Shown here: positions 1 to 64,000 of the stretch, piece by piece
Position numbering within the stretch: position 1 is the stretch's first letter
How the letters are laid out: each line of letters starts with the position of its first letter
Assembly (NCBI GenBank): GCA_030704615.1
Contig: CM060732.1
Location: 44,764,001 to 44,828,000 of the forward strand
Direction of reading: 5' to 3'
DNA from: Takakia lepidozioides
Lineage: Eukaryota > Plantae > Bryophyta
Length of the DNA stretch: 64,000 nt
Notes under the pieces: model-generated
Told to the model about the DNA's origin: nothing
The model's database searches: none
Seen by the model: only the letters and a program-made list of their open reading frames with translations
Translations under genes and position numbers: made by a program

Positions 1-56
1 CTTCCTGTCTTGTGCTTGTAGCTTGATCGTACTGAAAGAAGACAAGGTGTGCAAAG

Positions 57-3000
57 ATGGCGGCATCGGAGGAGATGAGCTCCCTCTTCCCAATTTTCAT
101 CCTGTCGGTGGTGGGATTGTTCACCGTGCCTTGGACAGTTTATCGGCTTACGAGGGCTCTGACAAGTCAAGGCAAAAATCTGCACTGCCGCTGCTCCGAG
201 TGCATGCGATCTCCCAAGTACCAGACTTCACTGGTGAAGCGGGTCAGTGTTTCGGATCTCCCTCATGTGCTCAAGTGGCATGGAAATTAGGGCGAATTAT
301 GTCTGCATCAAACTTGTGTATGTAGAGATAGAGGCGCGAGGAGTTAATGTTGAGTTCAACATGGCTGCTCAGCGTAGAAGGATATGTCTACTTCTAATCA
401 GGTCGAAACAGCTTGGATATCCCTTAGCTACTTGTTTTCCGCTCTTGATCGATTATGTGAAGCAGTGGCATCTACAGCGTGCAAAGTAGACAGAGAGAGG
501 TAGACGGTAGCAATTCGGATTTTTCACCCCCAATCAGGGTTTAAGTCAGTACAGATCCAACAATTGTGTCTATCCAGAGCATGACCTCAAGTAGCTGCTA
601 TTCTCTGAAGCGTGGCGACCAATGACTGTGGCACACTTCATATTAATTGAACTACCATCTTGCCCGTGAAGCACCAACCAAGCGGACACGCACAGTGTTG
701 GTGTCTTAGCTTGCAAGTTTTAATGCGAATCTATTTAGATCGTTGAGCAGAAAGTCTCATGTTCCTTTGGGTCGAATTTGCATATTGAGCACTCCGTTGG
801 ATATGTCTCACCCCCCCCCCCCTTAATGCCCACTTACGTCCTTAAAATCCATTAGTTGCCGCCCTAAGGATGCCTGACAGTCTTATTATTCTCTGGATAT
901 CAGGGACAAGCTGCCTGCATAGTGTTGCTTGTTGGCCTAGGTACTCAGCCTAAACTAGGCCTGCAGGATACTACTCTTCCCGGGGAGCATACTGTCTCCC
1001 CCATTTAGTGATGACCCACTTATGCCCTAAGGGGCATTTGTTCCTGCCTTATGGATGCCTTACAGTCATATTAGTCACTGGATATTACCACCAAGCTGCC
1101 TGCCTATTGTTGCTTGTTTGTCTGGGTACTAAGTCAAATCTGGGCCTGCTGGCCAGAAGCCAGTCATGGGTGTATGATACACAGTCCGAAATTGCCATAG
1201 CAGTCAAGGACAGCAGATGACAGTCAGGCTGCAGGGAATTGGGTGTTAATATAAGGGCTGGTGCCGATGTCATAGAAATTTTGCGGTACGTGTGCCTGTG
1301 ATTGCACTGCCAGAATCTCTGTTGTGTGGAAAGGTTAGTGGGCTAGAGAGCAATAGCGAGAAAAATGGAATTCTGGCAGTGCTGTCTTAACCAAGCTGTG
1401 GCCATATGTTGTGGGGTGGGGGTGTGGCGGGAGCAGGTTGGGAGGGTGTCAACATGCAGCAATGTGACAGTCGTGTTCCTGTGGATCATCATGGGTTTTC
1501 TGGTCTACTACATCAAGCTTATCACTCGTGAGGTTTGTCTGTCCTGTCTACATTTCTTCTTTGCAACTCAGAGCTTAGAGTGAGTGAGTTCAGAGTTTAC
1601 TAGGCTGGCACATTGATATATAATTCTTTGCAACTCCGTAACCTTCTTTGCACTACTTACATGGATATGCCAACATCACCCTCCACCCCCTTTTCCCTCT
1701 CTACTGTTACCATCAATCAACTCCCATCGAAGAAATAGTAATGTCATGCTTTGTATCTCAAATTCTGAAACTAGGTTTTCCTGGCTGTCTCTGTGCATTG
1801 TGGTTATCAGTTTTTAGGTTCTCACACTACCATATATTGCCGCTTGTGGTTGGGATCAGAGTCAACTATTTGAGCCTTACTCAATCCTGGGGCTCGAAAG
1901 TGGTGCATCTGATGGAGACATAAAGAAGGCATATCGGAGATTGTCAGTTCAATATCATCCAGACAAAAACCCTGATCCTGGTGTGTATATAATTCCTATA
2001 TCCTTTTCCCTTGAAAACTTTAAGAACTGGCAGCATAATGTTATAGTGACAGGAATGCTGAGCTCCATATGAAGGGTGAAGTTGGAAAGAGCAAAACTTT
2101 TTTCACTGCTACTTTTCAAGCACACACTTTTTAACCGTGGACCACGAGCCACATTTTGATGACCATCTAATCTGTCCTTCCAGGCATAAGCTGTGACTAT
2201 ATCTCAAGTTCGAGGACCAGAGCACCAGCACCGAGTTGAAGGAGCTTGGTTGATCACTGCAAGGACAGTCTGTTTGTTGGCTCTCTAACTCTGAGAGGGT
2301 TCGGTGGTTGTGTAGAGGCAAACAAGTACTTTGTGGATTTCATATCAAAAGCATATCAGGCCCTCACGGATCCAGTTGCAAGGGAGAATTTCAACAAATG
2401 GGGTCACCCAGACGGCCGTCAGGTTTGTGGTTTACCTTATCTCAGTTGCCCCCTAATGGTCTGCTGTTGAACCTCATACGTTTTTCGTCATCTCTGAAAC
2501 TATCTGTCTATTTGTTGTAAGGTACTGCTTATTTTCCTCTTCTCCATACACTTTTATGTAGCTCTTAGCCTTGCCTGTTCTTCCCTTTCCTGGATTCATT
2601 CAGCAATCCATGCGCTGGGCGTAAACTGAGGTTGCTGATGTGAATCAGCGGTTAAGTGTGGGGTAGGAAAGATAATTCAGACATCATCTTGTTAACAACC
2701 TGTGACTTTTGGCTCTTGCAATGTAGCCCAAAAATGCTAGCAACACCAAGGAAGTGGTGGCTGTGGTCAATCTGAAACCAGGGTGAACCAACCTGGGAGG
2801 GGGACAGGCATGCGAGCATAGTCCCATTTGAGGTAGTGATTTAGTCAAGTAGAACATGCCAACTGGGAAAAGGTTCTTCTTCCGGCACCCTACAGCTCTT
2901 CTCCAGACTGGTAGTGGGCAGTGATGGGCTGGAACTCAATAATTGGCAGGTTACCCTAAATGAATATTTTTATGAATCAGGTCGTACATGTCATGGTAAA

Positions 3001-5915
3001 TATGAGAGGAATGATACCAAAATGATCTTAGTGCACTACATGGGATTTCTTTGCAGGGAATGCAAATGGGGATTGCGCTGCCTTCCATTCTGCTCAATAT
3101 ACATGGGGCAGCGGGAGGAGTATTGTTGCTGGGGTTGGTAGGGTTTGGCATCCTTCTTCCTCTCATGGCAGCGGTGGTCTATCTCTCACGGTCGTCCAAA
3201 TACACAGGCAACTATGTCATGCACCAGACACTTTCAAGCTACTACTACTTCATGAAGCCCTCTCTTGCACCAAGGTATGCACTGCATCAAGTTATGTTGG
3301 GAGTCTCTTGAGCCTGTACCTGATATGAAACCTTGCTTATGAGGTTGTTTTCCTTTGGCCAGCAGAGTTGTTTGAGTATTGGTCGGAGCTGTGGGAGCTG
3401 CTGAAATTGGCACTTAGACATTGATTATGCATCTTCTATTAGACCGGGTTTATGAGGATTAAGTTATAGCATATCAGTTGAGCCAGGGATATAAGAGAAG
3501 ATCTTGAACTTCTTGTGGTGTTCTGGGCATGGCAGCAAGGTGATGGATGTGCTGATAAAAGCAGCAGAATATGTGGAGATGCCAGTACGGCGCAGCGATG
3601 AGGAGCCTTTGCAGCGCCTTTTCATGGTGGTGCGGAGCGAGCTGAACTTAGATCCCAAAAACCTAAAGCAAGAGCAAGCGAAATTCTGGAAGCAACATCC
3701 TGCCCTTGTCAAGGTACACCCTCAGCCCTCCTCTATGGCAAAGCAGGTATGGGTCACTGTGGGTTTGTATTTGTTTTGTGGAGCATATCCAGCAACGTTG
3801 TTGAGAAGGATAGTGTTTACAACCTCGGCTGGAGTGTATTTGCTTCTAGCAGCTGCTACTACTTTGGAGTGCTTCAATGTTACGCCTGTATGTTTTCCAA
3901 GTTGCCTAGGTTTTTTGTCATAACATGCAGTTTTGGTCCAATGGGAGATTATTCCTGCCTTTGTTATTTAACTGCTGCAAACAGTAAACTTGTGTGTCAA
4001 AAGGGAAATATCTATCTTCTACATTCCAACCTCAACCTTCTACCAGGGATTTCACAGCATCTTGATTCTTGGATGTGTGCTATGTTGGCTGGGGATGCAG
4101 ACAGAGCTGTTGTTGCTGGCACAGTTGACCAGGGAATCTGCAGGGGTACCAGCTAGTCTGCGTGCTGACTTTCAACATGTTCTTCGCCTTACTCCTCGTC
4201 TTCTTGAAGAACTTATGAAGGTATTGAGGTCATTCCTTGTTTATCCAGCTTAATCAAGACCGCATTGCTTCCTGTGTAATCTTGGCTGATCTTAATGTAC
4301 TGCATGGTTGCATGCAAGAGCTGGCAACTGGCTATTCACGTCTGTTTCCAGACACACCTAAGAAACCGTGCAGGATTGGAGCTACTTGCAGAGATTTGTC
4401 GAAGTCCTTGGTTTGTTGATTCATTCTAAAATTTATCTTGCTTACTCATTCATAGAAAGTGAATGTTATCGCTGGGCAGATGGCAGTTGCAGCACGCAAT
4501 GCAGAGGGCCATGGCTGGCTTCGGCCTGCTCTTGGAGTCATGGAGCTTTCTCAAAGCATCATTCAGGTTCTCCTTTTGTTTATCCAGTCATTATTTAGAA
4601 GGTTTCCAGTAGGCGTATAGCGGCCAGGATAAATAACAATGACTTCAAACTTTCATAGCTGACACCTCATTGAGAACAACGAATCATTTGCATGTGGGGA
4701 CTTGTCTGTACAATCTTCTTCATTCAGTCTGCAGTAGGTCTCTGTCAGGGCATGCATGTATGAGTTGATTGTAGAACTTTGCCAATGATGTGGTGTGTAT
4801 AGGCTGTGCCATTGAGTGCAAGGAAGGTTTCAGAACGAGCAGGAACAGGGGCATCAACAGATGGAGTGGCACCATTTCTACAGTTGCCACACTTCAGTGA
4901 GACTGTGGTGAAAAAAATCGGCCGCAAGGTACACCATCACCACAAACTCTTTTGTGTGCTCTGAGGTGCTTACACAGTGGTGACTGAAATTTTCATGGCT
5001 AATTTGTACACAGTGGTGTTTTCTCATGGAGAGACAAACTGACTGATGAGTTTTGCATTGCTACAGAAAGTACGTACGCTGCAGGATCTGCGAGACATGA
5101 ACACAATGGAACGAGTAGAGCTGCTGACAACGGTTGGGGGTTTCTCTGCACAAGAAGCTGCAGATGTTGAAGCAGTGCTTCAAATGATGCCTTCTATAAC
5201 AGTGGATTTGACATGTGAGACTGAAGGTGAAGAAGGTGTCCAAGCAGGCGATATTGTGACCATGCGTGCTTGGATCACTTTGCAGCGTGCCAATGGCCTG
5301 GTGGCTGCCCATCCGCATGCTCCACGCTTCCCATATCCTAAGGATGAGCTGTTTTGGTTGTTGCTTGCCGACACCAGCCTGAACTCGGTGTGGATCTCAC
5401 AACGTGTTATTTTCATGGACGAATCAGCTGCAGTGTCTGCAGCATCGAAGACAATCCAAGAATCGCTGGAGGGCACAGGTGCAGATGATGCTGAAGTGAC
5501 CACGGCTGTGCGGGCTGCAGTCCAAAGAGTGAGAGCAGGGTCGCGGCTAGTGATGGTGAAGTTCCAGGCACCAGCAGAGGGCACCTATAACCTCACTGCT
5601 TTTTGTCTCTCAGATACATGGATTGGATGCGACAGGAAGGTCAACATTAAGCTGAAGGTGGCCAAGCGCAGCCGAACTGGCACTCGTGTTGGAGCTATCC
5701 AGGAAGAGGGCCCGTCGGTGGAGGATGGAGTTGATGAAGAGATAGAAAATGCTGATGCCAATGGTGAATATGATGAAGACTACGAGAGTGAGTACAGCGA
5801 AGATGAAGATGAAGATGGGGAGGAAGGGGAAGTGGAGAAACCCAAGAACGAGGCATGGGTGAAGGAGGCGACTGCGGAGCTTCTGGATAAAGCCAATGAG
5901 GGTTGTGAGGAGTGA
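57..5915 (+). CDS. SEC63: SEC63/ERdj2-like ER translocon J-domain protein (multi-exon)
   Basis: N-terminus [17 protein letters not shown] with TM helices; J-domain YHPDK (~1953-1967); [13 protein letters not shown]; Sec63/Brl domain; acidic C-tail. About 10 GT-AG exons: ~57-242, 1437-1532, 1860-1981, 2317-2422, 3057-3273, 3536-3713, 4101-4220, 4480-4567, 4803-4927, 5067-5915. Confidence 0.95.
812..1155. repeat. Diverged two-copy tandem duplication (~185-bp unit) in SEC63 intron 1
   Basis: Shared blocks cccactta, ggatgcct.acagtc, ctggatat, caagctgcctgc, tgttgcttgtt and ggtact occur in both ~812-965 and ~997-1152. Confidence 0.75.
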
Positions 5916-6479
5916 CGCAAGTTATCTACGCTTGGGATAGGTTAAGTTGCCAGAAAGAAAGAAGATTCAACAGTCTAGCTTATCAGCTATTCTAGGAAAG
6001 GGTTGCAACTAATCGAGACATGAGGTATGTATGTCATAATTAGTCACTGAGTGGTCCACTCCAAGCACCCAGTCCAAAGTTGATTCCTCAAATCAGTCTT
6101 GGTGTGAGTTCATTAGTCAACTGACGTCTGAAATTGCAGAATGGGACACCAACGGTGTGGTGCAGCATTATGATTTTTCTTGATGAAGAATTTGTATCAC
6201 AGCTCCTCTTTCCTGAAGGTAAGGTGGGAAGCCCATTCAGGTGGAGAACAAGAAAACTCCCAGCAGAAACTGTGTAGGATTGCTGTGGCACCCATGAGCC
6301 TCTCTGCCTCCTGTGGCTTCTCCACTTGCATTGTGGTGGGGCCGACAGCGGGACGGTAATGTAGTGTAGTTTCTATTAGCCGTCCCAAACATGTCTGAGA
6401 TTCTGTAAAATTTTGTTCAAGGGACCCTTGGTACAAAGTAGAACAGAAGTAAATTTTAAGTAGGGGACAAGCGAATCTC

Positions 6480-6960
6480 TGTTCCAGAATGTAGGGATTG
6501 GGAGAACTGGAAATAACCAAATTGTCGTTAGCTACTGGTGACTTTCCTTATGGATTCATGTTTATCATTAACAGGTTAACAGTGTAGTAAGAGAAAAAGC
6601 ATTGAATAAAGATGTCACCTGTTGCAAGCTCTTCACTTCTTCCACAGCCTGTTTCCCATCAACCAATTTCATGACTACATTATATATTATGGTCATCTTC
6701 GGTTTCTGTGTATCATCTCCAACACGATTTTCTCTGTGCATCCATTCATAGACTTCAAGCGCGCACCAAAAGTATAATAGCACTATCTCCAAGTCTCTAG
6801 TAGAAAGCCTTTCTTGCATACCATGCGGCACCTTGCCTGGCTTCTTGACCATGTACATCAACTCAAATATAGCTTGCCTGAAAGGCTCCCCGGCCTTTTG
6901 TCTTGTGGCATCGCTGCTCCAATAATCCTTTCTGGAAGCCCTAGCTGCAAGTTTATTGGC
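6480..6960 (-). pseudogene. Inverted, degenerate partial copy of the PPR gene (3' part of exon 1 plus start of intron 1)
   Basis: Translation YMVKKPGKVPHGMQERLSTRDLEIVLLYF-WCALEVYEWMHRENRVGDDTQK matches ~15930-16295 with AQEGRDS deleted. Similarity continues into intron sequence (6491-6542 vs 16388-16440). Confidence 0.9.
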
Positions 6961-8619
6961 TCCTCCCTGAAGAGGAGACCAGGCATCACCGCCAATCCGA
7001 GGGAAGATCCTGATGTGCCTTCACCAGAAAACAAGACATACCTTCACTCCGCATGTACACTGCACAATGTGCCAGCATCAATGGCCAGCATCACCTGCCC
7101 CCTGAGATTCAATAAATATGACCCAATCAACCATTTGCAGGTTGAACTAAGGCATGCCCTCAATCAAAAAATCTTATGGTAGCTCTAATCTTTAACCAAC
7201 TCAAAATGAGAATAATTACACAAAGAGTCCAGTGCCACTCTTCACATGGCACAACTACATCTCCCTTGTTTGCATTCTCCTTAATATTTGCATCTTGAGC
7301 TCCAGACCACCACTGGAGGGCATCCAGGCCAGGAACACTTCATGATGTGCAACTTTACAAGGCTGAATCAGAGAACCCTCATGTCCCCGACCAATAGAGT
7401 ACTTCAATTGCAATGATATGGGCACTTTGAGGATTGTTGATTTCTACAGACAATCTTCTGGAGGTTCAGTCAGTGGTGGGACTTATCCATTCTGAAAAAC
7501 AAACTCCCACAGCCCTATGTGGAAGCAATGGCGCGACCCAGACTCGGTTCGACCGAACCGACGTTCCATATGTCCCATACTCCCTTCTAATGAGGAGCCA
7601 AAGCGCCCAAGGGCAGGGCAGTAACAGTTCAAGACACTGGCACAAACCCAGAAGGAGGTAGAGAGGAGGGAGAATTGAGATAAGGAGAAAAAGCTCACAA
7701 GGAAACTCCACAGAAATATCTAGACCATTGAACACACTGCCACCCTCCTCGATCAGTGAGAGTAAGCAAGAAACTGAGGCACTGAGTGAAGAGACAAAGG
7801 TACATAACCATCCGCAGTAGCTGGGGCCTCAAGGTCCTTTCTCTATTGGCTTGTGCTGTCAGGGGGGCACTGCAATGTGTCCTCGTCCTCACCCCCTAAA
7901 ACAACCAACATACAACTGTAGGAAGCCCACCTGCTGCACTACTTTCAGATTTGTTGTAGTTCACCAGAATTGGAGTGCGATGTGGTGATCTGAATCGAAA
8001 TAGCAGAAGTAATGCGAATGATGCAACAAGCTTAATTGAATGCATCTTCAAGTTCAACAGGTTGACACTCGACAAAACAAGCAAGGTCTCTGAATTACTG
8101 AGCAAAGTCCTTGTATCCACCAGCTCAAAAACTTAGCTGCCAGACAATTGTCTTTAAGTTGTTACAAAGCTCAGCTTCTTCATGGTATGAGTTATGGAAG
8201 CTTTCATTCAGATCCTCTTCCAGCAACACATAAAATGTCCATGCAGTGTACTCTCTCTATTGCAGGCACCGTGTCTCCAGGCCATTCAGTTCGCCTTTTT
8301 CGGTGTACAATGTACAATGTAGTCAGTTTTTGGTGTTTGTTGTCTGTACAATGTCTGGCTTCAAAATCACCGTATGATGGCTTTATGCTCAGCACTGAGC
8401 CACTGTACTTACTAAGATCAAATGTTAAGAGTCCTTGAGCAGCTGCACCATAGTAAACAAGTTACAAACAAATCAGAAGTGCCTGCTCTGATAGGGTAAC
8501 AATCTGGTTAAGCCATGCAAGGTTTGTGCATTACAAGCTTCACAAACATGTTGATAGAATTATAATTTCTACCTCTGCTACAAAGCAAACCTAACAAGAG
8601 GTAGCGAGGTACAGTACCT

Positions 8620-11600
8620 TTGGTCCCTGTATCTGCCTTGTCATAGAAAGTGTCCTTGAGAGATATTACAATACTTTGGAAGCCCATACCATTTCCTTTA
8701 ATGTCCTGGCCCTTGGCATCATCACATGATTTTGAGCGGATGTACGCCACAACTTTGGCCACGTTTAAGTTGTCCAAAGCAGCATCAACCTCATCAAGAT
8801 GGGTGGAAGCTGCAGAGACCCCCCAGCAAAACAGAAAGCAAGTAATGGGTCATCAACAGTTGCCGTCTACAAATAAAGGTCTTGAGTTGGACTTCATTGA
8901 CCAGGAATTATGTTGAACGAAAAATGCGACCGTCATTGGTAGCGTAGACAGATAACCAATTTTCGCAGCCTGTCTTCAGGCATAATTCCTTCAAGACTCC
9001 AAGCTGTTAACAAAGTAAATGCAGTGAAACCTCAGACTACATGTTCTAAGCATTCCAACTCCCAGATAGGATCTAGGTTACGTGTAATTACCTGTGGAGC
9101 AGTATACTCGATGCCATACAAAAAAGGTTCATCGTCATTCTCCAAGTTGAGGTATGCTGTGTCTCCCAGAGGATGAGTAGTACTGCTTGAGCTGCTTGAA
9201 TATTGTGTTGATATTCTTCGAAATGTGGTTGAACGCGTCCATGAATCTCTCGTATCTGCGAGAGGCACAGTAAAAGGCATTTGAAAAAATTGCTCATTTA
9301 TAAGAACAACCAGTTTCTTGGCATGAGTATAAGACCTGGCAAGAAATTTATCTCACCTCTGCTGTTTAACAGCATTATATTTATCAGAAATTTCCTTCGC
9401 TTCTCTCCTCGCTGTATCAAACTCCTCAATCGACTCCCTCTCTTTCGCTCACAGGCTCTCCTATTGATCAAGAGCACGCCCAATCTCCAGAGATATGGAC
9501 TCCATTTCCCCCTTGAACTCCAGTTCCAGCTTCTCTTTCTCTCCCGGTCTCAATTCCTAAGACCAACGGTGTGTCCAATTAGAACTTCTGTCCAATAATG
9601 GGTAGCCCAACCAAAAGTTGAAATTGAAGACTCCGGAAAGAACAGAGAGCCAAGTTCAGTCTTTCACCCCCTTAGGAGGCAAGCAAGGAGACGAAAAGAA
9701 CATTACACACGGAAAATCATGTCAATATCCCCTCAGAAATGAAGAGTGAGAAGCAATGGCGATAGAGGCCAACCTGTTGGTGAACTCTTCTAAGCTTGGA
9801 GTAGTCGAAAGACAAATTTTGCTGGGATGAACCAGCAGAGTTGACATCCATGGCGTCTGTGACAGGAAGCTTGATTTGATCCAACTCACAATTCTCAATA
9901 ATTTCTTGTTTTCTGGAGTATAGTCATTCAATATGTGTTTCCAGGTGCCACAAAATTCAGCACAGTACCATCCAAATAGCCATGCCTTTGAGAGAGAATT
10001 TGTCTGTAACAAGCACTTCTGCCTGGTGTGGTATTTGAAGTCAGCACATCACAGCAGGTAGAAGATCCTCCTGGAATTGACTGTGTTCCCAAAGAAGAGC
10101 GGAAAGTCCTGAGAGCAATTCGCATGCAATCAATAAATTCAGAGGATCAGAATGAAAAGAAACAAAACCAACAACCCTACCTAGGCAGTCATCTGCCGTT
10201 TGACCTTCCTAAGATTGGCAGTGTCAGTGCTTCCTTGTTTTTTGAAGTCCTGAATTTCTTCTTCAATGGCATCAGCTTTGGCCTTGAGATCCAGACCTTC
10301 CTGCTTCATTGCTTCAAGCTGCTTGGCATTGGCATCCATGCCAGCCTTAACCCTCTTCTTTGCCTCATCCAGGCGGTCACATACCAGGGTGTTGCCCACA
10401 GCATAGAGCAAGGCTCTCTCTAACGCTGGGTCAAAAGTCTGAGAGTCAAGGAATGAATATTTCAACTCATCTATATATTGATGGCAAAACATAACAAGCT
10501 ACAGATGCGACATAGAAAATATGACTTCAGACACACAAGGCATGCCGATACACCATGTGGTGTACATCCTGACATTACCGACAAAGCAAACCCACAGAAA
10601 TACACCCTAAATTGAAGTTGAAACACGCACACCAACTGCCTTCCACCACATCATGAAACAAATGCAGCTAAGAGAATCAATTGGTGGGATGATATTGTAC
10701 CACATTGTAGATCAGCTTGACTGTGCCACCCAGTGTTAGCAGCTTCTCCAAGCTGATTGCAAAGGGATAGATGTCTGTGGAGGCAAGCACTGCTCCTTGA
10801 GATACTATAGACCCACCAGTATCCAAGCATGAGAAAAAGTGCGCATGCGACTCTCCTTGATGTCACAGCGTCCTCCAAAGACAACTACAAGATTTTTTAC
10901 TTCATTGCCCACAATGCACTCCTCATTCCACCCCGTTCACAGTTGACGTATTTGACACATTCCTACCACTCATCATAAAGAAGCACGAGAGACCCAATTC
11001 GCCCTCACCATCCTCAGTCAATTGGTGTTTCATCTCACAGACCTAGATGAAAGAGAACCCCAGCTTGAGACCCGATGTTTCCAGTGATGTCATCCTCAAC
11101 GATGACAGCGTCCATGAAGCGGCCCATTGCAACAGTTACGGCCAAATTGTACTTCTGTGTGGGTCTACACAGATCTGTCATTCGACCATGAACACCGGGA
11201 AATATCGCTTCAGGTTTGCCACAGCCTCTGCGACCTTTGAATCTCGTTCACTCTCGCGCTTGTCTGCCTGATCAGTCTGAGAGGCTCCAGCAACCTCCTC
11301 TATCACCCAATCCAAGATTTCACCCTCCATCTCCCAGGATAAAATCTCGGAGGCTCCAACTTCTGTCTCTGATGCAATGTTGGAGCGTGCGGGAGTCATT
11401 TCTCTCCCCCTCCAGTCGCCCTGGAGAAGAGTTCGACTGATGAATGAACATATCATCTCCTCCACCGTTCCAAACCCGGTAGCCATTTCGGAGATGGAGG
11501 TCGAAACCCTGGATTGGATAATAGAGGAGGTTGTTGGGTTCCAGCAGCTGGTTCTCTAACTCATACCCCTTCGCCTTTAAGCTCTCATACCGAGTCCTGA

Positions 11601-14412
11601 GTGGTGTGTAATTCACAAGACAGTTGAAGGAAGTGTGATGAATAATATTGATGCGAAATCCAACCATACTGGAACACTACACACTTCGGATTTTCTGGTC
11701 ATGTTCCTGTGCATCTCTTTGATTGCCTGATAGCAGACCTCCAAACTCAACTTTTCATCTAGACGACACTCATTTTCCCTCAACACCCAAGAAAAGCATT
11801 GTCAGTTGCACACCTGGATTTGCGATGCCTATCCTGCATGTGACTGAGTTCGCCTGAACTTGGGAGAGCTCCTGTGTGTTCTTGGACGTGGTCTCCTATA
11901 GTCTCTTCACATGGCCATGTGCTTGCTCTTCTTGAACTTGCACTCATGAGAGTTGTGAGAGAAGTTGAATCAAGTTTCATAAGATGTGATGCAACTAGAT
12001 TGTCATGCAGTATCTGATTAGCTCTTTATTTAGTGAACCAAGAGTTGAAGGTTAAAGAAAGGATCAGGTGACAGCAACAACACCAAGTCAAGAAATGATG
12101 TCAGATAAAAAGACAATCCACCAGGGACGTTCTCAGTAACATATTTTTGGAAGGTGGGTATACATCTTCTCAAGGTCTTAAGAGAGGGACATGACCTTAA
12201 CTATCCCTCAGCTTCACGGTTTTTGTGCCTGCCTCTTCTTGACTGCAGATTAAAAAAAAATCTCAGGCATCCCTCTTTCTCCCGTCTCTCTGTGTGACTT
12301 TCCTGCAGACAAATCAAACATCTTTCCTTCTGTGCCCCCACCCCAAACTCTCCAGGAACATCCAAAGATAGAAATACAAACAAATAAGTGCTAGATGACC
12401 TAACAGCTGTAACCTTCGAGCTGAATATATTCTCTAAGAAGCTAGTGCTGGTAAAGACTTTCGTAGTGTCTGTCTCCAACTAATGGTTGTCAATAGTGCA
12501 AGGTCAGCTACCTTCACTAGTGCAACTTTAATATGCTAAGCAACATTTCTTATCACTTACATCCGGTGGTACTCACCCAGTTGGTTCTCTGCCAAATGCA
12601 GCCGGTCGCCGCCTTCCCTCTGTTGTTGCTCATTCAACCCATCCATTGCTGCTGTAACATCCTGGAGATCCTGCTGTAGATTTGCGATCTCCTTTCCCTG
12701 TCTCTGGTGCTCATCCTTCTTCGTATTTAAATCCTTGTCATAGTTTTTGATGTTTAAAGTGATGCGCTTAATTTCCTTTTCAGCTTCAGCAGTTCTGGGT
12801 GCTACAAAAAGATGTAACAGAAACAATGTTAGACCAAAAATATGACATACACAGAAGGTTTGTGATATGATGCCAAACCTGAATAGTGGAAAGCTTGCTA
12901 ATTGGGGTTGCAAACATACATTTCACACTGATGCTACACATGTATCAAAATGGACGAGATGGTTTGGGCCTTTCTGGAAAGCTGGCAACACTAACTCTGA
13001 AGAATGAATCTTCCATCGCGAAGATAACGCTTTCTACAAAGGGGGATGGAGGTAGAGTAGAAGAGACTTACAAACCTGAGGGAGTTGACACCCTTTGGAG
13101 CAAACTGATTGGAGCTAATAGAAGAGAAACTTTCCAATAGCTTGCCTAAAAACACTAACCTTTTTCTTGAATTCATTCCTTTTCTTGGCTATCCTCTTTT
13201 CACAGTGAAGGGCTTCCTTAGTATATGTAGCTTGCTCCTCCTCCTTCTCTCTAATCTCCGACTCCAGCTTCTCTTGCTCCCTACTCAACTCTTCCAAATT
13301 TGCTCCATCCACCTCAAGCTCTGCCTGCGTACTATCACAATCTTTCTCTGTATTGAAGAGCTGCCAGAGAAAGTACTTGGACTTGAATGATTTCTGTAAA
13401 CAATGTCAATACAGATCAATACTCTTAGGTTTCAGCACGAGCATGGAGAATCAATCCAAACAAATGGAAACCTTGACGATCTTGTACAACAAAGTTTTGC
13501 TTCCCGCAAGGACTTTCAAGCTTCAGGTGATGGGCACAATGTCACCTTCATACACTACTGAAGAGATGTTGTACTATTTGGCTTAACACAATGACTGGTA
13601 GCTCAAGAGTACCAGCTCCCCCTGCAGGCGCAGGTGCTTCTCTGCCTCTTCCTTTTGCTCCTTCTTCTGTTTCCTCTCCGCAGCAATGGTCCTTCTCCGC
13701 TGCCAAAGGAATGCTGATTCTCTTCTGCGCGGAGTTTCTGTACTTCCGAATCCTCGTGGTCTTTCTGGACCTCCTCAGACCCCGACATTTAGTCAAAGAG
13801 TCCAGTGAGCTCCTTCGGATTCTTGGAAGCAATGGACTCCACGTCCCCCTATTGGCCAGGAAAACATTCCCCATCCCGACCTTGTAAGCCCCTCGCCATT
13901 GCAAGCTACAACAATCTTCGCACCTCTTCGCCAAACTTTGATTTCGAGCAGTTACTCCAATACTGTAGGACACATAAAAACGACGGCAGTCTTAGAATTA
14001 CCTGAAAAACCAGAAAATTCCGGGCCTTCACGAGGATGCCAAGGCTTTTCAACTTGCTAGTGTAGTCTTCCCATGAAACAGCCTTGTTGTCGATGCGGTA
14101 ATCGCTCGCTCCATTGCTGGTTATCATTCTGGCATATTCAAGCTCCTCGCCACTTCCGGTCACATAAACTAGTTTCAGGACGCCCTCCTCCCTCTTTGCT
14201 CTCTTTCCTTATCCTCAAACGCGTGTATTAAGTCCTTCAGTTGCGCCCCTCGTAACTCCATCGACCGCACCCCTGGCGCAAAGCTAATGGCATCTATTAC
14301 ATTTGATTTCCCCGCTGCGTTAGGGCCGATAATGGCTGTGAAGTTCATGAAGGGGCCGATGATTTGGTGTTCAAGCCTGTCAATCCTCCCGGTAGCCACC
14401 GCTGCCGCCATC
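8620..14412 (-). pseudogene. SMC1: SMC1 cohesin subunit pseudogene (exon-intron structure retained)
   Basis: Colinear SMC1 pieces: N-terminal [21 protein letters not shown] (14412-14175); GILVKARNFLVFQ; coiled coil; hinge [16 protein letters not shown] (~11090-11150) and LLYAVGNTLVCD; HPLGDTAYLNLENDDEPFL (~9100-9180); C-terminal [16 protein letters not shown]...[15 protein letters not shown]. Disablements: LENFKSYKG deleted, Walker A G>A, frameshifts, and in-frame stops (ALDQ*ESL*AKE at ~9450). Confidence 0.92.
11291..11533. mobile_element. MITE-like insertion with ~45-bp inverted termini inside an SMC1 pseudo-exon
   Basis: caacctcctctatcacccaatccaagatttcaccctccatctcc (11291-) pairs with ggagatggaggtcgaaaccctggattggataatagaggaggttg (-11533). 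It splits ENQLLE / [11 protein letters not shown] not resolved. Confidence 0.65.
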
Positions 14413-15683
14413 TTCTCTCTCTCTCTCTCTCTCTTCCTTACGATTCTTCTTCCAGAATTCCTGTATTGGCATTGATCCCTGTTTCTCTCGCCATCTCCTA
14501 TGCAAGACGTGGGAAACGCATCGACTGGAGTAGTGAAGACGAGGCCTGTCCGCTTCCCGAGCACTCCCCCCGTAGCACGAACGAAGGTTGCGGGGTGGTG
14601 ATGAGAGATGGATGATGAAGAGAGGATTAAGATAAAACAGTTGTAAAAGGGGGGGTCTACAGGGAGCCGCCAAGGGTAAATAGAATTGTGCGGTCAGGCA
14701 TTTTGAACTGTTTATGGTGCTCCCCGGCTTTATCTCTCCCTACTCGGTGGAGTGGCAGAAAATTCAAGAAACCGAGAGAAACTCGGTCACGAGAGACTGG
14801 AGACCCGGGACGAGCGGAGAAGAGGACGGAGGGGCAATTGCGTCAAGATTGAAGGAAGAGAGCTTTTCTTTGTGATGAGCACTGGATCTGAGGGGCTCTT
14901 GCTTCGTTCTCTTGCTATTCTTGTTCGCTTGAGGAGCTGAGCGTTTCCATTGCAAACTGATCGCTGGCAGCTGCAGGCTTGGTTGGATTTGTGAGAACCG
15001 GTGCAGGTGAAAGCGCTAGTATTCAGTGGAAAATTAAACCCCTAGCCCATACTAAGATCTGTTCTTCTAAGGTAGATAAGTTAGCAAAGAAGCATCTACC
15101 ATACCTGTCAGGTTCCTGTAATCACCTGAGATGTCCCTTGATCTTCTTTGTAACATCGGCTAATCTTATCCGTCAGAGTATTGGTGAAGAATTGGGATGG
15201 AAGTTTAGCCATTTAGTATAGCAATTGCAGAAACAGGAGGAAAGCAGCCAGGAGTTATCGGTCCCTAAGAGACACGGGAGTCCATGGATCTGATCTGGAC
15301 CTAGGGTTCAATTTCGTCCGTGGCACCATAATGTAAAAGGAAAGTTTCATATAGACATGGCAATCGAGTGAACAAGTTTAAGCTCTCCTCGAGTTCTCTT
15401 AGGGAAGTGCCGAAGAGCAAAGGATAGCGCCGCTCAATCTATGACATTTTGTGTTGTGCTGCGTTTTTCGCTTGTTGAGTTGACTAAACGTACAATCGGT
15501 TTGATCTGTAAACAGAAATAGTGAGCGTAGACAGAAAACTTAATGCCCTGTCTCCCTGCCCTCGTGATTGCTGAGTTCATATTTTATGCGGCCTACAAAC
15601 TTCCAGACAGATATCGAATTTGGAATTAGTTCAAAGACAGGAAGCCATTTCTGATCAGCTCATGTGCGGTCGAATTTGCAATT

Positions 15684-18561
15684 ATGGCGTTGTCCTCTTT
15701 CCCCAGTGTGATTCAGATACCTGCTCTACATTCAGCTGTACAGAGGACTTCTGCAGCGACCACTGTAGAGAGAAAGTGGGGGCGGACCGGTAGCATCAGG
15801 CACGCTCAAAGGGAAAGATGCCAAGACCTCGTGCACCAGCTGTTCCATCAAGTGCAGAGGTCCAGCGATCTGTCCAAAGAATGCAGCTTTCACTTATTGG
15901 GGCAGTCACTGGGCTTCTCCAACCGCTACTCCAAAAATAAACTTGTGGCTAGAGCTTCCAGAAAGGATTATCGGAGCAGCGATGCCACAGGACAAAAGGC
16001 TGAGGAGCCTTTCAGGCAAGCTATATTTGAGTTGGAGTACATGGTCAAGGAGCCGGCAGAGGTACTGCGAGGTATGCAAGAAAGGCTTTCTGCAAGAGAC
16101 TTGGAGATAGTGCTAACATACTTTGCCCAGGAGGGTCGTGATTCATGGTGCGCGCTTGAAGTCTATGAATGGATGCACAGAGAAAATCGTGTTGGAGATG
16201 ATACACAGAAACTGATGATGACTATAATGTACAATTGGGTCATGAAATTGGTTCATGGGAAACAGCCTGTGGAAGAGGTGAAGAGCTTGCTACAGGTGAG
16301 ATACCTTTACTCAATGCATGTTTTTTCTTGTTATACAGTTAATCTGTTTATCATAAATATGGACCCCTCAGGAATCTACATTTCAATGTCACCAGTAGCT
16401 GACTTTGTCAATTTTGTTATTTCCAGTTCTCCCAATCTCAACTTTCTCGAACATACCTTTGGAATCCTTTGAAAACCATGCTGAACACAACTATTTTCCT
16501 CTCTTTCCAGTCAGTAAATTATGGTGGCTTTGATACACTTGTGCTGCAGATTGTCTAGTTCCTTGATGGAACCTAGAAGCCACACAAAGCTCGTCTGACC
16601 TGCCTTCAATTAATAGCTGTTTATTTCAACAACATTTCACCCTGTTTTGACTTTGGTTCACCCCAGTGTATTGTTTTGGGTTGGAGGGAGGTGAGAGCAT
16701 ATGAAGATCTGATTACTGTTCTAATTGGTGTTGCTCCATCCTCTCATAGGACATGGACTGTGTGGGCCTGAAGCCTGAGTTCCACATCATGCAATCCATC
16801 ATCAGTGCATATTGGGACAAGGACCGGAAAGCGGAGGCACTGAGTTTTGTGAAGGAAATGCTGGACTCAGGGCTCGACACCAATGGCCAAGATCCTGTCA
16901 CATTTCTACTACTCAAGATGGTGCAAGCTGGTGAACAGAAGGAGGCTCTTGAGTTGATTCGCCACCTGCGGGGCTGTGGCTTTAAGCTCCAGGGGTCGAC
17001 CTTCAGTGCTGCACTTTTGGCAGCAATTAAGGAACAAGAGCAGGTATCTGTGTATGGATGTTTGATTAGACATGAATCCTCCTTTGCTGGTTAGTTTACT
17101 GGAACCCGTTGATTACATTGTCTGCCAGGCTCCTGGGGCTGCCACCTGGCATTTTTGTGGACAAAGCGCATTGTTTAGAGAAACAGATCTGCCAGTTGGG
17201 TTGAATATTGAAGAGGCTGTGATCAAGGAATTTGTTCATCAGTTTATTTATTTTAGTCATCAAAACGATGTTTGTTGAGAGGTTTAGTTGGCGTGAGAGT
17301 ACTGTTTCTATCTTTGAACCTTGGACTCTCTAGAATTGAGTTGCTTGGCAGCCTGCATGAAAGTGTTCATTCCAAAAACTAACGCCAACGTTTGTTGATG
17401 GCAGTTTACAAAAATACAGCGCCAGCTGAAGACTTATGTGAGTAGGGGCTTAATAGGTAAGTTGAAGATGCATGATCTTGAGGCCTTGAAAGCCTATGAA
17501 GAGGGTCTTCATAAGGAGGCTGAAGAGATTGCACTGTGGGCTTCTGAGGGAGAACTCCCTGATGCAATGCCAGATATCAATAAAGCTGCCATCTATGAGC
17601 GCTTGCTAGCTATGTACTGTATTGCGGGGAAGGCACTGGAGGCAGAGCGTGCTCTATGGCAAATGAAGCTCGCCGGGCGACAGCCCTCCATCGAAATGTT
17701 CAACACTATTGTTGGCATTTATGGGTTTCGCAACCAGAGGGAAGCTGCTTTACGCATCATATGCAGGTAAATAATTGCTGCATGCTTGTGGGTATTCCTT
17801 ATTCCAGGTTTCTTCTCTTCTTCTATTTTTCCTTAGAAATCTCTGCTCCTTGTTTCAGATTTTTTCTAGTGCTCATTCTGTTTTCTATTATATCCTTCTC
17901 ACTAAGAGCTTCTTTGTTTGTTTTGCATATGGCCTCCTCATTCTCGGTTATTTGGATTTCAGTGTCCTGACATGATACAGCATTAAATGGGTCCACATTT
18001 GAACTCAAAATTCAATGTTGCAATTGCAACAATGTGGGCATCCAGCAATTTGAGACACAAAGATTGAAGGAATGAGCTCTAGAGTTGTTTCTGAACTATA
18101 CCTGGTCAGTACATTTCTACCAGGGGAGAGGGCTTGTGCTGGAGTTTATCTTTTCCAGGAAATTATATGAGGAGACTATATCTTCTGGTCAAAGATATAT
18201 GTGAAATGACAGGTGATCTAATGTTAACCATTATGACACCACACCAATATTGTTGGGTGAGTGCAGGATGGAGGAGGTAGGACCAGCACCCACAAAGAAG
18301 ACGTATAGTGTCTTGATTGGGGGCCTTTTAAAAGGGGGCAACTATGAGGAAGCCTCACATGCCTTGCACCAGATGTTGGACAGGGCACTTCGTCCAGATC
18401 CCCATGTTATGTTGGCAGTATTGCGTTCCTTACAAAAAAGAGATCTAGTGACCACATATCTGGGCCTTTGCAAGACCCTTGCACAAGTGGGGATGATCGA
18501 GCACTGCATCCTGTATGTTTACATCGATGTGGTCAATCTCTGTATTATCCGGATGTTGTGA
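15684..18561 (+). CDS. Chloroplast P-type pentatricopeptide repeat protein (resembles Arabidopsis At2g30100)
   Basis: Transit-peptide-like N-terminus; conserved YFAQEGRDSWCALEVYEW; PPR motifs such as PSIEMFNTIVGIYG and PTKKTYSVLIGGLLKGGNYEEA. Exons ~15684-16295, 16751-17043, 17405-17766, 18267-18561. Confidence 0.9.
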
Positions 18562-21523
18562 ATATCTGCAGTCACTGTAAATTTTGGTGTAAATAATCAA
18601 ATTTGACGGCACCGGCAAATGTCAACTCTCCTTGCCACAGCATTACTTTGCCTCTGCTGCACCTGTGCCAATGGCTGGCTCAATGGACGATCCTTAGATG
18701 CAATAGGATCTGCTGATGTAAGTATTACAGTTTAGTATTGAGTTCATTTGGTTCGAAATGTATGCAGGGATTCTGGGGGTGTACAGATTTATGGACATTT
18801 TGAGTCAGCTTCACAGCAGGCCTGTAATCTTTAAATGTATATTGTAATGCTGTAGTCATGAAGCTTCAGCCTATGTGGACTGATTGTTCCTGTGTTTGTC
18901 CATTGTGTTTCAGCCCCATCATGGTTAGTGTAGGCTGTAGGACATTCTCTTTCTTTTGCTGTGCTTTGTCAACCGGTCGATATTTTCCTGCTTTGATGTA
19001 AAAACTGGTCATGGAGAAACTTCCCCATGTAGCGAATTTGGGCACTTCCAAATGAGCATGGAGACTCTAGTTGTAGAATAGAGCAGTTGAGGCAGACGGG
19101 TTGTCCAACCTCAAGGACTTTATCATTTAATTGTTGCATACCTTGCTTGTTTGTGACAACAAATATAGGGATTTGCATATTATCACAAAGTTTGCCAAAA
19201 TCTGTCATAAAGTTAGGGAAGCTGTACCCCTGTTGCTGATTGCACACCCTATTTAGGGTGATTGGGAGTGACTTGTGATTCACAAGGAGAACACACACCC
19301 AATATCCCTTGATATATCCTCGTGTACATGCAGTAACCAGATTGAGATTCTTACTCTCTCAAGAATGCTCTATGGGACAGAACCAAAAACAATTGTTGAC
19401 CTTGGCTGAAGTGAGTGGAGAATGGTCGACTTGGCTGACAGCAAACTCCTCTCATGGGTTTTGAATTAGACCTGTGTGCTACAATGCCCTCTTGTGTTCC
19501 CCCAGCAATGAAGTCATGCTTGGATGACTTCACCCTCCAGTAGCTTGCCAACACAGTTGATAGTTGTTGGGCCAACTTCCATGTATCGGCAGTCGACCAA
19601 GTTGGCAGTAGATGACAAAAATGACAACTTGCTTCCATGCCTTAATTTTCGCTGGCGCCCAGATATCGGTGACTAACTTCGGTGAGTGCAATACCTAGGA
19701 ATTTGGAATGGGTTGGTATCGCGTGAGCACGGCCTGCGCATGAGCACAACCCACGGTCATGGGAGTTTTATGATTTTTTAACCTCGGTCATAGGAGTTCT
19801 ATATTTTCAGAATGGAATAAAACCATAAGCGGATATAGAGGATTGGTGCATTTATGCAGTACAACTTGCACCAATCCAGTGAGGCAAAACCTTCAGTAGT
19901 GTAGCCAGAAACCTTAAACCTATAGCGGTGGGCGGCGAGTTTCGCATTGAGAAATATTTGGTGATATGGGCACAAACCTAAGCAGTGGTGGGTTTCACAT
20001 TGAGGAAAGAGAACCTTAATAGAAAAAATATCGCAACAATTTCTTGCAACGAAAACAAAATAGTTGCAATTGATACAAAATACAATTCTAATGCTATTGA
20101 AATGTGATGCTAAATAGAACTCAAAAAATGTATTTGTTCCCTCGTCCGAAAATAACACCAACCACACAGTAAGTAGAAAATATAGCGATATTTGATTGAA
20201 ATGATTACAGGTTAATATAGACAAAATAACAAATGAGGATACTTTCGCTTACTGAAATTTTCTTTAGGAACGGAGTTAACATGTATATCTGTCATTTAAA
20301 TAATCAATAAAACCAAGATATTCCTTCTTGTGCCGTGAATTTTTAGCACAGAATCTGATAAGGTCTGAGATTGTTTCGCTTTGATAACATCAATGTTGAC
20401 AATTTTTAGTAATGAATTCAAAGATTGAAAAAGGTCATGCAGGTTTTTTAGCACAAACACTGTTAGAGAAGAGTTTCGTGTTGAGAAACTCTTTTGTTAT
20501 GACGATGCAATTCAAATCCGAACTTAGTCCATATCTCTCCATATTGGTTTAAAAACATGTAGGTTCTTTAACAAAAACACTGTCAAGGAGTAGTTTCGTG
20601 TTGAGAAACTCTTTGTTATGGCGATGCAATTTAAATCCCTTAGTCCATTTCCCTCCTTATTGGTTCCAAAGCATGCAGGTTTTTTAACCGAAACACTGTT
20701 AGAGAAGAGTTTTGTGTTGAGAAACTTTTTTATTTTGGCGATGCAATTCAAATCCCTCAGTCCATTTCTCTCCATATTGGTTTCAAAAGCATGGAGGTTT
20801 TTTAACAAAAACACTCTCAGAAAAGAGGTTCGTGTTGAGAAACTCTTGTGCAGGCAAATAAGTTCACATCCCTCAGTTCATATCCCGCCATATTGGTTAA
20901 AAAACATGCAGTCTTTTGTGCATGTTTTTGAACCAAAACAATGTTAGACGAGAGTTTCGTGTTGAGAAACTTTTTTGTCAAGGCGAAAAAGTTCAAATCC
21001 CTAAGTTAGTATCCCTCCTTATTGTTCCAAATTCATGCAGGTTTTTCAACAAAAACACTATTAGAGAAGAGTTTTGTGTTGAGAAACTCTTTTGCTACGT
21101 TGAACTAGTAGTTCATATCCCTGAGTTCATATCTCTCCCTATTGGTTCTAAAGCATGCAGATTCTTAAACCATAACATTGTCAGACAAACGTTTCGTGTT
21201 GAGAAACTTTTTTTTTATGGCAAATGAGTTCAATCCCTCGATCCGTATCCCTCCATATTGTTTCAAAAGTACGCAGATTTTTGTACACAACCACAGTCGG
21301 ATAAGAGTTTCGTGTTGAAAAACTCTTTTATTACGGCGAAATATTTCAAAGTTTTTAGTTCATATCCCTCCATAGACTGAGTGATTTAAATTGCTTCGCC
21401 ACAACAAAAAAAAATTCTCAACACGAAACTCTTCTTTGACAGTGTTTTTGTTCAAAAACATGTATGCTTTTGAACCAATATGGAAGGATATGGACTGAGG
21501 GATTTGAATTACTTCGTCATAAC

Positions 21524-22171
21524 TCTCACGGACATATCCCTGATAAACTTACCAGGAGTAAATACCAGAAGTTATCAAGTTACTATATTAGCAAAAGTTA
21601 TCGTGATGTACCATGATCTATCATGATTTATCATAAATTACCATTAGTTACTAAGTTACCGTGAGTTTATCAAATTATCGAGAGTAACTTGGGAAACTGG
21701 TCAGGAAGCTTCATTTGGAGAAAACTTCTCCATCAAGATACATTTTTTGCTTAAAGAAACTTCTCCATCAAGATACCTCATTTATTTAAGGAAACTTCTC
21801 CATCAAGCAATCTCCCTTGGGGAAGTTTCTTAAGGAACTTCCTAATACCCAGTATATATAGGAGGCGAAACTGGACACTCTTCAGTCTCGCCAACACAAG
21901 TTCAAGTTACTCTTGTCCCAAGTCCCAGTACTCCAGTCCGCTTCCAATACTCTAGTCCAGTTTCCAGTATCTGGTACCACAGTCCAGTTTCTAGCATTCC
22001 AGTATTCGAGTCGAGTTCCAGTATCTTGTACTCTTGTCCATTGTTATAAAGATTATCTTGTGTCATGTTTACCCATCATGCATTCGGCCACGCTTACCTT
22101 GACTTCTTGTCTAGTCTTGTACCTCTAGTCTGATATCTTGTTTGTGTTCAGTTACGTTCTCGTTCTTGACA
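21524..22171 (+). mobile_element. Solo LTR
   Basis: T(c/g)TCACGG...TTGACA termini, exact 5-bp TSD ATAAC (21519-21523 / 22172-22176), internal TATATATA at ~21853. Confidence 0.88.
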
Positions 22172-22380
22172 ATAACAAAAAAAATTCTCAACACGAAACT
22201 CTTTTCTAACAGTGTTTGTGCTCAAAAACCTACATGCTTCGGAACAAAGGTCCAATATGAAGGTATATGGACTGATGGATTTGAATTGCTTCGATATAAC
22301 AAAAGAGTTTCTCAACACGACTTTTCTCTCACAGTGTTTTTGTTAAAAAACCTACATGCTTTTGAACCAATATGGAAAGG

Positions 22381-22981
22381 TGTCAAGGACGAGAATATGA
22401 CTGAACACAAACAAGAGATCAGACTAGAGGTAAAGACTAGACAAGAAGTCAATGTCGGGCGTGTCGTATGCATGGTTGATAAACATGAATCAAAGATAAT
22501 CTTTATAACAATGGACAAGAGTACAAGATACTGGAACTCGACTTGAATACTGAAATGTTGGAAACTGGACTGGAGTACCAGATACTGGAAACTGGACTAG
22601 AGTACTTGAACTGGAAACAAGAGTAGTTTGAACTTGTGTTGACAAAATTGAAGTGTGTCCAGTCTCGTCTCCTATATATAACAGCTACTAAGAAGTTTCA
22701 TAAGAAGCTTTCCCAATGAAAGTTTCTTGACGGAGAAGTTTCCAAGGTTAAATAAAGGTTTCTTGATGGAGAAGTTTCCTTAAACAAATGAGGTATCTTA
22801 ATGGTGAAGTTTCCTCCAAATGAAGCTCCCGGAGTAGTTTTCCAAGTTACCCTCGGTAACTTGATAACTTATGGTAACTTATGGTAAATTATAGTAAATT
22901 ATGGTAACTTTTGGTAATATGGTCATTTGGTAACTTCTGGTATTTATTCCTAGTAAGTTCCTCTGGGCTATGTCCGTGACA
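22381..22981 (-). mobile_element. Solo LTR, same family as 21524-22171, opposite orientation
   Basis: TGTCA...TGACA termini; reverse-complement similarity to the first LTR along its length; degenerate TSD aaagg/gaggg. Confidence 0.85.
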
Positions 22982-23789
22982 GAGGGATATGGACTGAGAG
23001 ATTTGAATTGCTTTGTCATAACAAAAGAGTTTATCAACACGGAACTCTTCTCTAATAGTGTTTGTGCTCAAAAACCTACATGCTTCGGAACCAAGGTCCA
23101 ATATGGAGGGATATGGACTGAGGAATTTGAATTTGCTTCGCCACAACAAAAAAGTTTCTCAACTCGAAACTCTTCTTTGATAGTGTTTTTGTTCAAAACC
23201 CTGCATGCTTTTGAACCAATGTGGAGAGATATGGACTGAAGGATTTGAATTTTTTCGCCTTGACAAAAGAGTTTCTTAACACGAAACTCTTCTCTGACAG
23301 TGTTTTTGTTAAAAAACGTGCATGCTTTTGAACCAATATGGAGGGACATGGACTGAGGGATTTGAATTACTTCGCCATAACAAAAGAGTTTCTCAACACG
23401 AAATTCTTCTCTGACAATATTTTTGTTCAAAGACATGCATAGTTTTGAACCAATATGGAGGAATAGGGACGGAAAGATTTGAATTGTTTTGCCATAACAA
23501 AAAAGTTTCTTAACACGAAACTTTAATTTGACAATAATTGTGTTAGAAAAATCTGCATCATTTTGAATAAATATGAAGGGATATGAACTGAGGGATTTGA
23601 ACTCTTTGCCGTGACAGAAGAGGAGCTCAACACGAAACTCTACGGTGACATTGATTTTGTGATTCCTTGTGGATCAATAGCTACAATAAACCTGCATGGG
23701 TAGATGGTCAACTAAAGGCACGTTTAAAAAACAAGCCAAATGGGGGGCTCAAATAGTGTGCGGTGCCGCACATTGTTTGAGCTTCCAAT

Positions 23790-24240
23790 TCGGGGTGGCA
23801 AACGCACACAAACGTGATGTGGTCGGGCTTCACCCCTTCGCACATCATTTGCTCATAGATCTCTAAGGCCTCCATCCCGCACCTTTGTTGTGCATACCCT
23901 GCAAGTATGGCGTTCCACAACACCAAATCTCGTTCAGCTATAGTGTGGAAACTCCCTCCACATCCTCAATGCTCCCACATTTGGCATACATGTCCACTAG
24001 GGTGGTGTGCAAGATGACATCTGGTACAATTCCAGCTTTGACGATGCAAGCATGGACTTCTTTGCCCTTTTCCAGAGCTGCCAGGCTTGCACACGCACTG
24101 CAAACACACACAAACGTGATGTAGTCGGGCTTCACCCCTTCGCACATCATTTGCTCATAGGTCTCCGAAGCCTCCATCCCGCGCCCCTCCTGTGCATACC
24201 CTGCGTTGGGCAGTGTTCAGAATGACATCTGGTACAATTC
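23790..24240 (-). pseudogene. PLS-class PPR gene fragment captured inside element A
   Basis: P-L-S motifs: EQMMCEGVKPDYITFVCVCSACASLAALEKGKEVHACIVKAG..DVILHTTLVDMYAKCGSIED and VLWNAILAGYAQQ. Frameshifted and flanked by satellite units. Confidence 0.88.
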
Positions 24241-25178
24241 TCAAAACTTTTGTCTGAAAGTGTTTTTAGAAGGATTTGAACTGGTTGGCCGTAACAAAAG
24301 AGTATTTCAACACGAAACTCTTGTCTGACAGTGTATCTGTTAAAAAACAAGCATACTTTTGAGACAATGTGGAGGGATATTAATCGAGGGAATTGAATTG
24401 TTTTCCTGTAAGAAAAGAGTTTCTCAAGAAGAAATTCATGTATAACATTGTTCTTGTTCAAAAATTGGCATGCTGTTGAACCAATATTGAGAGATATCAA
24501 CTGGGGGATTTGAATTGTTTCGTCGTAACCAAAGAGTTTTTCAATACGAAACTCTTGTGTGACAGTGTATTTGTTCAAAATCATGTGCGATTTCTTTGGG
24601 CATCTCAAGAATATTTTTCATATTTTTCATGTTTGTGAACATCATAACTGCACGCTACCCAACCTCTCTTTAGGGATCAGAGTTTCGCACTGCAAATGCA
24701 TATCTCAATATATAATTGTACTAGTTGTTAGGGGAGAGAGTTTCGCTCTGCAAAAATATACATGGGTAGGGCCTTTGATAGTGACCTATTTATCTTTTCA
24801 GCTACAGTATGATTTCTTCTCAGACTGGTTGATATAGAGTTTCACCGTACGAAATTATCCATGGGTGATGATCTTAAATTTAAGGTTAGGCCTCACTGCC
24901 CACTCTCGTGCCTGTTATGAAAAGGGTCTGGTATCGTGTGAGCACAACGTGAGAAAAAACTACGCTTATAGGGTAACATGTTCATCATGTATAGGGGTTA
25001 CTTATTTTTTATGTATTAGTTTCGTAAAATTGTTAGTTTCGCCATTTCCGTTTTGTTGTGGAAGTTTCGCGGAAATTCGGGGAATATGCCCTTGTACTCA
25101 CGCGAGCGTGCTCACGCACTACCTAACCTCGGAATTTGGCGCCAGAGTTCATGGCCGATATCGGTAATCGCTTTTCAC

Positions 25179-26016
25179 GAGGTTGGGTAGCGAGTGAGCA
25201 TGCTCATGTGAGCACAAGGGCATATTCTCCGAATTTCCGGGAAATTTCCAGGAAATTTTCACAGCGAAATGAAATTGACGAAATTAACAATTATGCGAAA
25301 CTAGTAACACACAAAGAATAAGTAACCCCTATACCTAATGAACATGTTACCCTATAGGCATGGCTTTTTCTCCATTAGAGGCGGGAGAGTGGGCGGTGAG
25401 GCTTCACGTAAACTTTAAGGTCCTTTCCATGGCTTTAAAAAATAAAATAAAATAAAATAAATCTCCCATGGATAATTCCGCCTTGCGAGATTCCGCCTGA
25501 GAAGCAATCACATTATGGTTAAAAGGATGAATAGGTCACTTTTCAAGCCCCCACCCATTCTTTTTGGATGTAGGATTTTTGGGTGATGGGATTTCTCAAT
25601 GCAAAACCCACCGCTTGCTTAGTTTGTGTCCATATCACCAATTATTTCTCAGTGCGAAATTCACCAAGGCCTAGTTTGTGCCCATATCACTAAGTATTTC
25701 TCAGTACAAAATTCACCGCTGCTTAGTTTGTGCCCATATCACCAAGTATTTCTCAATGCGAAATTCACTGCCGCCACTACAGGTTTAGGGTTTTTGGCTA
25801 CACTACTGAAGGTTGAATTGGCGCAAATGTACTCTACAAATGCACCGGTCCTCCATACCGGCTTATGGTTTAATTTCGTTTTGAAAACATATAACTCCTA
25901 CGACAGGTTTAAAAACATAAAACTCCCATGACCCCATGACCGTGGGTTGTGCTCACGTGAGTCTGAGCGTGCTCACGTGAGCATGCACACGTTGTGCTCA
26001 CATGATACCAACCCCC
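25179..26016. mobile_element. Short MULE-like element B, related to A and inverted relative to it
   Basis: gaggttgggtagcgagtgagca...gtgctcacatgataccaaccc. 25181-25356 is the inverse of 24970-25128, and ~25720-26013 is the inverse of 19710-19990. Flanks cttttcac / cttttcat. Confidence 0.65.
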
Positions 26017-27154
26017 CTTTTCATTGTTGTACTAGGTTACCATATCTCTTCTACCCATTGTGAAGGTCACCTTGGTGCACATTGCTCATTATTGCTCATC
26101 TCTCTTGACTCGGATATGGCTCCCGCCAGACCCACCCTTTGCCAAGTGACAGGCTCAATTGGTCCGGGCCTTGGACAACGAGACAAACCTATTGCCCCAT
26201 TATTTTCGAACCTTATGCACATAAAAGCAACCATCCATGCCACCAGTCGGCCATGCTCCACCGACGTCAAACTTTGGATAACTTGGCTGATTTGGCCGGG
26301 ACATGGAAGTTGGCCCTTAGTGAGTCGGTTGCCACCCAATTTAGTTTTCTAGGTAAATCAACAATGACATGCTTGGCAGCCTAGACGGATGCGTGGACAT
26401 GGCAATGGTAACAACAATGGTTGCACGCAAACTGGTTTTAGTTATGACGGTTAACCTATGACATGCTATATAAGAGCACTACACCAAATTTTGTCCCCAC
26501 CAGGAAGGGTTTGCTGAAATAAGCAAGGGTAAAAAGGTGATGGTGCCGTCGTCTTTAGGATCTTTAACCCTTAAACGCCCAGTAGCCCGTTTTGGGTTTT
26601 TCAAATTAAATTTTTTGCTATAACTTATGAGGATCTTAGCCAAAATTCCTAAATTTTGGATATGTTATGCCCAGCCACCTGGGCTAATCTGAACCATTGG
26701 ACGATTTTCCCTTATCAAGGTTAGGGTTCTAGAGCTGTTGTGAGATCTGGGTCCCTCACTTTCTGCGCGAGTTGGAGCGTTTGCAGTGGCCCGAAATTTC
26801 TTTGTATGGATAAACAGGGGGAACAATATAATGTTTTGCAGGCTGACGGGTGTTTTGTCTGGACAAATGGATGAACAATATAATTTGGATGACATGTTGG
26901 AGTTCAAGCAGATTCTTGGTCCCTCCCCCCCTCTGCATCGGTGAAGGAGCACCCTCCCATGGAGCAACGTAGCCTGGGCCTTGTTCTCATTCTAGCTCGC
27001 TCCACAGTTCGTGTTGTTTTGAGTGCTCATGTCATGAGCAGCTGTCGTTGAACACTTTGTCTTTAATCCTCAATGTAGTATTTGGTGGGCCATGAGCGCC
27101 TCCAGAGCACCTGTTTCAGATGACGAACTTTACCGAGTCGTGGATTTGTTAATA

Positions 27155-27797
27155 CCGTCGCTTATCAACCGTCTGGGCGATAATTAATTCAAATTGAAAG
27201 TGCCTAACGCGTTTTGGGAAATTTTCAAATTTTGGCCTAATTGCACGGAAATTATGGACCAAAGTGCCTAATGCCTAAAATTTCCAGCAAAAAACTTTCA
27301 AGCCTCTTCTCATGTTGTTTGTAATAAGATGAAAATTTCATTGAACAAAAATCAATACAAATATATGCGAGCGGAAATAACTTCATACAAATCCCAATCT
27401 ATTTGCGAGAGCTCCATGTAACTTCAAAAGGCCCCTCCACGGACTCGACAATGTCATCATATTCATCCTCCTCGCTAATCATCATGATCTCTCCATCTAC
27501 CCCTGCAAGCTTGGAGGAGATTTCAGCTGGGCCTGTTGGCATGGGACAACGCCCATGGTTTTTTTTTTTTTTTTTTGGGGAGGATTGGGTATTGGGTATT
27601 GGGCATTGGTTTTCTATTTTGTATTTTTATTCTTAAGAAAATAAATGTTTTCTCTTCTCATGTGCCTAATTCAAAAAAAACTTATAGCATGAGGATGCAT
27701 TATGTGAGAAATGGCTTGAGAAACGCACCTAAGCAGTCTGTTTGGGATTTTATAATTATTAGGCACAAAAAAATGCCTAAACGGTTGATAAGGGAGG
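27155..27797. mobile_element. Tc1/mariner-like MITE
   Basis: TA|ccgtcgcttatcaaccgtctgggc ... gcctaaacggttgataagggagg|TA; repeated internal tgcctaa motifs. Confidence 0.65.
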
Positions 27798-27814
27798 TAG
27801 TTTGGTAGGGACCA

Positions 27815-27990
27815 ATGTCACTCCCAATTTGCATCCTGGATGTTCCCACATTTGGCATACATTTTCAGCATGGCAGTATTTAGAACGACATCTAATACTT
27901 ACAATTCCAGCTTTGATGATGTAACCGTGGGCCTCTTTGTCATTTCCCTCCTTGCTGCTCACTTGGGATGCAAACTGGGAGTGACATTGG
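27815..27990 (-). pseudogene. Second degenerate PLS-PPR fragment
   Basis: KEAHGYIIKAGIV and a frameshifted MYAKCGNI. Shares nucleotide string tacaattccagctttga.gatg with ~24026-24047. Confidence 0.6.
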
Positions 27991-28449
27991 TCAAGATCCC
28001 TTGCCGCCACTCATAGGCTTCTCAATTTCTACCTAGGTGCCACTGCCAACATGACTTTGCTTAATATAACACTAGAAGTTAACATAAGACAAGATTACAG
28101 ACTTCCGCTGACACGTAAAGAACTGGGCCACATTACCCTGGACAACACTAGGAATAAGCTAAGAACTTAATGCACACGTGTAATCTCTTACAAGAGGTAT
28201 GCTAGATCTTGGCATGTCAAATCTTCCCCACCCTCAAGAGTGACGTGGAACTAAAGAGAATGACTCTCAGTCCGGGTGACATGAAGGAGTGTAAACGTGT
28301 AAACTCCACTGCGGGTTACGGCGGGGGGTATTTACATGGAAGGGAGTATAACTCTACTTGGTGTAATTTACACTTGGTCTCGAAATTTGAGTAAGTGGCT
28401 AAATATAAATTGGACTAAGAGGAGTTATACACAAGACAAAATGGTGACA

Positions 28450-31400
28450 CTACCTAACAGCAGGTTGGGTGATGCTCTTTGAATACGATCGAATCTTGGC
28501 TACCGTGTCTGCAAAACTGTCACAAAGAAAATAGCTCTTTTGGAACCCATCCTTGTAGCTCATTTTTGGTAACTTGGAGAACGGATCAAGATCTTCAAAT
28601 ACAGGAAAATAATCCTCACTACCAGCCCTCATGTACATCAACTCTCCATAACTGGAAAGTAAACCAGCCCCAAAAGCCTTCACTTCATCTGCTTCTCTGA
28701 CTGTTCCAAACTCCACGGTGTACCAGTACAGCTTGGTAAGATGCCATATCTCTTTCTCTGATGCTCCAAGGGAAGCTGTACCTATCACAGAGGCCAATTC
28801 AGCAAACTCCTGATCGGCCAACATGGGAAGATGACCTAGAATCTCATGGTAGATGTCAGGCTCTGGTGTGTACATCGGATTACTCCCGTGCCAAATATAC
28901 TGTGTGGAATGGAAAGTGTGGAAAGCAAGACCATTTAAAAAATCCCTTGGGTGCAGTAAGCCAGCAACAGGTCTAATTGTCCATCCTGTACTGCTTTGCA
29001 ACACCTGCCAGACAATGAAAGATTTACAGAGATATATAGCTGATCAGTAGATGGACTATAAGTTGCTAAAGTTCTATACTTGCAGATTACCCAGAACTTA
29101 TGCTCCTAATCTTATGCCTATCTGACAGAGTTTAACTTACATCTATAACATAATTAGCTGGGCAGCTGGGATGGAGGAGAGATTTCTGGTTCCACTTGCA
29201 GTAGTACGTCAGCACCATTTTCTACAGGTATTTCAGGATTAGGTCCCAGCTCATTTAGATAGAAAGAGTTTATATACATGAGTACAGATCTATCATTACT
29301 ACAGCGTACCTATTCTGCACGCTAGATAGTAGAGAGAAGTCAGACAACATTTGATGCCAGCTGATCTCTATATTCTACTTATGGCCCATTCTCACCCATA
29401 GTGCACATGAGAAAAGTCAAATTGCTCCCAAATTCTGATCTCCTATAACTATAGCTGGATTCTAATATCATGGTAGCTCTCCAGTGAGGCTTATATTTCA
29501 TAACCTGCAATATGTTTGCCCAACTAAGGCCCCCGCCGCACCAGCCTGCTATCGCCTGCTACACTCTTACTAACTACAGCTACATAGAAAATTGCGGCCG
29601 CACTGACATGTTTAAAATGTTTTAGCCATAACTATAGTTATCTATCCTAAGAACTTCCTTCCTACTTTAGAGCAAATTTAGCACTACCCCCCCCCCCCCC
29701 TAGTGCTAAATCTAAACAGGCGTGCCGTTTTTGGGCAGCTGCCCGCGCCATTCTCTGCCATCGCCATTCCCATTCGCCATTTGCTTCTCATTCGCTCTTC
29801 CTTTCTCCTTCGCGCTCTCTTTTGGTTTTAGTTTCTCTTGCTTGAGTGCTCATGTTCCCCTCTCCTGCATTGCATCATGTCCACCACAACTACGACTTCA
29901 GAGAGGTCAGAGAGTGCAGCTGGTGAGGCGGTGGATTCGTATGCAGGTGAAGTACCTGCGACGCAGACTCATGATGTTGGGAGGAGACCTGGAAAGAGAC
30001 CACGACAGACCAATTGGTCTGAAAGTGAAATGCACTGGCTTGCCGTGGCCAAGAAAGATGAATGGCAGGCATGGAAGGAATCTTCTGCCCGGGGGAATAT
30101 GGTCGTGGACAGGGTCAAGTGGGAAAAGGTAGTTCGATTCTTGGAGAGCCACGGGGTGAGGGGCCGGGATGTGGTCAGCTGCACCAACAAATGGAATATG
30201 ATAGCAAAATTGTACAGAGATATCCGAGGACATCAGCTCCACGCGACAGGCAATCAGGATTAGTGGGGCATGGATGGCAAGGAGCGCGTAGCTCTAGGCC
30301 TTCCAAAGGCATTCACCAAGGAGCTGTACAGCGATATGGACTTTTTGGCGGAGCGAGCATGCAATGCTCCGCGAGCCACTTCGAGCAGCACGCACATGCA
30401 CATGCAGGTAATTTCTAATTTGCTTTGGTTGGCTCAGAATGCAGAAGTGGGAGCTGCCCAAATGCTGAATGAGGTGTTTTAGGTCTCCATGATAGTTCTA
30501 TGAGACGAAATTACCGTGCCAAAGTAGAGTGCGAATCTTGAGGGTCTCTTTGAATGGAAGATATGCATCTAACTCTCCTTCTCTGTCAACAGCATAGACA
30601 TCCTCCAACTCTAGTGCCCATTCCTACAATAAGCAACGACATAGTCACTACAAACTCCACACACCTCTGAGTAGTTCTTTTTGTTAATTGAACATACACA
30701 GGATACAAGCCCAATTTTATATACAAAACACTCTATTCTGTAGTGCTCATATACTGTGTTATGTGTAGATTACTATCAAAGTTTAAACATGGACCCCGTC
30801 ACAGGATTGTAGCCAGTTTCTACACTTGCAGAGGCTGCAAGCTCCAGGTACTTTGCATACAACAATGCCAGAACATTCAGGGCTAGACCCCCTGGAACCC
30901 TCATGGAATCGATATTCTAGCTGACCAGGAATTCAAATTTAAGTTCCATTTTCTGGGCTATCGTTGTTCACAATTTCTTAAGATACATACCGTGGTGGGT
31001 TGGCGCATGAGTTCTCATCAAATACTTGTTCACCAGCTCAAAGTCAGGGCTGTCATGAGGTAAATGAACAATATCACATTGCAACTTCTTGTAGTTTGCA
31101 TCCAAGGGGTCTTCTTCAGCGTCTTCCCCCCTTGAATTGATGAGCTCTGATGCTATTTCAATGTCCCGGAAAGCTTCTAGCATTTCAATCCGCCATCACA
31201 CTTCATGGTATTGAAACAAGATGCCTGGAAGCTGCAAACTTTCAAGGAATGGCTAAAGAACGTTTTGTATCTTCTATCTCAGAATTGTGTCTTACTCCTA
31301 CTGTCTTTTCTGCCAAGCTGACACCCTTCCTCTAGCCCTCCCCTTTCTCCCAGATTAATGAGCAGCGTACAAATTTCTTGCTCAAATCACCGCTCAGTAA

Positions 31401-34400
31401 TCCGGCATGTCTAGCTATCCTCCCCAATCATATCTCACATTGTCATTGGAAGTCAGCTATTTAGAAATGGAAGTGACTATCAATGACCTTATCTGTATAT
31501 GTGTCAATGTGTCTCTCTCCTATGACAATCAGGTATGGTCAAACCTTGGACTTAAGTATTTGCTCGGTGAAGATCAAAGTAGGATGAACAGTGGGTATGA
31601 ACGTGAAGAAACGATTGTTTGCATCCACCAGCAGCCCCGGGGGGTGCACTCCTCATTAAATGTACCAGCCACGTGCGTGCACAGGAGGGGGTATTTTAAA
31701 CCCCCCCATGTACAACATTATACATACAGAGGGGGGTTTAAAACACATTAAATATAATTTTACAGGAGGGGGTTGTTGAGTTTTTAGGGATAGTGTAGTG
31801 GTAAGAATGGCGATTCCGCCGCGATGCATCCCGGGATCGAATCGTGGAATCGTCGTTTTGTATGTTTGTTTATTTTTATTTTTCGCTCCACGATCTTTCT
31901 CCCCTGACCTCCCGCGGCTTTCTCTTTTCTTTCTCCTCCTCTCCCGCGTTCGCCTTCCCTTCCGCGGGCTTTCTCTTTTTCCTCCTCTCCTCTCCCCTCC
32001 TCTCCACAGGGCATGGTAGGACAATGTGGTGAGGGCACCAGAATGTGGCGAGGGCACTGACTTGGGAGAAGGTTTGCGGTTGTGATGTATGTAGAGGGCA
32101 GGAATCGAAGGGGATGAAGTAAGTGCGCGGGAATGTGGGGCAGGCCTGGGCTGATCGGTGATGATATGCGGGTGTGGTGGCGGATTGTTGTGCAGCAATG
32201 ACGGGAGGACATGGGCATCAAGATTCCCAGTCATCAGAGGTAATGAACACATTAGGCCTATTTTCTTTCCTAATAATGATTGGCGTGACACAATGGTTGT
32301 ACTCACTGTATCAGGCCTATTCTCATCCTTATTGAATCCAAACAGCCAGAGGGACAAGATGCCCCTAAGTGTACAGAACCTGAACGTCCTGAATCTGAAG
32401 GATTTGGTACTCAAGAGTTTACACAAGACGAGCAAAATCTACACATGGGGTAACTGTCCCCCTTTTGCAGAACGGTTGGGCGTCCAGGAGCAATCCCAAG
32501 CTACCTAGACGACAAACAATTCACATGCAAAGGGTTGGCTTGCGGCTGGCCACTTTCAACTTCTCAGGGCTTACTAACCAAAGGAAACAATTCGAAGTGG
32601 GACAAGTCCTCCGGACTAATGATATTCATATCTGTGCTGGGCAAGAAACATGGGAAACTTCGGATAAACTGGTTGGAGATGTCAATGGTTATAAATGGGC
32701 AGGTAGGATGTGTACTCTCAAGGCAGCCTCTGCCAAACGCGGTCAAAAAGGGGTTGGATTCTTTGTCCGTGATTTCTTGTTTGATAATTGTGAAATTATC
32801 AACAAGGGTTTGAGGTACGAACATAGTTTCTCGCTAAAACTGAATCTGAAGGGCGGCATGAGTACGAAGGACCTCTTTGTGGGTTGTGTTTACATGCCCA
32901 CAGAGGGGACCCTTAGTGCTGACGCAGACAAAGCCTTCGAAGATGTAAAGCTGGACTGTGCTTCGTTCCTTGCCAAAGGTCAGGTAGTGCTATTGGGTGA
33001 CTTCAATGCCCGGGTGGGCAAAGGGCTCCATCAGGATGATATCATTGGGCCTTTTGGTGAGGACGAGCCCTCTATAAAGAGTGCTGCAATTTGAAAACCA
33101 ACAGAGAATTGTGGGCGAGGTACTATCAGCTCCGGAAAGATATCAATCAGCTTGTTAGGTCTCAGAAGAAATTATACTGGGATAAGTTATACAGTGAAAT
33201 AAACTCAAACCACCATGGTGGTAATGACAAGAAATTATGGTTGGCCCTTCAACGTTTGTACAAGCCTAAAAACGGTCAGCAAGTACAAGCGCTGAAGACT
33301 ACTAAAGGTGCAGTGGTGACTTCATCGGTTGACATTGTCAAAACCTTTGAAAATCACTACAGTATCCTTCTAGGTCTAACAGTGAGGGGTCTTCTGCTGA
33401 ATGGAGGGACACAGTTGGAAAAATTGTTCCTATGATTCAAAACAGCCCTGATGAACTGGAGTATATTTCAATGGCTTATAACGCTCCCATTAGTTCTTCT
33501 GAGATTGTGGAAGCAATTGAACATTTAAATGGATATAAAGCTGGTGGACCTGATGGTATTGTCAACGAGCTTATCAAGCACGGTGGCGATCCCATGATAG
33601 AGGCCCTAGTTCTCCTCTTTAACCTTATCTGGAAGACTGAAATGATCCCCTTTCGCTGGCGACAGGGGGGTCATTGTCAGTCTATACAAGAAGGGTGACA
33701 GAGAAGAACCGGGGAACTACCGTGGCATCACACTCAGGAGTTGATTAATTGTGCGAAGAGATACTTTGATCTTTGGGGGCTAGAGGCTAATGTCAGCAAA
33801 TGTGCAGTGGTAGCATTCAACGACAGAGGAGAGGGAGGAAGTGATCTTAAGTGGCAGTGGGGTAGCCAAGAGATCCCGGTCCTCCCTTCCTACACTTACC
33901 TGGGCGTTGAGTTTTCCTCCAATTGTAATTGGGATGCACATATCCGGAAAGTTGTTCGAACTGGCAAGGGCAAAGCTCTGGGGCTCACTAAATTTTTCCC
34001 ACTGCAGAGGGGTCATCTCTGAGGTTAAGAAAACCATGCTTTGTCGCGTTATTAGACCTGGCTTGGAGTACGGATCTGCTATATGGGTTGATAACTCCAA
34101 CCAGGCTAAGTCTCTAGAATCCATTCAAGTGGGGGTGCTTAAGGAGTGTATGTCAGCATGCTCCAAAACAGCCAATGTGGCTGTTCGGGGTGAGTTTGGC
34201 ATTCCGTCCTTAAGCTCCCGACGAGATGAATTCAAGGTCAGATGGTGGGGTCAGCTGCAACATATGCCCAACACCAGATATCCTAAGTTGATTGACTCTA
34301 TATCTTGGAAACAGGACCGTCCTGTCAAACAGGCTAAGTCCTGGCAGAAGAGAGTAGAAAAGATTCTCAAGGACCTGGACCTGGATCCGCAAGTCTTGAC

Positions 34401-37400
34401 CCTGCTGGATAAATCTGCCTTAGAGGCTGTAGTGTCTGAGGCCATGTCTGTTGCCATGAGATTGTCTGATGAAAATGAAGTTAGGCAGAGAACTTCCCTG
34501 AACTTGTTTCCAGTCAGTGACATGGGGGTGGACATCTTGGATGACCTCAAGGGTCTACCCACTCTCGGCACTAGACTGAAATTTAAACTCAGGGCAGGAA
34601 GCCTACCTTTGAACAGCAAACAGAAGCAGAGAGGAAAGGGAGAGTGCAATTGTCCGTTGTGTGGGCAAACTGAAGACAGTATTCATTTTCTGATACGCTG
34701 TCCGGGTTCTCTCACCAAAGAGAGGCTCTCTTCAATTCTATCAAGGGAATTGTGCCCGTACCCCTGTTTACCAACTTTGAAAGTCTCGAGGCAGAGCCAA
34801 AAGCCCAGGCCCTCCTGAGGCCTAGCTTTTGGGCAAATCACACACAGCAGATTGATGCTTGTGTGAAGGGTTTTCTAGAGGATATCTGGAAAACCCGGAT
34901 TAATTCCTTATACGATGGTAAGTCTTACTACCAACGTCAGCCCTGTTCCTTTTGTTCCCACTGAAACTGGGCGCGGGGTCAATGGCCACAAGGCTACGGC
35001 AAACAACGTCTTATGAGTACAATCTCATCCTTATCATCCCTCGCCTTTTGGAAAATTCCAGCCATAATTGAAGGGCAATTGGTTGTTGTACTTAATTGCA
35101 CGAATGTTCCCCTTTCTGTTGGAATGAGCCGCACGTCCTTTCCATGCTGACATACCCTTTCTTCTTCCTGCAGGATCCTTTGGCCAGCCCTGTTATTTCT
35201 ATCATTTGTGCCATCCTCTTGGCGTTTCCACAGCCTCCCCTCATTGCCAGTGAAGTGTTTCTTTCTCTTCCCTTTGTCTTTAAAGACACTCCAACTGTTA
35301 GCTGCAGTACCCTTCGCTGATTTCTTATTACCTTTGACCTCATGTATGTTTTCAATCATGTTTGAAGGGTGATCACTTGCTGCCATATGCATGGAGGATG
35401 TTTTGAGCCAACCTTTGGATGATCATGCGGAAGAGGTAGTTGTTCAAAGTGAATTGAGACATACTCTGGATGCTGTCATTGATGAGTTTGAACAAGAGAA
35501 AGATGGATCGAAGGCAGTGGTTCCATTTGTCAAAGTAGACGGGAAGACCATATTCAAAAGCACTTTGGTTAGCCAACTCAATGGCAACCCTACTCTATCC
35601 AAGGATAGATTGACACGAGTAAGAAGTGCATCGATGTTGTTTTGCCGGGAAAACAAACCAACTACCAGCAACAAAGCCACGAGCTTGGGATTGGGTTCGG
35701 ATTGTGCTGTATTTTTTGTTGATGGGGAGACTGCGATCCAAACTACAAACAGGAAAGGTAGACCAGGGAAAACCTGCAGAGGAGCAACCAAAGGCACTTG
35801 GTATTTGGGCAGGGTTCAAAGAATGCGGAAGAAAATCAATAAGCGGTTTGTAGAATGTAGGGATTCTGTTGATTTATTGGAGCGTCCTTCTCATATGGAG
35901 ATTGGGTTAGCATGGTACCCAAAAATTCGAGGAGGGGTCTATACGTACGATTTGACGGATAACATGATGGTTGATTTGGATTCCATTATCGCGTTAGCAT
36001 GTTTAAAGTACAATGTCAAGTCAAACACATATGTTCTTGATGCAAATGACCGAAAAGTCTTTGACAACTTTATCAAAGGCAAATAATTTTTTAATTAATT
36101 TGTTAGATTTTATTATGTTTTAAATGAATAAATTCGATATAATATAAAAACATACATATACATATTGGAGGGTTATTTTTAATGATGAAAAATGAGAATA
36201 TACATACAGAAGGGGGTACTTTTCGAAAATTGTAAATTTTTGTATATTTACAGGAGGGGATTTTATAATCTTCAAAAAGTATGTACAGAGGGGGTATAAA
36301 TTATCCAAGGACCCGTATACAGGGGTTTTTTTTATTAGGCGACGAACGCACGTGATACGCACAGTTTATAAAGAGTGCACCCCCCGGGCCAGCAGCCCAT
36401 CCTTGTGTGCGTCGTGTTCAACATGTACCATGAGGTTTTGTATCTTTGTCAACACCTGATAACCTGCACACCAACAAAATTTAAAGACAGCCAACAGAGC
36501 ATTGCCTTTGTACAAGCCCCTTCTACAGAGAGAAAGTGGTCTCTAGAAGTGACAGTAGTGTTTGTCAGAGAATGAGTACTCATTCACACTGCCTCTGGGC
36601 ATTGACTCTGCCGTACCCAACTTGATGGGTTTGGGGGCAGTCTCCACACTGCTGGTGATCATGGCTTCAAACCTGTTTACACTTAACCCTTCAATGCTCA
36701 GTGCTTTTTGTTGGCTTCTAGCCCTGAGAGATGGAGAGAGATGGCGTGCCGTTGGTCATTGGCCCATGGAAGCGTTTGTTCGGAAGACCATTGAAGTCAC
36801 AACAAGTCAGAAGCTTTTCATTGCAAAATCCAGAGTAAATACTGGAGATTGTTCCATGTTGTCGGGGCTGGTTTGAATTCACAGTTGGCATTTCAAATGT
36901 ATACATCTTAGAGCAGGGGTGCAGAATGGGTGGGGGATTTACAGAATTAGGCTGCTATTCATTCCTTCCTCATGGCTAGCCAGTCATGTCTGTACTAAAT
37001 CTTTCTGCCATCCCAACTCTTGCTTTGTGTATAGGTTGGGTTTTGTAATTGCTTATAGCTCTGTGATTGGTAGCCAATAATCCACTGACTTATGGGTGCA
37101 CACTTTGGAGATTCCATCATTGTAGTGGTGTAGTTGTAGTGTTTTGTAGTTTGCAGTGTGCAACATGTCGTACTTCATTTTCAGGTCAGCCAGCAAGCAT
37201 GTCCACGGGGCCTTGCTTCTGTGATATCCTGAACCTTGGGTTTTCTTTTCAAGTGCTGTCATATTTACTGCACACCCTGCTCACAAGTTGCTGATGGTCT
37301 ACTAAATATGATGTTAGTGCTTAAATGCCTGTGTGGTGTGGTGGAGTGCTTCAATCCAAAGTTCGGTTACTCTTGGCCACTCTCTGCTCCACAGAGGGGA

Positions 37401-40400
37401 CACCCATAATTTGGGCTAAGCCTACGAGGGTGGTCTTTCTCTCTCTTACAATGTGTCTCCAAACTATCTTGTTGAAAGCTTTCCCCAGGCTACTATTAAC
37501 CTACCTCTTTCCGATAGTTTGCAGTTGGATCTTAAAGATATCAATAGTAATCCTCTCACAGAACCACTACTCTTACCTCTTCAAAGCCAACTCAACTGAC
37601 GACCTGACTGGGATGAGGATGCTCATTGAAAATGGAGAATTGCCTACCAAGGAGTGGCAGTTTTACTGGAAGTAAACATGAACAGCTTGTGGTCTCAAAC
37701 CTCACAATCTCTATGCCATAGCTACTGCAACAACAAAGCCAGTTTCCAAACATGGAATGGCAAAAGCAGCAGAGGTAACATTGTAACAAGACGTTAATTT
37801 TACTATAGTAATCTGGATTTGGTTCATAAATGGTAGTATTGAGAAGACCGTAGTAACCAGTGTTGGGCGATTCTCTGGTTTTGGGTAGAACCTGCAGGGT
37901 AGGTTCTATCTTGTGGAAGGTAAATAGAGAACCTCTGGGGCCGGGTACTTAAAAACATGGACAGTTAGAGAACCTGCGGTGCAGGGTATATCTCTGAGTT
38001 ACATTTTCACAGGTATGTTTTACACCGGTGCTCGGGTATATGGGTAGAGAACCGTATAGAGAACCGAGAGATGACCCGGTTCCGAGTCCTGGTTCCGAGT
38101 TCAAAAGTTATTATGAACAGAATAAATAAAAAATGTGCATGTATGAGATGGCCACAATTGTCAATAATTAAGCTCATTTTCTAGCACAACTAAGACTAAA
38201 CTTCCTCTAGATTGCAATGTTGGCCTGTTGGCATTCAGTTCTAGCATTTTCACTACCCTTCTTCTTCCTCAAGGCTTCCACGCTAACCTTAAATAACCGC
38301 CCTTATACCCAAGGTATGTGTCGGGTGCAGTTACCCTTACCCTCCCCTCTCATTCCAACTCGTAGGTCTATTAGAGAACCCCCGGTTCGGTGAAGTTCAC
38401 GGGTAAATAGATTTTGGTATCCGCCGGTTCAATCTTGACTAGGGTATTTGAAATTTTAATACCCGAGGTTAAGGGGGCATATACCCAGGTCCGGAACCGG
38501 CGGTTCTTTCACCCAAAACCAGAGAACCGCCCAGCACTGGTAGTAACCCCCAAGGAAGCTTTGACGGCAATACACCGTATTGTTGAAGGATGCAGCCATT
38601 GCTAGTTAATCCAGATACCTGCATATGTTCTCCATCCTCATTCACTTCAAAGAGAGGGAGAAGAATACATTGATTGTAGTCCCAGATATAGAGAAAGAAC
38701 AAAAGCTTTTAACAAACTCCATGGAATAGACGGCAAATATGACCAGTTGGCAAATGCCCTCCACTAAGAAGCCTACATAAAGAAGGTAAAGATGGCTTGT
38801 TGTCTATTGTCCATCTGTCAGTTTGTCCTTTCTATGTACGTGAGATCTCTCCTCTTTAAAGGATGTTCTTAACTCTAGACCACAGTAAGGGAAACAGGCA
38901 GACACCAAAAAGAATAAAAACAGCGGAGGCATGTGAAGCTTACCAGAAATTGCTAACAAAGGCATCTGTTACAGTGTTGGCCACTGTTATTTGCTCCACC
39001 TGCTTCACCAACCCAAGTGGTTGCCCAGAGTGCAGATCTTTGTTGTTTTCTCTGAAGTGCTAGGAAATTATGTTTCTCCTTATCCGAGTATGTTGAATTG
39101 AGAATCCTCTCCATCAGGTGAGGGGTAACTCCTATGGCATAGTGATATTGACAACACATAAGTGGAATACCAGAAGCATAATATTTCACCGTATTTATGT
39201 TCAGGTTACAAAGAAGAAATTGCAAGCTTTCAAATGATGCACCTCTACTATGGTGTAGGCACTTCATGCCTGCAGCGGAAAAATCAAAGAAAGATCTAAG
39301 AGTTGTGGTTTGCATGCTTCCAAGAACCAGTTCTAGTAACAAAGTCCTCCTATGCAGGTCCTACAACATTACAAGTGGCATATTGGACGTCAATGGGCTC
39401 TTATTTGGAGAACATTTTGTTGAAACATACTGACAGCTGATGTCATGACAGAGCTGGTATGTCTAACATTGCATCAGCATTTTGTTTCATGGCATACGGC
39501 TGCATATTTTATTTTTGAAACAACTTTTCCAACCACACAACACAAAAATTCCCTCCTAATATTCTCAGCAACGTTCAAAATGTGGAAAAAAGAATCAAAG
39601 GGAGTTGCCAACCTGGTCCAAGACTAAAAATGTGGCGGTGATAACATCAACAACACCAGGTCCTAAGGCGTTGAGAAATGCATCATACCACTGGGGGTTG
39701 AAAAATCCATCACGTACAACGACTAAGGGTTGTGGATACGTTCCCCTGTAGAGGGTGCTAATCACTTTGCGAAGCTCTTTCTAGTCTGCAGCGTACCGCT
39801 CTGCTGAAACGCTCGTTCAACGCCATCCCCACTCAGCTCATTCCCTACTCAAAACATATTGCACACTCATCAACCTCACTACTATCCCAAACATTGCCGC
39901 CTCCCACCAAACTTTCAAAGAGACTGAGCAACGACAACACCTTCATCTTTCAAAGAGAGACTGAGCATCCTTCATTTCAAAATGACCCACGACCTTCGGC
40001 TATGGCGTACAGGAAGGAGGAGAGCCGGGAGAAACGGCGAGCAAACGTGGCGAGGGAAAACGGGCACGGGCAGCGAACGATGCTTTAAAACTAAAACTTC
40101 GCGCTAACCTTTGTTATGGTAACTTTTTGGTGCAGCAGAGATAATTTTAGTTGGAGCAGCTGTTAGGAAAACGGGCCTGCTAAGCCGTTAGCAAGTGTTT
40201 AACGCTAGCAACCCGGTGCGGCGGGGGCCTAAGTCCTATAACTAAGTTTTTTTGGTTTTTTTCTCCTAACAGCGTTATCGATTATTCTGCATATATATGC
40301 TATGTCTTATGACAAAATTCTCTTGTTCTGTTGATATAAGAATGTTTCATGTAACTACAAAAAAGCGTCCACATGTATAGATTGTACTCATAAGACGTTG

Positions 40401-42988
40401 TTTGCCGTAGCCTTGTGGCCATTGACCCCGCGCCCAGTTTGAGCGGGAACAAAAGGGACAGAACCTACCTCTGTCAGGGGCTGGCGTTGGTAGTAAGACT
40501 TACCTTCAAGAGGGCCTGGGCTTTTGGCTCAGCCTTGAGACTTTCAAAGTTGGTAAACAGGGGTACAGGCACAATACCCTTAATAGATTTGAAGAGAGCG
40601 TCTCTTTGGTGAGAGAACCCCGGACAGTGTATCAGAAAATGAATACTGTCTTCAGATTGCCCACACAACGGGCAATTGCACTCTCCCTTTCCTCTCTGCT
40701 TCTGTTTGCTGTTCAAAGGTAGGCTTCCTGCCCTGAGTTTAAATTTCAGTCTAGTACCGAGAGTGGGTAGACCCTTGAGGTCATCCAAGATGTCCTCCCC
40801 CATGTATAGACTACCATTCAAACCAAAGTAGAAACGCACGAATTCCTTGAGCAAGAAAAACAGTTTTATAGTTTTAGTGTCAATCAGACACGAGCTCTAT
40901 CTGTGTCTTTTTTAGCACAGACACTTTACCAAGTGCTTGACTTAAGATCCATTTTTTCCTTCTTGATCCCAATGGTCAACTAACACTACAGTTGTACAGT
41001 GTGCACTTACCTCAGAAAGCTGTTGCAATTGTGGAACACTACTAGGGGTGAAGTTGAAAAGCCGATATGCCTTAAGGTACTCTTTGCACGCGTGAGTTGG
41101 GTAGAGATCTCTCAGAGTCCTCAACACATCACCCCATATGCGAGTCTCTCCTGCTGTATAGTGTACATCAGGAATTGGTTCACCCCTGCTAACCATGGCA
41201 CACCCACCCAAATAACTTCACGAGAATAGATGGGAGTTACCAGATACATTTCCTAAAGCTCAACTATCACGAAAGAATATTGCATGTTCAGCACTGGAAG
41301 GCTACACTGAAACTCCAGAGGGTTCTAGTTTCATTGCAACTAACTTTCCTCATGACTACCTAGTGTCATGTAAGCTCAAAAACCCCAGCAGTAGATTAAT
41401 GAATACAGGTTCTAGATGATATCAATTGCCTATAAGCTCTAGGACATAAAAGAACAATACCAGTTAGGTGATGGGTGATCAACCACTCGCTAGCTGTGTC
41501 CCTGTACAGTGTTATCAGCCAAAACATATCACAGAAAGAAGAATTATATAACTAGTAGACAACTTATAAGGAGCCAACAGTCATGTGCATAAAAGGCTCT
41601 TTAAGAGAGTAAGAGTCAGCTTATGTACATGGTGTGTGTCTTGGCCAAATCAACGATGTATGCCCGTCGCCTTTTGTACTCAACATCGTGGTAACCCTGT
41701 GAAATGTGATACGCTGTCATAAGCAACTTAATAAAAGGCCCAGAAATGAAATTTATGCTATTCCAAGAGGTTTTCCCTCCAGGTTTGGTACACTGACTAC
41801 GTGTACTAATTATGCATAAGAATGCTGCATGTAGGAAACTACCTGGGTTCCAATCTGATCATCTAGGAAAAATATCAATAAGTAGTCATAATTAATACAT
41901 AAATGTACAGTTTAGCTTCGAAGCGCTCTACTTATGATCCCCTCATCCTCCAAGGAACATTGGCCTGGCCTACTCCTAATATACTGGTTGACAATGCAGC
42001 AAGCTCCATATCAACACAGCAGACTGCTAGGTCACATTTGAGTTTTTCTGGGCCCAGAGAAGTGAAATGTGGAAGAATCAGACAGCCAACCGGATGGTCT
42101 TCGGCCAGGTTGGCACCGAACCCCAGAATATGATCTCCATTAGAAATGTCATGGATGGACCTTGGACTTTGAGGGAGCGTTGTACTAAAATCTTTACTAA
42201 CGTCTGCAACGGTCGATGCTGCACAACATCAGGTGCCATGAAAATAATGTGTTAGCACCTTCAGACCAGATCAATCCATGTTCATCGAAATAGAGGTCAA
42301 TTTAAACTTTCCGCAACCCTCCTGGTCCCAGTAGGCAAACAGGGGATTCCTTCCATGCTTCAACCACTTAAACTAATTCACGCTTCAAGTAAGAAGCGCG
42401 GCCAAAGATATATCTTCTAGCTGAAGTCAGGAGCATCAAAGCTTTGAAGTGATCATGGTCTGGAAGGAGGAGGTGGAGTTACCATCTATATATAGCTTCG
42501 TTTCTGGCCATACCATTCTAATATACCAAACCGCGCAACTGTTACTAAGTCCCAAGTCTCACTAGGTCAGGACTGGGCCTTCTTGTTCTCATACAACAGT
42601 GGATGCATGATTTGCTACCAATGGACACCTGGAATTGACATTCTCTCTGTTTTCATCAAAGGATAACGGCTGAAACAAAAAACACATACCATGTACAGGT
42701 GTAAGCCCCCATTCTCCTCCTTGTGTGCTGCGTGACCTTCCACCACCTTCAATCCTTTGCGATGGACCATGAACCAATAAATGGCGTCCTCTAGTCACTT
42801 GGACATTCAAATTTGATGCAAATATCTCTGGTTGTAGTGGTGCAGCCCGGAACTTTGAAGAAGACCACCTTACGACATTTGAAGAACCGCAGATCATAGA
42901 ACCAGAGGAGATAAGATCTGATGTCCATGTAGAGGCCGTGAGAATACTGGAGCCTTCCTGTGTGCTTGTTCCTGCACCCCAACTCCAT
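28450..42988 (-). CDS. PAH: Plant chloroplast-type phenylalanine hydroxylase (aromatic amino acid hydroxylase), possibly pseudogenising
   Basis: Phase-compatible exons: ~42988/42897-42690 (transit peptide); 42203-42091 (SIHDISNGDHILGFGANLAEDHP); 41696-41629 (GYHDVEYKRRR); 41185-41011 (YPTHACKEYL...PQLQQLSE); 29004-28450 (TGWTIRPVAGLL..FHSTQYI.H..YTPEPDI.HEILGH..YWYTVEFG..GAGLLSSYGE). Iron ligands His/His/Glu are present. Confidence 0.9.
29877..30407 (+). pseudogene. Myb/SANT (trihelix-like) DNA-binding ORF of the Harbinger element
   Basis: NWSESEMHWL...KWEKVVRFL...SCTNKWNMIAKLYRDIR...QD*WGMDGKERVALGLPKAF: spaced tryptophans with an in-frame TAG at 30261. Confidence 0.85.
32333..35022 (+). 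mobile_element. LINE (APE endonuclease + RT + C-terminal zinc finger), internally deleted
   Basis: APE motifs LATFN, GQETW, GVGFFV, VYMP, LLGDFNARVG; RT N-terminus KAGGPDGI, GNYRGITL; YTYLGV; CPLCG..ED..HFL..C. 12-bp TSD TCTCATCCTTAT (32321-32 / 35023-34). Confidence 0.92.
35391..36086 (+). CDS. 231-aa ORF, probable C-terminal remnant of the protein encoded by the CCCGGGGGG element
   Basis: Uninterrupted ORF ending ~300 bp from the right TIR and followed by an AT-rich 3' region; no domain recognised with certainty. Confidence 0.5.
   Translation: MEDVLSQPLDDHAEEVVVQSELRHTLDAVIDEFEQEKDGSKAVVPFVKVDGKTIFKSTLVSQLNGNPTLSKDRLTRVRSASMLFCRENKPTTSNKATSLGLGSDCAVFFVDGETAIQTTNRKGRPGKTCRGATKGTWYLGRVQRMRKKINKRFVECRDSVDLLERPSHMEIGLAWYPKIRGGVYTYDLTDNMMVDLDSIIALACLKYNVKSNTYVLDANDRKVFDNFIKGK
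37803..39845 (-). pseudogene. Captured GH79 heparanase-like / beta-glucuronidase fragment (three exons with introns)
   Basis: GNELSG...VSAERYAAD*KELRKVI...GFFNPQWY...GPGVVDVIT (39845-39615); HLMERILN...WVGEAGGANNSG..VTDAFVSNF (~39133-38944); YLD*LAMAASFNNTVYCRQSFLGG / GLLNTTIYEPNPDYY (38633-37803). Stops and frameshifts are present. Confidence 0.88.
37858..38539. mobile_element. hAT-type MITE inside the captured GH79 exon
   Basis: CAGTGTTGGGCGATTCTCTGGTTTTGGG ... CCCAAAACCAGAGAACCGCCCAGCACTG; exact 8-bp TSD GTAGTAAC; many agaacc subterminal motifs. Confidence 0.92.
40382..40800 (-). mobile_element. 5'-truncated copy of the same LINE family
   Basis: Near-identical to ~34525-35022 (DILDDLKGLPTLGTRLKFKLRAG) with an internal deletion; 10-bp TSD CATGTATAGA (40372-81 / 40801-10). 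Confidence 0.92.
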
Positions 42989-43055
42989 GGCTACCAGGCT
43001 TCCAATCGCAGCACTTCGTGGCTAACTGCCAGGTAGTGTGTGAGATTCAAAGTCT

Positions 43056-45439
43056 ATAGGTGTGCCAAGGAGCTCGTATAATGATTCCCAAAGTCCTCCA
43101 AAAGGGAATCAGAAGGACAGAAGGGTAGAGAATAGAACCGAGTGAATAGTACGATGAGCGGCGTCGTCGCCGCCAGACCTCGGCAAGGCCTGCAGCGCCG
43201 CCAAGTTGGTGGAGGTGTTGGCAGTAGCGACAGCGGTAGCAGCGCTAAGCGAACAAGGGGACGCTGTGCAATAGTGGGCCCCACGCCCGTCAGGCGGCCT
43301 CAATCGGCTCGTCCCCCAGCTCATTCAGCCCCGACGCCGTACAGGCAGCCAAGCTCCAGCCCTCACCACAACCCCTTTAAGGCCTACTCCACCATCCCTT
43401 ATAGTTCGCTCCCCAGAGCAACGAGAGGTGCTGAACACAGCTGCAACTGCTCCTGCTGGAAGACTTGCTCCTCTTGGAAGACCCCATCGCCAACGTACCC
43501 CTACCCTTAGCTCACATGTTCCTGATGCGCACCAGAGTCCAAGCTCCAGACACCAAGTTCAAGAAGAGTCGTCCTCTTCACAACGGTCTTCTCCACCGAT
43601 GATTCCTGGTTCTTCCATTGACGCCCCACCGCACAGGTACTTTCAGCTTACCATCATTTTGTCACCCAACTCTCTGCTGTGGGCCTTTCAGTGCAACCTC
43701 GCAAGTGTGCGGTGTGGTCTCCGTCCGGTCTTCCTGCAGATTTTGTCCTCCCTGCTCACTTCATTGCTCCGCCCAATGGCATAAGAATCCTGGGAGTCCC
43801 TTTTGGCACCACCTAGTTCACAACGTCCTTATTGGAAGATGCACTCCACCAGGATGCAACCCACGCCGCTTTCCTTCCTAGGCTTGGAGATGTACAAGTA
43901 GCATATAGAATCTTGACCAAATGTTTCTTTCAGCGTCCCTCATATCTCTTGCGCACTGTTCTACCCAGCCCAGATTTCCTACACCTCTTATCTGGGTTTG
44001 ATACTACCATGATGATTATCTTCGGGAAATTGTTAGGACCAGGAGCTCTGGAGGGTGCTCAGGGACTTTTGCCATGACAGCAAGCCACCCTGCGTGTCTC
44101 TTCCGGTGGTGTGGGTCTTTTGTCCACTGTCACTACCGCCCCGTCAGCTTTCCTCGGCAGTTGGGCGTTGGTGGCGCCAGCCCTCGCTTCATGATTTCTC
44201 TGTGACCATCGTCCTATCCTTATGGACGCCGTTGCACTTGTCGACAGTGGCATTTTACCCTTCCAGCAGCATCTCCGCTTTGCACGAGATCTTCTTCCGG
44301 CACCGGTGCGAGCATGTCTACCACCATTTGAGCAGTTGGTTGCTCAAGGCCTCGACCATCTTCAGGAGTCCATTTCCGAGTGCGTGCACCGTCATTCCTT
44401 TTCCGGCATGCTCTCAAGTGCTTCTTTTGAGTTGCATGAGCCCGACTTCTATCATGCGCAGGACCCGAAGCAGGGGCATGGTTGGCAGCACGACCCACTA
44501 TCGCACCTTTTCGCCTCTCATCTCCTATTTTCACTACTGCGCTCCGCCTTCGACTCGGTTTGCCTCATCCTTCGGCATTGGGCCTTCAGCGCTGCGTCTG
44601 TCTTCAGCCCATCGATGACCTTGCCATCCATCTCCTCCGTTGTCCATGTGGTGGTGAGCGCACTGCATCTCATGATATGGTTCGCGATGTGGTGGAATCT
44701 ATTGCTCGAGATGCAGGGTATCATGTACTGCGTGAGCAACCACATCTACGACCCACGCTCACGTCCCACTCTACACGCCGCCGTGTTGATATCGTCCTAT
44801 CTAGAGATGGTTTGCGTACCCTAGCAGATGTCGTTCTCGCCGACTCCACTCGAGCGGATCTGCTATCTCGCGTAGCTACCACACCAGGCACGGCAGCCAC
44901 TGTAGCAGCTTAGGCCAAGGAGCGCGACTACAGCGATCGTCACCCCACCGACACATTTCTTCCACTGGCGGTCGAGATATTTGGCTCATTGCACCGGCAC
45001 TTCGACGATTTCTTGCGGACATGTGCACATCATGCAGCCAAGAGCGGGTCCACTGGCATCCCACATGCCTCCGTCCTTGTCGCCTACTATCGACAACATG
45101 TTTCAGTTGCTTTGCAGAGAGCACAAGCCATATCTATTTTGCATCGGGCTGATGTGGCTAGCTCCGCGTCATCTCATCTTCCGCCTCTGCCTGACACTTT
45201 GCCTATCTCCTTGCCTGATCTCCTCCAGGCTGTTGGCTGGGAGGGTCGTTCTGCTTGAATAGCTTACTATAGCTTTTGTTTTCGTCGCTGGTTGAGTAGC
45301 TTACTATAGCTTTTGTTTTCTTCTCTAGTTGAGTAGCTTACTATAGCTTTTTGTTTTCTTCTCTTGTTTCTTGTTCCTCCCCGCCCTTTTTGGGAACTTC
45401 TCATCATATGCACGTTCACCCATTGTACATGTCGTAAAT
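43056..45439 (+). mobile_element. RLE-type (CRE-like) non-LTR retrotransposon, degenerate
   Basis: RT thumb GIRILGVPFG, LRVSSGGVGL; zinc knuckle CVCLQPIDDLAIHLLRC; (R/S)HD motif; RRVDIV...LADV...KERDY...FLPLAVEIFG restriction-like nuclease. The 3' UTR has 3x tagcttactatagctttt; candidate TSD AAAGTCT (43049-55 / 45440-46). Confidence 0.85.
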
Positions 45440-46309
45440 AAAGTCTTACAAGGTTTCATCAGCAGAGAAGAAGTCTGTGCGCGCTTTTAGGAATGGTAGG
45501 AATGGTCGACTGCCTGCACCAAAGCAAACGGAGAACCAATTTGTGAACATGCACGCCCCCAAGAAAAGATAAACACACCAACGTGGCTCATAATACAAGC
45601 CTCGTCACGGAAACACTTGTCAAGCTGGAGATGATGCCAGGTGTGGATAGACACGGAAGGTGGCGAAGCTATGCCCTGTCATCGCTCTATATTTGCCACG
45701 TTAGCGGACAAAGCATAACAATTGGCATCGATGGCTCTAGTTTCTGCCTCTATGTTATGGCTCCATCTCCTCCCACCGGCTCCCACCTTGCTCTTTAATA
45801 GCCTCCTCTGTAGTGTGAAGCCATGAATCATGAAGACTTATCTTGAGGTGCATGATATATTTGCAAATCATTCTTCCCAAAGCCTGCATGACCTTCACGA
45901 CAGTAAAATCTAAAGAGCAAGTGTTGCAAGGAGAGCTCTTTCTAAAGGCTCCATGACTGTGTTCGGTACTTTCAACAAAGAAATCCTGAACAATGAAAGA
46001 GATACTTATGGTTTGATTTTGTCCACTTGCACCGCTGTTGCCCGCTTTTTGGCAGAGAAGCCATGGAAGAGAAGTGCATAGATTTACAGAGCACAGAAGA
46101 AGAGAACTAGAAGATTACATTCACGTGAGCGAGAGCTGGGTAATAGGTACAAGATATGGCTGCATTGAGATCACATGACATAGTGGGTTGCCGGTTTCAA
46201 AACGTGAATAACAGTTTAATGGGCAATGTGCAAATGTAATAACAAAACTGATCCAGTTTTGAATGGATCTGAACTTGCTTTGCAATGGTAATCCATTTGA
46301 AAGGGTAAG

Positions 46310-49300
46310 TTACAGCCCGCTAAGCAGAGATGTTCCCCAGCCAGACAATGAATCATCGGCTTCCAGAGATTCCAATTCGAAATGGCATAGCAGCTGGGAG
46401 CTACGGATTGCTCCCTTCTTGGAGCGCAAGGCCACTGTCCGAATCCCAACTTCCATCTCAATCACTGGGATGCAGAATTGGCCAACAAAGTCGTCTGAGT
46501 CCATGTTGTCCCACTCCCACACTTCGAGTCTTAGCACAGCTATCTCTGGCACTGGAAGAAATTGACAAAAGTGTTAAATTGTCAAATAGTTGTTGTGGCA
46601 AAGACCTCACGAGAAACAGCTTCAAGAGCTACGGGCAAAAGATTTTCCCTCGATAATCTATGAGAAGTTGGTTGCCAGAGATTAAGATGACAACATCCTC
46701 TTCTTGTGACCACTGATTCTCTCTTCTCAAATGTGAAAAGCTTGGCAATTCAGTGAGGAACAATCACACTGCTAGTCATGTCAAGGAAGACAAGGGAAGT
46801 AAGTATTAAATTTGCCTAGATCAGAATTACTCATGCCAGTGTGATAATTCAAACTATATTTGTATGCTAAAAGAAAATTGCAGTCCTAGTGCCGGTCTAT
46901 TCCAAGTTCAACAAAATGAGAATAGATTTTGTCTAGACTGCTAGATCAGAATGGCTTAAATGCAGAATAGAGAATGAGGGCACCTCGAAGACGAAATTCG
47001 AAGTGCTCAGCGTCCCAGTGAGGTTCGGAGCAGTTGTATCTGATCTCAGTCTGCTGCTTGACTTCATCACTGGCCATGCCATGCACCGCAACCTATCAAT
47101 CCCATGCCTTCCATCACTTGGCTTCCAGAGCTTTTGTGAAGCTAAACCCCAGCTTGCTTGGGTGTAGTCAAGAAGGCGAAAGACATGAGGTCACCTGGTG
47201 ACTGCTGCAATTTAAGACGTGGGGGCCAATAACTTCAAGCGATCTACGAAAATTTCACGAACAAACCATGATCCCTCAAGACCATCCACAGCTATAAACG
47301 CATGCATCTAGATAGCTGGCAATTTTGCATCTTTTGGATAGACAGTGCCCACTGCACACCCGTTTGTAATTTCATTGAGGCGCGATCATTTGCAAATTGG
47401 ATCCCCAATGCGCTTCAGGTTCTGTGTGGGGTTAGCAGGAATGCCACTATTCATGTAATATGCGCAAAGTTACATTAGGGGTTCAAGAACTCGAGAGAGT
47501 AAGCTAACCTTCACGTAGAAGTCAGGATTCTTGAAGTAATCAAAATTTTTGTGCCAGTTGGTACCTAATAGGATTGTTACCTGCATACAAATCCGTGAAA
47601 TCATGCACCAGCGTGGAAATTAGGTACCCAGTTAGTCGATTATCTCTCTTTTCGATATCAATAGATAGGCAAGCATTAAATCTAGTTGAGGCAGAAAGGG
47701 GTCAACATCGATCAATTGTGAAATTGATCAATGTTGGTGTGCATTCATGAAAGAGCACCATCTGCTCTAATCGACTGGTCAAAAACTATTGTGCTTAACA
47801 AGCCCCTTGCATGCGCCTTCACATAGAAAGCTTTCCAATGTGACACCTAGGCCGAAAAGCGAAAAAAGGCAAATACCACTACACCTGGGTATTCAAGGAT
47901 TTAGTAGGGAGAGTTTCAGAATGTGGTTGAAATTCCCTTTTGCGCCAAAAGAGCTTGCCAACTTTGCAACTCCAAGAGACTATAACCTTGAGGAGGAGCT
48001 TGGCAGGTAATTGCAAAATCGTTTCGTAATCATAGTCCGATCCTGGAAGGAAAATATCCGGTTTTCTTACATAGCCGCACCCACCATTTGCAGAAAAAAA
48101 ACCTTTCGCTATCCACGCTGCACGGTCCTTGCCTTGCATGTTGATTGCTGCAAGCTGGAGTCCATGGCTCCAAGCAATCATAGGGTCTGCATTTGAGGAG
48201 TCAAATCGCAACCCAAAGGGGTACATACGGCCCAGATTGTTCTTCGAATACCTGCACAGTATATATGAATACGATGTCTGGCTTATAAATGCCAGAGATC
48301 TCCAAACATCTGAATATGGAAAGTTGAGATTCAGTTGCAAAATTTGGTCCACGACCCCTTTGAGGCATAGATGTACAATACTACAAGCCTGAAGATGTAC
48401 ATGAATCAGAGAAAAGGCAAAGGAGGCGCCACATTCTCTTGCTGACACCCAAGGTTAAGGATGTTACACAGACCACAGATAATGGTTCTACAACTCGTCC
48501 TCAAGGACACGTATACACGTATACTTCATTTTCAAGATAGGGCCCTGGCACATACCAAAACTAATTGGAGTTTTAGGTGTGCCATTGCGATTCTGCAAGT
48601 GCTGGAAATGCTCCACAGTCTAGAATCACAGTTTGAGAAGGTTTACCTACAGTATCTGAACTTACTCGATCAGAGAGCCAGGGTGCTTGGAAATGAATTT
48701 CCGCAATTGAGGCTCACTCAAATTGGCCATGATTGCATATTCTCCTGGGACCAGCGGTCCTCCTACCACTTGCTTTTCCTTCATCTCTGAAGGCTTGGCG
48801 CAGTAGATGTATATTAACTCTTCAAACTCATCAGTCTTTGGTACTTCTTCAGCCAAGATGGACTGCCGTTCAGTGGTGAGACTTTTGGTCACCCTCACTA
48901 TTGTCTTCCTCTGAGCCCTTCTAACAGAAGAAGCCCTCAGCTTCTGCACCTTCGACTCTACAGGCTCGTGTGAGCTTATTTCTTCAACATTGTCATCTTT
49001 CACCAGGTGCTCAGCAGCTTCAGGGTGTTCTGCCACCTGCCTTGCATTGCTGATTTGACCATGCAGCTCCATGAGGACTGAGTGCATGGAGGAGCGAGGG
49101 TGGAGGGTGCCTTGTGAATTTGTGCGGTTGAATATGTATATTGAAGGAAAATGAAGTGGTGGTGAAACATGAGTTGCCATCACTTCAATTTACAAACAAA
49201 ATTTCAAGTACTTCGAATTTCCGTCGACCAGGTTATAATTTTGTAAAGATTCTGCACTTCACATGGTTTTGAACAAGACTTTCTAGTGGAAACGTATTTG

Positions 49301-51106
49301 CTATTTACCATTCAAGGACATTGATCAAGAAGTGGTCGGTACCAAAGAAGGCACCAGATTGTTAAAGCTACCTGGTCTTCCACAGATTCACAAGGGGGTT
49401 TATCCGAGACGATGATGAATCCCTTCAGTGCCTCAGGTGATTGGAAGATAATAGGGGGTCGCTCCTCCTTTGAGGGAATGAACAAACAGGAGCCTATAAT
49501 TCTTTTCAGCACCTGCAGCATCATATTCAGAAGGACCATTGTTATTCACTTCTCACGATCAGATGCACGGATGATATGCTAAGACCATCTCCACACCCAG
49601 TAGACAAGGTATATACATTCTTGGGCACTGCTTGTTGGGTTTCTCCAATGATACAGGCATAGAGAGACTTGACAGAAGAGTCAGACCCAATCATTTCATC
49701 AAGCAGGAGCACTCCATTTTGTCAAATTAAACATTGTAAGATCAACAGCTTTGGAAAGGTGAGAGGAAACCCACTATGGCTGCCTTGTTTTGTAGAGCAG
49801 GAGGCAGGTGGTTTTCAATAGTAATAATCACTGGGTAATCTGATGCCACAAAAGCGTTCTCTTTAATTGTCGCTACACAGTCCTCAAATGCTACAGGCGT
49901 TGTCAATGTGCTGCCAGACCAGCATTCAGGGGCTACTATCAGTACCAAGCGAAGACGTTAGAAACATGCAACGAGCCGGAAGACATTATCAACATTACTC
50001 AAATCTACAGTTCAAAACCCTAAACTGATGGGGTGTAGTCTCACAACAGTATCGGCTGTTGGACACGGCTCGCTACACACGAGAAGGCCCACTGATAGAC
50101 ATTCCCTTGAGCATGAACAATACATAATTGAACAAGGGTACAGAGTCTTGACAACAGCGACCTCAGTCTACCTACAACCGTGTTGGAAGGTTTAAAAGGC
50201 GTACTTGCCGTGAAGAACCATGATCCGACCTCGACGCTCCCAACAGTCAAGCTCTATCACGCGGCACCCACCTCGTAGCGCCTCCGCAATGGGGACAGTG
50301 CTGGACTTGGAGGTTAGTTGGTTGCCTGTCAAGTATGAGTTATGGCTTGAATATATGTAGTAGTGTGACAGCGGCGACGTCATATTGTGGGTAGGCTGCA
50401 GCATATGATTGCTTCACTGTGTCTTGTCAAACCATTTATGAGACTAAAGACCTACGGTAGACTCGGCCACATTTTGACCCTTGCATAAGCATCACAAAAG
50501 AAAATTCAGTGTTGTACAGGCACGACGTGCCACAGAATGTTAGATGTCATGTATTAGCTGCAAGGGTGCTATTCAGCTTTGTTTGTGGAGGGTTTAGGGC
50601 CGACTGAATTTCTGTCTGGAGACCTCACTTGTCGCAATGGATTTGGCAGTTGTTTATAATGTACATCCAAATACTTTCTCTGACAGAGAGGGAGAGGGGA
50701 GAGAGCAGAGTGAGTTATCTAAAATTTCTTTCAAGATGCATAATGCAAAAGAAGTGTATACAAATCTGGAACTCACCATTGCTGTCACTGCCATTGCTTT
50801 ATTCAACCTTGGATTAAGTAGAAAGTTGAGGAATCCCTGTAAGTTCAGTTCAATGCTTTGCACCGATATGGAAAATTGGAAGCCTTTGATGGAACTTAAG
50901 ACTGTCTGTGCAATTAAGGCGGCAGCCTTCTCCTCAGTGATGTCCTTCTCTCCTTGCACGTTCACCATAAAGCCTGCCAAATCTGCAGCATCCATGTAAT
51001 TTTTCCCATTGGCTGCCTCTGCAAACATTTTCTTCACGATGTCTGGGGCCGTCAGAATGTTGGAGGTGGGCAGGAAGGGAAAGCAGGATTGACACATGGC
51101 CACCAT
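46310..51106 (-). CDS. PLC: Phosphoinositide-specific phospholipase C
   Basis: EF-hand exon (~51106-50777); X domain [38 protein letters not shown]; Y domain [29 protein letters not shown]; C2 domain [18 protein letters not shown]. Confidence 0.95.
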
Positions 51107-51703
51107 GCTGCTCGCACCCACGATCCACTGTGAGAGACCTGGCGGTTTATTGGCCGCCTTTTCATAAAGGGCCTAGAGGCATCGCTTGGAGACCTTCCAT
51201 CCTGGGTTGGAGAAGGGAACATTGTTATTATTATTGAGAACTGAAGAAATTGATGAATGTGATACATTGGCATATACCAAGGCAGGACTAGCACACATCC
51301 ATGCCGCTTGTTTTCTTTGTATTTTCCGGTAAGCTCCTACACGGTTACAGTAAAAGAACACGTCGTGTTTTTTTTGAGTAACGAGTACATTTTTTGTGAC
51401 TAGCCAGCACATATCGACAAGAACATTCATGCTCCAAGAATTTTCGGAGCGAAGTTTGAATAAAGGGGTTGTGAGGATTAGAGAGTGGTCCAGGAATTAA
51501 AAAGCGGGTGGTATAGTAAGCTACACCACGACTTGAATTAATAACCGTCATGTAAGGGGGTAAGAAAAAACAAGGCATGAAAGATTTGAAGAAATAAAGA
51601 AATAACCCCTAATTAAAGGGGGTCCGAAAAAAGACGGTAGGAAGGCAACACATATTAAATGGAGGATGGTTCAGGCTCCAAATTGGGGTAACTAGAGTAA
51701 CAG

Positions 51704-51970
51704 CAGTGTTTTTCTTTTGGCGAAAAATCGCCAAATGGCGACACCAAAACATTAAAATGGAATATTCTGTCATAAATTCCCAATTTTTTCATGGATGAAA
51801 TCGCCAAACTTCTAAATAATAATGGATGAATTCGCTGAATGTGGATGATATAAATGGATGAAAGTACATATGAGGATGATTCTATCCAAATTTTCAATGG
51901 ATGAACAGAATATATAGCTATTTCTTGTAGCCACTCGTGCTATTTTTCAAATTTAAGAAAAAAATCACTG
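51704..51970. mobile_element. hAT-like MITE
   Basis: CAGTGTTTTTCTT...AAAAAAATCACTG termini; flanks gagtaacag / gagtacag; repeated tggatga motifs inside. Confidence 0.65.
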
Positions 51971-53595
51971 GAGTACAGGTGTCTCCAGTGGTGGTTTCTA
52001 TGGGTGACATGTGTGGGGAAAGCTTCTAGAAGGGTCCATCCAAACTTTAAGAAGAAAAACTTGAAGATCCTCATGTGCGCGTGTGTATTGTATTACTGTA
52101 CTGGCATGAGTTTTAGAGGGAAGATGAGCAATAATATACAAGGGAATAATCCCCAAGGATGTACCTAGTCTTGACAGTAAGCAGCAATACCTGCGTGATT
52201 CCTCTGACATTCGGACATAGCCCACATGAATTGGGCAACAGAGTATGTATAACGAAGCGACCCAAAATGGATCGCTCCTGCATATAGGTAGAGGTTGAAG
52301 TATGGCTGACGGCTTGCATGGAGTGCCTATTTTTTGAAAGCGCACATGCACATCACTGCACTAGAAGTGTTCTCTTTTTAGACTTCTGACATGGCCAGAT
52401 TCTTTTTTTAAAAGGAAGACAGATTCTTACACTTTGAATTATTATAAATAAATACATCATACACTTAAGTGTTTGAAAAGTGGTCGGATTTGACCTCTGG
52501 ACCTTTGTTGAAGCCTCGGGTCATCAAGCTTAGTACCTAGACGTTGAGAAAGAAAGAATAAAGAAAGCAAGAAAGAAGAGAAGAAAACAGAGATGGGCAG
52601 TGAGGGTGGCAGCTACGGTACTTAGAAAAATTCAAAGCGGAAGAGTGAACAAGGAGGTGGGTGGGAACGTGTGAGAAGGTGCTCCACGCTGCAGACTCAA
52701 GACTTTAGTTTGAAATGCAGGACAGCTTGCCCAGTCTTTAGGGACTAGAACCTCCCATCCTACCGACACGTTTGTTATCCCCGCCACACAAATTGCATGA
52801 AAGTGGAAGGGACTGAGAAGCTTGCGTGCTACAATACCCACATGACGGAAGTGTGACACAGGCAGCTCAGGACTATAAGACCCACATCATGGAAAAAACT
52901 TCTTCCCGATCCTCGGGCCTCACAACGGACACATTCTACTCGTCAGGTTTTTGGTAGTTCGGCTCTGTTTCCAGTTTCCACCGGGGCTCATCTACTTCGC
53001 TTCTGCTTTTGTGTATTTTGATTTGGGGGCTGGTGCTAGTATCCCCGCTGTGGTTTCCGGAGCTGTACATGGCAATTGAGCTTTGTGGGCAGTGTTCTTG
53101 ATTGGGATCCGAGCCAGTTCTGAGAGTTCTGGTTTCTGTTATTGGGTTGCGGTGTGCAGCTGAGTGTTTGCACTCTTGATTCAGTTCAGGACATGTTGAG
53201 GTAGGAGGGGGCACTGCGAGGTTCGCAGTTTGCCGTGCATGAGGTAGTAAACCTGGGAAGAGAGATGTTTCTGAAGTTCGAGTTCTGTTGGGGTTGTGGT
53301 CACAATCGGCAGAGTCGTGTCTGTGCTCTTTATTTAGTTGCATACGTATGCGCGAGGCCGGGAGCAGTGGGATATGGACTTTTGAGTGAGGCGTAGAGAT
53401 GTTTCTATTTTCGGTTGCGTTCCGTTTTGGTGAAAGGAGTCGGTACACGGGTTATTTGAGGCCTATGCGAGATGGGGCATAGTGGAGGGGAAGGGTGTGG
53501 ATGCTGAGAAAAACCTCACTTTCTGGAGGGAGACGACAAAGTTGTATCGTTTGAGCAAAGGTGTAACGGAAAAAAGGTTTCCGAAGGGGGTGACG

Positions 53596-55384
53596 ATGTT
53601 GGATGTGGAGCAGAGTATGGAGGAAATGAGAGGGAGGCATTCAGGAGGCCTCAAGCGCCTCTCTACATGGGGCAACGCAGGTTCCACCAACCACACTGGC
53701 CCGCGGAGAGCGTGCTTCTCCTTTGCTGCGTATGCCCGCAACGTGATAGAGCATTTGAAGAAGTGCAACGTTCCAGTCGCAAAGGGCCTGTCTGGTGAAG
53801 AGTTTGTAAGGGTGGAGGCGGCCTTTGGCTTCACGTTCCCACCTGACCTCAAGGGTATTCTTGAAGAAGGTCTGCCAGTAGGGGTCGGGTTTCCTGACTG
53901 GAGAACAGGGGACTCGCAACAACTTAGAACGGCTGTCAATTCCCCTATTGCAGGCATTTTGCACGAGGTGGGCAGAGGGAAACTCTGGTGGAAAGATTGG
54001 GGCCCACGGCCAACTGATGCCGGCCAGGCTGTTACCATTGCACGCACTGCCTTACGTGAATTCTCCGTTCTGGTCCCCATCTTCAGTCAATGCTATATCC
54101 CCTGCTCACCCAACCTTCCGGGAAATCCCGTCTTTTTTCTTGACCAGACAGAGGTGGTTTACTGCGGCTACGATGTTACAGATTTCTTTGAGCGCGAGGT
54201 GTTCCTTTCCTTGGAGCATGAGCCTTTGGTTGGGAGAGATCTTTTGAGAGAGAGTGTCGGAAGTTCAAGGGGACAACATTGGGACGAAGCTGTCCAGGAT
54301 GAAACAAAAGGGGACGATAGTGATGATAGAGATCTGAATTCTGTTCCTCGAAGTTCCAGTGCTTCAGGAGGAACAGACTCGTCCCAAACTTCTGGTTCAG
54401 GGAAGTCGGAATGGTCGGCAGAGAGGTTGGGGCATAATCTGGAATTCCTTGCCAAATTTCCAGAGGCTTTTCTGGATAGACAGAGGAAGTCCTTTGTTAG
54501 CTTTGATGGAGGATCAATGGAATCAGATGACTCTGCCAGGAATGGTGGGTGCCAGGATGACAGCTTTAGCCACTACAACATGCACAAGAGTCAAGTCTCC
54601 AGCGAAACAGGAATGATGCATTCCTCAACTATGATACCACCTTGGGCAGCTAAAACTCCTCGGCAGATTGAGTTCTGGAGTGAACTGGCAGAAAAACAGG
54701 ATGTGATAAATGCTGCAGGGCCTACAGAAGGTCTCTTTCCTGCTTATGGAGTGGAAAAAGAGCTCATCAAACCCACTACTAAACCTGTGCAACTGCAAGT
54801 GGATAGGAACATGGAGGTTGTGCAGGATCAAAAAGATGTGGTTTGGGGGGATCAGACACTCACTGACTTTCACAACATTCTTATCCCCCAATGGCTGACC
54901 GGATATCTAGAGGAGATTTCAGTTGTCCTACGCAAAGGAGGGTGGAAAGAGCATGACATCTCAGACATGATGGATACTAAGCCTTTGCAAGAGCAGTGGA
55001 ATGAACAACTTGATGCACAGGTAATACTATTCTTTCAGTGATCTTTTAAAATGCCAAGATCAGATCTTATGTGAATTGAATTTGGTATTTGGTCCAAAAT
55101 GCGTCTAGTTGGTCAAATCTCCAGATATGCCTTATTGAGATGCTCCAAGGTGCGTGGAATTGTGCTGTTGGAATATCCTCCCGATAATATTACATGAGCA
55201 CTCTGTCTTCTAGTCCATGCTTAAGGTCGCATCTTCAGTGACATGGAAGTCCTACACATTTTGCAAACTTACCAATTTCCAAACTTGGCTGCTGTTTCAG
55301 GCAGTGTTGGAGGGCTTGGCCAGGCAAGTAGAGCTTCTCTCCACCTCTTGGAGACAGGCAGTAAGGACTGTTTCAGATCTCTGA
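53596..55384 (+). CDS. Plant SMI1/KNR4 (SUKH)-like domain protein
   Basis: GLSGEEFVRVEAAFGFTFPPDLKGILEEGLPVGVGFPDWR, W.WGPRP, LVPIFSQCYIP..GNPVF. The ATG at 53596 (MLDVE) fits the plant family start; second exon ~55281-55384. Confidence 0.8.
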
Positions 55385-56353
55385 CACAATTAACGGAAGT
55401 CCTCAGGATGAGAGAGTTTGACTAAGCTCGAGTACATAATCTGACATCCAAACCGGAGTTACAGTAGGCTGCATTGACAGGCATGTGCTCACAAAGATTA
55501 AAGGTGACTAACTCGTTGAAAGCTGTAGATTAGAACTAACAAAATCTGTGTTTCCTGGAAATCTGAACCTTGTTCAAGCAAGGTGACGATGCACATAGCC
55601 ACTGTTTTGAAGTCATTATCCCTTTCAAAGGTGTCCAAGTGACTGGTGGGAAGGTGCGCAGAGCTTCCCTATGTACCACTGCTATTGGCAATGTAAACGG
55701 TCCAACCAAATGTGGATTACTGATGATTGTACATTATTGAAGAAAGCTTACATGGCATGATGCAGCAACCATCATGCATCATCTGTTGGTGACAGGTAAC
55801 AACTTGATGCAAAGCAATACAAAGGATGAAGACTGCACAAAGTTGCCTTTATTTTAAGCATAGGGTGGTACAGAAGGGAAACATTGCCATTGCCCCTTCC
55901 AGACCCTGGCATCACACCTTCCCAACAAGCCACGGCTATGCCCTCAACAGTTTCCCAAACTCTCTTCATCCGAGATACTTAGAATCAGATTGGTCACCTT
56001 ATCATCCACAACCTTAAACCTTCCTTCTATCATCTTTGACAACTAAGCCTATTATCATACAATTCTGCATGAAATTGACACCATCTTCAAATTATGCAAA
56101 GTCTCATGGTGGAGAATAGAAATAGAAAGGATAAATCCATCATTTTGAAACACTACATTCACTGAGAAATAGAGAATTTTTTGGAGATAATTGCAGGATT
56201 GCAGATTATAGCACTCCCAATGTAGGACTCGCACATATCCCCACCCTGACTGTTGCTAAGATGGACAATATGTTCAATATGTTTAAAGTAACCACAAGTT
56301 CCCTTTGGGACTGGCAATTTTTTTTGAGTTGGAAGAAGTGAGGTCCAAATCAA

Positions 56354-59300
56354 TCAGATGGTAATGTACTTCACAACAGCACCCCGAACCTTCTCCATGA
56401 ACTTGGCCGCTTGCTCCTGTACATGTTACATTTGGACCAAGTTATAACCAAATTCCCATAAAAGTCTCTTGACAGGAAATCATTGAGATCCCTTTTGCTG
56501 TCACCAAGCACCAGAAAGCAAACATGATTAGTAAGTGGATGCGCCAGACATGCATACAAGAAAAACTCTTCACAAAATAAAATCCAGTGGGCAGAGAGGT
56601 AGGTACTACCTGATTGGCTGCACTAGCAGCGGCAATGTTTTCATCCAGCAGTGCCAGCAATCTCCTGTCCAGCTCATTCTTGCCCGCCATCTCTAGCAAC
56701 TGCCCTCCAACCCATAGACACTTAGAGATCTGTGAAGCAGAATGTAACCTTACCTGACAAAACAACAGAATGAAGGTAGACAAATATACCACACAACCAT
56801 AGTACCAGCATCTGCAGCGGAATTGAGTGGGCAGGAATTGCTACACTGCACAGACTAGCTTCCATCAATAATCCAAACCTCTAGAATGCCTACAGAACAC
56901 TTTCCATGACCAAAAGGGGAGGCTCCACAGCCACCATTAATGTAGAAGAAGCTGAAGGTTTACAGTTAAGTTTCTACTTTCTGGAGTATGTCCCCATAAA
57001 CCACCTCCAAGTTGACAACCAAAACCTGAGCGCCACATTATTATTTTGTCGAACACAAACATCATCCGTTTCCCTTTGTGTTTCTGAAGTAAAAGGGAGA
57101 ATGAGAGACAACACCAAAATGGAAGGGGAAATCATTCAGTCAGCTTCACATACAGTGGCGCGCTTGTCTTTGGATGCCAAAATGCAAGCTAGGCGGTCCT
57201 TGACACCCATCAGATCTGCAGCCATTCTATCATACGCTTCTGCATTTGCCCATCATGCATCCTCATTTAGCATCCAGCCATGGTTCACAGCATCCCCCCC
57301 CCTCTCTGCCCCTTTTTGTTCTTGGCATATGATTTCTTGGGTATGGATGAAGAGTATTCATCTAGTCTCTCTCTTTCCTCTAGATTCTTCCATCTCCCAT
57401 TTTTCCACTTTGCCCATCCACACAATTAAGGGAAATTTATGATGTCCATTGGGGGGCCAAGGCACATACAAGTACTTCACAATTCTCAAAAGTAACACTT
57501 CCAGGGTGAGTAAATGCACCAGTGCCCTCTAGCAACACCTTCTCGAGTGCCTCTAGCTCTTGCAACCTGTCCTCCATTTCCTGCACAACCATAGGAAGCA
57601 TTTGTGAGCAGTCCACCTTACATAGGTCCAACTTGGGATGACACATTTTCACTTTGCTCGAAGAATAACCTTGTGACACAGGCATTGGGCACACAACCAA
57701 ACCTAACCTAACCTAACCTAGAGAGTGCAGTCTTAGCATTGTGCTGTCGATCACAAGGTCTCAGACCATCAACTTCATCATGTGTAGCAGTAACGAGCTG
57801 CCACCACACCCACCAACTTCACTAGATCCCAACAGTGAGTGTGGATTGAATATAATACTATGCTCAAATTCATGGGCACACCATTATACAAATTTCTTAA
57901 TGAGTTTCTGCCAGGTTTCCACAAGTAATGGGAAAACTTCCATGATATCGGCTAGCACTCAGCAGGCAAAGCTGAGGACGTTCTGCAGGAACAACTATCG
58001 GTGGTCTCTTCTTGCACTCCACCTTCTCTCTCAAGACCTCAGCCAATTGCCGTTCCACTTCAATAGCAGATGTGACAAATGGATATCCTCACATGCATAG
58101 AGGTTGTATACTCATCATCTTTGGAATAAACATGATAATTTATAGAGGTTTGTATACCTGTGTACGGTTCACAGCAAATCGAAGGGATCCAATCTCGGAT
58201 TTCACATGTGAAAAAAACTCTTCCTTCAACCTTCCCGCCAGGCAAACATGAATAATCAGCTCCAACAATCCCAATTAGCAACACCTCTCACCACTTTATC
58301 TGTGCGTGAGTCACCGCAATTCTGTTGTCTAAGCAGTGAAGTGATCTTACTCGCGACTGCATGTTGTACGCATTGTGGACCCTAAACCCGGCAGCACTAT
58401 GCTGGTAATCTTCATGACATAGTCTGCCATTCACAGGATGTGGCAGCCCAAAAACCCCATAGGATATCGACAACAATTCATCCTTCTGAAAGATCTGGGT
58501 GTTGATCTAAAAATTGTTCTGCAACACACTTCTCATTGTTGTACCTACGTTAGATTTTCATACATCTTTACTCGTCTGTCTAAAGCCTGATAAACCTTAC
58601 CTCAAGGACATGCATACTGTAAGGGAGATGCTCTTGGATACTACATGTTCAGCTACCATCAACAAAACATTCTTCAAACTACATTACCATACTTTACCGG
58701 GGCCTGCAGCGTGCAATCTCAAAATCAAATTCTTGTGCTTCTGTCTCCAGGAAGAACTCCACTAGCTCGGCTTGAGTCTCTGGAACTATCCGTGCCTGCC
58801 ACCCCACCCACACCAATGGTCAGCCACTCAGTTCTATCCCATTTAAGTGTAAAAATATGCTTGACGGAAATCTCTCTCTGGTTTTCTGCTGCAAGTAAGA
58901 AGGCACAGCCACAAAGGAATCATGCAAAACTGAGCTCTCACCAACAAAAAATTGACTTGATATAAGCTCTGCTCACAAAACTATTTAGGGTTACCTCTCG
59001 GGCAGCCCTACGTTTTTCCCTTTCTGCCTGCACCTGCCTTTCCAGAACATCCTTCTGTTCGTCCTCATCTTGTAGCTTGCGTTGAAAATTTCTACGCGCA
59101 ATGTGTCCTGGTTGAGGGGGGGACAAAATCCCCTCGGGATCCTGCTCCAACCACATTCACGGTTAATAGACCTGCTCAACTAGTGCATTAACTTGGGCTT
59201 GCTCATCAGCAAGGATCCATTGACGTCGAAATTTGAGAATGCATGGTCAAATACATTTAAAGGGAGGGAGATTCCTATAGAACCATGCTGTGTGATCGGT

Positions 59301-59886
59301 TCGTGCTAACTCAAAGCTGAGGCAATGGCACAGAATCGGCTCCCCGACCCGTCTCCTGGAACTGAATGCATGGTGCTCAGATTTTGACGAAGACGACATC
59401 AAAGGAGCGACATTCCCTTGACCTGAATTTTCACGAAATAACGCAAGATGCGCAAGGGGTATGCAAGCGAACAACGATGGTAACGCCAATGCTTCAGCAG
59501 CTCAATTTACGGAAGCAATTGGTAATTGACAGGTATCGGAGCCTCATTTCAAGCCCCACATACAGTGTATACCGAACCATCTCGCTGCAGAACTTGGCTG
59601 GCTACTGACCCACAGAATTTACTTCAGCAATATGAAACACACAACAGACCGGGAAGAGGCTGTCACTTACCCACCCTACGCAAGAGACCTGGAGAAGCCC
59701 TCGACATGGTCCATGCCTGCGTGTCGCAATTTGACCATGATGCCTTCTCACTGACCCTGCCAAACTACTCTGCGCATGCCGCTGCAATGGTGCTACCTGC
59801 TGCTGCGAAAATGCAGTGGTGCGCGACACACTGCAGGCACAGCTCGTTATATCCACCGCACATCTCACCCACCCAGCTTGCGTCAT
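56354..59886 (-). CDS. Conserved plant uncharacterised coiled-coil protein, probably plastid-targeted
   Basis: Spliced exons: transit-like 59886-59671 (..SCVGW); DPEGILSPPQPGHIARR; VEFFLETEAQEFDFEIARCRP; LKEEFFSHVKSEIGSLRFAV; EMEDRLQELEALEK; EAYDRMAADL; NELDRRLLALLDENI; AAKFMEKVRGAVVKYITI*. Confidence 0.8.
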
Positions 59887-60201
59887 TCTTCCGTAAAAGA
59901 TCGCTCAACCTCACCTGCCTCCTCACTCCCTCGAGACCCTGTCCGGCATAGTTTATGCTGATTGAATTGAATCAGATTGTACGTAACTGCACAGAGTGGA
60001 CGATCTGGCCTCCTCCACCACGTATGATGAACGAAGTTTCCACTTAGTCTGAAAAGTGTGCAGAAAGCAATTTTCCAGTGGCTCAATGTTTAGTTCTGGG
60101 CGACGGAGACTCGTCGAGGCAATTTTCTCGTTGGGATTAGGCACTCCAGCCCTTGGGATTTCGAGGCTGGGTATACGAGAGCTTTGCGGTATACCAGAGC
60201 T
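59887..60201. promoter_or_regulatory. Putative bidirectional promoter
   Basis: Only ~315 bp between the start codons of two divergent genes. Confidence 0.5.
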
Positions 60202-62542
60202 ATGGCGAAGCTTTGCACCCCTCCTCTTACCTCTCGTTGTTTCTCATGGCAGTCGTTCTTAGCATTCCCCTTATCGTCTCTGCCACGAGTTAGCACCTCC
60301 CCAGCATTTCCTGTGTATGAAAATGTCTATACCCGTATACAAACTTCTGGGTTCTGCCGCTTAGGTTCTGCAAGCTCGTGCAGTGTTAGCAGATATCATC
60401 TCTTGCAGGATTCACGCCATCTGTTGACTAGAACAGCCGAGGAAAGAATAACGGGTAGAGAAAAGAGGCATGAAAGCTTGTGGTGTTACTTGTCTCAACA
60501 ACAAAGACGTGGCCGCGATGCAGCACCGGAGACAATTCTCTCTCCCTCTCTGCCCGTTATTCTTCCTCCTACTCCACAATATGAGTACCGTACTCAGCAA
60601 TTCCTACTTGAGGCGTCAAGGGTAATGTTAGGGTTAGGCTTGATGGCAGGGACGATGATGGCGACCGCAGAATTGGCTGCTGCAGCAGATACTGCAGCTG
60701 GCGTGGATGCCTGGACGGCTCTTGTGGAAGCAGAACCAAAGAATGCGCTGTCCTTGCCCACATGGGTGATACATGTGGCGAGCGTTGTTGAATGGTGAGA
60801 TCTCTTCTTTTTCTCTTGATCAGTTGCTTGTTTCACTTCTGTATGAAGAAGCAGCGCTGGCATCGATATTGATTGTGGGTTCTATGATGTCAACTCTCGG
60901 GTCCTTCCACCAACAACATCCAATTCATGCTGTGACGCTGTGACAATATAGGCTGAGTTCCCCTACCCGTGCGTACAAAGCCCTGACTGGCTCATTCAAG
61001 GGCCAACCGTGGCAGGCGACAAAGAGTTCTCACTCTCTTCACTCTCTCCACTCTCTTCACTCTCTCTCTCTCTCTCTCTGGCCACGACAACTGTAAGCAA
61101 GCTAACGGGTATCATGAGCTCTTTGGATTCCCATGGACGTTGTAAATTTTTCTTTTCCGTTCTGACTCGTGGGGCAGACGACGAGTTGGGGTTGGCAGGG
61201 TAGCAGCGATGGGGCTAGCATGGCAATTTGGAGACACCCCAGGCAATGCTGCGTGGAAGGGCCTCTCATGGGGAATGGTACTTTTCACTTCCATTGGTCT
61301 GTCTTGGTGTTCTATGTTGGCAGGGGAGTTTCTCTGTTCTCTCATACACAAGATGAGGTAAGGTGGACTTCACAAAACTCAAGGTCCACCTCACCCACAT
61401 GGTCTGTACAGCTTGGAATTTTAAGGAAACACTATTCCAAAAGGAGCAACCAATTCAACTGAACGCGTGCGATATCACATTGAACCTCATGTTTTTGTGG
61501 ATGTTTGGCTGGGCTTTGATTTTGCATCCATTCTTTCATCGAACCTACCATGTGAAAGTTTCGATGTACGAATTGAAAAGAATTACCATCGACAATTCCA
61601 TTACAGGACTAAAATTCATTGACTCTCATTAAAGCAGCCATATGTGGTATCTGGCCAACACCACTAAGTATGGGAAACAACCTTGTTGGAATTCCCTGGC
61701 GGTGAGCAATGAGAAGGACAGGTGATTTAGGAGAATGCCCACGTGAGGCTCTAGTGTGTACAGTTGGATTAGCCTGTCAACATGATATTGTGGTAGGCTG
61801 CAAGATAGTCGCACCATGTTGTGAGGTAGGGACGCTTTAAGCATTGGAAGTGTCTGCTACTTATTAGGAATATTTGATGGAAGATATGCTTTCATGCAGA
61901 CGAGACCCAATTTAATACGATAGAGGTTTGGGTATGTGGCAGGTGCCACTGCTAGGCGGGGCCATGTGTGCATGCACATGGCATTTTTTTTACAATGCTC
62001 AGTCGCTTGAGGTATGTCACCAAATCTGTTGGAGTGGAGTGCCTAAGGAGCGTATGATACAGTGGGTGCCTTTCGAGAGCCACAACTTGCCTGGAGAGTA
62101 TCAGTCACCCACAAGAGTCTTAATTTTCACAAGATTACAAAGATTGATTTGTGGGAATGTCCGGAGTACTTTGATGGGGGGGTTAAGATCTCTTGGGCAG
62201 ATGAGAACCTGGAAAATCACTGTATCATGCTGAATTGGCTGGGGTGAATGTGGAAAGAGCAGTAGAGTCTGTTTAGCTGTAGGAGTTGGTGGAGGAGTGT
62301 GGCGTACCAAAGGGACTAATTCTTGACTGAGTTGTCCAAGTAAGCGAATTCTTGGAGGTCATGACGGGCAGCACATGGAGCTGTCAATGGGAAGATACAA
62401 GTAAAAGCAAAGTTCTTTTTGTTGTTTTCGGCAGGTTTTGGTGGTAATGCAGTCTGCATTGACAGCAGCAGGCAATTGCACCATGTGGTTTGCAGCATAC
62501 CGCATATATCAAGCCTCACAACAGGAGTCCAAGGCCCCGTAG
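60202..62542 (+). CDS. ycf49: Ycf49-like (DUF2499) plastid membrane protein
   Basis: EPKNALSLPTWVIHVASVVEW | VAAMGLAWQFG..WKGLSWGM | VPLLGGAMCACTWHFFYN..LE | VLVVMQSALTAAGNCTMWFAAYRI; four exons. Confidence 0.88.
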
Positions 62543-64000
62543 CCACCTTGCCTTCCTGGATAGTTTCAATTGGCACTTCGGAGTGAGGTGTGTCTCTCGA
62601 TTCAAGTCATGCTGTGTATGTTGAGGATTTTCAACTCCCAGGAAAGTGGATGTGATAGGCCATTCGGGTTTGAAAGTATCACTGGACAGTATATTGTTGT
62701 CTCCTTCTCAAACTGTGTGTGGAAGGTGGACCATCCCATGCATGTTGCTTGAGCTGATCTACTTGAGGGGTATCAGTGATTACTGGAGTACCAGGCCTGC
62801 AAAATCAGATGCAAGCAATCTTGCAAACGAGATGATAGAGCCCATCCCTGCAAGGTTGCAGACCTGCATGGGGCGAGGCTCCTAATTACGCTGACTTGGG
62901 TTGGCGTCATCTCTCTCTCTGCAAATCTTGATGCTATTTACTCACATTGCAGCGCAAAAGAAAACATGTCAAACATCTTATGTGTACTGTAAAAATTTCA
63001 AATGTTTAATGAGAAGGCAGTACTCAATTCATTTACATTTGATTCTAACATACTCTATGACTATTGCACTTGCACCTTTCTTTCAGCAAGGCTCTCACTC
63101 CTATACAAGTGCCATCGGCCCTTGCCAACACCTCTGTAGACAGTCTGTACACATTCTGAGATATGCGTCATCAAATCCACGAGCTTCCATAAACTCATGC
63201 GCATTTGGTTGCCATTGGCAACTCGAAACAAGATTCTTCCATTTGATAAGCCCGTTGAGGATCATCATTTTGCACGTTGTTGGGCTGAGGTAGGAACAAT
63301 GCTCAGGGAATTACTTGCCTTCCAGGTCATTCACGGGTTCATCTACACCAAGACCAGGGAAGTACCTAGTCTTGTCATGGGCTGCGGAACATATTATGCT
63401 GCTTGTTTTATTTTACGATACCACACAGAGCAACAGAAAATGCAGATGAGGTACCAGACTTATTCCATGGGAGCATTGGACATTACCTCCAGTTCCAGAT
63501 CACAAGTACCTGTATGATGTGAGGCTCATGCTTCAGCGTGATACCCAGCTCCGTGATTGGTTTTCTTTTGCTCTGAAGGACTTAGGCAAACTGACCTGGG
63601 ATTACGATCACATTTTTCCCAAGGGGCATGAGGCCATGCCAAGAAGTGGCTCCACTTTTCAAAAGTGATAGGCACACCACTCAATTACACAGATGAGGAG
63701 CTACGGGCATATACGGGCATATACTACACGTGCCCGACAGAAGGTGGCACAAGTATTGTTACAAGGTGTTCCAGACATGGTAGGCAGTCATGGGGTGCCA
63801 GTCAAGCTTCCCGAAGTGCAGCCGAAGGTTAGGAAACAGAAAGGACAGCGGGGGATAGTGACTCTAATACCACTGGTTCTTTAGATGACAACTTTGACAT
63901 GGTTGAGGACTATGAGGAAACCATGGAGGAGAAGAGGAGAAGAGGAGAAGAGGCTCTCCTGTTCCTGACAGACGGCCCCCACTTGATTCCAAGACAGTCC

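Follow-up and report, generated by a model that had tools for sequence, protein, structure and literature searches.

The analyzed window was a 64,000-nucleotide stretch of Takakia lepidozioides contig CM060732.1 (assembly GCA_030704615.1, positions 44,764,001 to 44,828,000, forward strand), and all coordinates refer to it. A phenylalanine-hydroxylase (PAH) gene in this window has an intron of ~12 kb, of which ~0.8 kb is original sequence and the rest consists of transposons. Within it lies an element of 10.7 kb (29528-40229) with a perfect 15-bp terminal inverted repeat (TIR), GGCCCCCGCCGCACC, at each end and TAA outside each. No empty TAA site was seen. The features were mapped with four contig sets, one from the source DNA run (X1), one from a second study (X5), and two from RNA runs (X6 and X7), together with Pfam and tblastn searches, and are as follows.

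28453-29004, minus strand: host PAH exon, Biopterin_H positions 116-291 (Pfam E 1.6e-67), downstream of the element-bearing intron
29525-29527: target site duplication (TSD) TAA, left copy, from the sequence; the second family member in the RNA contigs aligns from 29525
29528-29542, plus strand: left TIR, 15 bp, GGCCCCCGCCGCACC, from the sequence and the read-contig depth boundary
29543-29831, plus strand: left subterminal region, common to many family members (summed contig depth 1285-2237 vs 64 in the flank)
29832-30407, plus strand: Myb/SANT-like ORF1 exon, broken by TAG (Pfam, Atlas features)
30408-30513: transition from the transposon's own DNA to the PARP cargo; Myb-transcript homology ends at 30400 and PARP mRNA homology starts at 30514
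30514-30624, minus strand: captured PARP1 exon, catalytic-domain start up to LLWH (parent mRNA contig; Pfam PARP E 1e-4; open frame)
30995-31189, minus strand: captured PARP1 exon, regulatory-domain end and catalytic-domain start (parent mRNA contig; human PARP1 E 7.5e-14)
31545-31635, minus strand: captured PARP1 exon, 3' half, regulatory domain (parent mRNA contig), cut by the nested element
31636-36388: nested TIR element, 4753 bp, 16-bp TIR CCCGGGGGGTGCACTC, 8-bp TSD CCAGCAGC at 31628-31635 and 36389-36396
36397-36463, minus strand: captured PARP1 exon, 5' half, regulatory domain (loose end of the contig behind 31637), preceded by an intact acceptor (tgtgcag)
36464-37805: stretch of 1.3 kb between the cargo pieces, with no PARP or GH79 match
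37806-37849, minus strand: captured GH79 exon iii, 3' half, GYYGLLNTTIYEPNPDYY (tblastn with GH79 representatives)
37858-38539: nested hAT-like MITE, 682 bp, TIR CAGTG..., 8-bp TSD GTAGTAAC at 37850-37857 and 38540-38547
38548-38617, minus strand: captured GH79 exon iii, 5' half (tblastn)
38916-39147, minus strand: captured GH79 exon ii (Pfam Glyco_hydro_79n E 4e-12; tblastn)
39637-39848, minus strand: captured GH79 exon i (Pfam Glyco_hydro_79n E 5e-10; tblastn)
39849-40214, minus strand: right subterminal region, from the inverted alignment with the left end past the TIR
40215-40229, minus strand: right TIR, 15 bp, reverse complement of GGCCCCCGCCGCACC, from the sequence
40230-40232: TSD TAA, right copy, from the sequence
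40945-41211, minus strand: host PAH exon, Biopterin_H positions 52-121 (Pfam E 3.9e-14), upstream of the element-bearing intron

A sequence-only reading of this DNA had proposed a perfect 15-bp TIR and a TAA TSD bounding 10.7 kb, and both ends were located. The contig covering the left flank had a depth of 64.3 and showed no differences from the window up to 29556, where it stops roughly k-1 bases past the start of the repeat. In X1, the summed contig depth rose from 64 to 2034 (~30-fold) in the bin starting at 29510, that is, at the TIR. Moreover, a second family insertion in the RNA contigs begins at 29525 with TAA and the TIR and is preceded by a different flank. Because the single-copy flank depth jumps exactly at the TIR and a second insertion starts at the same TAA and TIR, the left boundary is a genuine end of a transposon. 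The similarity between the two ends continues, imperfectly, for ~270 bp past the TIR, and the TIR itself extends imperfectly to 32 nt. Three CGCCATT motifs lie at 29746-29781 in the left subterminal region. Inside the element, no further TIR match with up to three mismatches was found.

The proposed Myb/SANT ORF was also found, with its open part at 29832-30260 on the plus strand. Its match to Pfam Myb_DNA-bind_4 was weak (E 6e-4; 20.6 bits, under the gathering cut-off of 27 bits), and the Atlas feature search agreed, giving 0.93 to Myb/SANT clusters with 185 shared features. The AlphaFold model was too poor for use (pLDDT 46.8), and two protein look-ups found no homologue of ORF1. An in-frame TAG at 30261-30263, missed by the sequence-only reading, interrupts the exon, whose probable splice donor (CAG|GTAATT) lies at about 30408. 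An RNA contig ~91% identical to ORF1 covers 29859-30400 and has C for G at 30263 (TAC); the same C occurs in a DNA contig class with a depth of 167.5 of 370. As had been claimed, no DDE transposase was detected: there was no DDE_Tnp_4 or Plant_tran match in any scanned ORF piece of this copy. A nonautonomous PIF/Harbinger member need not encode a transposase.

Newly recognized here, later nested insertions account for 5.4 of the 10.7 kb; they too had been overlooked. The 4753-bp element lies within a PARP exon, and its terminus reached a summed depth of 52189 in the source DNA run. It contains a 5'-truncated LINE at about 32400-35025 (plus strand), with an endonuclease matching Pfam Exo_endo_phos, and a 231-aa ORF without family assignment at 35391-36086 (plus strand). 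The 3' end of another LINE occupies 40379-40805. The 682-bp hAT-like MITE lies within GH79 exon iii.

The PARP cargo, which matches the Pfam families PARP_reg and PARP (catalytic), comprises three parental exons split into four blocks on the minus strand; one exon matches human PARP1/2 (E 7.5e-14). The exon borders were set by a spliced RNA contig of the parent (3388 nt), which skips 370 and 355 nt and differs from the cargo at 18 of 399 exon bases: 6 of 111 at 30514-30624, 7 of 195 at 30995-31189 (where the 370-nt intron is skipped), and 5 of 93 at 31545-31637. Past 31637, the continuation of the parent mRNA matches the window from 36399 onward. A diverged DNA contig at 30542-30750 (depth 64.5, 14 differences) was taken to be the parent PARP1 gene including its intron, because its variants at 30572 and 30590 are common to the spliced mRNA. 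Thus, the parent of the captured piece, which the sequence-only reading had suggested locating, was found in the contigs as a single-copy, expressed gene ~95% identical to the cargo. Mapped to its mRNA and genomic contig, the cargo is about 93-96% identical over exons and introns; since the parent shares intron DNA with the cargo, the capture would have happened at the DNA level. The X5 contigs hold the PARP cargo as well (2 differences in 151). At 31477, all X1 contigs have 13 extra bases relative to the window, so that the window and this run differ locally.

The GH79 cargo corresponds to amino acids ~225-405 of a 543-aa protein and consists of three minus-strand exons in tblastn with GH79 representatives; exon ii has a frameshift near 38974 and aligned in two frames. 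The claim of intron-containing GH79 and PARP1 fragments, co-oriented on the minus strand, was thus substantiated by Pfam, tblastn, and the parent mRNA. The 1.3 kb at 36464-37805 is most simply parental intron DNA containing the GH79/PARP junction; its weak plus-strand Pfam match to DUF846 (E 1.3e-3) gained no support from two other searches. For annotation, the GH79 and PARP1 exons should be treated as pseudogene cargo and not as genes. They presumably cannot encode active enzymes, because the PARP piece reaches no further than the catalytic-triad His and the GH79 piece covers an internal third of the protein and has a frameshift.

Copy numbers were read from contig k-mer depth over the left flank, left end, ORF1, and PARP cargo. 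Depth is strictly not a copy number, as the tool itself warns, and the internal control (flank 64.3 vs parent gene 64.5) supports this reading but does not prove it. Summed depth reached 2034-2237 at 29510-29731, fell to 427-685 in the Myb ORF, and was 360-386 in the PARP intron (30620-30952) and 140-228 deeper inside the element. Near-identical contigs had depths of 290 (29752-30197) and 284.5 (30565-30750), and the bin at the ORF1/PARP junction had 278. Because the depth is equal across this junction, ORF1 and the cargo appear linked in all copies. The left end, ORF1, and PARP cargo stood at about 4-5 times single-copy depth and the flank at single-copy depth, from which we read about 4-5 near-identical genomic copies joining ORF1 to the PARP cargo. 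The element is therefore not alone, given the second insertion and the repeated left end and Myb and PARP part. Of the proposed gene-shuffling Harbinger family, the multicopy part held (left terminus ~30-fold, Myb plus PARP ~4-5-fold), and such a family is indicated for the PARP cargo only.

On this evidence, the locus probably holds a nonautonomous cut-and-paste element of PIF/Harbinger type, similar to "Pack-PIF" elements, that carries DNA-level copies of two unrelated genes. Like Pack-TYPE elements, it is bounded by TIRs and a TSD, lacks a transposase, and has an interior homologous to exons of host genes (PARP1 and GH79). Before the nested insertions it would have measured ~5.25 kb, having retained the 15-bp TIR at either end, the subterminal regions, and exon 1 of the Myb-like ORF1 gene. 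The remaining coding region, including any transposase, would have been replaced by ~3.9 kb of GH79 and PARP1 genomic fragments, which lie on the strand opposite to ORF1. These may have been copied in as DNA by template switching in gap repair or by fusion of adjacent insertions. Mobilization in the PIF/Harbinger superfamily requires both ORF1 and transposase (PMC2836001). With its ORF1 interrupted by the TAG, the Pack subfamily was presumably amplified in trans, and both proteins may have been supplied by the related, ~91% identical lineage with an open, transcribed ORF1. This copy would have inserted at a TAA in the PAH intron and then been hit by the very abundant element with the 8-bp TSD (in the PARP exon) and by the hAT-like MITE (in the GH79 exon). 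The order of events would then be capture (~5% divergence from the PARP1 parent), ORF1 loss, spread to a few near-identical copies, and the two insertions. It is possible, though doubtful, that a Harbinger lineage active in this genome picks up fragments of host genes with unusual frequency and at the kb scale. In that case, a seed-free plant could serve as a natural model for the way PIF/Harbinger elements take up DNA. Chimeric transcripts or small RNAs might also arise from the co-oriented PARP1 and GH79 pieces and act on the expressed PARP1 parent.

The sequence-only reading had called the element a Harbinger outright, and the TAA TSD, the short TIR, and the weak Myb match speak for this; the call was nevertheless overstated. 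No PIF-type DDE transposase is tied to these TIRs, and so PIF/Harbinger membership is suggested by the TSD, the TIR, and ORF1 with its weak Myb match only. A mobile TIR element of another or undescribed superfamily could likewise have made the captures, the Myb/SANT ORF then being a captured fragment of a host trihelix gene. Such an origin would agree with the lack of a transposase in the scanned ORF pieces, with a Myb match of 20.6 bits against a cut-off of 27, and with the failure to find a homologue of ORF1. The GC-only TIR presumably resembles Tourist/PIF ends (mPing) in its first four bases only, which also counts in its favor. However, the ORF1 region is multicopy and transcribed in a related lineage, as expected of a transposon gene. 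The 3-bp TAA/TTA TSD of PIF/Harbinger elements was found on both sides and at the second insertion, and the 15-bp TIR falls within their short range (about 14-50 bp). A TAA TSD at two independent insertions, a short TIR, and a Myb-like ORF near one end together form the signature of this superfamily (PMC2528002, PMC2836001), in which the usual PIF duplication is TAA/TTA (PMC2528002, PMC8903248) and the mPing, Ping, and Pong TIRs are regarded as the 15 terminal bases (PMC9921582). We therefore consider a different superfamily unlikely.

It is quite unlikely that a Helitron or some other type of gene-carrying element entered the Harbinger before amplification, so that the Harbinger merely carries a passenger transposon. 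Two other transposons did insert into this same element, and the cargo breakpoints are placed only to ranges (30408-30513, within 36464-37805, and about 39849). However, inspection by eye and the repeat search found neither Helitron ends (5' TC, 3' hairpin plus CTRR, no TSD) nor MULE-like termini (long TIRs, 9-11-bp TSD) at the cargo borders, and the uniform depth at the ORF1/PARP junction indicates that ORF1 and cargo are linked in all copies. The prospect that the cargo is bounded by separate transposon ends was not borne out either: both insertions found interrupt cargo exons and do not flank the cargo. Finally, the 15-bp repeat might be a coincidence or belong to two small elements, with an interior of intron DNA and pseudogene fragments that had not transposed as a whole. 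Block-shuffled windows do contain, on average, 0.9 perfect 15-bp inverted pairs within 12 kb, but this expectation falls to 0.02 with equal 3-bp flanks and to none in 100 shuffles with TAA/TTA flanks. The repeat boundary in the reads falls at the left TIR, inner TIR copies are absent, and the interior by the left end, including the PARP intron, is ~4-6-fold repeated, whereas the flank is single-copy. This last explanation is very improbable.

The Pack-PIF-like element that we favor adds to a known type, described earlier in Pifvine-3 and Pack-PIF, and leaves the knowledge of gene capture unchanged. Gene capture by Harbingers had been presented as rare, which was overstated. PIF/Harbinger elements of grapevine that had captured exons and introns, up to 3.5 kb in size, were reported in 2008 (Benjak et al., PMC2528002), maize and rice Pack-PIF families in 2022 (Gisby and Catoni, PMC8903248), and a Caenorhabditis elegans Harbinger with two captured coding sequences is also on record (PMC2572040). 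For seed-free plants, no description of such elements was found in the literature searched. Pifvine-3 of grapevine (PMC2528002) similarly has PIF-type ends with TAA/TTA and kb-scale, host-like exons and introns in several copies. However, it retains ORF1 and transposase and carries its cargo in a long 5' region, whereas in the Takakia element the transposase is gone, the cargo stands in its place, and the host is a seed-free plant. The Pack-PIFs of maize and rice (PMC8903248) are likewise nonautonomous TIR elements, mostly with TTA/TAA, without transposase, with a host-gene interior, and in small to large copy clusters. Zm-Pack-PIF cluster 18 averages about 0.5 kb with 58-163 bp of gene sequence (PMC8903248); in contrast, the Takakia element was about 5.25 kb long prior to its nested insertions, carries several exons each of two genes, and retains an ORF1 exon. 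Turmoil-1 of C. elegans (PMC2572040) also belongs to the Harbinger superfamily and carries fragments of two unrelated protein-coding genes, but it is an animal element with a transposase, and its terminal repeats of 760 bp contain the captured pieces. The Pack-MULEs and Pack-CACTAs of flowering plants share DNA-level, intron-containing, multigene capture in a nonautonomous TIR element that then multiplied. Their superfamilies are different, being marked by a 9-11-bp or a 3-bp non-TWA TSD and by long TIRs (MULEs) or CACTA ends; no such feature was seen in the Takakia element. The locus offers a clean, well-bounded case in which a Harbinger/PIF element would have duplicated parts of unrelated genes spanning several exons, in the manner of MULEs, CACTAs, and Helitrons.

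The candidate non-autonomous PIF/Harbinger element (29528-40229) begins with the 15-mer GGCCCCCGCCGCACC at 29528-29542 and ends with its reverse complement at 40215-40229, and sequence inspection placed TAA immediately outside both. Perfect 15-bp inverted pairs within 12 kb were not in themselves rare (0.9 per shuffled window). The shuffle expectation was 0.02 for a 15-bp pair with identical 3-bp flanks, and none of 100 shuffles gave one with TAA or TTA; TAA/TTA duplications are typical of PIF/Harbinger (PMC2528002, PMC8903248). Between the two terminal inverted repeats (TIRs), no extra TIR copy was found with up to three mismatches allowed, and beyond the TIR the element's two ends share ~270 bp of inverted similarity. 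The element lies between two consecutive exons of a minus-strand gene for aromatic amino-acid hydroxylase (PAH).

Exons of the PAH gene on either side of the element
40945-41211, minus strand, PAH exon, Biopterin_H positions 52-121
28453-29004, minus strand, PAH exon, Biopterin_H positions 116-291

The PAH intron is therefore ~12 kb long, of which only ~0.8 kb is left once the element and a LINE fragment (40379-40805) are subtracted. No RNA contig in either RNA run (X6 and X7) matched the PAH exon in 28400-29509, while transcripts of PARP1 and of transposons were present. PAH may be weakly expressed in the two RNA samples, or it may be impaired by its 12-kb intron.

To examine the left boundary, Logan contigs of four runs (X1, DNA of the source sample; X5, from a second study; X6 and X7, RNA) were aligned to 28400-31700 (3301 letters), which takes in the left flank and the left part of the element. 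One X1 contig spanned 28400-29556 at depth 64.3 with 0 differences and ended ~k-1 bases inside the TIR, the pattern expected where unique sequence passes into a repeat. The summed depth of X1, which takes in all contigs at least 80% alike and is not a copy number, was 64 in each flank bin, 2034-2237 at 29510-29731 and 1285 at 29732-29842; farther inside, it was 427-685 over the Myb ORF, 360-386 at 30620-30952 and 140-228 up to 31618. As an internal control, the diverged contig read as the parent PARP gene had a depth of 64.5, equal to the flank. A second family member was detected in RNA contigs of X6 and X7, whose match starts exactly at 29525 (TAA plus TIR) and ends at 29781 with ~92% identity, and whose flank before 29525 differs from that of the window. 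Thus, a genuine transposon end, found at more than one TAA site, lies at the left boundary, and the sequence-only reading, which depended on other copies, gains one whose left TIR has a different flank. The left-terminal 257 bp of a family member (matching 29525-29781) lie within an abundant 1206-nt RNA contig (depths of 330 for X6 and 37 for X7); therefore, a Harbinger end belongs to a well-expressed transcript elsewhere in the genome. Pieces of the element were also present in X5, labelled plant metagenome, including 30927-31077 with 2 differences, so the structure is not an assembly artefact. A search of public metagenome contigs for TWA plus TIR returned 27 loci, none of which shared more with the element by blastn, and these were discarded as chance matches. 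At 31477, all X1 contigs had 13 extra bases (TATCAATGACCGT or ...CAT) relative to the window; either the assembly has a small deletion at this point or individuals differ.

The sequence-only reading overlooked two later insertions within the 10.7 kb, both with an exact 8-bp target-site duplication (TSD).

Later insertions within the element
31636-36388, nested TIR element, 16-bp TIR CCCGGGGGGTGCACTC, TSD CCAGCAGC
37858-38539, hAT-like MITE of 682 bp, 30-bp TIRs from CAGTG..., TSD GTAGTAAC, splitting GH79 exon iii

The nested element sits in a PARP exon and postdates the capture, because the parent mRNA is continuous over the insertion site. Its terminus had a summed contig depth of 52189 in X1, compared with 64 in single-copy DNA, which places its ends in a family with many hundreds of members. 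Its interior holds a 5'-truncated LINE (Exo_endo_phos) and a 231-aa ORF (35391-36086) that had no Pfam match. The 3' part of one LINE family occurs twice, at 32400-35025 in the nested element and at 40379-40805, which is still within the PAH intron but beyond the Harbinger; the two copies are 93-97% alike, lie in opposite orientation and both terminate in ...GAGTACAATCT without a poly(A) run. Without both insertions the element measures ~5.25 kb, of which ~3.9 kb is cargo. Elsewhere in the window, a long inverted repeat of ~350 nt (6612-6957 and 15936-16302, 88-92% complementary, arms 9 kb apart) may mark the termini of a further large TIR element. Tandem-repeat arrays of ~117-120 bp form two facing (inverted) blocks in an AT-rich stretch at 20376-24685 (GC 0.35-0.39), and a 519-aa open reading frame without a Pfam match lies at 53482-55041 on the plus strand.

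The exons of the cargo were searched singly, and the halves of split exons as separate pieces. A spliced RNA contig of 3388 nt (1328 nt in X7) matched three PARP exons, skipping 370 and 355 nt.

PARP exons matched by the spliced RNA contig
30514-30624, minus strand, exon, 6 differences
30995-31189, minus strand, exon, 7 differences
31545-31637, minus strand, part of an exon, 5 differences

Past 31637, the following bases of the RNA contig match the window from 36399; the cut exon thus resumes at 36397-36463, with an intact acceptor before it. The four blocks each have one open frame; together they start midway through the regulatory domain and reach as far as LLWH, at the beginning of the catalytic domain. 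No further PARP exon was found to the right of 36463 by Pfam and PDB searches of minus-strand pieces in 36369-36954. Human PARP1 and PARP2 matched the middle exon about equally (E 7.5e-14), and the length of the RNA contig and the position of the match fit a PARP1-sized parent of ~1000 aa rather than PARP2. An X1 contig over 30542-30750 with 14 differences, at the single-copy depth of 64.5, shares the mRNA variants at 30572 and 30590 and reaches into the intron; we identified it as the putative parent PARP gene. A similar DNA contig spans 31374-31631. Since parent and cargo have intron sequence in common, PARP was captured at the DNA level. Of the two parents that the sequence-only reading wished to see located, PARP1 is represented by a spliced RNA contig and by a putative DNA contig at single-copy depth.

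Two minus-strand pieces matched Glyco_hydro_79n in Pfam (E 5e-10 and 4e-12). A phmmer comparison with 1.84 billion representatives gave GH79 proteins, and local tblastn with these mapped residues ~225-405 of a 543-aa GH79 protein (P0007) onto three exons of the window.

GH79 exons mapped by tblastn
39848-39637, minus strand, exon
39147-38916, minus strand, exon whose frame shifts near 38974
38617-38548 and 37849-37806, minus strand, exon iii, split

The first 225 and last ~140 residues of the protein had no tblastn match in the element, and an early assignment of 36546-36954 to the GH79 C-terminus was abandoned on this result. A third cargo gene, DUF846/TVP23-like (plus strand, 37448-37672, Pfam E 1.3e-3), was rejected, having no support from the homologue search or from Atlas features. 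The region between the PARP and GH79 pieces (36464-37805) had no assignable coding match and is read as parental intron DNA including the GH79/PARP junction.

The Myb/SANT-like ORF near the left end, ORF1 (29832-30260, plus strand), matched Myb_DNA-bind_4 weakly (E 6e-4, under the Pfam gathering score) and fell among Myb/SANT clusters at 0.93 in an independent feature search (Atlas). A word-indexed protein search gave no homologues, an exact-product look-up and a PDB search were also blank, and a single-sequence AlphaFold model (pLDDT 46.8) was set aside. The reading frame resumes past a single TAG at 30261-30263. A ~91% identical RNA contig over 29859-30400 has C at 30263, giving TAC, as does a DNA contig class with 167.5 of a depth of 370; thus, there is a related, transcribed lineage in which this codon is open, and the stop codon is carried by the lineage of the window copy. 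Homology to the related transcript stops at 30400, adjoining CAG|GTAATT at ~30408, apparently where the first exon of ORF1 ends. DDE_Tnp_4 and Plant_tran had no match in any scanned ORF piece of the element.

Contigs nearly identical to the window had depths of 290 over ORF1 (29752-30197), 284.5 over a PARP exon and intron (30565-30750) and 278 for the intervening junction bin, that is, ~4.4x the single-copy depth on either side of the ORF1/PARP junction. From these contig depths, which are not copy numbers, we infer ~4-5 copies with ORF1 linked to PARP cargo. Deeper into the PARP cargo the depth drops to ~1.5-2x, so the copies may vary in extent. ORF1 with TAG accounts for ~3 copy-equivalents, which suggests that the Pack subfamily was amplified after ORF1 had been inactivated, and hence was mobilised in trans. 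PIF/Harbinger mobilisation requires both ORF1 and transposase (PMC2836001). The element would fit a non-autonomous member that an autonomous lineage related to it mobilises. Because two presumably unlinked internal gene fragments are present, the cargo may have entered in two events or in a single template-switching repair event. Alternatively, neighbouring insertions may have fused, as in the model of PMC8903248 and PMC13317346.

The sequence-only reading had regarded gene capture by Harbingers as much less documented than by other elements, but there are precedents in several genomes. In grapevine, captured stretches with both exons and introns reach 3.5 kb in PIF elements (PMC2528002, 2008), Pack-PIF families were described in maize and rice (PMC8903248, 2022), and a C. 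elegans Harbinger has two captured coding sequences (PMC2572040). In the literature searched, the term 'Pack-Harbinger' was not found and 'Pack-PIF' was used in a single paper, and no description of such elements was found for bryophytes or ferns. The kind of element is already known; this one stands out for how large its cargo is, for keeping an ORF1 exon and for its host lineage.
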